A stretch of 64,000 bases of DNA from Haliotis rubra (lineage: Eukaryota), in contig NW_025766780.1 of assembly GCF_003918875.1 (NCBI RefSeq), positions 3,348,001 to 3,412,000 on the forward strand, written 5' to 3'. A model generated the notes under the pieces. That model was not told where the DNA came from. It was given only the letters and a program-made list of their open reading frames with translations, and searched no databases. Position 1 is the first letter of the stretch. Every line of letters begins with the position of its first letter. The position numbers and the translations under genes were made by a program. Of this stretch, positions 1 to 64,000 are shown piece after piece.

Positions 1-164
1 TCTCTTAGAAAGTTAAAACAATAACGATGTCAGGTCTCCTGGTCTACAAGTGTCTTAATCATCATGAACAGGCCTTTACTAGCTGTTATACAGGCCTTTA
101 CTAGCTGTTATACATGCAAGTTATGACCACTGATTCTCATTCCTGTGATTCCTAATTATATCTA

Positions 165-591
165 TACTTCCCATCAAAAGTTTAGACTCACTAGTATTAA
201 TATAGCCACTTACTTCAGGCAACTGTTCTAAACTAAATTTTGGAAAATATTGACTACTGTTTAAAGGTACTGTTTACAGATGAACTGATGTATTGTAAAA
301 CATATTCCTAACATTGAAAAGATTATTATTATGAGTTCAATAGATGCTAAAATTCAGTGAAAATTGGCGAATTCTTAACAAAACTTTACATCAAAACGAA
401 GCTGTTCACATGAATGGTATTTGCTCATGCTTTTCAGCAATTTGATGCATGATCCTCGTGCAATACATCTGCATAAGGTTTGCAGTTGATTCCCCCAAGT
501 TAGTGGAGAAATCAATCTTCGATGTAACCATATATATATACATAACATATAGTAAGTGTTTTAAGTGAGTCTAAACTTTTGATGGGAAGTA
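165..591. mobile_element. Non-autonomous Tc1/mariner-type MITE (~430 bp)
   Basis: Perfect TIRs TACTTCCCATCAAAAGTTTAGACTCACT / AGTGAGTCTAAACTTTTGATGGGAAGTA flanked by TA. A second copy lies at ~32300-32955. Confidence 0.85.
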
Positions 592-647
592 TATATGTCT
601 ATATTTCTTAACTTCTTACGTCCTCCATTTAGATACCATGCAGCATG

Positions 648-782
648 TAGGGGGTAGCCTCGTGTTTAGACTGTTCGTCCGAAAACCCAGGCTGATTCCC
701 CACATGGGTACAATGTGTGAAGCCCATTTTCTGGTGTCCCCTGCTGTGATATTGCTAAAAGCAGTGTTAAACTTACTCACCC
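648..782 (+). mobile_element. tRNA-derived SINE (degenerate copy)
   Basis: Similar to the 5135-5290 family: GGGGTAGCCT..GATTCCCCACATGGGTACAATGTGTGAAGCCCATTT..ATTGCTAAAAGC. Confidence 0.7.
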
Positions 783-978
783 ATACTACGTACAAGGCAC
801 AAGTAAGTATTTATCTCACCCACAGTGGTAGTTAGCTGTGTGTAATAAAAGTTTTTTTCTGAACTGGTCACAACATGATATGATACCGCAGTGAGGCAGA
901 GAAGCTTTATACAGTCTCCCTGCTTTAAGTTATATATTATGGCTCTTGTTCTGTCAGACAGGAAAACTTTGAAGATGC

Positions 979-3900
979 TCAAAGCCCCCATCTGAGTCTC
1001 AGCGATTCCATGGTTGTCTCGACATTGGAGCTCTCATCCTTCGCATGGAGACCAAACTTAAGCTCGGGACCATCCTTGCCCTCCATATAGCGGCTGTCTG
1101 TTGGCTCGTCAGATGGCTGCCATCTACAGCAGATAAAGTGAATATGCAATGCCTTTTACTGAGAATGACTAATCCAGTCACAACATACATTACATCACAA
1201 TAAATTAGTTGAAAGAGTCATGTATGTACAAAAAATGCAATGTCTATATGATACATTGCTCAGTTTGGGAAAAGTGAGTTAGTGAGTTTACGCTGCTGAA
1301 TTCAGCAATATTCCAGTTACATGTATATGGCTGCGGTCTGTAAATAATCGAATCTGGACCAGACAGTCCGGTGATCAACAGCATGAGCAACGATCTATGC
1401 ATTTGGGATCCGATGACGTGTCAACCAAGTCAGGAGCCTGATGACCCGATCCCGTTAGTCGTCTCTTACGACAAGCATGGGTTACTGAAGATCACTCTAA
1501 CTCGGATCTTCACAGGTCTTTGGGAAAAGACTGTAAAGAGAATGAGTCAAGTCTGATTCACCACCCTCTAATAAGTAAAGGATCTTATATGTAAGTAATA
1601 TTTGATCGATGTCATGGAAACCAGGGCAAAAAAGCTAGTGGATAACAGAATGAGCAATAGTCAATCACATTATGATGGGTATGATGACACAAGTCATTAA
1701 GTCACACATCATACCAACCAACGTATGCTTGTCAAGCCTTGGGGCCAGTAGACCAACGTGCCCCAGTCTCGACACTTTAAAGCAAGACTCACATAGGTCA
1801 GCATGTTGTAATGACGTCCTTACACTGAATAACATGTTCGGTGGTATGAATATTGTCTGATTTGCTACCTCTCACATGTATCGATCTGCCGATATTAGTG
1901 TCAATCTCATAATATATCCCAGTATTTTGTTTCCATGGTATCAATATGTCTGAAGCAGACTTGGCAAGTTATCTGCTGCGTGATACAATGTGAAGAAGAC
2001 GGCAATGCCAAAGCGAAGAACAAGAAAAGTTGTTGGACGAAAGATTGGATTCTCCGCCAAGACATTCATGCAGCATACAACCCCGTTAAAAATCGAGGCG
2101 TGGTTTCTTTCATTCAGGCAAAGCCATGTATCACGCTTGTATGTGAACATTTACCACATGACACCAAAACTTAATTTGATCTAACTTGCCGTGTAACTGG
2201 AACAGTTTCTCCACTCTCACAACACAATCAGTGCTGGTTTGATTTGTTGAATTTGATAAATCACTCAGACGATATGACATAACGATTGGACAGGCCAACC
2301 CGTGAGAGTCCACCTTAAGACTGAAGCTGTTTACCACTGTAGACCAGTCCCATCAGTAGGACCTGTCACTGTGGATACCCTTCATTCAAATCAAGAGATG
2401 CTTTACACATTAATTAAAGGATGTTTAGGACGTACCGTGTATCACAGCTGATGCGGGCAAGGTTAGTCAGGTTGCAGGTAGACATGTGCGCTGTCCTGTA
2501 AATTATAACAACATAATGACTAACAGAGATATTATCATAATTCATAATCATATAGACAACAAAATCAATTAAAGATATTGGTAGATTGTGTTTCTAAAGT
2601 GTGAAGCGTTTATACATACAATTTTATTTGATTAAGCCAAGTAAAACAAAAATATCTACTTTGTTATGACAGATTATATACAGGGTAGTGGCCACTGGTT
2701 GTGACAAAGTATAAGCTGGTTGTCACCTGAAGGATAGGTTATTTAAGGACATGTGAGCCTACATTTCATTCTGTGAACAGTATTTAATTCTTTTAAATAC
2801 ATGTACTTTTCTTGTCTATAAAATTTGAAAGAGATTAAATCAACTGGTTCACCTCATTCCGAAGATCATGACATCACCCGCCTTGAAATCTGTGGTTTTC
2901 CACTGGCCTCCAAACTTGTCTGTTATTTCAAAAGGGTCTGTTGTAAACCAACCGGTGCCTGCATTGTAACATGTGAATATATGAGAAAGTAATTGCAATA
3001 TGTGAATACACTATAAAAGTGTTGCAGTATGTGAATACACTATAAAGGTGTTGCAGTATGTGAATACACTATAAAGGTGTTGCAGTATGTGAATACACTA
3101 TAAAGGTGTTGCAGTATGTGAATACACTATAAAGGTGTTGCAGTATGTGAATACACTATAAAAGTGTTGCAGTATGTGAATACACTATAAAGGTGTTGCA
3201 ATATGTGAATACACTATAAAGGTGTTGCAGTATGTGAATACACTATAAAAGTGTTGCAGTATGTGAATACACTATATAAGTGTTGCAGTATGTGAATACA
3301 CTATAAAGGTGTTGCAGTATGTGAATACACTATAAAGGTGTTGCAGTATGTGAATACACTATAAAGGTGTTGCAGTATGTGAATTCGGTACAAAGGTGTT
3401 GCAGTAAGTGCATACAGTATAAAGGTGTTGCAGTATGTGAATACACTTTGAAGGTGTTGCAGTATGTGCATACAGTATAAAGGTGTTGCAGTATGTGAAT
3501 ACACTATAAAGGTGTTGCAGTAAGTGCATACACTATAAAGGTGATGCAGTATGTGAATACACTTTGAAGGTGTTGCAGTATGTGAATACACTATAAAGGT
3601 GTTGCAGTATGTGAATACAGTATAAAAGTGTTGCAGTATGTGAATGCACTATAAAGGTGTTGCAGTATGTGAATACACTATAAATCTGTGGCAGTATGTG
3701 AATACACTATAAAGGTGTTGCAGTATGTGAATACAGTATAAAGGTGTTGCAGTATGTGAATGCCCTTTGAAGGTGTTGCAGTATGTGAATACACTATAAA
3801 GGTGTTGCAGTATGTGAATACACTATAAAGGTGTTGCAGTATGTGAATACACTATAAAGGTGTTGCAGTAGGTGAATACACTATAAAGGTGTTGCAGTAT

Positions 3901-6900
3901 GTGAATACAGTATAAAGATGTTGCAGTATGTGAATACACTATAAAGGTGTTGCAGCATGTGAATACACTATAAAGGGGTTGCAGTACGTGAATACACTAT
4001 AAAGGTGTTGCAGTTTGTGAATACACTATAAAGGCACTGCAATATAGAAATACACTATAAAGGCACTGCAATATAGAAATACACTGTAAAGACATTGCAA
4101 TGTGTGAATACAGGATGTTCAATAGTTATATTGTAGAAATGTTCCAGATAATGCTTAGTATTGGTACTACATTGTATTGTGATAATAATTTGTGGACCCA
4201 TGAATGTCCGGGTTAGAATTGGTCTTCAGTAACCCATACTTGTCGAAGATGTGAACAATGGGATCGGGTGGTTAGGTTCACTGACTTGATTGACATGTCA
4301 TTGTATCCCAATTGCGAAGACCGAAAGACATGCTGTTGATCACTGGATTATCTGGTCCATACTTGATTATTTTCACTCTGCCACCATCTAACTGGAATAT
4401 TGCTGAGTGTGGCATCAAACTAACCTCATTCACTTACTTTTTCAATCAATCAGTCAATCAATCAATCAACACTGATACAACAACAGTGTCAGAGCTACCT
4501 TTGAGCCTTGCTTCCTCTGCATCAAGATTACCATATGTGTTTTGGAAGTGATCAAATCTGAAATATTCAATAACAATTATCATTTATCAAAACAGATAGG
4601 TTTCATAATCATATCCAGCATGATCAAAACATGTTAAATAATATTCTGATAAGTTGAAACAATAAATTCACACACAGAGCAGCAGTTATTCATGATACCA
4701 TATTGGGCAACTAAAGCAGTGATCATTTGGTGAAGGTGGTGCCAGGTTCTAAGAATGTACATATTTCATGTAATATTTTGCCATAGGACACTCAAACTTT
4801 ACATTTACAATGCATTCTATTCATCCCTGTTAGTTAAGATATGCCAATAAAATAAATGAAATCATTTATTATTCAAGCACAATCACACAATCATAAACAT
4901 ACCTAAACAAATTTAAGAGCCTTGTTTAAATTTATACATTGTAATACATTTACAATGGTACATTTGCAGACACTGTGTAGAGCTGCTGAAAGCACCATTA
5001 ATCTTATTATTAATGTTTGTGTTTTAATGCACTCAGGCACTCCATGCCTGCAGTAGTCTGTACCAGACAAACTAGTCATCAGTATTGTGAGCCACATCCA
5101 ACTGGTGCTGGCAGACTGACTGACTGACTGACTGAGTTTGGTTTTACGCCGCTTTTAGCAATAATCCAGCAACATCACGGCGGGGGACACCAGAAATGGG
5201 CTTCACACATTGTACCCATGTGGGGAATCGAACCCGGGTCTTCGGCGTGACGAGCCAACGCTTTAACCACTAGGCTACCCCACCGCTCCGGTGCTGGCAG
5301 AAGATGGCTCACAGACAACCAAGTCACCAAGTCGGACCAACTGAACTTCATCTTCTCCTTTGACAGCCAGCAATAGCTGGGACTGACACCAACATCTGTC
5401 ATGAATTAGCACAAAATACTTCAAGTGTTGATACCTGGCCTCAAATTTGCATGAAATTAATGCAATTAGCTCCACCTCTGAACTATGAAACCTAATCAGA
5501 AACTCATGGTTTTATCAAGACTTTTGTTGAAGCCATTGTGGCTGAGTTGGTTAGATAGCCGACTTTGTGTGCTGTTGATAAGGTGCCCTACTCTGAGGGT
5601 GTGGCTTCAGATCCTAGATGGGACCCCGAAGAGAACTAGAATCTGTAATGTATGGGTAAAGTGTAATCCCAAATATTGCCAGAAACGTCATAAAGCTGGG
5701 ATTTAGAGAGAATACCTAAAATCACAAACTTAAACTCCAACTACTTGGTATGTGAGCTACCCTTCATCAAATCAAAAGTAGGAAATTAAAAATACAGCAT
5801 AGGCCAGGCCAATTTTATTTCTTGTTTTACGGATTTTTGTCCTCAGAAAACCTAAAGGAAGGAGAGAAGAAAAATAAGTCAAAGTAGTATTCCTTCTAAA
5901 TACTCAAAGTATGTTACTTTTGGCAATTTATGAAGTAAATATGGTTAAAAAAACAATCCAAAAACAAAATTGCTTACATTTTTGGCCAATAAATACATTA
6001 GGATTTTATTTTTTGAATGGGGAAAATTAATTATTATTTTTTTTCTTATTCTTGAAAAAAATATGACAGGCGGATCCGTAAAACAAGAAATATAATTGGT
6101 CTGGCCATATCTCAAAATGAAATCTGATCACCATCCGGATTTTACATGTTCTAAGCGATGCTACATATGAGTTAGCGTAATCCTCTGAATGTCAATGGCT
6201 GTGTTGTTTGTTCCCTAGGCCAGCTGTTGCTGTATTGGACATTTTCACCATATGAGTGAGAAGCATATTTCTTGTAGAGACTAGAGCAGTTCACAAGGTT
6301 ATCAAAACAGAAGACCCTCTGTAATACACAGTGGGCGACTGTCATAACTGCTTGATGAACCTGTGTAAAACAAACTGATAACTGACATGGCAACCTAACT
6401 CACCTAAAGTGTATATAGTCAACTTGGGTATACATGCCATGTTTTCACCAGTGTTTAATGCGAGAAACACAAACATATTTGGCATTATTTCATGCTACAA
6501 ACAGTGCAAGATAGAACAAACTTTATGGATAACAACTTCTTTATATTCGTGAGTGCGACGTTTCGATACAGATACTTGTACCGTTGTCAAGCATAATGGA
6601 ACATAAAGAAGGGGGAAGTATATATATACTGGATGTAACAATGTAACAAAGAAAACAACATAATTAACATAATTGGCTAGGCAGAAAGCTGATGAAACCA
6701 GAGAGTAGACAAAGGACAGGCGTGGAAGCCAATGATGTACAAATAATAATGAGATGTTTATACAGCAGAGTTTATACAGTAGATTGGGCTTGGTGGATGA
6801 GTGCATCATAACCGGATGGAATGAAGTATCCTTGGTCTCGGTTGATGGTGGGCTTTTGGCATTTGATGTGGATGGCTTTGGTGAGCTTGCGTTTAGTGAA

Positions 6901-9900
6901 GTCTGTTTGTTTGTTAGAGAGAATGGTGATGTCAGACCACTCTATTTGATGATTGGGGCTTGCTTTGATGTGGTCGGAAATGGCAGATATGCTGTCGGAA
7001 TTGGTAACAGAGGTCTGATGGTCTTTCACTCGGGTGTTGATGGGTCGGGACGTTTCACCCTATGTAGCTCTGCCCACAATCACAGTTTATTTTGTAGATG
7101 ACACATTTTGGGTTGTTGTTCACTTTCACTTCTAAAATGCCACTCAAAGAAGTTAACAGTGCAAGAGATGTTCATCCGTTTTTCTATAACCTGGAATCAT
7201 CAATGACTTTCAGCAATCCATTAGTATAATTTCCACAGCTATTTCACCTTTCCTGCTTTAGTGGAATATGTTTTGGCAGATAATCAAGTTGGATTGTTCT
7301 TTGGCATCCATTGTACATATAAAGTACATCCTGTCTTTCTCAACACAATCCAAACTACTCAAAGCACCAAAATCTGCTTTGCTCATTTGCCTCCCTTTAC
7401 CCTGTCCAGATACCTGGTGAATAACCAACGCTCCAAATGACCTTTTGTCCCAGTTTGCTTCCAGGGCAATTGTATATCTATATACATGTAGGTATCACAA
7501 GGTTGTGATTATCTATGACTTGCATTACTTCAGTCTTTTATCCCACAACAAGCCATGACATGGCTTGTACAAATTGATGTTAAACCCAACTAGCTCACTC
7601 ACTCCATCACTCACCCAGGTAGTCGATTTGATCCCTCACACATGGCCAGGACACCCATCTCTACACTGATATCTCCGACTGGCGTCCACATGGTGAGCAG
7701 AGACTTGGAGCCACGACTCATGTACACATTGTCCACATGGACCCCGGTGAAGGCATCGGTATGCACGGCACTGCAGAGACGGAATGTACATCAACAACGT
7801 GTTCATCCCAAACATCTCCATTTTGTTGGGAAAATACTATGCAGTTGAATGAATAGCACAATGCCTCGAAACAGATTTCCAACAAAATTGATCTCTTGAG
7901 TAGGAGAAATTTGTCTAAGCTACTAGTCAGGGTTGGCAACAGGAACATCGATTTTCAGCGGAAAACTTAATATTGTGTCATCGAATGGGGGTTTCTCAAT
8001 GGATTTAGACGAACAGTTTGAAATAAAATCCGCGGAAAATTGCCATCCCTGCTAGTTAGAGATTGGAGCGCTAGTGGTGGTGTTACTTCAGAAATGAAGC
8101 TTTGGCTGTGAATGGGTCCAGGGTATATATTACAACAAAATGGATACACAAGATATTCCAAGATGAAGCATTAGGTCAAATCATCCCCAAAGTACACTTA
8201 TTTGTACACTGCGTACAACACTGCTAGACACGGTGTATGAAATAAGCCAAAATCCAGCCAGACATCAGGGCTGGTAACTTCAAAATGTTGCCAGTCCAAA
8301 ATGGAATTAACCAGACCAATTTACGCAGATGTATTGAACATCTAAATTCTTTACCACACCATCAGGCTGGCTAGCTGTAGATTTAGACCGTCCGTCAGAA
8401 ATCTAGACCGTCTCGGTCGGTCGGGAGTAAAGTAATACCATTCACTATCATATAATACTGAGCTATAATTGCTTCATTTCTATTTGTGATAATGTTCTAC
8501 TGACAACTGCTTTGGACTCGTAGCCATATTTTGGCCACTGAACAAGTTTAGATAAATCCTTCTACAAGTATATTGTTATGAATGTAAGATATACAGCTAG
8601 GAGTTACTGTTGTGCCTCTTCCAGCTGCTGTAAGAAGCAATGGCAAGTAATAATTCCTGGGTCAATAAGTGCCTACCGTAACCACTTGTAGTCCAGTGTT
8701 GCAACATCTTTCCCAAAGAACTTCTTGAAGAAACTGAAAGCTGTTAATAAATAGGATTGACATTGAGGTAATCAGTAGAATTAAAGTCCAACATGTCAGA
8801 GTTATGGGAGAGTGAGATGTTATCAATACTTTGTACCTACTGCTACTTGTACAACTACTCATCCACTTCTAAAGAGTAAACACCCTCATACAATTTATCC
8901 TTGAAGCGCTCTTGTTTTTTAACTAATAAGTCAATCAGTGTAAACTCCAGTTTTCATTCTCAGCTCCCTAGGAAGTATCCAACCCTCCTTTTGTGCTGGA
9001 ATGATACAAGTTATGTGTATACGGCTCGACTTTGGTGATTCTGGGGTGCCAAGTTTGAAGCACCAGCCCCTCACCAATATCGTCATGAAACCTAATTGTG
9101 CAAATAGGTGTGTCCTGGACCTGAAAATCTCCTGCTACACCTTGATAAACCTAATGTATAATCACTAGATGCAGAGGCCTAAAGGGAAATGTGTTAACAA
9201 GGGGCGGGTAAATACATTTAGAGGGCTTGTCGTAAAATTGGTTTCTGCAATGTATTTTGCATCAAATTTGGAATTGCCATTTGTTTATATATAAATGTAC
9301 CTTTTAAAATATAATTGTGATGTATATCATGACATTTTGATGCATATTTGCAAACCCCAGGACATTTGGAAAAATGGTTACAGAGAGAAGAGGTCTGGAA
9401 AAATCTCTATGGCACCTTGACATATATATATATACTAGTTAAGTAATCTTGAGAGTGATGTTAAATCCCAATTTATTTCACTTTATTCTTGTGTGATACT
9501 TACGTCTCGAACCTTCAATGACGGCTTTGACAGGATCTTGATGGGTTATACCGGGTACTCCCTTGAGGTAAGAAAATCATGTATGACAAACAGTTCATAA
9601 AGTCGGTAAATCAGAACAATTAATGGACATCTAAAATCAGTATCCAGTAGTCTTGTTTTACTGTGCAGGGGCCATACTTGACTGCAAAACTGATAGCCAT
9701 TCAAACAACATGGTGGGTAAAAGTGACATAAGAATAGGTCCCCTGCACCCTATTGCTACATTCAAGGGGAAACTATAAAAATTTCTGAGTCACATGCCTG
9801 GATTCAAACCATGGACCTTAGGATCTGAAGTCAGACACCTTGTCCACTTGACCAAAGAGGTTAGCCCATCAGCAAGCTGCATTGCAAGGATGTCATCTAT

Positions 9901-12621
9901 TGGATGACTCCATGCCCTACTACATATTTCCCAATCAACCAAAGGCATGTCCTGGGCCGCATAGCAGGGCACTTAGACTTAATTTGCTCAAATTTAATAT
10001 TAACATGCTCATCTAAATTGGGTGCCAATGCAGCGGCAATAAAATGTCAGATCTGAAGTCAGAAAGCCTTGTCCACTTGACCAAAGAGGTTAGTTAACCT
10101 TGACAAAATAAGAATGTCGTATGTAGGATGACCCCACATCCCGCTAAATGTAGGACGCCACACCTTACATAGGATCGGCAGACAGGGCAGATATGACTTA
10201 CCTCCATGGTGGGTACACACCCAACACCACAGCCTTGCTGGAGGACACCTTTCTCCAATGGCTCCGACGGGTGGAGGATCCCCTCCCCCTGGTCCTTCAA
10301 GTACTGTAGGACTGCCAGTCGTGCTGCCAGAACCTCCCCCCGATCGTGGAGACCTCGGATGAACAGATATCTAGAAAACACAGTCATCACAACGTACAAT
10401 CAATCCATTATTTTAGATTACAAGTAACAGATGGCTTGATCAATGGTCATCAGGTAAAATGATCTGTCTGTGCAGATATGTGAGTCTGCAATATTGAATC
10501 TACATCAAGGAGGTCTGTAAATATTCCAGCCATGACTGCATCCCCATGTTTATAAGGACTGCAGCAACTAAAATATGACAGTTCCATTTTTTCATACAGA
10601 AAAATTACAAATTTAAGCAATTTTCAATATAAATAGGGGCACACATACACACAAAGCACAATGTGTACCCCTCTGTTCTTTGAAAGGGATGTGGCCAAGG
10701 AAGGTCACATGGTATTTATGTATTAGGTGGACTGAAAGGGTCAACATTGGCACGGGTACTACAGATATATGTACCCCAAGGTACAAATATTTTGCAATGC
10801 ACAAATACAATTCCTTTGGGGTTGGTTATTATGGAGTCATCTGTTGTTTAGAGTATGGGGGATGTTTATGTATTTTGAAAACTACCTGGGATACTCATAG
10901 TTCCCGTGCCGACAATGACCCCTTAACTATGTGTTAGTTATAAAAAGTCTGTTGTACAGACCCTGAAACTAATATATCCAATGAAAGCCCATGCAAGTAA
11001 AAAAAGTCTCAGGGCAATCCTTTTCATTATATTTTATGATTATTTTTATGAACAGTAATTTTTCTGTAAAATATGTTCATTTCAGAGACTAGATGTTAGT
11101 TTATATTAGTTAGAATTAGGTCAGTTCAAAAAGAAGTCATAAATCACTAGAGGCAAATATACTTTAGACTGTCTTTTTAAGTAAAAAGTATATTAACAGG
11201 CTAGACAATGGCAGAATGAAGGCCTGTACTATGACTGCCACAGGGGCTTGTAACGCTGAAAATTGCCATCAAGGTAAACACTGTCACTGACGGGGTCTTA
11301 GTACTACAGGATCCTTTCATGTAGTACTAAATTAATTTATATTGGGTAAATACGGTACAGGTGTGGCTAACGCAGCAGGGTTGAGTTGCACGTGAAAGTG
11401 GTGTCACGAAGTCACGTGAGAGAGGTTTCTTGGTGTATGGAGAAGAATGAACAATCATTTGAGGTCTTCGCACTGTGCAGGCGAGCAGCTATCTCCATTA
11501 AATTGACTGAGTAAATGATTCCGTATGGAAGTTGTTCATGCTGTTTGGCAGTTGAAACCTTATGGTACTTTTGCGTAAGTTCAAGTGTTTTTGAAGAGTC
11601 ATTATCAGCCAGTAGACCATGAATGGGGCGGCGGAGCTGGAGACGTCTGACGATATCTCGGAAATTTACAAGATAAGTATTCTTCTTTAAAATTAGATAT
11701 ATATATATATATATGAACATATGAAATGAATATACAAATTATTGTGAATTTGAGTTTTATCCTAACGTGTATTAAGTGTTTTAATCATTCTCTTAAATAT
11801 TGCAACTATCTGCTAATTAAAGTTAATTTTGCATACATTGTTTTGCAGGAAGACGAATGTACGGCCTAAGCATCGCGTAAACATTGCACATGTACTTTGT
11901 AAATAAACCTGCTCGTCTGCTCGTTGAGCTGGACATAACCCTAATGTGTGTTTTGTTATACAAAATAAATATTTTATGTTCGGTTGATCGAAGAGAATTA
12001 GAACATAAGACAGGGTTACTGACAGTGTATATCTTGATGGCATTTTTAACGTTACAAGCCCCTGTGATGACTGCCCACAGTTTTATGTTTCTAAAAGAAA
12101 GGGACAGCCAGGTGTTCGAGAAGCACGTTCACAGACAAAGTTATTTATTCATTAACCTGTGCTGTGCCGTCTCCGTCCATTCTCGAACACCTGGCGGTCC
12201 CTTTCTCTGCACTCCTCCCTCGTAACAAACAGTGAACTGTGTCAATATTTTAATGATAGTTTGTTAAACAACTTTATTATTTTTAGGCAAAAATTCTGCA
12301 AAAACCTCACAGAGTGGGTATGATGTTTTGATTATGATCAGCGTTTCATTGAGTATTTTATGTTTATTAGTTTTCGAGTTAGATTGCAATTCATCGGTCC
12401 GCTTTTGAGCCAAACGGACTATAGGCCTAGCGGTAGGTTGGTCAGATAACCTATGAGTTTTAATGCCTGGTGACATACCCCTTGTCATGAAGTTCTTTGT
12501 GCAGAGCCTCGACGTCATTGAGTTTATCATTGCAATCCTGCAACTCCTGCAGATAGCCTGATGGAAACTGTACTGTCCTCGTCCCAAGTTTCACCTCCCT
12601 GGTCGCCATCTCCGATGTCAT
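979..12621 (-). CDS. PhyH/phytanoyl-CoA dioxygenase-family Fe(II)/2-oxoglutarate dioxygenase, 9 coding exons, 319 aa
   Basis: Exons (-): 12479-12621, 10202-10370, 9504-9561, 8677-8740, 7615-7770, 4499-4557, 2853-2958, 2436-2495, 979-1123. All are GT-AG, phase-compatible and sum to 960 nt. Protein has KGYLFIRGL, DYKWLRAV, TGVHVDNVYMSRG (HxD), LTMWTPVGDI..EMGVLAMCEGSN, WKTTDFKAGDVMIF, TAHMS (distal His) and RISCDTRWQP (2OG-binding Arg). Confidence 0.9.
1274..1519 (-). mobile_element. Nin-domain-like SINE
   Basis: Core GCTTGTCGTAAGAG(G/A)CGACTAACGGG on the minus strand, with tail GGAATATTGCTGA..(CTCA)n. Many copies in the window. Confidence 0.75.
2965..4112. repeat. Intronic minisatellite, 29-bp unit, ~38 copies
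   Basis: Unit GTATGTGAATACACTATAAAGGTGTTGCA. Abuts the acceptor of dioxygenase exon 7. Confidence 0.95.
4196..4435 (+). mobile_element. Nin-domain-like SINE (diverged)
   Basis: GACCCATGAATGTCCGGGTTAGAATTGGTCTTCAGTAACCCAT ... GGAATATTGCTGAGTGTGGC. Confidence 0.7.
5135..5290 (-). mobile_element. tRNA-derived SINE
   Basis: On minus: A box TAGCCTAGTGG, B box GGTTCGATTCC, then a unique body and tail ending AAAAGCGGCGTAAAACC plus microsatellite. Copies at 23255-23403 and 44215-44372. Confidence 0.8.
5530..5675 (+). mobile_element. Second tRNA-headed SINE family (degenerate)
   Basis: GAAGCCATTGTGGCTGAGTTGGTTAG...ACTAGAATCTGTA, homologous to 15036-15165. Confidence 0.55.
5801..6108. mobile_element. 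MITE with ~33-bp TIRs
   Basis: GGCCAGGCCAATTTTATTTCTTGTTTTACGGAT ... ATCCGTAAAACAAGAAATATAATTGGTCTGGCC with an AT-rich interior. Confidence 0.75.
6512..7154 (-). mobile_element. 5'-truncated Penelope-like element: GIY-YIG endonuclease C-terminus, pLTR with hammerhead-like motif, inverted 'tail'
   Basis: Translation (frameshifted) VIYKINCDCGQSYIGETSRPINTRVKDH...SAISDH...HQIEW...KPTINRDQG. 12-bp TSD AACAGTGCAAGA at 6500-6511 and 7155-7166. Confidence 0.9.
6554..6593 (-). ncRNA. Minimal type I hammerhead-ribozyme-like motif, U3-A8 variant
   Basis: Minus strand TGC-TTGACAA-C-GGTACA(AGTATC)TGTATC-GAAAC-GTC-GCA: stem I TGC/GCA, stem II GGTACA/TGTATC, GUC cleavage triplet. Confidence 0.7.
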
Positions 12622-12766
12622 GTTGTGTGAAAGCGGGGTATCAGTCAAACATAAGATAAAAATAGTTTTTCCTTTACATTACAATCGCCATGTTGAACAA
12701 TAGTATATGTCCCATGTAAATCACATGATCTCATCACGTGACCCACACATACGGCGCATTTCTGTG

Positions 12767-12934
12767 CATGGGCGGATCCAGGAATTTTGACGGTGTGTTT
12801 CACTGTGTGTGTGGGGGTGGGGGTGTGTGGTGTGTGGTGGGTGTGTGTGTTTTTAAGGGGGTTCGCCTCCGCCAAGCAAGGCCGCCAAGAGGAGGGTCCG
12901 AACCCCCTGAACCCACCCTCTGGATCCGCCAATG
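12767..12934. mobile_element. Short MITE-like element
   Basis: TIRs CATGGGCGGATCCAG / CTGGATCCGCCAATG around a GT-rich interior, just upstream of the dioxygenase start. Confidence 0.6.
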
Positions 12935-12949
12935 GAGTTTTTCGGTGTT

Positions 12950-13392
12950 TGGTTGGTTCGATTGCTGTTTAACGCCGCACTCAGCAATATTCAAGCTATA
13001 TGGCGGCGGTCTGAAACTAATCGAGTCTGGAGTGAGTGAGTGAGGGAGTTTAGTTTTACGCCGCACTCAGCAAACTTCCAGCCATATGGCGGCGGTCTGT
13101 AAATAATCGAGTCTGGACCAGACAATCCAGTGATAAACAGCATGAGCATCGATTTGCGCAATTGGGAACCGATGACATATGTCAACCAAGTCAGCGAGCC
13201 TGACCACCCGATCCCGTTAGTCGCCTTTTACGACAAGCATGGGTTACTGAAGGCCAATATTCTAACCCGGACCTTCACGGGTTTAATCGAGTCTGGACCA
13301 GACAAGCCAGTGATCAACAGCATGAGCATCGATCGACGCAACTGGGATGCGATGACATGTGTCAACCAAGTCAGCGAACCTGACCACCCGAG
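12950..13392 (-). mobile_element. Nested/tandem Nin-domain-like SINE copies
   Basis: One full copy (~13035-13282) inserted in a second copy whose halves flank it; TAATCGAGTCTGGA is duplicated at the junctions. Confidence 0.8.
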
Positions 13393-15035
13393 TAGGTGTA
13401 ACCATGCAGAGACCATATAATAAATGTTATTGTCTCTGGTGTAACCCACCTAGGTTTAGTTTGACGTAACTTATGTAAGCCCACTTTAGTATCCCACTTC
13501 TTTTGCATTACATCATGAACGTAAGCTCTAATCATAGGTTACAAGAACCAAACAGAGTGGCTGGTTCATATATACAGTGAATAAAAAGTTAAGTGCCACC
13601 CAGTATATTTTGCCAATGTAGGTTGTCTCATAGGAAATCTTTCAGAAAAAACAACTATCATAATTTGGTTTAGTACTTTTAGTTTAAAAATAAAACCATT
13701 ATGGAAATTATCTTTTACTTTAAACGGGGTGTATGCGCATTTGGAAAACATGCATTTTGTTTTCCTCAAAAAGGTTACCTATTTTTGAAAAGTGAAAATC
13801 AGACATGGCTGTTATATGGTCACATGATTGTCACCTAAGTTTAATAGTGTTGTATTAGTCTGTCTCACAATCCCTGAACCACATTATTTTCCCTACTGCC
13901 AAGCCCTCTCTGCAGTGCTAAACCCTAAATAAAGCAAGTCTAGATTTCCTCAGGTTCTGAATCTCTGGTCTCCCTAGGGCTCCTTTTCAATTTAAATGGG
14001 CTTGTTTGTTACTGTCAAAATATTATTTATTCAGAGACTAAGCATTAGTCTAGTGTTGTATAAGGAGAATAGATATAGTTATTTTGCTTTAAAAAGCAGT
14101 GCCATCATATCTTTAACAATATTTCCTTTAATTGTAAATACAATGATTATGATATCCCTAAACCAGTTACCAGATGAACCTTCTCTAAACATGGATTGGT
14201 CTTCCCAATTATATTAGCCTAACATTTCCACAGCTTCGCATCTTAGTTTTGAAATAGGCTGGCGCTTAACTTTTTATTTTCGGTATATATCAGAGGAGTT
14301 CTTAGACAGTTGGACACTGAACATGACTGGAACAGCAAGGCAAAGTGTACATGTAATGCTACGTGACGATTTAGGAGTCTTCATAAAAAACGTTATCAGC
14401 CATCTGCGGTGTTGAGACATAAACGTTATGGTGTGGAGAGAGATAACCTTTACCAGATGTCCACGTCTCTGCTTCCGGTAATTGCAGGAACTGGCAGATT
14501 GTTTTCGGGTGGCCAAATATGTGGTCTTTGGCAGTGACACTAGTGTGTGCAAATATCTCGACTGCTGCAATTGCTTTAGTTGTATTTTTTGAATACCCTC
14601 TGTAAGATTATTTGTGATATAAAAGGAATACATATGTAACGCTACCTATTATCCTGGGAATTACATACTGACGGGCACGTTTTGCCCAGTAGTTTTAGGC
14701 GCACCTGTTAGCCTGGATCGGGGGTTCGAATCCCAGATTTTTTAATAAATAATGATCTTTGCTTTGTCACCACATATGTTATGTTGGCACTAAAAGAGAA
14801 TGGCTGTCGGCAATTCTTCGACATCTCGTCCAACGTGAAGTGTTTTATAACTGCAAAATGTTTAACTGTAAAATGTTTAATAGCTGAGAGTTTCACAGTC
14901 ACATTTGACCACTTTCTAAAATGGCATTGTGTATTCATAGCTTTCGGCCGTAGGAGCCGTGTCAATTTACACTCATCAAAGGGGTACACAAAGTCCGTCG
15001 TCAAGACTACCAGTTGCCCGACTTCCATTTTTGTG

Positions 15036-15450
15036 GAAGCCGTGGTGGCTGAGCTGGTTAGGCGGCGGACTCCGTGTGCTGGCCATTAGGTGCCAGAATC
15101 TGAGTGTGCTATCGAATCCCGGATGGTACTCAACCCAACAAAATTACTAGAATCTGTATTTTACTAAGAATGAGTGAGTGAGTGAGTTTAGTGATACGCC
15201 GCACTCAGCAATATTCCAGCTATATGGCGGTGGTCTGTAAATAATTGAGTCTGGACCAGACAATCCAGTGATCAACAGCACGAGCATCGATATGCGCAAT
15301 TTGGAACCGATCACATGTGTCAACCAAGTCAGCGAGCCTGACCACCCGATCCCTTCAGTCGCCTCTTACGACAAGCATGGGTTACTGAAGATCAATATTC
15401 TAACCCGGACCTTCAGGGGTACTTTACTAATAAAGTGAAATCCAAAATAT
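15036..15450. mobile_element. tRNA-headed SINE interrupted by a full Nin-like SINE (15171-15421, minus)
   Basis: Head GAAGCCGTGGTGGCTGAGCTGGTTAGG. The inserted SINE is flanked by TTTACTAA repeats. Confidence 0.7.
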
Positions 15451-16209
15451 AACATTTGTTACATTTTACCACTTTCTAAACTGGCATTGTGTATATGTTA
15501 CAGTCACATTGTGAAATCAGTCATTTCGTGAAATTACTATGAGGATCAGCCATTTCGCTATTGGCTATATAAATAGGTTTGGACGTTTCCATCAAATTTG
15601 ATGTAAATGTGCTTAATAACGATTGCCAGTGTTCGTGATGCACGAAAGTCGCCAAAACGCACTTTGTGGCCCATTACTTTTCAAAACCATATACAATTAC
15701 ATATAATTGTATATAATTATGCTACTGTCTAAGTTGCAGTTGGTCAATTGCAAACATATACTTACTGCCAATTAAAAAACAACATTATTTCATTTGCATT
15801 ATTTTATTGAACATTTTGAGCAAGTATTAAATATATGGTTCTAATACTGAAAGTAACTAAAGGAAAATACTATTACAAGGTTAATGCATTGCCAAAACAA
15901 TTAAATAGCCGGGTACAAAACGATGAAACAGGGCCTATGTCAAACGCGGGACAGGCTCGAACACTTCAAAACGACAGCTCAACCATTAGGAGATTGGTGC
16001 AGGTTTCACAGTGAGCTCAGCAAGTCGAATCTCTGTCGATCCCGGAAGCCAATCTGTGTTCTGTCTGCTCTTGTCCAAGCACTTGTACATTGAAGAACTG
16101 ACTGCGGCTTATGTATCGAACCTTGTGTTGTGTTAGTCCTTGTATGTGTGTTGATGGTACATGAGTATTTGTGTAAGTAATTTGAGGAAATGGTCGTCAG
16201 ACCCTCGCC

Positions 16210-16385
16210 TTGTGAAGCTCTCACGATCATGCGAGTTGCCAAGTTAAGTCCGAAACAGACGGAGAGGTAACCTGGATCCTCCAGGTAGGATGTAGCCTAC
16301 ATCGGTTACCTGGGCGCCTTATCGTTCCGTCTCCGTCTGTTTCGGACTAAACTCGGCAACTCGCATGACCGTGAGAGTTTCACAA
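16210..16385. repeat. ~175-bp foldback (56-bp arms plus inner palindrome)
   Basis: TTGTGAAGCTCTCACGATCATGCGAGTTGCCAAGTTAAGTCCGAAACAGACGGAGA pairs with TCTCCGTCTGTTTCGGACTAAACTCGGCAACTCGCATGACCGTGAGAGTTTCACAA. Inner CCAGGTA..GATGTAG/CTACATC..TACCTGG. Confidence 0.85.
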
Positions 16386-16434
16386 AGCTATGGAGTATTG
16401 TAGGGTCACTTGACGGCTGTCAGAAACAACAATA

Positions 16435-18434
16435 TCAATATACCCATGGACAGAAGGGGTCGACTGTTTCTTCCACTGTTATGCCATACAGCATGTAAAT
16501 GGCAAAATTGACAGACAACACAAAGGCGTCATACGGCCTGTCTCCCACACAGGCGTCTTCGTCTGGTGTTATGGTTCTGTCATTGTTCATGTCAATGATG
16601 ATCCAGAACATCTTAGAACCTTGGAAAACAATCTTTTCGAACTTGTTTATGTCATCATCTCTCAATTCTCTGAAGTTCTGCACGAACTGATTCTCTGTGA
16701 TGCTGTCATGGCCTCTGAGTATAAAGAATTTGTACCACCTGGGCAGAAACTCCTCACACTTTGCGCGGACTGTAGCTGGGTGATCGGATTCAGTCACGTG
16801 TCTTGCCGTACAGTTTTCTGTATCCGCCAGGGAAATAACATTGTCGTAATTGTGGTCCATTGTGTGGAACCACAGTCGGAACCTGTCCCACAACTCATCT
16901 TCCACACTTGCATCTGTAACAAATCAGAATTATGTAAAACTGCAGCAAAGCGAGGTGCGGTGTAAAACTGGTTTAACGCCGAGATGCTGTTGCACATTAA
17001 TAGGGGGGTGTCTGTGTGTCCGTGCATGTGCGCGTGTCTGCGCCTTTCTCTGGACTGATGCCGGTTTCACCCTGCTAGCCCACGAGGTAAATTAGCCTGC
17101 AACTTCACTCGAATACCCAACTCAGACTCAGTATGCTGGATAGTGCTTGGTGGAGTGGAGTACATAACACCATCTTGGATCAACATGAAATACTTACATA
17201 CTAACAGTTAAGATATCCTTACGATATATTTCTACGACAGAAAACAGATTGCAATTTATTTTCTTACCATAGCTTTATATATATACACTCACAGACGAAC
17301 ATATCAATATTAAATCTATAACCTTTATATGTCTCCATCCAGGACATCAATATCAAATCATGGACCATTTTGGAACGAGGCATGAGCAAGTATTTCTTTT
17401 GAACCACGAATCTATGTTATCAAGTACAGATGTCGTCTTCATCAGTGTTTACAATCAACTGCCCACTGGCTTTATTTAATTGAAAAATGACTTGTAGAGT
17501 AAATTCCAATGAACAATGAAAGCATAATTTGATTTGAATCATATAGTTCATAATTAGGTCCTGTCCTCAGCCATATTAATTAAACTTTTATATCGCATCT
17601 TAAATATTGCCTACATATATCTATGATATTGGTATAATAATTCCAAATAAATATAAAATGTATCGGACAAAGGAAGTAACATAATCTTGCTAGTGTAGTT
17701 TTTGTTTGAAAGCAAATACGACGAAATTCTGAAATTCAATTTACAATTTCTAAGATGATGAAGTTTAAAGAGGATGTTCAGAATTCATAGACGATGTAAC
17801 AAATATAACTACATGGTAAACGATTATTTACACCCATTGTGCTCCCACGACCTCCGATAATTCACGTGCACTGGGTTGAGCAACCTGTGATGATTCACCT
17901 AAACATTTCACATAATGTTCTGCAAGGCAACAACTTTGAAGTAACACAGCTGCAGATAAGCGTAAAGATGTAGCATTGTTTGTATTTAAATCAAGATGCC
18001 AGACAGAACTAAGTTTCACTTTACTGCGAAACAAATGCAGAATATACATGTCAAGCTTGAGCAGCCCCACTTTACAACGCCCGGAACCATAGCACGGAGA
18101 TGAATTAAGGCCTTACTGTTCATTGTAACTTATTTGGACCCAAGCATGTCGTACATATATGCTCGTGCTATTGTGATTAAGTACCTCAGTTAGGTTACAG
18201 ATGTGTTCCACTTTAATGAAAGTTTCTGCCAAAGTTGGTATTACAGAATTACTGGTTTAATCACACCCTCTGCTCACAACAACCTATCTAATGCTCTTAC
18301 TCCGATATTCACTCCTGTATATTAAACACGTATCTACAATTTCGGTTTACAGTTAGCTAATACAGACCTGCAAACGTACTGCTCACAGACAACAAAACTC
18401 CAACAAGAACAGCCGCACGCATCATGTCAACCAT
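16435..18434 (-). CDS. Secreted EF-hand Ca2+-binding protein (sarcoplasmic-calcium-binding-protein-like), ~181 aa
   Basis: Exon 1 18368-18434 gives signal peptide MVDMMRAAVLVGVLLSVSSTFA (phase 1, weak donor GTCTGT). Exon 2 16435-16913 follows TTACAG. EF loops DHNYDNVISLAD and DMNNDRTITPDE. Confidence 0.75.
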
Positions 18435-18675
18435 GGCCGCTCCAGTTAGAACTTGGAATGGACAGTATGCCGAGCGTCATGCAACTAAATCTACTCACAT
18501 GACATTTGGTATTTCAAAAGAATGGCAATTTTGACAGTGTCAAAATGTCAAAATATTCCATACCAGGCACTGGTGTATAACCATTTTCCCCAAAGTTATA
18601 TTTGGGGACAACAAAGGCAATTATAGGTAATCATTGACAATGTTAAAATGATCTCAAATTACGATTTTTGGGAAA

Positions 18676-18905
18676 GATTCCGTGGGCCAGTGGATAGAGC
18701 ACGTGATCGGAGATCAGACGCTCGGTGATTCATTCCCCTCAGTTAGTCAAACCAAAATGCTATTAAAGATGCTGCTTGTTGATACCCTGGCTGGCATCGG
18801 TGTTAAGGGATACAACAAGGACCGCTGGGCTTGCAGTCAGTGTGTTGGGCTTACACGTGAAACCGCAGCGTCCATGGTATTGCGGAGGGCTAGCACTGTC
18901 CACGA
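18676..18905 (+). mobile_element. Degenerate Meta/MESC-core SINE
   Basis: Similar to the 55120-55445 copy (..TAAGGGATACAACAAGGAC..AGTCAGT..GGCTAGCACT). Confidence 0.55.
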
Positions 18906-19258
18906 GCCTGAGGCGACGACTTTGGATATGTGCCCTTTGCCTAGACTGACCATGACGGTCAGGTTTTAGACATTGAGATATCACGCTGTGCAGTGCAAGG
19001 TCCTTGACCCACACACATACGTAAGATTCCCCGACGTAAGGAGATGTTAACGAACATGTATAGACAGCGTTGTGGGGTGAGGTTCCTGTCTGTTGTAACC
19101 GGGTGTATAATCAGAGGGGATACACCAAACGTTTGTTAAATGTATTAAACAGACATAGAAAATAGACTTTCGTAGCACTTTGGACATATTGAAACAATTA
19201 AGTAGTTTGAATAAACGAAGTTTTAAAGAAACTTATTCACATGGGTTGCATTATAACA

Positions 19259-22200
19259 GACAGACACACAGACAGACAGAGTTTATTTGCAGTAAAAGGC
19301 CATAGGCCCAAAATACATTCAAAGGAAATTTCAGTGTAGTCAGGGGCACAATGTGCTTTCATGTGTTTATAATAATCCTTTAACATAAAATAGATACAAG
19401 GCAACAGATTTTACAGTGTCTACATTAGTATTCTTGAAAAGATTTGCTAAAGAATATACAGTATAAGGCTTTTTAACACATTTTGTAATAAACCTCTCTC
19501 TTAGGTGTGAATAGGACTCACAGATGAACAGTACATGGAATTCATCTTCAATATAGGTAAGACCTTTAGATTTGCATGATGTACAAAATCTTTGATTATA
19601 ATCAGTGTTGTTATAACGCCCAGTTTCTACAGCTATTTTAAAATTACTACACCTAAATTGTGCTAAAACAGCTCTTAAATGTGTAGAAAGGTTAAACGAT
19701 AAATAACATTCAACATTTAACGCTGATTTAAAATACTGATAATAGTTGCATTTGGAAGAATTACTCAGGGAAGAGTACCAGGACTGTTTTAAATTATCTG
19801 ATAATCTTTGTTTAAATAAGCTTATAAACATCTTTACATCACCAACATCTTGGCTCAACCAAACATATCCAAAACCAAAATTAAACAGAAGATTTTTAAC
19901 TTTTGATGCCCATGTAGTTCTACCACTATCATCTAAAGACTTGAGCATAAGGTAGCTTTGAAAAGGTAATCTGTCATGAGGAAGTTGTAACAATCTACAC
20001 CAATATTTGATTACTCGGGTCATATAATTAAGCTGCAGGGGCAATCTGCCACATTCACCCAGGGCCATGGAATTACAAGATGACCTATTTATTTTCAGAT
20101 ACTTTTTACAAAAATCAAGCTGTACCGATTCAATACTTTTACAATAGGAAGTTCCCCATATTTCTGATCCGTAGCATAATATTGGTGTGATCAGTGCATC
20201 AAAAATTTTGAATAGATCTGTACAGTTAATGTTTCCGAATTTCCTTTGAAAGTGATTAATTGATAAAATTGCCTTTCTAGCTTGAGAAGCTAAACATAAT
20301 TGTGCCCTGGACCAAACAAGTTTTGGTGTAAATATGATGCCAAGATATTTATAAAAAGATACTGTTTCTTTTTGTTCCCCATTAAAATACCACTTTTCAT
20401 AAGATCTAAGAGGCCCACCATTTCTGAAAGCAACCACTTTTGTTTTCTTAACGTTTACTTTCATTCCTGTTTCCTCACAAAATAATTCAAGGGCATTTAT
20501 CTTTTTCTGCAGTTGAATACAAGTGTCCGAAAGAGCCGAAACATCATCAGCAAACATAAGGGCATACACATTATTGAAAACAGCATTGACAAATATTCCC
20601 TTACCACCTTCATTTGGCATAATTGTGCATAAATGATTAATAAATATTATAACTATCTAAGGGCTTAAAATGCATCCCTGGCGGGTACCCACATTACAAG
20701 AAAATTGCTTAGAAAGTCCCTCAGGGGTTCTAACACAGGTACAAAGTGAATTATACATACATGTGATAATATCTAAGAACTTCCCATCTAATCCAACCTT
20801 ACGAAGAGAATCTATAAGTATATCATGTTTAAGAGTATCGAAAGCTTTTGAAAAATCGATAAAAAGACAATAAAATCTGCCCTGTTTTTTACATGAATCT
20901 TCTGTATGAAAGCCTGAAGTGTAAAAATGTGGTCTGTTGTAGAATAGTTTTCCCTAAAGCCAGCCTGATATTCACAAATGATATTATTTAAATCACACCC
21001 GATTTTTAATCTTTTATTTAGAATTGATGTAAATAATTTACAAAGGGAATCAATGAGGGATATACCACGATAATTATCGGGGTCGTTCTTGTCGCCAGAT
21101 TTCAACAAAGGGCAAATAATGCTCTTACCCCAACTGGGAGGGAAATAGCCAGAGTCATAAATTCTGTTGAAAAGAACAGTGAGAGTAAGAACAATGAAAC
21201 ATCTCGACTCCTTTAGAAATTCATTTGCAATTCCGTCTGGACCAGGGGCTTTACTGACTGGCAAAGAGAGAATAGTTGTAGATATTTCTTGTTCGGAAAA
21301 TGGTTGGTTCAAAAAAGAATCATTGTTGCTTGTAGATTGTAAAGGTGAAGGTAAATGTTCTGGTGTTTTTTGCGAAGTATTAATGCATAACAGATTTGAG
21401 AAATGATCTGTCCACTGTTGGCATGTGATATTGGGTGAAAGTTGTGGTGAAGATCTGTAATTTTTAAGTGTTTTCCAAAATAATTTAGGGTTGGTGCTTG
21501 CTGCTACTAGTTTATCTTTCTGTTTATTTTGGAAATTTAATCTTTTTTGCTTGAATGCACATTTGAAGAGTGTTCGTAACTGTCTGAAGATATTAAAGTC
21601 TGCATTGTGATCTCTATGGGCTCTGAGTGCTGCATATTTGTCATGCTTTAAGTTTTCTAAGTCCTGATCCCACCTAGGTGGTTGAGTTCTTGTTTGTGAA
21701 GGAAATAAACCATTACATATGGTTTTTGTGTGATCAGCTGCTTTCTGGAAAAGAGTTACTAAATGTGAAAGTGCTTGGTCGATATTGTTATGGATGAGGG
21801 CATTTAAATGACTGTATTGATTATTAAACAATGACCGAAAGTTTGGAATGAATGCACTGTTTTCATCCTTGCACCACATATATTTTGTCCATTTATCATG
21901 TTTACCCTCTTGTACATTACTGTTTGAGGTAAGCGTATTAGAATAAGCAGTAGAGGGGAGTTTACTGTTAAGTGTGTTGATATTGAGTGTGCATGACAGT
22001 GGAAAGTGACATGAGTTATCTAGTGTGCCGACATTAAACTGCGTGATGAAAGGGAATAGTGACGAAGAAGCTAGCATGTAGTCAACTACACTGCAACCGT
22101 TATAAGTAAAGCATGTGAATTGACCACATAAATCATTTGCTAATCTACCATTTAAGGCATGAATGCCAAAAGTGCAACATAATTCAGCAAGTTTTTTCCC

Positions 22201-22329
22201 ATAATTATTATAAACCTGATCTCTAGAAGATCGAGGCATATCAAATGTATCTTTGGGATAATCATCATTTTCATATACACAGTCAATATATTATCATCTG
22301 GTATATAATCGAAGAAGTCTTTCATTCTA
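19259..22329 (-). mobile_element. 5'-truncated, frameshifted non-LTR retrotransposon (APE end + RT + C-terminal Cys/His domain; RTE-X-like, clade uncertain)
   Basis: ORFs 20812-22239 (SVVDY, KAPGPDGI, NYRGISL, QAGFR) and 19367-20620 (LMFADD, YKYLG, VETGRY..C..C..EDEFHVLFIC). AATAAA followed by a (TGTC)n tail. 11-bp TSD GCATTATAACA at 19248-19258 and 22330-22340. Confidence 0.9.
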
Positions 22330-22601
22330 GCATTATAACATCGCCATGGAAACGTCCTAGGTCACAAGGATAAAAACAGATCGGGTTTCACTATTTTCAG
22401 GTCGTAGCTATAGAACGTATTTCACATGTAATTTACATTCCTGAAAAATCAACACCGTTTATGACCAATTAAAGGCATTAAGGGCCAGTTATGTCCACAA
22501 CAATACTCATTATCTATAAGTAGGGCTGATTGGCGCGTGGCGTCCCTCCAATGACGCACTATCACAGCTTGTGATGTTCTGGTAATGGGTTTAAACTGTC
22601 T

Positions 22602-22735
22602 GACTTGTTTGAGTGGCATTTTAGAAGTTGAGACGTACAATATAGAACAAGTTTTATGGATAACAACTTCTTTATTTCGTGAGTGCGACGTTTCGATACA
22701 GATTCTTGTACCGTTGTCAAACAAGAGTGATACAT
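22602..22735 (-). mobile_element. Penelope-like pLTR fragment with hammerhead-like motif and 3' tail
   Basis: Minus: TGT-TTGACAA-CGGTACAAGAATCTGTATC-GAAACGTC-GCACTCACGAAATAAAGAAGTTGTTATCC...CTCAACTTCTAAAATGCCACTCAAACAAGT. Near-identical to the 6512-6600 pLTR. Confidence 0.8.
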
Positions 22736-23254
22736 GAAGTGACGGGCTGTAAACTGTTATACATAGCACTGTATATATTGTAACGTAGTAACTCAGATAG
22801 ACAATAAGAAAAGGACTATATTAAAGAGGGAATCCTACTCGAGTCTAGAATCATTTCGCAAGTCTAGATTCTGGGCCCCACTCAGTTTTTAGTAGATACA
22901 TGTATTTGTATTTGGTATATATTTATGAATGTGATAACTGTATTTCCAGGACGAAATGTTTGTCTACCCATCCAAAGGCGAATCACCAAAACATTGTGTA
23001 CGGCAGAGGTGTTTAAATGCATGATTAGTCCATCTAACATGAAATATTTCCGAGAATTATCTACGAGCAACAAGAAATTACACATTAACCGCCCCGAGTG
23101 AATTCCTTGTTTTAGACACGCTCTTTAAAACGAAACTTTCAAAACCAGTTCTATTCTACCCCCAAACATACGAACATGTAGAAATAGGTAGTTTTGTCAG
23201 CAACTTGACACCTTAGCTCAGTCGGAACAATTGTAACAAATAACGACTGAGTGA

Positions 23255-23403
23255 GTGAGTATGCTTTTACGCCGCTTTGAGCATTATTTCAGCACGGCGG
23301 GGGGCACCAGAAATGGGCTTCACACTTTGTACCCATGTCGGGAATCGAACCCAGGTATTCGGCGTGACGAGCGAACGATTTAACCACAAGGCTACCCCAC
23401 CGC
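23255..23403 (-). mobile_element. tRNA-derived SINE
   Basis: Same family as 5135-5290. Confidence 0.8.
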
Positions 23404-23839
23404 CCAATAACCATGTACAAAAGATGACGCCATGTTCAGTTATTTGCAACAATGCGTTGATAAGGTATCACGTTGCTATTGGGCCATTCGCAAATTTGTC
23501 AACAATGGAAGACTAGGTATAAATTAGGGAATCAGAGCGAAGTAAACATTATGGAGGTTACCAAAAATTACTGAATATCATAGAACTGATATAATTGCTC
23601 ATAAATAGAATCACATACAGATGGGCTTTACTAAGTACCAATCAATCGTTAACTTTGCCAGAAACCAAGTTAATGTGACTACTTTGTAAATACAAACATA
23701 GCTGTGTGACAACTGGCCGTTAGATAGGAGAGAATCTTATAACCTATCTGTTTTCATGCCACGTTCAGCTATAACTGACTGTATTAATGTGTATAAAAGT
23801 AGCCTCGGTGAGACTGTCTGTCGGTCACCAAATGAATTG

Positions 23840-24056
23840 GCTGTTTGATTTTTGGTTAACGATGTACACAGCAATAATTGAACCATATCACAACGGTGTG
23901 TAAAGAATCGAGTCTGAACAATACAATCCAGAAATTGACAATTGATGAGAATCGATCTGTGAACCCTGATACGACGGCATGTGTCCACCAATCAGCGTGC
24001 TGAACTACCCGATCCCTTTAGTCGTCTCTAATGACAAGCATGCTTGCTGAAGACCA
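23840..24056 (-). mobile_element. Degenerate Nin-like SINE abutting the 53-bp array
   Basis: CCCGATCCCTTTAGTCGTCTCTAATGACAAGCATG..CTGAAGACCAAT. Confidence 0.6.
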
Positions 24057-24059
24057 ATG

Positions 24060-25410
24060 CTTCATAACAGTGTTAGTACCTACGCCGAAACGTCTCACTC
24101 ATTCATCACTTGCTTGATAACGGTGTTAGTACCTTCGCCGAAACGTCTCACTCATTCATCACTTGCTTGATAACAGTGTTAGAACCCTCGCCGAAACGTC
24201 TCACTCATTCATCACTTGCTTGATAACAGTGTTAGAACCCTCGCCGAAACGTCTCACTCATTCATCACTTGCTTGATAACGGTGTTAGTACCTTCGCCGA
24301 AACGTCTCACTCATTCATCACTTGCTTGATAACAGTGTTAGTACCTTCGCCGAAACGTCTCACTCATTCATCACTTGCTTGATAACAGTGTTAGTACCCT
24401 CGCCGAAACGTCTCACTCATTCATCACTTGCTTGATAACAGTGTTAGAACCCTCGCCGAAACGTCTCACTCATTCATCACTTGCTTGATAACGCTGTTAG
24501 TACCTTCGCCGAAACGTCTCACTCATTCATCACTTGCTTGATAACAGTGTTAGAATCCTCGCCTAAACGCCTCACTCATTCATCACTTGCTTGATAACGG
24601 TGTTAGTACCTTCGCCGAAACGTCTCACTCATTCATCACTTGCTTGATAACGGTGTTAGTACCCTCGCCGAAACGTCTCACTCATTCATCACTTGCTTGA
24701 TAACGGTGTTAGTACCTTCGCCGAAACGTCTCACTCATTCATCACTTGCTTGATAACAGTGTTAGTACCCTCGCCGAAACGTCTCACTCATTCATCACTT
24801 GCTTGATAACGGTGTTAGTACCTTCGCCGAAACGTCTCACTCATTCATCACTTGCTTGATAACGGTGTTAGTACCTACGCCGAAACGTCTCACTCATTCA
24901 TCACTTGCTTGATAACGGTGTTAGTACCTACGCCGAAACGTCTCACTCATTCATCACTTGCTTGATAACGGTGTTAGTACCTTCGCCGAAACGTCTCACT
25001 CATTCATCACTTGCTTGATAACAGTGTTAGTACCTTCGCCGAAACGTCTCACTCATTCATCACTTGCTTGATAACGGTGTTAGTACCTTCGCCGAAACGT
25101 CTCACTCATTCATCACTTGCTTGATAACGGTGTTAGCACTTACGCCGAAACGTCTCACTCATTCATCCCTTGCCGATAACGGTCTTAGCACTTACGCCGA
25201 AACGTCTCACTCATTCATCCCTTGCCGATAACGGTGTTAGTACCTTCGCCGAAACGTCTCACTCATTCATCCCTTGCTTGATAATGGTGTTAGTACCTAC
25301 GCCGAAACGTCTCACTCATTCATCCCTTGCTTGATAACAGAGTTAGTACCTACGCCGAAACGTCGCACTCATTACAATAAAGAAGTTGACTATCCATAGA
25401 ACTTTGTTTT
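24060..25410 (+). repeat. Tandem array of ~25 x 53-bp hammerhead-like units ending in a Penelope pLTR 3' segment
   Basis: Unit CATCACTTGC-TTGATAA-C-GGTG(TTAGTACCTT)CGCC-GAAAC-GTC-TCACTCATT. The last unit reads GTC-GCACTC and continues AATAAAGAAGTTGACTATCCATAG, like the pLTRs at 6.5, 22.7 and 62.2 kb. Confidence 0.9.
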
Positions 25411-25872
25411 CCTTCAATGCTGATGGGGGTTGGATGTAGTCTCCAGCTTTCGTCTCTTGTAAGAAGTGATTTACCGGATCGGACGGTCAGACACGATGTA
25501 CTTGTATCATCTACCAATCTGAATATCTATTTTGAGACAACTCCTCTCTAGATTTTATTTCCAATATATATGCTACACATTACTATTATTATTTTATTTA
25601 AAAAGGAAGTTATTATTATTTTATTATTATGTTTTATAGATTAAAGATAATATTTTTTTTATTATTATTATTATTATAATAGGATATTTATATAGCGCAC
25701 ATATCCACGCACTAGTGCATGCTCAAGGCGCTGGTATTGAACTCTTTTATGAAAGTTCTCTACAACACGTGAACATAGAACTATTTATGACAGCATACGC
25801 CAGTACAGTACATTTATGCTGAGTTCGGTTTTCATACATGTATGTTATAGTAGCTTCTTAGACATTAATATA

Positions 25873-27466
25873 TACTACTCAAAAGAAGTTAAGGGTCAAA
25901 CAAAATGTGCACATCAAAATTAGAATAGGCAATTTTGAGACTATTAGGACAGGAAACTTTCTGTATGGGTGTTATTTGGACTGAATACATCATAAGTGTA
26001 TGAGAAATGTTATCATTACCCGTTCCCTTAGGTAACTGTCAAATTTAACAGTAAATTCGGACTTCTTGATTTAAACCATGAACTCGGCCACACTAAATTG
26101 ACCCTCGTCCTCGAAACAACCATTATGCCACCTAATGCACATTTTACACGTGCTGTCCATGGATGTCATTTTATGAATGCAAATTTTCACAATAAAAAGA
26201 CCAAGCATTTTCAAATGGGCCTCATTAGAAATTTGAAGATGGTCAGACGATAGCTCAGCATCCAAGACAGAGGAAGGGCAATAGGTTGGCTTCAAGATGG
26301 TCAAACCCAACGAAGTGTTGCTAGGCGACTAAATGTAAGCCAGAGTGTTATTGGGAGACTATGGCAGAGGTTCAGGACAACAAATGCTGTCCAGAATCGG
26401 CCCCGTTCCGGAAGACCCCGATCAACAACAGCCCGTGATGATCGCTACTTGATGATGATGGCTTTGCGACAGCGATTTGTGAACCCAAGACATCTTCAGG
26501 ATCAGCTGAGAGCTGGCCGTGGCACCAACGTATCCGATCAGACAGTTCGAAATCCGAGGTTTGCGTTCTCGACGTCCTGCAGTGCGACCACCACTACTTG
26601 AGCGGCACAGAAGAGCTCCCCGAGATTGGTGCCGACGGCTTGTTCGTTGGAACCATGGTCAGTGGGCACAGACAATCTTTTCTGATGAATCCCGCTTCAC
26701 ACTCCAGATTTATGATGGTCGTGCCCGTGTTTATCGTCGTCAACGAGAGAGGTATGCTGACGTAAACATTGCCCAACGTTTACCTTTCGGAGGCGGAAGT
26801 GTGATGGTCTGGGCGGGTGTCTCAGTGCACCACAGAACTGCTCTCTACATCGTCCATGGGAATTTGACTGGTCTTCGAAACCTCAACGAGATTATCCAAC
26901 TTCTGGTAATGCCACTTCTTCGTCAACCTGGACCATTGGCCTGGTTCAAGGATGATAACGCTAGACCCCATCGTCCCAGGGTGGTAACAGACTTTCTGCA
27001 GCAGCAGAACGTTCAGCACATGGTGTGGCCTGCATATTCACCCGACTTGTCACCAATTGAGCATGCCTGGGATGAGTTAGGACGAAGAATTCGAGCTTAT
27101 CACGTCCCTGCCATCAATCTCCAGGAACTGGGTCAATGACTAGTCGCAGAATGGGCAGCAAGCCCTCAACAGTATTTCAGACGCTTAATGAACAACATGC
27201 GTCAACGTTGTCAGGAATGCATCCACGCTAACGGTGGCTACACGAGTTACTAAAGATTTCTGACTTTGTGTGAACTCTGATTTTGGGGTACTTGACTTCG
27301 ATGAATTTTGGAATAAAGTTGTGTCTTATCAATTCACTTTTTGTTTTTGTTTTCGTTTCTTAAGAGCTTGAGGTTTTGTTTATGTCATTGGTTGTCACAA
27401 TTTTATTTCCATATCTTATACTTTTAATCCAAAATACTTGTGACCCTTAACTTCTTTTGAGGAGTA
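25873..27466 (+). mobile_element. Tc1 DNA transposon with disrupted transposase
   Basis: TIRs TACTACTCAAAAGAAGTTAAGGGTCA / TGACCCTTAACTTCTTTTGAGGAGTA. Transposase ~26239-27253 (GRPR, FSDESRF, DDNARPH, SPDLSPIEHAW) with stops and a frameshift. Confidence 0.92.
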
Positions 27467-27960
27467 CTAGTGGAAAGAGAATACTTGTCTCCAACACGAC
27501 AGAAGCAGTTTTTCTTGCTATTTCTAACTACCTCTAGAATGTCAGGTCTATAACCCCCGACCTACAGGCTGTCAAACCTTATTATTATTTTTAATAACAC
27601 TGACAACTAGCAGTAGTATACATTGTAAACCAAAAGTCACTGTGTTCTTTAATCTGATTGGTTGAAAAACATGATCAAATGGTATTCGATTCCCGGAAAT
27701 TCGCTGCGTATTAATACATACAAACATCGCTCACACCATTGTATTGTTACGTCGTCAGCTGTGATGACGTCATTAAAATCATATTGTGACGTAAAGTCCG
27801 AATGACGTCACAAATAAACAGTTCCAGATGCTACCATAGGAGGCAGCCGAAACGGCCGGCTGATGACATTTCACTGCTGTACCCATACTCGGTGTCAATG
27901 AGTGCAGACGCAAAAACGTGTGTAGACCTTTTGGTTTACTTTTGTGTTTACAATGTCGAT

Positions 27961-28116
27961 AAACATCATGTGTTGGCCAATTTCCGGGTGTTATTGAGTA
28001 TTTGAAGCACAGGAATATTTAATTTGAAACCTCCGGCTGTCGCCGTCGGTTCCAAATGAATTCCCGTACTTCTAATACTCAATAACACCTGGAAATTGGC
28101 CAACTCATCATGTTTT
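27961..28116. repeat. Imperfect ~150-bp palindrome, probably part of a non-autonomous DNA element (~27620-28116)
   Basis: TTGGCCAATTTCCGGGTGTTATTGAGTATT ... AATACTCAATAACACCTGGAAATTGGCCAA. Confidence 0.75.
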
Positions 28117-28573
28117 TCTCCTAAGTGTCACCCTGGGGTATTTTCAAGATGGCGGTTAGATAACTTGGGTTCCGGTTCCGGTATGTGCACGCATCGTGAT
28201 GACGTCACGTCCGGCTCCGGTGTGCGGGCGTATCCCGATGACGTCACCTCCAGGCCAAGATGGACGCCCTGTTCAAGATGGCGGCCAATCCGGTGGGATC
28301 TCGTGGGGATCTCGTGGAATCTCGCGAGCGTAGACACAATGCAAGATGGCGGACGGACGAGCGGCGGACGGGAAGGAGAGGGAGCGAGGGAGGGAGAGTG
28401 GTGAGAAGACGATGGCGTGCCTAGAGAAGTGTGTGGTTCAAGCTTTGTCACTCAGGTTTTCTTTCGAGCGAGGTGGGTGGCCCCTGAAAAGGGACGTTGG
28501 CATGGCAAGGCATGTTTAACACCGGCATAGCAGATCAAGGCCTCGGAAGATAAATGTCCCTGGGCAGACATCA

Positions 28574-28975
28574 TCATGCAGTTGGTGATCCCTTCACACA
28601 CACGTAAAAGATACACACGTAAAAGGGAGCTCCCGGGACTACATCGAAGCGATTGGAGGGAAAGGCTTTGAAGCAGGTTTGGCATATAATCAACCGCCAA
28701 TTTGACGACCATTTTGGTAGGCTTTCAGATGTGGCTGTTGTCGTTGTTGGTGGTGGTGGTGCGGTTGTCGTTTCTGTTGTCATTGTTGGTGGTGGGGCTG
28801 CCGCTGCTTCTGCTCCCGTTGTTGGGATCAATACCGGTTCTGCTGCTGTTGTACCCTCTTCCATTTTGATACCGGTCTTCACTTGCAAGCTTGGGCTACA
28901 TCGTAGACATTGCTTTCTACCGCAATCTTTTCGGTAAGGTGTTGGTCCGATGACTTCAACTCTTCTTGTGTCCAT
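28574..28975 (-). CDS. Unknown 133-aa Cys-containing, Thr/Pro-rich accessory ORF of the Maverick remnant
   Basis: ATG-initiated intronless ORF. TATAAA lies ~38 bp upstream on the minus strand. CLRC and CQTC motifs. Confidence 0.45.
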   Translation of the reverse strand: MDTRRVEVIGPTPYRKDCGRKQCLRCSPSLQVKTGIKMEEGTTAAEPVLIPTTGAEAAAAPPPTMTTETTTAPPPPTTTTATSESLPKWSSNWRLIICQTCFKAFPSNRFDVVPGAPFYVCIFYVCVKGSPTA

Positions 28976-29169
28976 GTTACATCGCGATAGCCCTCACTTA
29001 CAAATGCTGGAGTTTATATTGGCGACGAGACATCGATGACGTGTCGTCGATGACGTGGCATTGATGACGTCATGGTCGCGCGTGTGGTGGTGACGTGGCA
29101 CCGGTTATTTTATGGTCAGCTCTCCTATATCATGAGGAGGGTGACCGAAGCAGTGTTACAACCCACACT

Positions 29170-29448
29170 ATGGCAGAGAACTGGGACTCAGAATTGATTT
29201 CCTTGGAGACACCATCACCCTCACCCTCGCCACCCTTGCCGGCATGGCAGTGTACTCAATGCAGAGGAGGATTACCTGTGTATGCCAAGGGCACCATAGC
29301 GTACAATGGCACTTTTTGCTGTTTTTACTGTGGTACCAGCCTCAAGGATACCTATATTCGCCGGTTGACGCATGGCAGTAAGTGTCCGGTAAAAACAAAG
29401 CTTGACATTCACTCACGCCAATGTATGGCCAAGCTGTGGACACTGTGA
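29170..29448 (+). CDS. Unknown 92-aa putative zinc-binding accessory ORF of the Maverick remnant
   Basis: MAENWDSELISLETPSPSPSPP..CTQC..CCFYC..H..C..H..C, with TATA-like CCTATATC ~45 bp upstream. Confidence 0.5.
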   Translation: MAENWDSELISLETPSPSPSPPLPAWQCTQCRGGLPVYAKGTIAYNGTFCCFYCGTSLKDTYIRRLTHGSKCPVKTKLDIHSRQCMAKLWTL

Positions 29449-29639
29449 GTGAGATTCACCCTCACTCTTCAACAGCCCTTCTCAGGGCAACCCATCTCTC
29501 TCAAAAGAATGCTGCATCCAGTGCAAACAACAACAATAACAACGATAGGTTGACATAATCCCTAAGGGATTAGGGGCGTCCCTGATCTTTTGTTTACAAA
29601 CAGTATGAACTGTAACATCAGAACATCATAACATCAGAA

Positions 29640-29900
29640 CGATAAGGTTGTGTCCTTTGGCAGGGTTGTGGATCATGGTTGTTGTTGTCTGTCAGGCGTG
29701 TGGGTTGAAACCAACGTCTGACACGCTCTTTATTGACAGGGGTATCGTAGGGATCAAACTGTTCCATCACTTCATCAAAAGACCATCCACGGGCACGATG
29801 AGCCAGTACATACAAACAGTACATCCACCAAGAGGCACTGAACCAGGGTTGAAGTGATTGACAATTCCACTGTTGTTGGAGCCATCCGGTGCAAATCATG
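29640..29900 (-). pseudogene. Adenain-like cysteine protease C-terminal fragment
   Basis: WNCQSLQPWFSASWWMYCLYVLAHRARGWSFDEVMEQFDPYDTPVNKERV matches the LQ...S..CG.YCLY.L..R..G.S pattern; the catalytic CG is replaced by WW. Confidence 0.7.
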
Positions 29901-29904
29901 ACAT

Positions 29905-30382
29905 TCCAACTATCAAAGTGGCACCCGTTTTGGCTTTCATGGGCTGCACCCAAGCCATTTTGGAGAAGACATCGATGACACACAGCAAATCCCGGTAGCC
30001 TTGGTTCTCTTTCTGATACGCAAGGAGATCGCTCAAATTGGCCTGTTACAATTCATCCACGCCATCCACACGGTAATGATCCCTGGGAAACGAGCGTCGG
30101 GCTGGTGCAAGGTGTGCAAGGTGTGCAAGGTGTACGCGTCCTGGGTTTTCAACCATTGGCGAACCTGACGTTGTGTGGGTCTTGGTCCCCCATTCCTGGG
30201 TCCTGCTTTGGCTTGATGTCCTGCTGCTGTTGCTTGCCACAAGGAAAGCCACCCTCCATAGCCTGCTGGGTATTTTGGATCGTAATAGGTGTTGTGGAGC
30301 CATCGTGTCCATGCAGGAGACAAAGAGGACTCTTTGCTGTTGTTGTTTCTCTTTCTAATGTTGACACTGTCGTTGACATCAC
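29905..30382 (-). pseudogene. Maverick-type retroviral-like integrase, N-terminal half, frameshifted
   Basis: YYDPKYPAGYGG...VRQWLKTQDAYTLH / RRSFPRDHYRVDGVDEL*QANL / ENQGYRDLLCVIDVFSKMAWVQPMKAKTG. Confidence 0.88.
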
Positions 30383-30395
30383 CCTCTGCTCCCTT

Positions 30396-31377
30396 TTATG
30401 AAAAGTGAATCCACTGACGAACCCGGTTGAGAGGGGAGGAGGAGGAGGGGGTCTCTGCTGTTGTTGGTGTCGTTGCTGACTTCTTCTTCTTCTTGGGTTC
30501 CAGAGGAAAGTTGGATGGGGGTGGGGTCAAAACAACCCACCTTCCCCTGGTGGGTGTTGACGCTTCACGGGGGTGGCAGGCGGCTGGGTGGATGACCCTT
30601 TGGTTTTCATCATCCAGGACCAACGTAGAGGGTTGCCAATCAGTTCATGGGGTACGTTGCTGGAAGCAAGATACTGGCCCAGAATATTCCAGCCCCGTGG
30701 AGGGTCTGATTTGGTACGTTGTCGAACAAGATCATTGATGAGATCCAGCATGTGAGTCCCAGGCATGGGTTCCCCTTCTACCACGAATTGACCGTTCCCA
30801 TTCCAACCCAAGTCAGGGTGGGCTTGAATACGTGCCATCAACTGCTTGGCCTCGGCTTGTAGCGTTTTGGGAACCGTTTGCACGACTTCATTCAGAATCG
30901 CTTTGACATCGGTTCTGAAACAAAGAACAAAAAAACATGAGCCACTGCTCTACGACCGGCTTCGCGGACTGATTCTTATGAATGCGACCTCTACGCGGGA
31001 CGATCACGAGTGTGACTCAGTAAGTAAACCGTACTTACGGTGAGCTAGGGGAGTTCCATCCCTGGGTGTCTCGTCCCTGGTTCCAACCCTGGGGGTTCCA
31101 GTCCTAGGGGTTCCAGTTGCATCTAAAGACCGTGGTTTGGTCGCTGCTTGGTCTTGAAACGCCAAGGTGTGTTGCAACAAGGTGTTATACTGGTGCTCTC
31201 TGTCCCTAAAGGAAACCGTGTCATCACGGACGAGGGTATCCATATCGTGAAGCGTGTGCAAGTGTTTCTGTTCCAACAGGTTGGACTTGAGCAACTGCCG
31301 TTGACGTTTTTCTTCTTGCAGACTTTGCCATAACTCTTCAGGGACAATCACCATCTTCCGTGCATGTTTCACCTTGG
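30396..31377 (-). pseudogene. Conserved Maverick gene of unknown function upstream of the integrase (frameshifted)
   Basis: Pieces KHARKMVIVPEE.., VPKTLQAEAKQLM..WNGNGQF..PGTHMLDLINDLVRQR..PPRGW..NVPHELIGNPLR, and a basic C-terminus ending WIHFS. Confidence 0.7.
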
Positions 31378-32302
31378 TGGTAGGACGGTACAGATGCAAC
31401 TAACCCCAATCCATGATGCGTCCTCTATTTATGATCTTCCTTTAGGATCATCTACCCAACAGGCCAGACACCAGCGGACCCACCACCGATGCCATATGTG
31501 GATATGTAGATGCCGTCATGATTCCACTGTTTGCTAAGACCTGGTATTTGTTGTACCCGACAGTGTGCATCCTCGCTTCAAGCAGGACATTGTTAGAAAC
31601 AGCCATGGTTACGAGGTACAATGCATTTATGAAATTGATTTGCAGAGAAATAAATGCCCCGCGTTTTCCCTTCCTCATGTGGGGCGTATAACAAAAGACA
31701 TCCAAATTAGGATGCTGTTCATGTAGAGGGTTCTGCTATAGTGAACAAAAAATAGGGATCATGAATATTTTGGGGATATTTTCATGAACTTGTGTACTCT
31801 GCCTGCATTAAACTTATATTGACAAAGTTTTCATTATCGCTAACTTTAATGTCAAGTATATATTTAGTCACAAATTTAGCATTTGCACTCTTTATTGGGA
31901 CTACCCTTTATATATAACTTTTAAAAGGATTTCAGAAATATTCGATCTCTATAATCGGGTTTGTCGTACTATCTGTAAGAATGTATCTCCTGTGACAGGT
32001 TTGTTGCTCTGGCCATAGGACCTGTCAGTCCCATGATCATTGGTAAGAAGCTGCGATAGTGAGTCACGACACAGCATCAATTACGTTGTCTACCTGTGTC
32101 CATTACCTGTGGTGGGAGATCCCATGCCCTCTCAGGTCCTGTGCAGTGTATGGAAGGGACACCGATCTGCCTGCATTACCCTTCAAGAAATATGATGGGT
32201 TTTAGTCACCCATTGTAATATATATATGTGTCTGTCAGGGTCAATAAAGTGTTTTCAACTATATGTTGCTGTTGAATATATGGTGAATGTGTACTGAAGA
32301 TA

Positions 32303-32953
32303 TACTACCCATCAAAAGTTTAGACTCANNNNNNNNNNNNNNNNNNNNNNNNNNNNNNNNNNNNNNNNNNNNNNNNNNNNNNNNNNNNNNNNNNNNNNNN
32401 NNNNNNNNNNNNNNNNNNNNNNNNNNNNNNNNNNNNNNNNNNNNNNNNNNNNNNNNNNNNNAATAGACAGATGCCGATGTTTACAGATGTTTCTAAATGA
32501 TAATTACGTGCATTTCTGCCGGGACTGAAACTTTGTGCCGATGTAGACAGAGTGCCGGTGTTTACAGAGGCCGGTATTGCCAGAGTCCACTGTATATATG
32601 GTTACATCGAAGATGAATTTCTCCACTAACTTAGGGGAACCAACTGCAAACCATATGCAGATGAATTGCACGAGGAACATGCATCAAAATGCTGAATAGC
32701 ACGTGCAAATATCGTGCATGTCCACTGCTGCCTTTTGGTGTAAGGTGTTGTTAAGAATTCGCCAATTTTCATTGATTTTCATCATTTATTGAACTCATGA
32801 CAAGTATACTTTCAAACTTGCGAATATGTTCAATTCATGTATAAACAGTACCTTTAAACAGTATGGAATATTTAGCAAAACGTAGTTTAGAACAGTTGAC
32901 TGAAGTAAGTGGCTACATTTACACTAATGAGTCAAAACTTTTGATGGGTGGTA
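32303..32953. mobile_element. Second copy of the 165-591 MITE, spanning an assembly gap
   Basis: TACTACCCATCAAAAGTTTAGACTCA ... TGAGTCAAAACTTTTGATGGGTGGTA; the interior is the reverse complement of 165-591. Confidence 0.8.
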
Positions 32954-33704
32954 TATTATATAGAAACACCGATGACAAAGGGTAACGACGATTTACTTCC
33001 CTGACTCTCAAAACTACTTCACTTGTCACGTAAATATATACAACAACAAAACCTTTTCCACATTCATAAGATATCACTGCTAAATGCAGTAAGAGAGCTT
33101 TTTCTTATCTTAACAATGATTTTGTTTTTACAATGGACCGTAAGAAACGAAAACCTGAAAACCCTCTCAATATCCCGCTTAAAACAATGGGACTTCCAAT
33201 TTGCGCATAGCTGAAACAGTTTTAGTATGCAGCAGGTGTCTCTTAGCTTGGTCTGTTTCAGGGTACACCCGCCGCTGTGATATATTCGTTTCAGTTTAGG
33301 GTTAGAATGGGAACTATGGCAAATATGATCGGGTGGTCAGGTTCGCTGACTCAATGTCATCTATTCTCATGATGTCTGTCACTGGATTTTCTGTTCCAGC
33401 CTCAATAATTTACTGACCGACGTCATATGGATGGGATATTTCTGAGTGCGGAATTACACACCAAACAAACAAACAAACAAACATACCAAACAGACCGTGA
33501 CATTCAGTCCGCTTCCACGATCACACAGCACACGGTAACTGGTTCATTCATGGTTATTAAGCAACACTGCGTGCATGAAAAAAAGTGACCATAATTGGCA
33601 AATACTATTTGAATAATGAATGAAAAGATATTTATTAGGTGTTAAACGTCTCTAGACGTGTCGTGCCCCCTACTGATACCAGATGATTACTACGGATATA
33701 CATA

Positions 33705-35184
33705 TACTAGCCACATAAAGAAACTGTATCCCAGGTGATAAGTACGGTAACAATGTCAAAGGTACATATAAACTTTAATGGAGGGATCATAAGATCATAA
33801 CAAGTCGGGAGAATTTCAATTGGAAAGTCAATCACAATGACGTCACGAGTCCACAGGCGACCATGTCACAAGCTCAATAACGGGTATGTCCACCATCGGC
33901 ATTGAGAACAGCAGTGCATCGACGACGCATAGAGCTTATCAAACGTGCAAGGAAGGCTTGTAGGATGTCACGCCAGATTCTCTCAAGTTCTGTTGCAAGG
34001 TCAAGGACGTTATCTGGCGGATGAGGAAGACGGCGTAGACGTCGATCCATCTCGTCCCAAACATGCTCTATCGGGGAGAGATCCGGTGAATTTGCAGGCC
34101 AAGGCAGTGAGTCAACGTTGTGGTGTTGCAAGAAATCCATAGCAACCCTTGCCGTATGAGGGCGGGCATTGTCCTGTTGGAATGTTAACCCAGGGCCATG
34201 ACGTTGCAGAAAAGGAATTGCCACAGGTCGAAGAATCTGATCCTTGTAGCCCACACAAGTTAAGTTGCCCTGAACAATCACCAAAGGAGTTCTTTGGCGT
34301 GCTGTTAATCCATCCCAAATCATCACGGAACCACCACCAAAGCGATTCCTCTCCAAGACACAGGCCTGTGCATAACGTTCTCCCACGCGTCTATAGGCAC
34401 GTTGACGTCCATCACTATGTGAAATGTTAAACCTGGACTCATCTGTAAAAACAACATTTCTCCACCAAAACAAGGGTCTGCGGACATGATTTCGGCACCA
34501 CATTCGGCGAGCTTGTCGATGACGTTGTGTCAGGATAGGCCGTATGGCTGGACGTCGTGGTCTGATTCCGTGATGACGTAAACGTTGTCGAACTGTGTTT
34601 GGGTGGATACGACGAAGTCCTGGGATGGTTCGGGCAGTCATCACTGCAGTCTGAAACCTGTGGCGAAGATGGGTCGCCCTTATCCATCTGTCCTGTCTTG
34701 GCGTTGTTACACGTGGACGTCCAGAACGTGTCCGATCGATGACGTCATTTGTGTTCTGGTAGCGTCTCACCAGTGCAGAAATGGTGTTCCGGTGGCAGTG
34801 GAAATGTGCAGCCACTTGTCGTTTAGACATTCCCCCACGGACCATCCCAATGGCCTCATGACGTTGTGCAGACGTGAGCCTTGGCATGCTATGCGTTTCA
34901 ATAGCCGTTTAATTTTTTGAACGATCGCAAGGGCAGGGGTTAAGCTTTCCAAAGTGACAGTATTGTGTGGCATTCATTTGCTCTGTTTCTCTTTCTAGGA
35001 ACGCAAGTGCAACAACGTATTGCACGTCTCAAGGACGAACCCACTGACGTCACGGAACGTGGCACGTGCATGCATGTTGGATACATGTCACTAATCTCTG
35101 AGTTTAAATCCTTATGTGTCTATACAGGTTTGATAAATTTAGATTTTAAATTTTTGTATGCACAGTTTCTTTATGTGCCTAGTA
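33705..35184 (-). mobile_element. Full-length Tc1 transposon
   Basis: TIRs TACTAGCCACATAAAGAAACTGT / ACAGTTTCTTTATGTGCCTAGTA with a TA target on both sides. Confidence 0.93.
33874..34887 (-). CDS. Tc1 DD34E transposase, uninterrupted 337 aa
   Basis: HTH region, SGRPR, FTDESRF, FQQDNARPH, then 34 residues to the E of SPDLSPIEHVW. Confidence 0.92.
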   Translation of the reverse strand: MPRLTSAQRHEAIGMVRGGMSKRQVAAHFHCHRNTISALVRRYQNTNDVIDRTRSGRPRVTTPRQDRWIRATHLRHRFQTAVMTARTIPGLRRIHPNTVRQRLRHHGIRPRRPAIRPILTQRHRQARRMWCRNHVRRPLFWWRNVVFTDESRFNISHSDGRQRAYRRVGERYAQACVLERNRFGGGSVMIWDGLTARQRTPLVIVQGNLTCVGYKDQILRPVAIPFLQRHGPGLTFQQDNARPHTARVAMDFLQHHNVDSLPWPANSPDLSPIEHVWDEMDRRLRRLPHPPDNVLDLATELERIWRDILQAFLARLISSMRRRCTAVLNADGGHTRY

Positions 35185-35369
35185 TATGTAGTTTATAGTT
35201 GGATAAGTACTATACTCTATGGGAAAGGTTTTCCGCTGACTTTCCTCAATCCCAATCTTGACCAAGTTTGAAAACACCACACACCAGTTGCTGAGTGTTG
35301 TGTTAAAAACCAAACACATATTTTGTACATAGCCACTGTACGTTTAATATATATGAAGCCTAGTAGGTA

Positions 35370-35611
35370 TTGGCTGGCTGGTTGGTTGTTGTTTAACGAC
35401 GCGCTCAGCAGCTTTCCAGCTATATGGCGGCGGCCTGTAAATAGTCAAATCTGCACAAGACAATCCAGTGATCGACATCATGAGCATCGATCCGCAATTT
35501 GGATACGATGACATCGCCAAGTCAGCGAGCATGAACACCCATTCCCGTTAGTCACCTCTTACGACAAGCATGGGTTACTGAAGATCAATTCTAACTCGGA
35601 TCTTCACGGGT
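35370..35611 (-). mobile_element. Nin-domain-like SINE
   Basis: Same family as 1274-1519; lies ~270 bp upstream of the esterase ATG. Confidence 0.75.
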
Positions 35612-35881
35612 CTCTGGTACGTATAATACAAGGTGTTGAAGATAATGACTGACTTAAGTAGACAGCACATGATAATTAGCTAAATGATATTTAAATTGTC
35701 AAAGGCACATGGTTGTTTAACCGTTTGAATTAACAGCACGCTGTAACAATTGCATGCACAATCTTCTGGGTTATTTAAAACCATGTTCTAAGCATATTTC
35801 TTTTTGTGCCTTTGCATCTGAGGGAAAACGACATGTGGTCTCAGTGAGATAAGTCACAATGTTGTACAGTTGGTGTCTCGT

Positions 35882-38800
35882 ATGGACGTCAGCATGTTGA
35901 CTCTTAATGGAGTTTTGCTTGTGTTTTTGATCCTGACAGGTGAGTATATTTTTTGTGTGCGATGTGGCTATGCTGACGTTCGTGTTACCATTACGGCTTT
36001 GTTTCCATTCCCTTTAGCGTGGAACATACGGTATAGTGACTGTTTATGGTGAACAATATAACACAACAATCCTGATTAATGAACATACAAACCTTTCAGT
36101 TTTAAAAATTGACACTTGTGCTTGTGCAGCAGAAATGTATAGCATCATCAGTTCTATGAGAAAACGATTGCAATGTGATGCGTGTATTTTCAGTTGTTAA
36201 TGGAGACATTACATTCTCATCTTACTATGGCGACCACATGGTTCTACAGAGAGGTCCCAAGCATGCTATCATTACTGGACGGGCAACTACGATCGGCGAT
36301 ACTGTTACAGTAACAGTTGGTAACGGTGTTGCCAAGGGAAGCGGTAAAGTAACAACGGCATCAGATGGGAAAGGATTCTGGAAGGTCAAGTTGTCAGCAG
36401 TTTACCAAATAGGCCCCTTTGATGTGACTGTGAGATCTAGTGAAGGAAGCAAGAGTCTCCATGATGTGTTGTTTGGCGATGTCTGGGTGTGTTCTGGACA
36501 GAGCAACATGGAGTTTACAATGTATCAGGTAATTAATGTGTAATTAATGATATGCTGTAACTCTACATGCGATATATGCATGGACACAGTTGTAGTTCCA
36601 CACAAAGTATGCCCATGGAAAGGGTTATGGAATGCCTGTTGGAGTGCCCGGTGTGTTGCGCAACACTGTATCATGTGTTGACAACGTCTCCCATTGTTTT
36701 CTGACGCCCAGGGGAATGCCGTTTGACTGAACACATATTGCCTTATTGTCTCGATGGAATGTAAATCATGTCCATTACCACCTGGAGGAACCCGCGTGCT
36801 TGGTAATCCAAATCCTCCCGCCTGTTATTGAAGTATTTTTCTTTGTAGGTTCTGAATAATACATATGAAGTACAAAGTGGCTTGAAGTTCACTGACATAC
36901 GTCTATTCAAGGCTGAGCATGTGTCATCATCGACACCTCTTATGGATCTACAGAAGGTCAAGATACCGTGGACAACTCCAAACTCAAGTATATTTCAGTT
37001 CAGATCTCTTCAAAATAATGACATCAATAATGGATCACCACACCTTTGCTCCAAGTCACTGACATAAAATGTCCTGTCTGATTCTGTCCCATTTGGGATG
37101 TCTTTGTTCCTTGTCGCTACACGTGTGTTTATTTATTGTTTTCAATTTCCATGTTCATGTATCTGTTAGAGTTTGGTGAGGTCGTCTCCATACTAAATGT
37201 TAAATGTTACTTTTAAAAGAACCTTGATCCCATTCGCAACCATACATGTTTCGAATATATGAACAACATTCTTTAGTACCATCTTTGTGTTCACTACAAA
37301 TGGTGACGACATCGTAAACGCGATGTATGCTTGTTTTAAACATCTCCTGAGACTGTAACATCACATCTCAGCCTCCAAAGGATTCAACACAAGCAGGCAG
37401 GAAGATTGTGTTACCATGTAGTATTTCTGAGCACATGGAAATGAACCCACTGACATCTGGGTCACACTGTACCTGTGTAATATCTTTGTTGTTTAACGCC
37501 ACACTCAGCAATAATTCAGCTATAACGGAGGTGATTTCATAACCGATTCTGGAACTGACAAATGTGTGATAGATATTCAGGGTAACCTGCCACACTGTCA
37601 AGTACAATGCCATGCAATGAACCCGATTAGAGAGTCTGAGCTCACTTTGAATGAGTATGATACAATGAGCATTGATACATGGGCAGAATTTCAAACCCCC
37701 TATGCGGAGCAGTATCATGTATATTTGACTGATCAAATTTCTTTTGCAGAGGATCTGTACGGATTTTCAGCATTATGTTTCATGTTTGGAGAACGCATGT
37801 ACCCTCACCTGAACTATCCTATCGGGCTAGTGGAATCTGACTGGTGGGGCACAAGCATCGACTGGTGGTCGTCTCCGGAAGCGGTTGCGAAGTGTAACAA
37901 CCAGGGAAAACGAGCGTATGGTTTGCTTTTGCTCAGTTTCACTTTGAATTTATATACTGGCTGCAACGTTAAAACCAGATTCCCATTTACCATGCATCCT
38001 TAATCACTAACTGATTATTGCAGGGGTTTTAATCAGATTATCACTTCCCACGCATCATTAGATGATAACTGAACAGTGCAACTGTTCTAACCAGATGATC
38101 ATTTTACATGCCTCCTTACATAATAACTGAATATTACAATGGTTTTCACAAGATGATCACTTTACATGCCTCCTTACATATTAACTTAATATTACAATGG
38201 TTTTCACCAGATGATCACTTTACATGCCTCCTTACATATTAACTGAATATTACAATGGTTTTCACCAGATGATCACTTTACATGCCTTCTTACATATCAA
38301 CTGAATATTACAATTGTTTTCACCAGATGATCACTTTACATGCTAGCTTACATATTAACTAAATATTACAATGGTTTTCACCAGATGATCACTTTACATG
38401 ATTTCTTAAATATACTCTAAAATTACAATGTTTTTTAACCAGATTATCACTTTACATGCATCCTTAGATATTAACTGAATATTACAATGGTTCTCACCGG
38501 ATGATCACTTTACATGCCTCCTTACATATTAACTGAATATTACAATGGTTTTCACAAGATGATCACTTTACATGCCTCCTTACATATTAACTAAATATTA
38601 CAATGGTTTTCACAAGATGATCACTTTACATGCTAGCTTACATGTTAACTGAATATTACAATGGTTTTCACCAGATGATCACTTTACATGCCTCCTTACA
38701 TGTTAACTTAATATTACAATGGTTTTCACCAGATGATCACTTTACATGCATCCTTACATATTAACTTAATATTACAATGGTTTTCACCAGATGATCACTT

Positions 38801-41800
38801 TACATGCCTCCTTACATATTAACTGAATATTACAATGGTTTTCACAAGATGATCACTTTACATGCCTCCTTACATATTAACTAAATATTACAATGGTTTT
38901 CACCAGATGATGACTTTACATGCTAGCTTACATGTTAACTGAATATTACAATGGTTTTCACAAGATGATCACTTTACATGCTAGCTTACATGTTAACTGA
39001 ATATTACAATGGTTTTCACCAGATGATCAGTTTACATGACTTCTTAAATATAAACTAAAATTACAATGTTTTTTAATCAGATTATTACTTTACATGCATC
39101 CTTACATATTAACAGAATAGTACAATGGTTTTCACCGGATGATCACTTTACATTCATCCTTCGATATTAACTGAATATTACAATGGTTCTCACCGGATGA
39201 TCACTTTACATGCATCCTTACATATTAACTGAATATTACAATGGTTTTCACCGGATGATAACTTTACATGCATCCTTAGATATTAACAGAATAGTACAAT
39301 GGTTTTCACCGGATGATCACTTTATATGCATCCTTACATATTAACTAAATATTACAATGGTTTTCACAAGATGATCACTTTACATGCCTCCTTACATATT
39401 AACTGAATATTACAATGGTTTTCACAAGATGATCACTTTACATGCCTCCTTACATATTAACTAAATATTACAATGGTTTTCACAAGATGATCACTTTACA
39501 TGCCTCCTTACATATTAACTGAATATTACAATGGTTTTCACAAGATGATCACTTTACATGCTAGCTTACATATTAACTGAATATTACAATGGTTTTCACC
39601 AGATGATCACTTTACATGCATCCTTACATTAACTGAATATTACAATGGTTTTCACCGGATGATCACTTTACATGCATCCTTAGATATTAACTGAATATTA
39701 CAATGGTTTTCACCGGATGATCACTTTACATGCATCCTTACATATTAACTAAATATTACAATGGTTTTCACAAGATGATCACTTTACATGCCTCCTTACA
39801 TATTAACTGAATATTACAATGGCTTTCACAAGATGATCACTTTACATGCCTCCTTACATATTAACTAAATATTACAATGGTTTTCACAAGATGATCACTT
39901 TACATGCCTCCTTACATATTAACTAAATATTACAATGGCTTTCACCAGATGATCACTTTACATGCCTCCTTACATATTAACTGAATATTACAATGGTTTT
40001 CACAAGATGATCACTTTACATGCCTCCTTACATATTAACTAAATATTACAATGGTTTTCACAAGATGATCACTTTACATGCTAGCTTACATGTTAACTGA
40101 ATATTACAATGGTTTTCACCAGATGATCACTTTACATGCCTCCTTACATATTAACTAAATATTACAATGGTTTTCACAATCCTTCGATATTAACTGAATA
40201 TTACAATGGTTCTAACCAGATGATCACTTTACATGCATCCTTACAAATTAACTGAATATTACAATTGTTTTCACCGGATGAACACTTTACATTCATCCTT
40301 AGATATTGACTGAATGTTGCAATCGTTTCAACCAGGCGATCACTTTACATGGATCCTTAGATGTTAACTGAATTGTTTTAATATTGCAGATCTCCACAGA
40401 ACTTTGAATTGTGGAATGCTATGATCAGCCCACTGCTCCCACTGTCCATTTATGGCGTTCTTTGGTATCAAGGTTAGTAATGTTTGGTTTATCGGATCTC
40501 ACGTTCAGACTAAAGAGTAAAATATCGCGATTACATTAAAGTTAGTGTATAAATTGTCATTATGGTTCCAGGTGAAAATGACGTCGGTCATGCAAGTAGA
40601 TATGCATGCAGTTTCCCAACAATGATCGAAGACTGGAGAAAACACTGGCACCAAGAATCACTGGGTGAAACGGACGTTGATTTTCCATTTGGATTTGTGC
40701 AGGTACTGTTATAGGTACAGAATTAGGCTCTCCAATTAACCCTTTATAGACATCAAGTAATGAAGGTGATATTATGTACAGAGCTAAAGTATTTTGAGAT
40801 AATATTTTGTAGACTCTCAACATGTACATGTACAGTAATTTATAATCCAAAACTGTGTTCCACAGGAGATATTGTTTGTGTGAGATCAAACGATACTTCC
40901 TAGGAGATATCGTTTTGACAGCAGATTTTGTACAATGCCCTGACACTGCAATGACGTCATGAACTTGATGACGTACAATTCTATGATATCCCTGCACTGC
41001 AACTCAAATGGCAGTACCGTGTTCAGAGATGTACATTGTTTCATTGAAAACTAACGAAGAGTCATTTTGGATCATAAATAGAATCTCATCCTCGTGTCTT
41101 CTGATATCAAATATATCAACACTCGGATATTTGTAACTTTATTTACTCGTGTTGATATAATTGTTATCAGATGACACTTGGGTGAGATTCTCTATGGTAT
41201 GTACATGTCTACAGCTCGCCGCATACAGAAATGACAGCAGCATTCGCGGAGGCTGGCCTGACACCCGCCTGGCTCAGACAGCCAACTATGGCTATGTGCC
41301 TAACCCGAAGATGAAGAACGTATTTATGGCCGTGTCCTTGGACTTACCTGACTTTTCATCACCTTCGGGAGCGTAAGTTGGAATTTGCAAAGTCCCTTGT
41401 TAAGGTCACAAATAGATAACTGCCAACTATGTAACTCTCTGACGAGTAAAGTGCTAGATTGGTTTCTCTGTCGTAAATAACACCGTGATAGATATGGATA
41501 TAAAATTTTATAATATATGTTAAAGGAGGAATGTTCCCCACGACCTGGTATCCATAGACAGGGATGACCCTTACTTTGTCTCAGAGTCATATGTTTGATT
41601 AGTATAGGTCATGAAATTTGAGTTTGAAGAAATACAATTGGGTTTTTAATGACTTTAACAAAATTCACCAGGACTTACAACTGGAAGGATCGTTATCACC
41701 CTTTAAGCATTATCTAAGCATCTTCGCCTCGAGGAGCATTGCCGAACAATTTCTACCACTGATGGCCTATCGCAAAATGTTTTTGCCACCTTATGATTCC

Positions 41801-42560
41801 TATTATGTCAAAGCTTTTGATATAAACGGATTTGTTTGATCATTAATAATATCCACGATCTACGTGCTATGATGACTCCGTATATAGGTATCACATATTC
41901 ACTTAAAATAGCCAGTAAGTAAGTGTTTTTTAATACAAGCACTGACTTAATTGGGTTTTAAGGATTTTGTCATATTTTGTAGAGTTCATCCTCGTTACAA
42001 GCAGGACATGGCCTCCCGTTTGATTCTGCCAGCACTTGCTGTGGCCTACCACGAGACCGGACTAGAGTATGAAGGACCCTTCCCATCTTCATATAAAGTT
42101 GACAATGTAGCCGAAACACTCACTATTGAGTTCAACAATGGGAAGACACCGATTGAAGTTAGGAACAACACTGGTTACGAGGTACCGTATTAGTGGTAGC
42201 AGTTCGTTTGAACTGTTACAGATATTGACTCAACACATAATTATATCTGCACAAATGCATTCCTAGTTCATCTAGGTTTATGTGACCATGTGCCTAAATG
42301 GTTATACTGTTCTTTTGTCAAAGGTATGTTGTTCTGGACACAAGACCTGTGAGTCCCAAGACGTCTGGGCAGCTGCTCCCATAGTAGAGCACCACACCGC
42401 GTCAGTTACGTTGTCCACCGCCGGCTGCATCAACAACCTCAACCCTGTCGGTGTCCGATACCTCTGGTGGGAGAGTCCATGTCCATTAAGGTCTTGCGCT
42501 GTGTATGGCAGGGACAACGATCTTCCTGCACCACCGTTCAAAAAAACTGACGGGTTTTAG
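35882..42560 (+). CDS. SIAE: Sialate O-acetylesterase-like SGNH hydrolase, secreted, 9 exons, 501 aa
   Basis: Exons 35882-35939, 36194-36528, 36849-36987, 37750-37915, 40390-40472, 40572-40702, 41215-41372, 41983-42181, 42324-42560. All are GT-AG, in phase, 1506 nt. Motifs YGDHMVLQR, GDVWVCSGQSNM, LWNAMISPL, WYQGEND, FPFGFVQLA, VHPRYKQ, LPAPPF. AATAAA near 42590. Confidence 0.93.
38020..40375. repeat. Intronic minisatellite, 58-bp unit, ~40 copies, in SIAE intron 4
   Basis: Unit GATGATCACTTTACATGCCTCCTTACATATTAACTGAATATTACAATGGTTTTCACCA, running into the exon-5 acceptor. Confidence 0.95.
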
Positions 42561-42872
42561 GGACTGATGTAAAAATAGTCTCTTAAAAGAATAAACAAAA
42601 ACCATGAAGCGTTTGTTTTCCAAGAATAGCTGCTTCATGGTCACTCTTGTTCGTAAACAAATAACCACAAGTGACATTACTGTAAAGGTACTGGCCCAGG
42701 TAGAGGCTTATGATTATGTCTTGTCACAAGTACTGCATGAAGAGAAATATTACTTTTTACATATGAAAACATTAACAAACAAAAGGCAAATTCTGAATGA
42801 TTTAATACTCTTTCGGCTATGGACATGATGACATATGCCTTCATAACACACTTTATGAACGCGAACATCCAA

Positions 42873-45249
42873 TCAGTGTTCGGGGACAGACCTGCAACAA
42901 ACCAAACATAACTTACACTGTACAAACACTTACTCGAACAGCTGATTCAGTCGAATCCTTATTGAAAGCTTCATCACATCCTCAAGGTAGTCGCTTTAGA
43001 CCGTACCTGAATGATGATGATAAAAACAAACTATCATTGTTTGACCTTCTGATCATAACATATATGCTTTGGAAACATAGCTTTCAACTTACTACTTGTA
43101 CGTTTATACGTAAGTTCCAGACATTGACTCGCACACAGTGTAACTTAGGGTTAGACGCTTCGTGCATACTTACGGTCTTTCACAAAGGTAGAGGCGTTTG
43201 TTAGAACACGCCAAGTCAGCCCATTTAAATGAACGACTGGAATACATGATAACACAGTCTTCTTGATGACCATCTGATTGGTTAGGTTCTCCAGATGCCC
43301 ACGCTGTGTAGGTTACCGGCTTCTGGTTGCTGTCCCAGATCCACGCTCCTTCCTTGTGTCGATCGTTAACCCCAATCCACACGCTCTCGTTGACTGGAGC
43401 AGTCATAAGATTACATGAAACCATTTGTTTGTTTGATTGAATGGGTGCCAAGCGCACACTAATTCATAGTTCAGTTATATTCTGAAAGCATATATATATA
43501 TTTGAATCTGGACTCAACAAGCCGGTGATTGATATTGACTCCCCTAAGAAGAGCAGCCTAGCCACCATATCTAGTGACCTGCCTTATCCATTAGCCTGTT
43601 CTTTTAACAATGATGTGTGGCTGGACATCTATCCTAACCCAGAACCTGCCTTTATATATGTTCAGGGTAAAACATGGGTCTCTTTGCTATCAATAACGTG
43701 CGACTTTATTAATAATTCGGTCGGACCTTTGCCAACTATCTTAAGTTTTGCGCTATGTTGAACCGCTCTTTTTGATAGGTATAGTGCAAGGATCCCAAGT
43801 ACACAAGTAAACACACATCTCCCTACACAGTTCGCATATTTATATGCTGGTCAATATTACTTGATGGTATTTATTTTTTCCCCTGCCACGAAACAAATAG
43901 TACAGATAATATACCTCTTAGGTAGTGTAGAAAGTCTCTGGCGTTGGTATTTTTGGCCTTGGTATCCAGTGTTGCGAGATGAGAACCAAACTCTGTGCAA
44001 AATTGCTGGAATATATAAATCTCCAAAATGGCGAAACACTTGGAATGTGCATTAAGTCATACAAACCTACATCATGATCAAATTATACCAAATTAAAGAT
44101 TAATTCCATACAATGTCAATGGTTGTGACAACCGCAACGCGCACTTTATCTTCTTTCTGAATAGTATAGATGATATGATAACAGTGTTTCATCAAGAAAT
44201 CAAAGTTTGACTGACTTACTGAGTTTGGTTTTACGCCGCTTTTAGCAATATTCCAGTAACACCACGGCGGGGGACACCAGAAATGGGCTTCACACATTGT
44301 ACCCATGTGGGGATGCTTACCCGGGTCTTCGGCGTGACGAGCCAACGCTTTAACCACTAGGCTACCCCACCGATCCTTATCAAAGTTTGAAGATTTGCCG
44401 TGAGACTGGTGGAATATTGCTTAAAACGGCATAAAAATCAGATGAACTCACTCACACACACACCGAGACACACACACTCCACTTTGTTACATGTTACATT
44501 GTAAGAACCTGCTCTGTAAATGCAAAAGGCCAGAATGTCTTATAGCAAATGACACACCATGTATATTTTGATGCGTGTCCATGTTGAGTATACAAAGTAT
44601 TTTAAATGCCACTGTTGAGCATACGTGGGGTAATGTACTTGTTTATGTTATTGGTACGTGAGATGGAGATATTTATCATCATTCAACCTGTCTGTGTAGA
44701 ATCCTTAAAGGACACTGACCTGTGCTTCATGCCAGGAATTCTTGTTGGTAAACACGGAGTAACAAGAATCGTCATACTTCGTCCAACCATTTGGACACAC
44801 ACCTATAAGTGAACTGAGTTTGAACAAAGCTTTCAGTATTATTTCAGTCTTATCTTAAGTTGAATTCTCAACATGAAGAGATTCTCTGATCCATAATCGA
44901 TGACTTACAGACCGCCATCATATACCGGAATATTTGATAAACAACAACGTGAAGCAGCTAGACGATGTTCACTGGGGTTAGTCTTGAAGGACCTTAAATC
45001 ATCACCGTGTTTCATCTCTCGTTCGGGTATAGTGACCACTAAAGGTTTGACCACTGAACGTTTTGAAGACGCAACTCAGCACAATTAACTATGGAATATT
45101 CCTGTTCTTTGGAAAAGCAGCGAAATCCATTCCTCCGAATAAAGAATACCTGCAAATGATCATGGTATTGCCATATGAAACATACCTTCGGTCACAAGTG
45201 TTACACTTGCAAGTACAAGGAAGGCCCCCAATGCAACAGTGAACGACAT
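42873..45249 (-). CDS. Secreted single-domain C-type lectin A (perlucin-like), EPN/WAD
   Basis: Exons 45186-45249 (signal MSFTVALGAFLVLASVTLVTE), 44720-44802 (CPNGW..SCY..SWHEAQ), 43915-44005 (FCTEFGSHLATL), 43174-43393 (WIGVND..GEPN..EDC..WADLAC..YLCE), 42873-42891. All in phase. Confidence 0.88.
44215..44372 (-). mobile_element. tRNA-derived SINE in lectin A intron
   Basis: Same family as 5135-5290. Confidence 0.8.
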
Positions 45250-45708
45250 TCCGAGGGAAGACAAAGATTAACCTGATCTATTATCTATGACATTGTTTAT
45301 GTATGTATGAAAGGCGGGCTTCGCCTATCAAGTACACAAGCCCTAACATATGTTCTACCATTGCTATCGATAACTCAGTAGAACAGCTTATCACCAGCGA
45401 GGAAACCTATTTCAACATGAAGAATTCCCGACACCAATCACTGTCAGGGTCACATCACACACGCTTCTTTCACATGTCTATCTATCTCTGTAGGGTTACT
45501 GGTACATAATAACATATGCGTTTCCTAACCATATTTATTCCAAAATGTGGGTGTTATGACGTATTTGAGAACCTCTGTCGAGTGGTCGAAGCAGAACGTC
45601 CGATTTTACGCCATCACTTTTCATTTTCAAAGCGTTCTTATACACGACACATTTTGCAGCTTGGTTGACGAGTGAATGATGTAACGAGTTGTTGACCATA
45701 TTGTAATA

Positions 45709-46428
45709 TACTGAAACGCAAAAGAAATTTCAAAACCAAATGCAATTTTTTCTTCTTACAAGGTGGTGTTTTCATTGTGATTGTAACATTTGGTTAACGT
45801 GCACGGAGGAAACCTCTGCTGTCACAGACCATATCGTGGTCCTGTCCTCACCGCGCCCAAACCGACTGCAATGGGCAACTCAGCATCGAAATTGGCGTTA
45901 TCGACGATGGAGAACTGTGCTTTTTTTTGATGAAAGCCGATATTGTGTTTCGACAGCCGTTGGCAGAGTGAGAGTATTGTGAAGGCGTGGTATGAGTGTC
46001 CAATGAGTGTATTGTTGAAAGAGGCTCCTGGGGTGGTCCAAGCATCATGTTTTGGGGTGCAATCGGTCTGAACCAGAGAGTTGGCACCGTGGTGTTTTAG
46101 AATCTCGGTCCAGGACGAGGAAATGGCGTGACAGCTGCTTGCCATATTGACCAAGTCATAAGACGTTGTACCACATTTTGGACGTCACGGAAATCACATC
46201 TGCAACGCTGTCCATGGAGGCCACACACGACACTGGTTTTGAGGTATCCTAATGATACCATTTTTGGTGATTTTGTTTGTGTGAACTCTAAATGTGATTC
46301 CCGAAAATATGTTAACGATAAATTGTCAAGTTTGAACTCAATCCTCCGTTTTGATTGTTAATAAGGGCGAATAAAGTGTGTGCTTTAAGAAACATCTATC
46401 GGTGTAGCGTTTCTTTTGCGGTTTAGTA
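45709..46428 (+). mobile_element. Internally deleted Tc1 element
   Basis: TIRs TACTGAAACGCAAAAGAAA / TTTCTTTTGCGGTTTAGTA flanked by TA. Remnant WRTVLFFDESRY and GGHT. Confidence 0.8.
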
Positions 46429-47449
46429 TATATTCTGATATTTTTTATTTATGTTTAATGTACTAAAACAGTATGACACGACCTATTCTTTAAGTATTGT
46501 GGCTTTTATTACATAGCTTCAGTGGCGTATTACGTCACTAATTTCCCATCACTAAATCAAAGGTGTAAGTCAGGGAATAGAACACATGGTGACCCCGTGA
46601 TTTGACCTTTGCGTACTGTTGAACTGAGGCAACAACCGGTATTTATCTATTTTTTAAGGTTCGTTGACGCCGTTGTCTTTGCCTTGCGAGAGGTTTAAGA
46701 ACGTCCAACATCTTGAGCTGTCCTGAAACTCTTTCTAATATCACAACGCACAGGCAACACAAGGGATATTCATGTTCTTTGGTTTGTTCTTGTCCAATGT
46801 CAATACATGTGAAAAAGTCGGTGACACATTTTTTTAATTTTAGGAAGTGGATATTTACTTTTTCAAACCATAATATCTTATCAAATGATAGAACATCAAT
46901 GATAACATATTTTACCCTTAGAAGAGGCCGAGAATGTATTCGTAAATCATTTTTAGAAAAGCTTTACATATGCAATGGAGCGATATATGACGATAATCAC
47001 ATGTGAAAAACTGACGTTAATACAACGCGTAGTTGTAAAGATTAACCTCTGTTTACCCCAGTGTAGATTTCCTCGTTGCTTTCATGTTTGACGTATTAAT
47101 GAGCAATACGCAATGTTAGTCAGTAGTTTTATAACGATTCTGCCACATTTGTGACAAAGTCGGTACCAGGGATAATGTTATGCAGAGGATCACCCAAACA
47201 GCCATTGACAGTAGTAAAAATAGTAGTGGATATTCCATTCTGGGATGACATCTTTTGAGAATCATGTTGTATGATTGTATACGGATTTAGAAAATGATTA
47301 TTTCATTCAGAATGTGTTATGAATTTCGTACAAACTTTTTCTCGTGAACATGGTCGGGGTAAAAAGTTCCTGTAAAACCTATTCGTGTGTTGCTGTTGTT
47401 GCTGCACATTTCAGTGTTCTGATATTGATTTAAATTCATATAATCGTTG

Positions 47450-48240
47450 TATCATGTGCGGCGTCGGTCACCTCAGAAACGGCTACGTGCAATTTGAATG
47501 CTGGAACAAGAGCTCCTTACCTTTCACAGTCAGAAATTAACAGTCACGATATTGATATACCAATAGCGCTGTTGATAGACGTCGAGCTGGCCGATAAGGG
47601 CGGCATCTGACGCATCATTTCCTGCGAACGTGTCAAAGTGCATCTGAACATAGTTACAGATGTGAGAGTGAGTAGGGCTTCACCAATGTAACCTTCATGC
47701 CCGACGTCCACGTGGTATCCCACGCCTGACGGACCGTCACATCACTGTAAGAAGTTGGTGGTGCCAAGAGCAAGAGCGGGAGTGCTTGTCCAATCGTCGT
47801 TGAGCGAAGTTTGTTTTGGACAGGCCGAATAGGGTGTGTCGTTTGGCGTTTTCATGCTATTAATGTTAGAACGAACGATCGTTTCGGTAATGGCCTGGGA
47901 TCACTGTGACTAGCAGAACATGTTACCCACGGACTTGTCACTGAGAGTACTTCCGGGGTAACATCAGGATGGCAACGCAAAGCACTCGGGCTAGAAACCT
48001 TACAGGAGCAACAGGAGAACATAACCACCTAACCATTGCCAGGTCCCAGTCCAGACAATGTTACAATATGGAATATGTCTGGGATATTCCTGGACCACTG
48101 TCTACAGCCACCGACCACGACCTTAAACGAATCTGTCACTGCGCTACAAGAAGAGTGAAATGGAATAAACCAAGTTGACACTCGAGGTATTCATTGAATC
48201 CGGGATTACCTTGAAAATAGAGGCGAATTCTTGCGATATT
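47450..48240 (+). mobile_element. Highly decayed Tc1-like transposase remnant
   Basis: Scattered motif-like pieces (SPD..MEYVWD..). Confidence 0.4.
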
Positions 48241-48769
48241 AATGAGTTTGACTTTTGATGGTAAATGACGTGATGGACAGTAGGACGCTTTGGCAAAACT
48301 ATGGTCATCTAGAGTTCAACGACTACTGCAGATCTCAATCAGCTGTCCTAAACTGTGTGTCTCATTAAATATATAAAATATCAATAGTTAGGACATCTTT
48401 TTATGGAAAACCCCCAACCTTATAAATAGTAAAATATAAGCAGATTATCATCCGAACTTCCTCATAATTACAATATAAGCAGATGATCATCCGGTCTTCC
48501 TCAGAATTACAATGTAAGGAGATGATCATCCGACCTTCTTCAGAATTACAATATAAGGAGGCTAACCAAAATGGGCTCGTAACGATATAATCGGGACCTA
48601 TAGTTACGTGTTTGGTTTCTTTACTTTCATATGTGGATGGTGTGATTGCTATACGATATAGTAACTGATGATTTCATCCCATTTATTCGTTACAGATGAC
48701 AAAGACATCGATTCTCTTTAGGCAGGAATGCGGTGCTGGCGATATGTAGCCTGCCGATAGAACATTAAG

Positions 48770-50386
48770 TTAGAGGGCGGCTTCGGATCTGAAAGAAAGG
48801 CGTAAATTGTTAATACATTTTGTAATTGTGTAACTTTGCATTTTGAAAGTTTAACTTAAAATGCACATAACATATCACTTATTAACACAATTATCATGTA
48901 TGGTGCCTATCAAGGTGTACGTGTATTATGTAACTGTGAAATGAAACAAGGTAAGACTCTTTGACTATTCATATAAGTGAGTGAGTGAGTGAGTTAAAAT
49001 TTGACATCGCATCGGCAATATTACAGCCATATAGCGATGAAAACAAGGTAATCAATTTAAAATATCTGTCGACAAAGGACAGTAAAACTAACTAGACTAT
49101 CACAGATATATATTTAAAACTAGTAATGAAATCTAAAATACTTTAACTATAGAGGACGATACAATATAAACACAGGCTATAGATCGCCAACAACTGGAGG
49201 TAGATCACCATACTAGGGACCATGGGGACTTACAGTACCTTTGCTACCTGCATGGACCCTAGCTGGATTTACATCATCCCTTCTGCCGCTGGCATTCATA
49301 TAAGCAGTATCAAATAGCCCATGAAGTTGTGAGGGTAACGCGTTCAAATACCTTCGTTCGCATATGTAGTCAAATTTGTTTGAGCAGACGGTGTCGTGCC
49401 ACGTGAACTTGGTGGGTTCATAAAGCTCCAGACAATTTTGACTGCCTCCGTCCGGTTGACCAGGGTGCCAGTCAGTGTTTGTGAAGCTGGCCTGGTCAAT
49501 GTCCCACACCCACAGCCCTTCTGTCCTTAGGTCGCTAGCGCCGACCCAGACGTTATCTTTTTCTACATGGAACAAAAACAGATTCATTATACGTCATTAT
49601 TCCTGTTATACCGTCTACAAAATATACATTCGACCCGTGAGGATCCCAATGTAGATCGATGCCCATAATGTTGATCACTGGATTGTCTGCTCCAGACTCG
49701 ATTATTTACAGATCGCCGTCATATAGCTGGCATATTGCTGAGTGCGGCGTTAAACATTCAGATATGGTACAAATTTAATGTTGTGACACATTTATTTCCG
49801 TATTTGTGATAACCTGCTCATCATTTAAATCATTACATACATATATTTCATTATTATACCATTGACGAGGTCATACAGTAACAGGAGCCTCTATTTAAGA
49901 CAAGTTGTTTAGCTTACGGTTTACATAATTGAGAAAGGCTTTTATGTTCGTCACTTTACGAGTTGTGTTGAGTGTTGCAAGATGTCCCCCGAATTCACGG
50001 CAGTAACTCTGAAATTAGATGGAAATATTCAGCCATGTTGTCATCTCCAACAAAGAATTGTTTGTTCGTCTTATACTAAAATATTGATATGACGTCGGTC
50101 TGCAAAATGGCGAGTCAAACCAGTGGTTGATACCATGAACAACCTCGGATACAATGCCACGTACTAAACCGCACTAAAAACTTCATTGAGAACCATTCTA
50201 ACCTCGGATCCCTGCTAGAACCGCGAAGAAAGACTGAACTTTCAATATATCTTAACTTTAGTCAACTATTTCACCTTTACCTCGATCATTTATTGTAATG
50301 GAGACTACTTCAATAAAGTTTGGTCAAACTGACATGCTCTATTCTCTTGAATATATTGTTATGCAAAACCGTGTAAATGCTAATGA

Positions 50387-50421
<35 letters not shown>

Positions 50422-53400
50422 ATAGATACATAAAAACTATTTCACCGGTGTGTTGTGTTGTACAACGTAACAGCAGCTACAGAAAAGATTTCAGCATGTC
50501 GCGCCTTTCGTATGGAACTCTTTACCGCTCCAAATCAAACTTGCCCCAACCCGACTCTTTCAAGAAGGCCCTAAAGACGTTCCTTTTAACGAAAGCCTAC
50601 AACCGACCTTTCCACTTCTTCTGTAAATGGTTTTGATGAGTCATGAGCATTAACAATATTCCAACTATATGGCGGCGGCCTGTAAATAATCGAGTCCAGA
50701 TGCACATGATGCCATTCACTTAATTGTTTGGTTCAGGCTCGATTATGTACAGATCGCCGTCATTTAGCTCCCAAATTGCCGGGTTCCGTCAAGCACAAAA
50801 ACGGGGTGGAATAAAACAATGATTAAAAACCTGCCCCTGCATCTAACCAGGAAGACTTCGACTTGTACACGGCATAACATGACTGGTCATACTTTGTCCA
50901 TCCGTCAGGGCAAATAGAGGTAACTGAAACCAAAACTCACCATTAAAACAATGACTTGTTTGAAGACGAAAAAGTATTTGACCAGTGTTAAACGCAGCAT
51001 CAATCCACACAACGATGGTAAAGTGAAACAATGGATTTGAATAACATGCGATAACATATCAGCTGAGGTGTATCAATGTTCAAGACACTCACATTTATAA
51101 GAAGTAAGGTTAGTTTATCAATTATCGATTATAGATCCTGAGACCGTTGTCAAGCACTACTACCACTGAACAATATACACTGCAACAAATATGCTGCATT
51201 GTATTAGTTAAAGTAGTTGTCATCCATAATGTATCTTAACTTATTGTTATTCACGTACTTCTAAACTGCCAGTCAACCAGAGGTTAGTGTGTGTACAATA
51301 CATTACGAGTGAGTGAGTGGGTGAGTGGGTGGGTGAGTGAGTGAGTTACTAGTTAACGTCACATCGGCATTGTATCAGCCATATCGTGACGAGAACAATT
51401 TTGATGTTGATAAAGACTACGTGTATATTATAGAACCTGTCGTCAAAGGACAGTAAAACACCTAGGCTATCACAGTTAGATTAAAACTAGTATGTTAAGT
51501 TAAATCAAATAATTTTGGGACANNNNNNNNNNNNNNNNNNNNNNNNNNNNNNNNNNNNNNNNNNNNNNNNNNNNNNNNNNNNNNNNNNNNNNNNNNNNNN
51601 NNNNNNNNNNNNNNNNNNNNNNNNNNNNNNNNNNNNNNNNNNNNNNNNNNNNNNNNNNNNNNNNNNNNNNNNNNNNNNNNNNNNNNNNNNNNNNNNNNNN
51701 NNNNNNNNNNNNNNNNNNNNNNNNNNNNNNNNNNNNNNNNNNNNNNNNNNNNNNNNNACATAAAATAAAACATAAATAAAAATATAAAAAAAGGCTATAG
51801 ATCACCAACAACTGAAGGTAGATTACCATACTAGGGACCATGGGGACTTACAGTACTTTTGCTACCTGCATGAACCGCAGCTGGATTTACATCCCCTTCA
51901 GCTATTGGCAATTTGGACAATTCTAGACAGGTAGTGTGACATACATTTGGGATGAGTTTATGGTTTCGGATAATGCTGGATCAAATAAGCAACACGTAAC
52001 ACGTATATAACGTATCACTGCATGTCACGTTTTTTTTCAACATTTAAAAAAAAATTAAATTAATTTTGTAAATCTATTTATTTGTTCCCATAATTGAATA
52101 CAATCTTATAAAAAAAGCAGTAAATATACAAATACATGATCAAATTCATTGGGTTCAACAAAAATGTTAGATCAACTGATAGCATAAAGAGATTATAATC
52201 CATTAAAATTATTCCCCTTCGATTATAGATTACGTTCGAAAATAAAGGAAACCATTTGCCTGAAAATTTATCAAAATTATTGTTCCTTCTGGATATGAAA
52301 TTCTCAACCGTATTATTTAGAAGAATTTTTAAGAAATTATTAACTTTTGGAATTATTTTCTTCAAAGTGCAAGTATATATCATTTAGCAGATAAGATTAT
52401 ATGATTGAGTTGGCTTATTACCCAAAATTCCAAACCAAACCAAGATCTTTGTTATTTCAAATTTCTGTATGTTTTGGATTATCCAATTTTCAAGTTCCTT
52501 CCAGAAGGTTTGGGTTACAGCACATGCCCAATATACATGACTAAAGTTTCACTATAAACATTACAACAGCTACATAATACATTGTCAACAAGTTTCATTT
52601 TCATAAGCTCTTTTTTTTATATAAATAATTCTGTGCAAAAATATAAATTTAAAACCTAAATGTTTTACATCTTTCAAATTCTCTCTGCAAATATTGAAAA
52701 TCATACGCCATCAAAATCAATATCATAAAATACGTTTTCCCATTTAAGGCAAATATGAGGTTTAATATTGTTAGATAAGAGTTTATCATAAAATAATCTT
52801 GAACCTTTTTTCAAATCCATACAATTTTATGAAGAAAGTTATTATCCCCATCATTGTTATGTAAAACATCTTTCCAAGAAGGATTATCAATTTCAACAAT
52901 ATTCTGAAAGTTTGCTCCATATTATAGTATATCATTTAATGGAAAATTGCATGGATTACTCATATTTGTTTTTCTCAAATAGAGTCTGAGTGTAGAGGGT
53001 TTCCTGGCATTAACAAAGTTTTAATATCTGTCATGCGTAAACCCCCTTCTGTATAATCTTTTTTTAAAGCGCTCCGTTTAATTTTGTCATTTTTGTCATT
53101 CCAAATAAATCTGAAAAATAGTCTCTTAAGGGAAGTGATAAATTCATCAAGTGGGTTAGGTAAAGAATTGAAAATGTGAACCAATTTTGAAAGAGCCAAT
53201 GTTTTAATTACAGTGATTTTGCCAATCAGTGTCAGATGTCTTTTTCTCCATGTTGTCAGAAATCTATTAATTTCTTCATGTCTTTTTCTTGTGTTGATTA
53301 CCAATAATTCATTCAAATCAGGTGTGGATTTTATAAAATTCCTTTCTTTGCCATTCTATATTCAAATCTTCACAAATTATATCTCTGCTACCTGCATGTC

Positions 53401-53738
53401 ACGTTAATGAATGAGGAAAGGAAGAAGTTACGCTTGTCTCTAATATTTACCACTTTGGTGAAAGTCATTTGCGCATCTGTTATGCGGAGAAGAGTTCTAT
53501 TCTGGTCCATATGAACCAACTGACAATTTCTTGTAAACCACTTCTCTCACAGCAATGTCCCGGACACAATTTGGCCAACGTTCTTTGTCAATATGCTTGT
53601 ATACAAAATAATCAGACGGAGAAAACAAGATAAGTGAGTATTGTGCAAATCAAATGGTAACATGAATACCTGACTGTACCAACCTGTTGATGATAAATAG
53701 AACAGAAGGATTGATTTCAAGCAACTATTCAAAATCAT
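48770..53738 (-). CDS. Secreted C-type lectin B (perlucin-like), QPD/WHD
   Basis: Exons 53684-53738 (putative signal MILNSCLKSILLFYLSST), 50835-50923 (CPDGW..SCY..SWLDAG; needs a GC donor), 49918-50008 (YCREFGGHLATL), 49352-49562 (WVGASD..GQPD..NC..WHDTVC..YICE), 48770-48788. First and last exons are less certain. Confidence 0.78.
48976..49295 (-). mobile_element. LINE-like 3' end sharing its tail with the SINEs
   Basis: Minus strand ends ATATGGCTGTAATATTGCCGATGCGATGTCAAATTTTAA(CTCA)n. Second copy at ~51306-51910. Confidence 0.6.
50470..50605 (+). mobile_element. L2/CR1-type LINE 3' coding remnant
   Basis: FSMSR../WNSLP../FKKALKTFL motif string. Confidence 0.5.
51306..51910 (-). mobile_element. 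Second copy of the LINE-like 3' end, spanning an N gap
   Basis: CCATACTAGGGACCATGGGGACTTACAGTAC..TTGCTACCTGCATG shared with 49210-49255. Confidence 0.6.
52040..53330 (-). mobile_element. L1/Tx1-clade LINE ORF2 3' fragment, decayed
   Basis: WRKRHLTLIGKITVIKTLALSKL..FIWN..KIKR..L..DYTEGGL, followed by a decayed Cys/His knuckle (H.YW.C...FW). Confidence 0.8.
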
Positions 53739-54199
53739 TGCCGCTGTGATTGACGTTGACCATCCACGACAGATCAGCACCTTAATGCGAAACGTGAATT
53801 CAGATATTAAGGTGTGTCACCATATTTCCAGAGATAAGATAATATTTCCCTTACATAAATTTGGGTCGACATTTGGACCTAGGTAGAGCGTTGTCATTTT
53901 CAATTCTGTTCTACGGACACCTTAGGATTTGGTTTTTGCTCTAATGATAAGGGGACGCACCTGTGCATATGTATTTACGCAGTTCTGTACACGAGCATGT
54001 ACTCCTTCCTTTACATATGCCTGTACGTATTTCTGTACAGATGTATTTTGAAAGAGGCAATGCAAACTCACCCCGATTGTATGCAAATCCCATATTTCCT
54101 GATGTGGATATCATTATGTGAGTAAACAGTTTGTTAATAAATGACAACTGACTTAATTGCATCACATTACACATTACCATGAATTAAATTAAGCCACTA

Positions 54200-55700
54200 C
54201 GACACACGAAAACACGAGTCAGTGTTAAAACCTTTATTGCCGCGAATGAAATGTTGTTATGTGGAACACAATATGTTTCAAGGTATGGCAACAATCAACA
54301 GTACACAGTAACAGCGCACCTGACATATGCCAATGCGCCTTAACAGGAGATAGGGTTCACAAGCATGTTCAGTCAGTCTGCAGCGATTGTATGTACCTTC
54401 AGCATTAATCAGCACCTTCACCACCACGAGGTAAACAAATAATCGTCGATGTCCCGAGGAAGATCATTCCATATCCGATGATAGATTTGGTGTAGGTGTT
54501 TCAGGATTCGGATGAGGTCGTTAACGTTGTACAATTTCATCCCAGACGTGTTCAAAGAGTGACACATAAGGGGATCTTTCAGACCAAGATAGCGCATTAA
54601 CATTGTTCTAATATAGATGCTGCCGTACAACCAGAGCAACATGTGTCCCCGTTTTTTGCAAAAAAACGGTAAAGTGGCCATTTGCAAAACCTCTTCTCGA
54701 AACCTCAGATCAATGAAGTTCCCCTCAATCACAATCATTGGCTGCAGCTGTTCTCCCACCCAAGATTATAACGCCCCCACCTCCAAAGTAACCCCTTCCA
54801 GAACACATAGCCTGATGTTACGTTCACTTGTGCACCTGTAGACAAGTACCCTGTTGTCAGCTCGTTGAACAGGTAAACATGACTCATCGGTGAGAAAACT
54901 CTTCTCCACACGCATGCTCCCCGTCACAAGGTGGACATTGATGACGTCGACGTGGACTGGGCGTCTTGAACGGATGCCGTTGAACTATTCTCGTTGATAC
55001 AGTTATGTTATCATGTAGGGTAAGGCTCTAAGGGTTGCGGCCAGGTTCGGTTCATAGGTCCTGACTTTGCGTTGTTACTCGTGGATGGTCACACGACGGG
55101 TGGTGGTGGTGGAATTGGGTTTAACGTCGTGCTTGAGAATATTTCGCTCATATGACGACGTGCATGCATGCGTGTGTATGTGTATGTGAGCGGCTGCTTG
55201 TACTAGCCCAGAATGAAGCTGGTTTTATAGTGCTAGCCCACTGAGATAACCATGCCGCACTCAGACACATTATACTGACTCCTAGCCGACCAGTCCTTGT
55301 TGTACCCATTAATGCCGAGCGCCAGGCAAGGACCAACAAGTACCATATTTTAACGTCTTTTGGTATAACGCGGTCGGGGATCGAACCCGTGACCTTCCGC
55401 ACTCCGGGCGGACGCTCTAACCACTACACCACGGAGGCGGTCGGTCACGACGGGATGGTCTATAACTTCAGTGTTTACCTGTACACGTCGTTCTATAAGC
55501 GCCAAATGTTTTTTCAGTGGAACAAACTTAAAGTTCCGAATATGTCCAAGCGGCATGTTGAACTTACCGATGAATAGAGGACGAATGCGCCATGCTTTAT
55601 AATGCACAAGGTTACGCTTATTTTACTTTCAGAAGGTTATGTATGGTCGGAACAGATTTTGTACCGTAGTCACAGCTTTCAAACCCTGTTAAACTATACA
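54200..55700 (-). mobile_element. Decayed Tc1 element interrupted by a SINE
   Basis: Remnants VFSPMSH/LTDES-like, GGGGVI, RIWNDLP. Confidence 0.55.
55101..55445 (-). mobile_element. tRNA-headed Meta/MESC-core SINE
   Basis: A box TGGTGTAGTGG, B box GGTTCGATCC, core GACGTTAAAATATGGTACTTG..CTTGCCTGGCGCTCGGCATTAA. Flanked by a CACGACGGG direct repeat (TSD). Confidence 0.8.
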
Positions 55701-55923
55701 AGTAATTAAATGCTAGTTTGGGATTTTCTAGAATTTACTTTGCCGGCTGTACCACAGTTTATTGTCATGATGGGTACAGGGAACGAATAGGAAAATGGTG
55801 ACTTAGGTCACCTCATGTGGAGTCTGCTCCATTAAATGTGAAAACATGAGCACTGTGATTGACCACCAACGAGTTTAATTTCACTTTTCACACAATATTA
55901 TGATGTTTCGGTCGCCAGGTTGT

Positions 55924-58900
55924 TCATCCGATGACAGGTAAGCCACCATCCAAACTGAAAAAAACCCAAAGCATAAAAGAGGATTAGAGTAGACCTCTCA
56001 TATATACTCAGTAAAATAGCTGAGCGCCACCAAATGTTTGAAACATTAGCCACACCGGAAAGACATACCATGAGGAAGTTTCATAGAAAGCAATATGGGA
56101 TTGAATAAGATGCATATCAGAAGTAACCAAGGCACATGAGGATTTCCTTGATGGAATTCATGTCCAAGAAGATCCAACAGGTGGAGCATAGTTGGGCATA
56201 GTTGGCTTAGCGTTCCTCTCACGGTCAACAGATCAAGGTTGCATGTATTATATTTTGTTCATGTTGCCTCAAGTAAATACTGCTGATGTAACAAAAAAAA
56301 CCACCCCACACACCCCAATCCAAACTGATCATCCACCATCTTGGGGGATAGCTTGAAAATGGCAAAGGGCAAATCGGCTCTTTCCTGGTCTCCAAACTCT
56401 GGAACTTGACCGTCAGCAGCCCTCACTCAACGGACCAATGGGTCCTTCTTTACGAAGCCCGGTTCCCTGCGTCACGTCAATCACCTGGGCATATCTACGA
56501 GAACGAACGGTTCCTAACAATTCTGGAGGGACAATCGTTTGTTAGTATTCCATTGTGTAGGTCCACTGATGAAGGGGTTTATTATCCAATCAATAAATAT
56601 TAAACATTTGCTTCCTCCGATAGAACAAATATAGAGATCAAATTTAATTTTTAAAAATGGGTGTGTGGGTGTACCAATTCCAAGTCAATTCCACGTCTTC
56701 AGGACCTTGGACGACCTTTGATGACATTAGTTAGGACCAAGTGCACCCTTGGGAACCGTAGGAACCGTTTGGACGGCCTTTGATGACATTAGTTAGGACC
56801 AAGTGCACCCCTGGCAACCGTGGGAACCGCTGGGACGGCCTTTGATGACATTAGTTAGGACCAAGTGCACCCCTGGGAACCGTAGAAACCGCTTGGACGG
56901 CCTTTGATGACATTAGTTAGGACCAAGTGCACCCCTGGGAACCGTAGGAACCGTTTGGACGGCCTTTGATGACATTAGTTAGGACCAAGTGCACCCTTGG
57001 GAACCGTAGGAACCGATTGGACGACCTTTGATGACATTAGTTAGGACCAAGTGCACCCTTGGGAACCGTAGGAACCGATTGGACGGCCTTTGATGACATT
57101 AGTTAGGACCAAGTGCACCCTTGGGAACCGTAGGAACCGCTTGGACGACCTTTGATGACATTAGTTAGGACCAAGTGCACCCCTGGGAACCGTAGGAACC
57201 GTTTGCAGGCAGCAGTGCATTACATTGCGGATTGAAACGTTTACGACTGTCGCACTGCTTTTTAACATCATTCACAATGTCATCTATTTTCAGTTTCTAT
57301 TTCAGTCCTAAATATTATTCACATTTGATTTAGATGGCGTTTAACGCTTTACTAAGTATATGTTGACACACTACTAGAACACATAAGAACAAACATCAGC
57401 AATATTTACTAAAGGCAATTTCAACAAAATATGATGCATGAAACTATCGATAAATTACAATTAAGTGACAAGCTGGTTCGGAAATGTTTACCTGAGTGGT
57501 TTAAACAAAATCACTCAATTAAGATCTTGACAGTAAAGATGAAGTGTTAACACAAACACCCTCAAACCGAAATTGCTTGACCAATATTGTACATGTTAAT
57601 GTCAATGGATATTGGTATTAGTTACGAGAAAGGTTACGTGTCGTAACCACACGTGAATACGAAGACCTGTTTATTTGAAGACTTTCTATCATTTTTTAAC
57701 TAATAACCAGGAAGTAATGTAAAGGGTACGTACGGTTTTTCACACAGATAGGAGTACTTTAGGGTACAGGCGTCATCGGAAAACGTGTGGTCTTGCCTAC
57801 CAAACAACATGACACAATCTTCCTGTGTTGTTGCTTGGTTTGGCTCGTTTTTCCCCCAAGGGAGGTAAGTGGCTTTCTGTCGCGTGGATTCCCACACAAA
57901 CTCGCCTTCTTCTCGTATGTCAGAAAGTCCGATCCAAACATTGTCAGTTTCTGGAAAAAATGTTTCGCATACTTTCACCACAAAACTGGCTTTCTTGGGG
58001 CATATAATGCAATTTGTATATCCGATGGCTCTATTACTATGAAACTGGAACAAATGCTCAACAATGATAAAACTGCTTGTATATCTAATGCGATGTTGTG
58101 CTTCATACAAATAGGACACACATGGGTAGCGTACAATATTTACGCTTACATCATTTTAAAACATCAAATATCTGTGGGTGTACTTTTACATTCGTGTAGG
58201 CTTAATCGTTTGATTCCTTGGGACCTTGGGTTGGAACATATCGGTAGTCCAAAGTTCCAGCAACAAACATCCACAGTGGTATCATTTTGCCATTGTGATA
58301 AAATAGAAACATTCACTTCGGGGGTAAATACTTACTAAGAACGTTGAATACTTCCATCATATCACGTATACGGTTGTTTTCAGCTTTGGTCTCAAATGAA
58401 GCAAGAAATGCATCATGTTTCTCACACTCAAACTGAAAACAAATCACATCAGGTCGGTTTCATAGCAATAAAAAATAAGCTTCCATGCCCTGCCACGGGG
58501 CACATTAAGGTGTTGCATGTTCTTCGAGAAAGACATAGGATCTGATATAAACTATGTCTTAGGCGTTAAGAAGAGAAATGCACTATGTCATAAAATATGT
58601 AAAAAAGATATTTGAGACTCAGTCTTGATGCGTATGAAATCAGATTCTTAGGTTTCCATCATACAGCTGCAGTATTTTCTAATAAACCTTTTCGTGACAA
58701 ATTAGATTACAAAGCTCAGGGGCAGTAATTCTAGAAAAATAAAAACAGTTATGTCACTTATTGTCTCCAATAAGCTTGCAAACTTTCATATATCTAAACA
58801 AACTAAAAACAAACTTGTTACAAAAGTAATTATGGAAAAACAATGTATGTAACTTATTGTCGAAGTTCAAAAGTTGTAAATTTCAAAACTGTAAAAATAC

Positions 58901-59394
58901 CCTCGAATATAATTTTCGAATTCGTTTGAGATCGCGTCCAGTAACATCAGCATGTAAAATTTAATTTCTCTAATTAAAGTAGTTTTAAAGAACGTGGTCG
59001 TTACTGTGTTACGGGCGAACCTCGTGGCGGGCGATAACAAAGCATTGATGTGCAGGTCAACACATGAAGTTTGATTGTGAAACAAAACACACAAGTTGAC
59101 TTGGATAAACTGCACCTATTACACAAATTTCAAACTTTAACGTGATGCAGATGTAGATAAATAAACTTATTATTAACAATCATCCAAGTCATACATCATT
59201 GCTATCTGGAAAGGAGACATGGCAAATTGTTGATACATCCCCAAAACATTCAACACATTATTAATTACATCGTTTGTATGTATAATCACACCAGAAACTT
59301 ACCACAGCCTCTGGCCACGCCTGATGGGTGTTTCTGAACAGTCGATAGCAAGAAGAGTCATATGTAATCCAACCATTTGGACACTTGGCAGACA
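55924..59394 (-). CDS. C-type lectin C (perlucin-like), EPN/FSD; first exon not confidently found
   Basis: Exons 59303-59394 (CPNGW..SCY..WPEAV), 58336-58432 (ECEKHDAFLASFET.AEN), 57734-57950 (WIGLSD..NEPN..EDC..FSDDAC..YLCE), 55924-55954 (LDGGLPVIG*). All in phase. Confidence 0.82.
56709..57204. repeat. Intronic minisatellite, 62-bp unit, 8 copies
   Basis: GGACGGCCTTTGATGACATTAGTTAGGACCAAGTGCACCCCTGGGAACCGTAGGAACCGTTT. Confidence 0.95.
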
Positions 59395-60968
59395 CTGTGG
59401 AAACGTAAGCAGGTCTTGGGAAAGAGGTAATCGAATCGTAGAAATTGATGCTTGCATTTTTTCAAAGGTATTGCATTGGGGTGTAAGGTGTTGATTTACC
59501 AACTCTTTATGAAAATAGTTAAAAATGAACCATAATTTCACCATATGTCTCCTTAACTATATGCAGGCGCTACTCCGTTACACACATCACTCTAAGCTGG
59601 CATACCTGGGGTAATTGAGATAATCACAAGAAGGAATAACGTCGGCACAATCATATTCACGGCTCTTTTCGTTGGGATTTATGAACCCATTCAAGATACA
59701 GTCTAATTTATATGAAAAGGCTAGGTTCTTACCCTTCACGTGACCAAATATCTCTTGTCGCCTCCTGTTACCCTGAGAACAGTTCCCAGATACACTGGCT
59801 TAGACAACGGCTATCACAACGAAGGACGATTTAAGAAATTGATGATGAAATGTTAAACCGGTTTTATGGGCAAATAGACAAGGCGGAGGTGGGACTCGCG
59901 ACAGTCACATACCCCAAAACAGTCAGCTAGATCATATCATATTGTGTAAAATGAATGAAAAGCGCTTCTTTTCGCAATTCACTAATTATAGCGGCTAGAC
60001 GTAGACAAGGCATGATCAGCAGATCATGGAGGAGACGCTCTCGTAGATTGTATAGCTTTACAAGACAAACACCTTACTCCTAAACACAGAAACTAGAATA
60101 CAGGGACAGAACGCAAACTACAACGAAGAAGGTCACTATACAAATGAGCCAAGGACATGACGGAATTATATCCCGTGTGGCTTCTAACTTAACATGATTT
60201 GACTTCACTTCGAGGCATCCGGCTTCAGCTCAACAAATCCTGAGACCTGCTCAATAATGGTCAAGATACACGATGTTGCCACGTGTCTATACCACGTGAC
60301 ACAACAATGCCCCGCTGATAAAGCAGAACAAACGTCACATTTCTTGAAAGTCACATTGAACGTCAGTTAAAGGAGGTCGGATCTGTCAGATCAGAGGTCG
60401 ATTTGGTCTCTTCATAAGAACCAGATGTACTTATTATCTCAACGTGTCTAAAATAGATTAAGTTACTCCCATAAGCTACACCCTAGATCAAATGGCCTTG
60501 TAACCCGACTTTGTGACGCCTACAAATCTCTCACTTATGGTGTAATGTCCATGTTGTTTTACAATGCTTCACACCCTAAAACTTTGATAATTCCTCCAGC
60601 AACAGATATGCGAGCACACATGTCCACTCTCTTATATCTCAATGCATAGAAATGGACAGACTGACAAATCATGGGACATACACTCCGCTACCGTGTTGAA
60701 ATAACGTGTCCATGTGGCCACCCCCATTGGTAAAGTATATGTTCTAAGATAAATAATACAAACTGGACAATGTACTTTTCCTTTGAAATGGCATGTGACC
60801 ATACGTCTTTATGAATTACGACATGTTATTTGAGAAAAACCAGATCTATTAAATGTTTTCATAATATTTGATATGTCAAATATCAATGTGGTGTAGTTTC
60901 ACGTAGATATTAGATCTCTAATACACACAAGATATTCAAAGCATATGTCATATTTTGATCCATAACTA

Positions 60969-62768
60969 TACCCCTCGTCAATAGTATCGCAGCACACATT
61001 TTAAAGTCAGATTAGAAAATATAATTGTCGGTTTTTGAAACTACAAGTACATGTTATTATGCTACACCATCTGTGAATATAATAACACGAACACACACTG
61101 TTCCGAGCTGCACGTGCATGCTTGCGTTGAGCATGCTTGTTCCGGGGGTGGGTTTGCTAAAAATGCAGTATGCACATAGCCTCTCTTACGCTGGCAGACA
61201 CAGCTAAAATTCGATTTTGTCATAGATTAAGCTTTATTTTGACCAACCAGTGAAATGCCGAAGCGTCCAGTACCTCTGAACCAAAGATGGCAAATTATTG
61301 ATATGCACCAGAGTGGTATGTCATGTCGTGCTATTGAAGCACAACCGAACATTATTCACAGTGTCATCAGCAGGCCAATACGTCGGCATACTACTTCCGG
61401 TGAAGTGAAGGATGCACAGACGTCTGGACGTCCCAGAAAAACCAATGACAGGGAAGATCGTGCTCTCGAACGCCAAACCAGACGAAGCCTAAAGTCTACT
61501 TGTACATAGCTGCGACATGGATGGCATCCATACAACAGAGTATCCATCAGCACCATCAGGCGACGCCTAAATTCTGCAGGATTGAGAACAAGACGACCAA
61601 TCAGACGTCCACTCCTCACAAATGAGCACCGCCATGCTTGTTTAGCTTGGTGCCAAGCACGTGCTCGCTGGAACCTGAGGACATATGGAGACGGATCCAC
61701 TGGTCCGATGAAAACAGATTTTTGCTGCATCACACAGACGGGAGGGCACGAGAGGCACAGCATATGATCAGAGGAACATTCAAGCTGATGTTTCATTTGG
61801 AGTTGGATCTGTCATTGTGTCACAGTTCCCGGAACTCCAAATGGACAGAGGTACCGGAACTTGATCCTGGACGGTGCTGTTGTGCCTCATTTCGATAACC
61901 ATCCTCTCGCCACACGTCCAGTCTTCATGGACGATAATGCCAGACAACATCGTGCTCGAGCTGTTGTTCAGCTTCTCGAACACAACGCCATTGAGACACT
62001 ACCATGGTCAGCCAGAAGTCCAGACATGAATCCTATTGAGCATTTGTGGGACATTTTGGGACGTACTTCTTTGATGGTCATTTTAGAAGTTGAGTGGATG
62101 AAGAATAATGACAATTATTATGTATATACCATTTCTTTTATTCTGTGGAGGCTATCGTTTCGACATAGGTTCTAATGTCACCACTTGCTTGACAACGACA
62201 TTAGAACCTATGCCGAAACGTCGCCTCCACAGAATAAAAGAAGTTGTATATCCATAATAATTGTCATTATTCTTCATTTTGGGACGTAGTATGAGAGCAA
62301 GGGACCATACAGTTCAGGAATTGACCCATGCATTGCATGATGAGTGGCAGCAGATACCCCAACAGAGAATCAGACGTCTGGTGACCAGCGTGAGACGGCG
62401 TGTAGAAAATGTTATCCAAGTGCGAGGCGGTAACACCAGATACTGAGTTGGCCTGTCATTGTGGACCTTACTAGTGTGTTCGACCTTAATGAAATGTGAA
62501 CTGTGTTGTGTGTCTGCTGTAACGGCCTCGGCAGCCATACTAATTTCATCTTATTTTACGGCGACATTTGTGAACTTTAGTTTGCTACAATTAAACCCTC
62601 AATTAGTGCTCAAATTCGGTCTTGTGTTGTCAATTTTCTGACTGAACGCTCACATGAGGCCATCTAAACAGTTTAATGTGCTTTTCTAAGCGTCGTGTTT
62701 ATGAAGTTGAAGATTCCGTTTTACTTAGTGAAAAAAAGTGGGTTGTGCGATATTTATGACGAGGTACA
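60969..62768 (+). mobile_element. Tc1 transposon, disrupted and carrying a PLE insertion
   Basis: Imperfect TIRs CCTCGTCAATAGTATCGCA / TGCGATATTTATGACGAGG. Transposase 61255-62446 (SGRPRKT, WSDENRF, DDNARQH, SPDMNPIEHLWD, GGNTRY). Confidence 0.88.
62066..62274. mobile_element. 209-bp ORF-less Penelope-type insertion: inverted pLTR pair with hammerhead-like motif
   Basis: 14-bp TSD CATTTTGGGACGTA (62052-62065, 62275-62288) and ~85-bp inverted arms. Core TGC-TTGACAA-C-GACAT(TAGAACCT)ATGCC-GAAACGTC-GC. The tail is on the left arm only. Confidence 0.85.
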
Positions 62769-64000
62769 TATATGCACGGCTGGTAATGCTACCACATTTC
62801 GGGAGTATATATGTCACATCAGTCTTACCCCTCAGTCAGTAATGTCTCCGCTATATCACAACAACATTTAAATAAACTATGACCCCCAGTCTCTTGTCTA
62901 TGTCGTTGGGATAAAAGCCTTCGTGACTTATTTTCTGGAGTCACTACGGGGTTGCAGTATGTGAAAAGGAAACCAGTCTCCATGCATGGACTGCGAGGAT
63001 TCATTTCTACATGATCATACTTATGATATGCAATCCAAAGGAATAAAATGGATATGTGTATACGTGTATGTAGAACTGCGTTGTATATCTGTCGAGTCAG
63101 CACATAGGAACGTTTGAAAAAACCCAGTGAATGATCACATTAAAAGCCAGTGACATGTGGAAGACTGTCGAAGCCAAGATGTTTTATTATCATTATCAAA
63201 TTTAGGAGATTACAGTGCATATATTTCTTCATACATTTTTATATTTTTCACAAATTATTCATAACATAGGAAATCTGTATAGGTGCAAGTCGCTGTGCAT
63301 AGTCTGTCTTGTTTATAGCCCCGCATGGCAAGCGCAGTAGTAGGCAATTAGCAAACGCGTCCACGCCAACCTTAAACTAATTAATCAAAGATGAAGTTAT
63401 TGAGCTGTGTCGGCTCCGGCCTTTCTTCTCGGGTACATCCCTTGGTCAAGCACAGATAAGTAGTCCCATCCCAGCAGGAGCATGTCTACCACCAACTAAG
63501 TCGTAATCGAAAATCAACTTTTGTTGAACAAGATCGAGATTACCATCATGCTATCCTCTTTATCCTGTCGTAAATGCCATGGTCAAGCGCTGACAGATAT
63601 TTTGTTAAGCAGCTGGCGCAAGCTGACTGTGGCTACACCATAAAGAAAATCAAACCTTGTTAGGTAATCATCTTCTTACCACCTACCTCGTGTAGTATAC
63701 TTTGTCAGCATAGGGTAGATAACGCATATGGAAACTTCAACTTTATAGAAACTTGATAATGACAAACGAGTAGAGCTGTGGGTTATAAAAAAATCTGGGT
63801 TCTTCCATCTCAGGCACACTTGCTTGAATAAACCCAGGAACTCACAGCTCTGCCTCCTTTCTTGTTTCAAGGTAAGAAACATTTAAACTTTATTCTTGTT
63901 TATGTTTAACTTGTTATTTCTTTGTAATTATCGTCTAGAAAATGTTAGAGTTAGGTTAGAAACATTCCTACAACATTGAAGCACTTTTTCATTGCAAATG

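What the first reader, a model, noticed from the sequence alone, without database searches (positions are those of the whole stretch)
24060..25410. Satellite built from ~25 tandem 53-nt hammerhead-ribozyme-like units derived from a Penelope pLTR
Seen: every full unit reads TTGATAA-C-[stem II GGTG/CGCC, or the variant AGTG]-GAAAC-GTC, and the array ends in the same AATAAAGAAGTTG..ATCCATA segment as three PLE termini in this window. Established: PLE termini carry minimal type I hammerheads; C3-G8 can be replaced by a compensating U3-A8 pair (UUGANAA); hammerheads with unstable stem III can cleave as dimers; tandem hammerhead repeats (retrozymes) yield small circular RNAs, normally from much longer units. 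Here stem III is ACGU with no loop, so it cannot fold in a monomer but is self-complementary, and neighbouring units could supply the partner. Inference: this is either a minimal retrozyme-like unit (53-nt monomers, perhaps copied from a circular RNA by PLE RT) or a ribozyme-derived satellite. Caveat: only the last unit keeps the 3-bp stem I (UGC/GCA). Internal units have UCA and may cleave poorly or not at all.
Basis: partly seen in the sequence, partly recalled or inferred. Interest (0 to 1): 0.85.

Follow-up and report, generated by a model that had tools for sequence, protein, structure and literature searches.

The report
Minisatellite grown from broken Penelope ribozyme
The ribozyme-bearing end of a Penelope-like jumping gene was copied 25 times head to tail in this mollusc genome, but a mutation beside the cutting site of 24 copies probably disables them, so this is most likely an ordinary tandem repeat of a known kind and not a tiny self-copying RNA.

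Summary
The array is real: 25 units, period 53 bp, 24058-25373, ending in a Penelope-like (PLE) pLTR tail (to 25416), inside a candidate 7-bp target-site duplication. Each unit is a U3-A8 minimal hammerhead from an abundant pLTR family (thousands of contigs in each of four organisms). It looks dead as a retrozyme. All 24 internal sites carry a U1.1·C2.1 mismatch, a letter rare in the family. Only 12 of 25 cores keep stem II. The one unit with intact stem I has a broken stem II. Variants do not avoid critical positions (p=0.77), none is compensatory, and neighbours share them (p=0.003), as in DNA-level slippage or unequal exchange. The 53-nt circle has no stable fold. No RNA run held it, which does not show silence. 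Best reading (about 0.75): a PLE partial-tandem insertion seeded a minisatellite. Tandem hammerhead repeats of 51-972 bp derived from pLTRs are already catalogued (Li et al. 2026 preprint). This scan noted similar short arrays elsewhere in this genome (unchecked). Cleavage and transcription are untested.

The parts
24058..25373 (+). Tandem array of 25 minimal-hammerhead-derived units (53 bp; two of 52 bp), 45% GC
24058..24094 (+). Unit 1: begins exactly at the stem I 5' strand, lacks the upstream 7-nt family segment of internal units; G5C and A10.1 lesions
24095..25311 (+). Units 2-24: all followed by T at position 1.1 (mismatch with C2.1); 12 keep an intact core and a stem II of at least 4 bp
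25328..25367 (+). Unit 25: the only intact 3-bp stem I (predicted cut after 25364), but stem II broken by A10.1 and A10.3
25321..25416 (+). Solo-type pLTR segment (ribozyme plus tail) of an abundant PLE family; other copies match to 25416 and then continue with more family tail
   Evidence: tables 7 and 8
24055..24061 (+). Left copy of candidate 7-bp target-site duplication (CAATGCT); overlaps the element's first 4 bases
   Evidence: chance about 0.004 for 15-nt boundary windows
25415..25421 (+). Right copy of the candidate target-site duplication
23847..24057 (-). Left flank: old dispersed SINE-like repeat (about 72% identical to several copies in the window), lacking about 22 nt next to the array; not part of the element
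   Evidence: strand inferred from its simple-repeat tail
6500..7166 (-). Comparator: 5'-truncated PLE with a frameshifted GIY-YIG remnant (6775-7123), intact U3-A8 minimal hammerhead (6554-6593), inverted tail and 12-bp TSD
22600..22723 (-). Comparator: solo pLTR with intact U3-A8 minimal hammerhead and full tail
62052..62288 (+). Comparator: inverted pLTR insertion with decayed hammerhead and 14-bp TSD; shares the loop and the upstream segment with the array unit

Best explanation
A locus-specific minisatellite seeded by a PLE insertion. Step 1 (inferred): a PLE reverse transcriptase inserted a 5'-truncated partial tandem, i.e. two short pLTR pieces each holding the hammerhead plus the tail, with a short TSD. 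Step 2 (shown as a pattern; order inferred): the founder carried a private A11.3G change, found in all 25 units, and the upstream copy acquired G1.1T. Step 3 (inferred from shown patterns): slippage or unequal exchange multiplied the junction-bearing unit. That spreads T1.1 to all internal units without selection, because about 44 of the 53 possible exchange points lie upstream of it. Units then decayed and swapped variants with neighbours. Function (predicted, untested): internal sites cleave negligibly. At most the terminal site could be cut weakly by an upstream intact core if the locus is transcribed on the + strand. The array is a tolerated by-product.
For: Family letters: A at 25354 in 96-99% of laid depth in four organisms while all array units have G; no row for T at 25365, so T1.1 is under 5% in the family (table 3). 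Candidate TSD, and clear TSDs at other PLE insertions in the window. Unit 1 lacks the 7-nt family segment that internal units have, so the founder was at least a dimer. Partial tandems with 5' truncation are the normal PLE insertion form. Nine of 17 variants are shared; adjacent units differ by 2.35 vs 3.08 shuffled (p=0.003); Mantel rho 0.27 (p=0.0008); many four-gamete pairs. The family-type A11.5 survives at both ends while a derived T fills 18 units. Variable sites: 9 of 28 critical vs 7 of 25 other (p=0.77), none compensatory, unlike the cricket hammerhead satellite pDo500. A mismatch right after the cut slows hammerheads at least 500-fold (review PMC3138052). T1.1 costs the double-hammerhead fold about 5.5 kcal/mol in silico. 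Four unrelated arrays cover 8% of this window; a rough extrapolation gives about 70 arrays per 1000 Mb containing a whole core by chance.
Against: No cleavage or expression data. Twelve cores are still intact and inter-unit stem III can form. A PLE hammerhead has been shown to be protein-assisted, so tolerance in vivo is unknown. The 500-fold figure comes from trans-acting minimal hammerheads and I read it only in a review. The TSD is short, overlaps the element's ends, and competes with a deletion model because the left repeat lacks about 22 nt. I could not scan the whole genome for sister arrays. The chance estimate rests on one window.
Confidence: 0.75

Rival explanations
1. Minimal retrozyme. 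A dimeric transcript was cut at both sites, the 53-nt monomer (starting with U1.1) was circularised, and a PLE reverse transcriptase copied it by rolling circle after priming on the pLTR tail.
For: The cut-to-cut monomer of a founder dimer would equal the array consensus. Non-LTR retrozymes are proposed to derive from pLTRs and to move with PLE enzymes. Minimal hammerheads show low activity as dimers and trimers.
Against: It needs cleavage at a U1.1·C2.1 site. [quoted passage not shown] Variation is neighbour-shared rather than star-like, and shows no constraint. No RNA holder was found (weak evidence). Eight of nine predicted Xenopus dimers tested did not cleave.
Confidence: 0.08
2. One-step reiterative copying. 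The telomerase-related PLE reverse transcriptase jumped back repeatedly on a linear pLTR RNA and wrote all units at once.
For: Other family contigs show back-joints that restart at 25273-25277, just upstream of stem I, with implied periods of about 37, 40, 47, 70 and 87 bp (table 5c; my arithmetic). A stereotyped restart point fits template jumping and probably explains the first duplication.
Against: Repeated copying of a solo template would give G1.1 in every unit, as in the terminal one, but all 24 internal units have T. Later variants are shared by neighbours.
Confidence: 0.06
3. Residual or co-opted ribozyme device. The 12 intact cores act as enzyme halves that cut the single intact terminal site, or transcripts of other family members, trimming read-through RNA.
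For: In the dimeric fold a core pairs with another unit's site, so an intact core plus the unit-25 site gives one complete hammerhead; that outer stem I is predicted at 0.7-0.9 for units 24+25.
Against: The recognition arms are only 3 and 4 bp (-0.9 and -1.7 kcal/mol). The double-hammerhead fold lies about 14 kcal/mol above the ensemble. No selection is seen. The flanking repeats appear to read away from the array (inferred).
Confidence: 0.06
4. Assembly artefact: the array is much shorter, or some unit variants are consensus errors.
For: The best holder has only 43% of sampled words, and no laid contig joins the tail to the unique flank.
Against: 43% exceeds the roughly 25% of 31-mers that lack array-specific marks (hand count), so array-type words exist in that run. 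Short-read contigs break in repeats and drop rare variants. The variant pattern is structured.
Confidence: 0.05

Closest known systems
PLE minimal type I hammerheads, U3-A8 variant (Cervera and de la Peña 2014, PMC4209133)
   Same: [quoted passage not shown]
   Different: That paper reports mostly single motifs or pairs 0.1-3 kb apart. Here there are 25 head-to-tail copies, with stem I broken in 24.
pLTR-derived tandem hammerhead repeats, 'non-LTR retrozymes' in the wide computational sense (Li, Clavereau and Pollet 2026, bioRxiv 10.64898/2026.07.22.740005)
   Same: Tandem units holding a type I hammerhead, homologous to a pLTR. The 53-bp unit is within their 51-972 bp range. Their model is the same: a PLE end seeds a locally amplifying minisatellite.
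   Different: They require two consecutive complete motifs, which my descriptor does not find here. No mollusc was in their sample, and 75% of their families had at most 7 units.
Proven metazoan non-LTR retrozymes of coral, mussel and axolotl (Cervera and de la Peña 2020, PMC7229834)
   Same: Tandem DNA repeats with one type I hammerhead each, GC under 50%, coexisting with PLEs.
   Different: Those units are 170-400 nt, carry canonical hammerheads, cleave in vitro and accumulate as self-paired circles from many loci. None of this is met or shown here.
Hammerhead satellite pDo500 of Dolichopoda crickets (PMC2837043)
   Same: Satellite with a hammerhead in each unit and a possible double-hammerhead fold.
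   Different: In pDo500 the ribozyme is more conserved than the rest, position 1.1 is almost invariant and changes are compensatory. Here there is no such constraint.

Membership tests
PLE pLTR minimal hammerhead | Core boxes (C3-G8 or U3-A8; GAAA; UH) with palindromic 15.2-16.2 | tested here: met
   21 of 25 units keep the core boxes; units 1, 10, 22, 23 do not
PLE pLTR minimal hammerhead | Extra nucleotide after position 9, G10.1-C11.1 pair and a stable helix II | tested here: met
   Met in 12 of 25 units; broken in the other 13 or their cores are
PLE pLTR minimal hammerhead | Helix I closing the junction | tested here: not met
   The 1.1-2.1 pair is broken in 24 of 25 units; unit 25 has helix I but not helix II
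PLE pLTR minimal hammerhead | Homology to a PLE terminus (tail, TSD, link to a GIY-YIG element) | tested here: met
   The GIY-YIG call rests on the motif and on Atlas features of a 65%-identical homolog; Pfam was blank. The linked element is a related subfamily (77% identical), not the parent.
Non-LTR retrozyme (Li et al. 2026 definition) | Tandem repeat with at least two consecutive complete hammerheads | tested here: not met
   No unit has core, stem II and stem I together by my descriptor; their own descriptor was not available
Non-LTR retrozyme (Cervera and de la Peña 2020) | Unit of about 150-450 bp with a canonical type I hammerhead | tested here: not met
   53-bp unit with a minimal motif
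Non-LTR retrozyme (Cervera and de la Peña 2020) | Monomer circle highly self-paired | tested here: not met
   Circular MFE +0.6 kcal/mol, 30% of bases paired
Non-LTR retrozyme (Cervera and de la Peña 2020) | Self-cleavage in vitro | not testable with these tools
   Predicted to be poor
Non-LTR retrozyme (Cervera and de la Peña 2020) | Expression as linear and circular monomer RNA | tested here: inconclusive
   No holder is on record as RNA; only contigs were available, which cannot show ends or strand
Non-LTR retrozyme (Cervera and de la Peña 2020) | Same unit dispersed at many loci | tested here: inconclusive
   T1.1 is under 5% of the family and other organisms' word shares (0.20 or less) fit solo copies, but no genome-wide scan was possible
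Non-LTR retrozyme (Cervera and de la Peña 2020) | GC under 50% and TSD longer than 4 bp | tested here: met
   45% GC; candidate 7-bp TSD
TE-derived minisatellite | Head-to-tail 10-100 bp units with variants spread by local exchange | tested here: met
   Neighbour test p=0.003, Mantel p=0.0008, four-gamete pairs
TE-derived minisatellite | Copy-number variation between alleles | not testable with these tools
   Needs long reads from several individuals

The most novel reading that the evidence does not exclude
The 53-nt unit is a working miniature retrozyme: with help from PLE protein, multimers cleave despite the U1.1·C2.1 mismatch and release a 53-nt circle, about a third the size of the smallest proven animal retrozyme circles, which PLE reverse transcriptase can copy to new loci.
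Probability: 0.07. Interest if true: 0.7.

Novelty: new member of a known kind. Interest (0 to 1): 0.25.

Why it matters
As it most likely stands, the array is a clear worked example of the proposed route from a PLE end to a hammerhead-bearing tandem repeat, in a mollusc. It also warns that motif-based 'retrozyme' counts can include arrays whose cut sites are dead. The unit-by-unit lesions and flanks let the order of events be read. If cleavage and circles were shown, it would set a new lower size bound for animal retrozymes and show unexpected tolerance beside the cut site. A side result may be of more use: partial tandems of this family seem to restart just upstream of stem I, which may mark where PLE reverse transcription stops or where the RNA begins.

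Tried and rejected
Rfam at both thresholds: no hammerhead model matches; this is uninformative for a loop-less U3-A8 motif. Run search: no RNA holder. I did not send the whole array to read laying because the tool turns away long repeats; only the last two units plus flank (25259-25900) were laid, so copy number and the left junction are unverified. Word shares of 0.05-0.20 in organisms B-H were rejected as evidence of an orthologous array, since about a quarter of 31-mers lack array-specific marks. The apparent excess of A10.1 at 25339 was rejected as a mapping effect: G-bearing copies fit unit 24 better, where depth is about five times higher. A pattern scan for short-period U3-A8 tandems gave 106 metagenome and 5 viral hits, none a clean tandem hammerhead array; these collections hold little animal DNA. 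One hit labelled human gut metagenome (L077) was left out unread. The other three large arrays of the window hold no hammerhead core. Absolute folding probabilities were rejected as evidence because the family-type control is also disfavoured; only the difference is used. Lünse et al. and Werner and Uhlenbeck were not held and are cited only through reviews. The held supplement of Li et al. was uninformative. The two N runs were not touched.

Full report
Observation. The array is real. TRF reports 24058-25373, period 53, 24.9 copies, 95% matches, and I count 25 cores. The last unit runs into a tail shared with three other termini in the window. The terminus at 6557(-) ends a 5'-truncated element with a frameshifted endonuclease remnant, an inverted tail and a 12-bp TSD. 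Pfam does not recognise the remnant, but a 65%-identical homolog groups with GIY-YIG clusters by Atlas features. This is the known PLE insertion anatomy. Unchecked scan notes name the host as the abalone Haliotis rubra; I did not confirm this.

The motif. It matches the published PLE minimal hammerhead: loop-less palindromic stem III, an extra base after position 9, G10.1-C11.1, and the U3-A8 core variant. A strict descriptor hits 12 array units and two solo termini, against 0.03 hits per shuffled window. Ten units have A10.1, four have core lesions, and two are 52 bp. All 24 internal cut sites are followed by T, which cannot pair with C2.1. The last unit has the 3-bp stem I but two mismatches in stem II. 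No unit is complete on its own.

The family. Laying four runs on the last two units plus flank gave 2,477-4,422 contigs each (not all on the pLTR part); the longest listed pieces span about 25321-25416 and then run on into more family tail. The unit therefore comes from an abundant pLTR family present in at least four organisms; depth is not a copy number. The family has A at 25354 (96-99% of depth), giving a perfect 5-bp stem II, whereas all 25 array units have G. T at position 1.1 is not listed, so it is under 5%. Both letters are thus essentially private to this array. Other contigs show back-joints restarting at 25273-25277 with implied periods of about 37-87 bp (table 5c; my arithmetic), so short partial tandems with other periods appear to exist in the family. 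Unchecked notes describe 61-bp, 69-nt and nine-unit hammerhead-like arrays elsewhere in this genome.

How it arose. A 7-bp direct repeat flanks the element (24055-24061 and 25415-25421; chance about 0.004), overlapping its first four bases. Unit 1 starts at stem I and lacks the 7-nt family segment found upstream in internal units, so if the TSD is real the founder already held two copies: a PLE partial tandem (inference). A later deletion that also removed about 22 nt of the left flanking repeat is an alternative. The expansion looks like DNA-level turnover. Nine of 17 variants are shared, adjacent units are more alike than shuffled order (p=0.003), distance grows with separation (Mantel p=0.0008), and many variant pairs show all four gametes. 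The family-type A11.5 persists at both ends while a derived letter fills 18 units. From a dimer with T1.1 in its first copy, most exchange points hand T to every new unit, so no selection is needed (inference). Repeated copying of a solo RNA template would instead give G1.1 everywhere.

Function. Variants hit 9 of 28 critical and 7 of 25 other sites (p=0.77) and none is compensatory. In the cricket satellite pDo500, by contrast, the hammerhead is the conserved part and position 1.1 is nearly invariant. A mismatch at the base after the cut slows hammerheads at least 500-fold according to a review. In silico the double-hammerhead fold of units 16+17 lies 14.9 kcal/mol above the ensemble, against 9.4 with G1.1; only the difference is meaningful. 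One complete hammerhead can be drawn from an upstream intact core plus the unit-25 site, so weak terminal cleavage is not excluded, especially as a PLE hammerhead was found to be protein-assisted. No run holding the array is on record as RNA, which does not show silence.

Background. Four unrelated arrays cover 8% of this window and solo termini are common. A rough extrapolation from this one window gives about 70 arrays per 1000 Mb that contain a whole core by chance. A hammerhead array somewhere in such a genome needs no special mechanism.

Comparison. It works like a TE-derived minisatellite and descends from a PLE pLTR. It fails the tested retrozyme features (unit size, complete consecutive motifs, self-paired circle); activity and expression are untested. 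A 2026 preprint already catalogues pLTR-derived tandem hammerhead repeats from 51 to 972 bp, proposes local minisatellite amplification from a PLE end, and found 8 of 9 tested dimers inactive.

Verdict. New member of a known kind; interest 0.25. Probabilities: ribozyme-dead minisatellite 0.75, working mini-retrozyme 0.08, one-step reiterative copying 0.06, residual cutting device 0.06, assembly inflation 0.05.

Noticed in passing
window 25273-25277 (tables 5c and 8): Back-joints in other family copies, and many solo copies, start just upstream of stem I (25321-25330 in unit 25). This may be a stereotyped RNA 5' end or reverse-transcription stop upstream of the ribozyme rather than at its cut site.
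   Followed up: partly
window 51100-51290: A fourth, decayed PLE terminus with an inverted arrangement (half hammerhead on the - strand, tail on the + strand).
   Followed up: partly
window 6500-7166 (-): 5'-truncated PLE with a 1-nt frameshift in the GIY-YIG motif, 12-bp TSD, lying next to an exon-like ORF at about 7610-7790 (-) that resembles a PhyH-type dioxygenase (from memory, untested).
   Followed up: partly
window 2993-4112, 37986-40373, 56706-57205: Three more minisatellites (29, 58 and 62 bp). The 62-bp unit has a TGATGA box but no GAAA core in the consensus, so it is not a hammerhead.
   Followed up: partly
window 25677-25742: Another very abundant short repeat just right of the array, deeply covered in three of the four runs and far less in the fourth.
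   Followed up: no
window 25873-27466, 33874-34887, 61250-62450: Tc1/mariner elements; the one at 33874-34887 (-) has an uninterrupted 337-aa transposase ORF.
   Followed up: no
window 19367-22239 (-): Broken non-LTR retrotransposon ORF with weak RVT_1 hits.
   Followed up: partly
L044:1282-2152 and L004:346-708: Metagenome contigs with clusters of 7 and 3 divergent motifs ending in the same GAAACGTC box with a hairpin before it; possibly decayed minimal hammerheads from a eukaryotic repeat.
   Followed up: no
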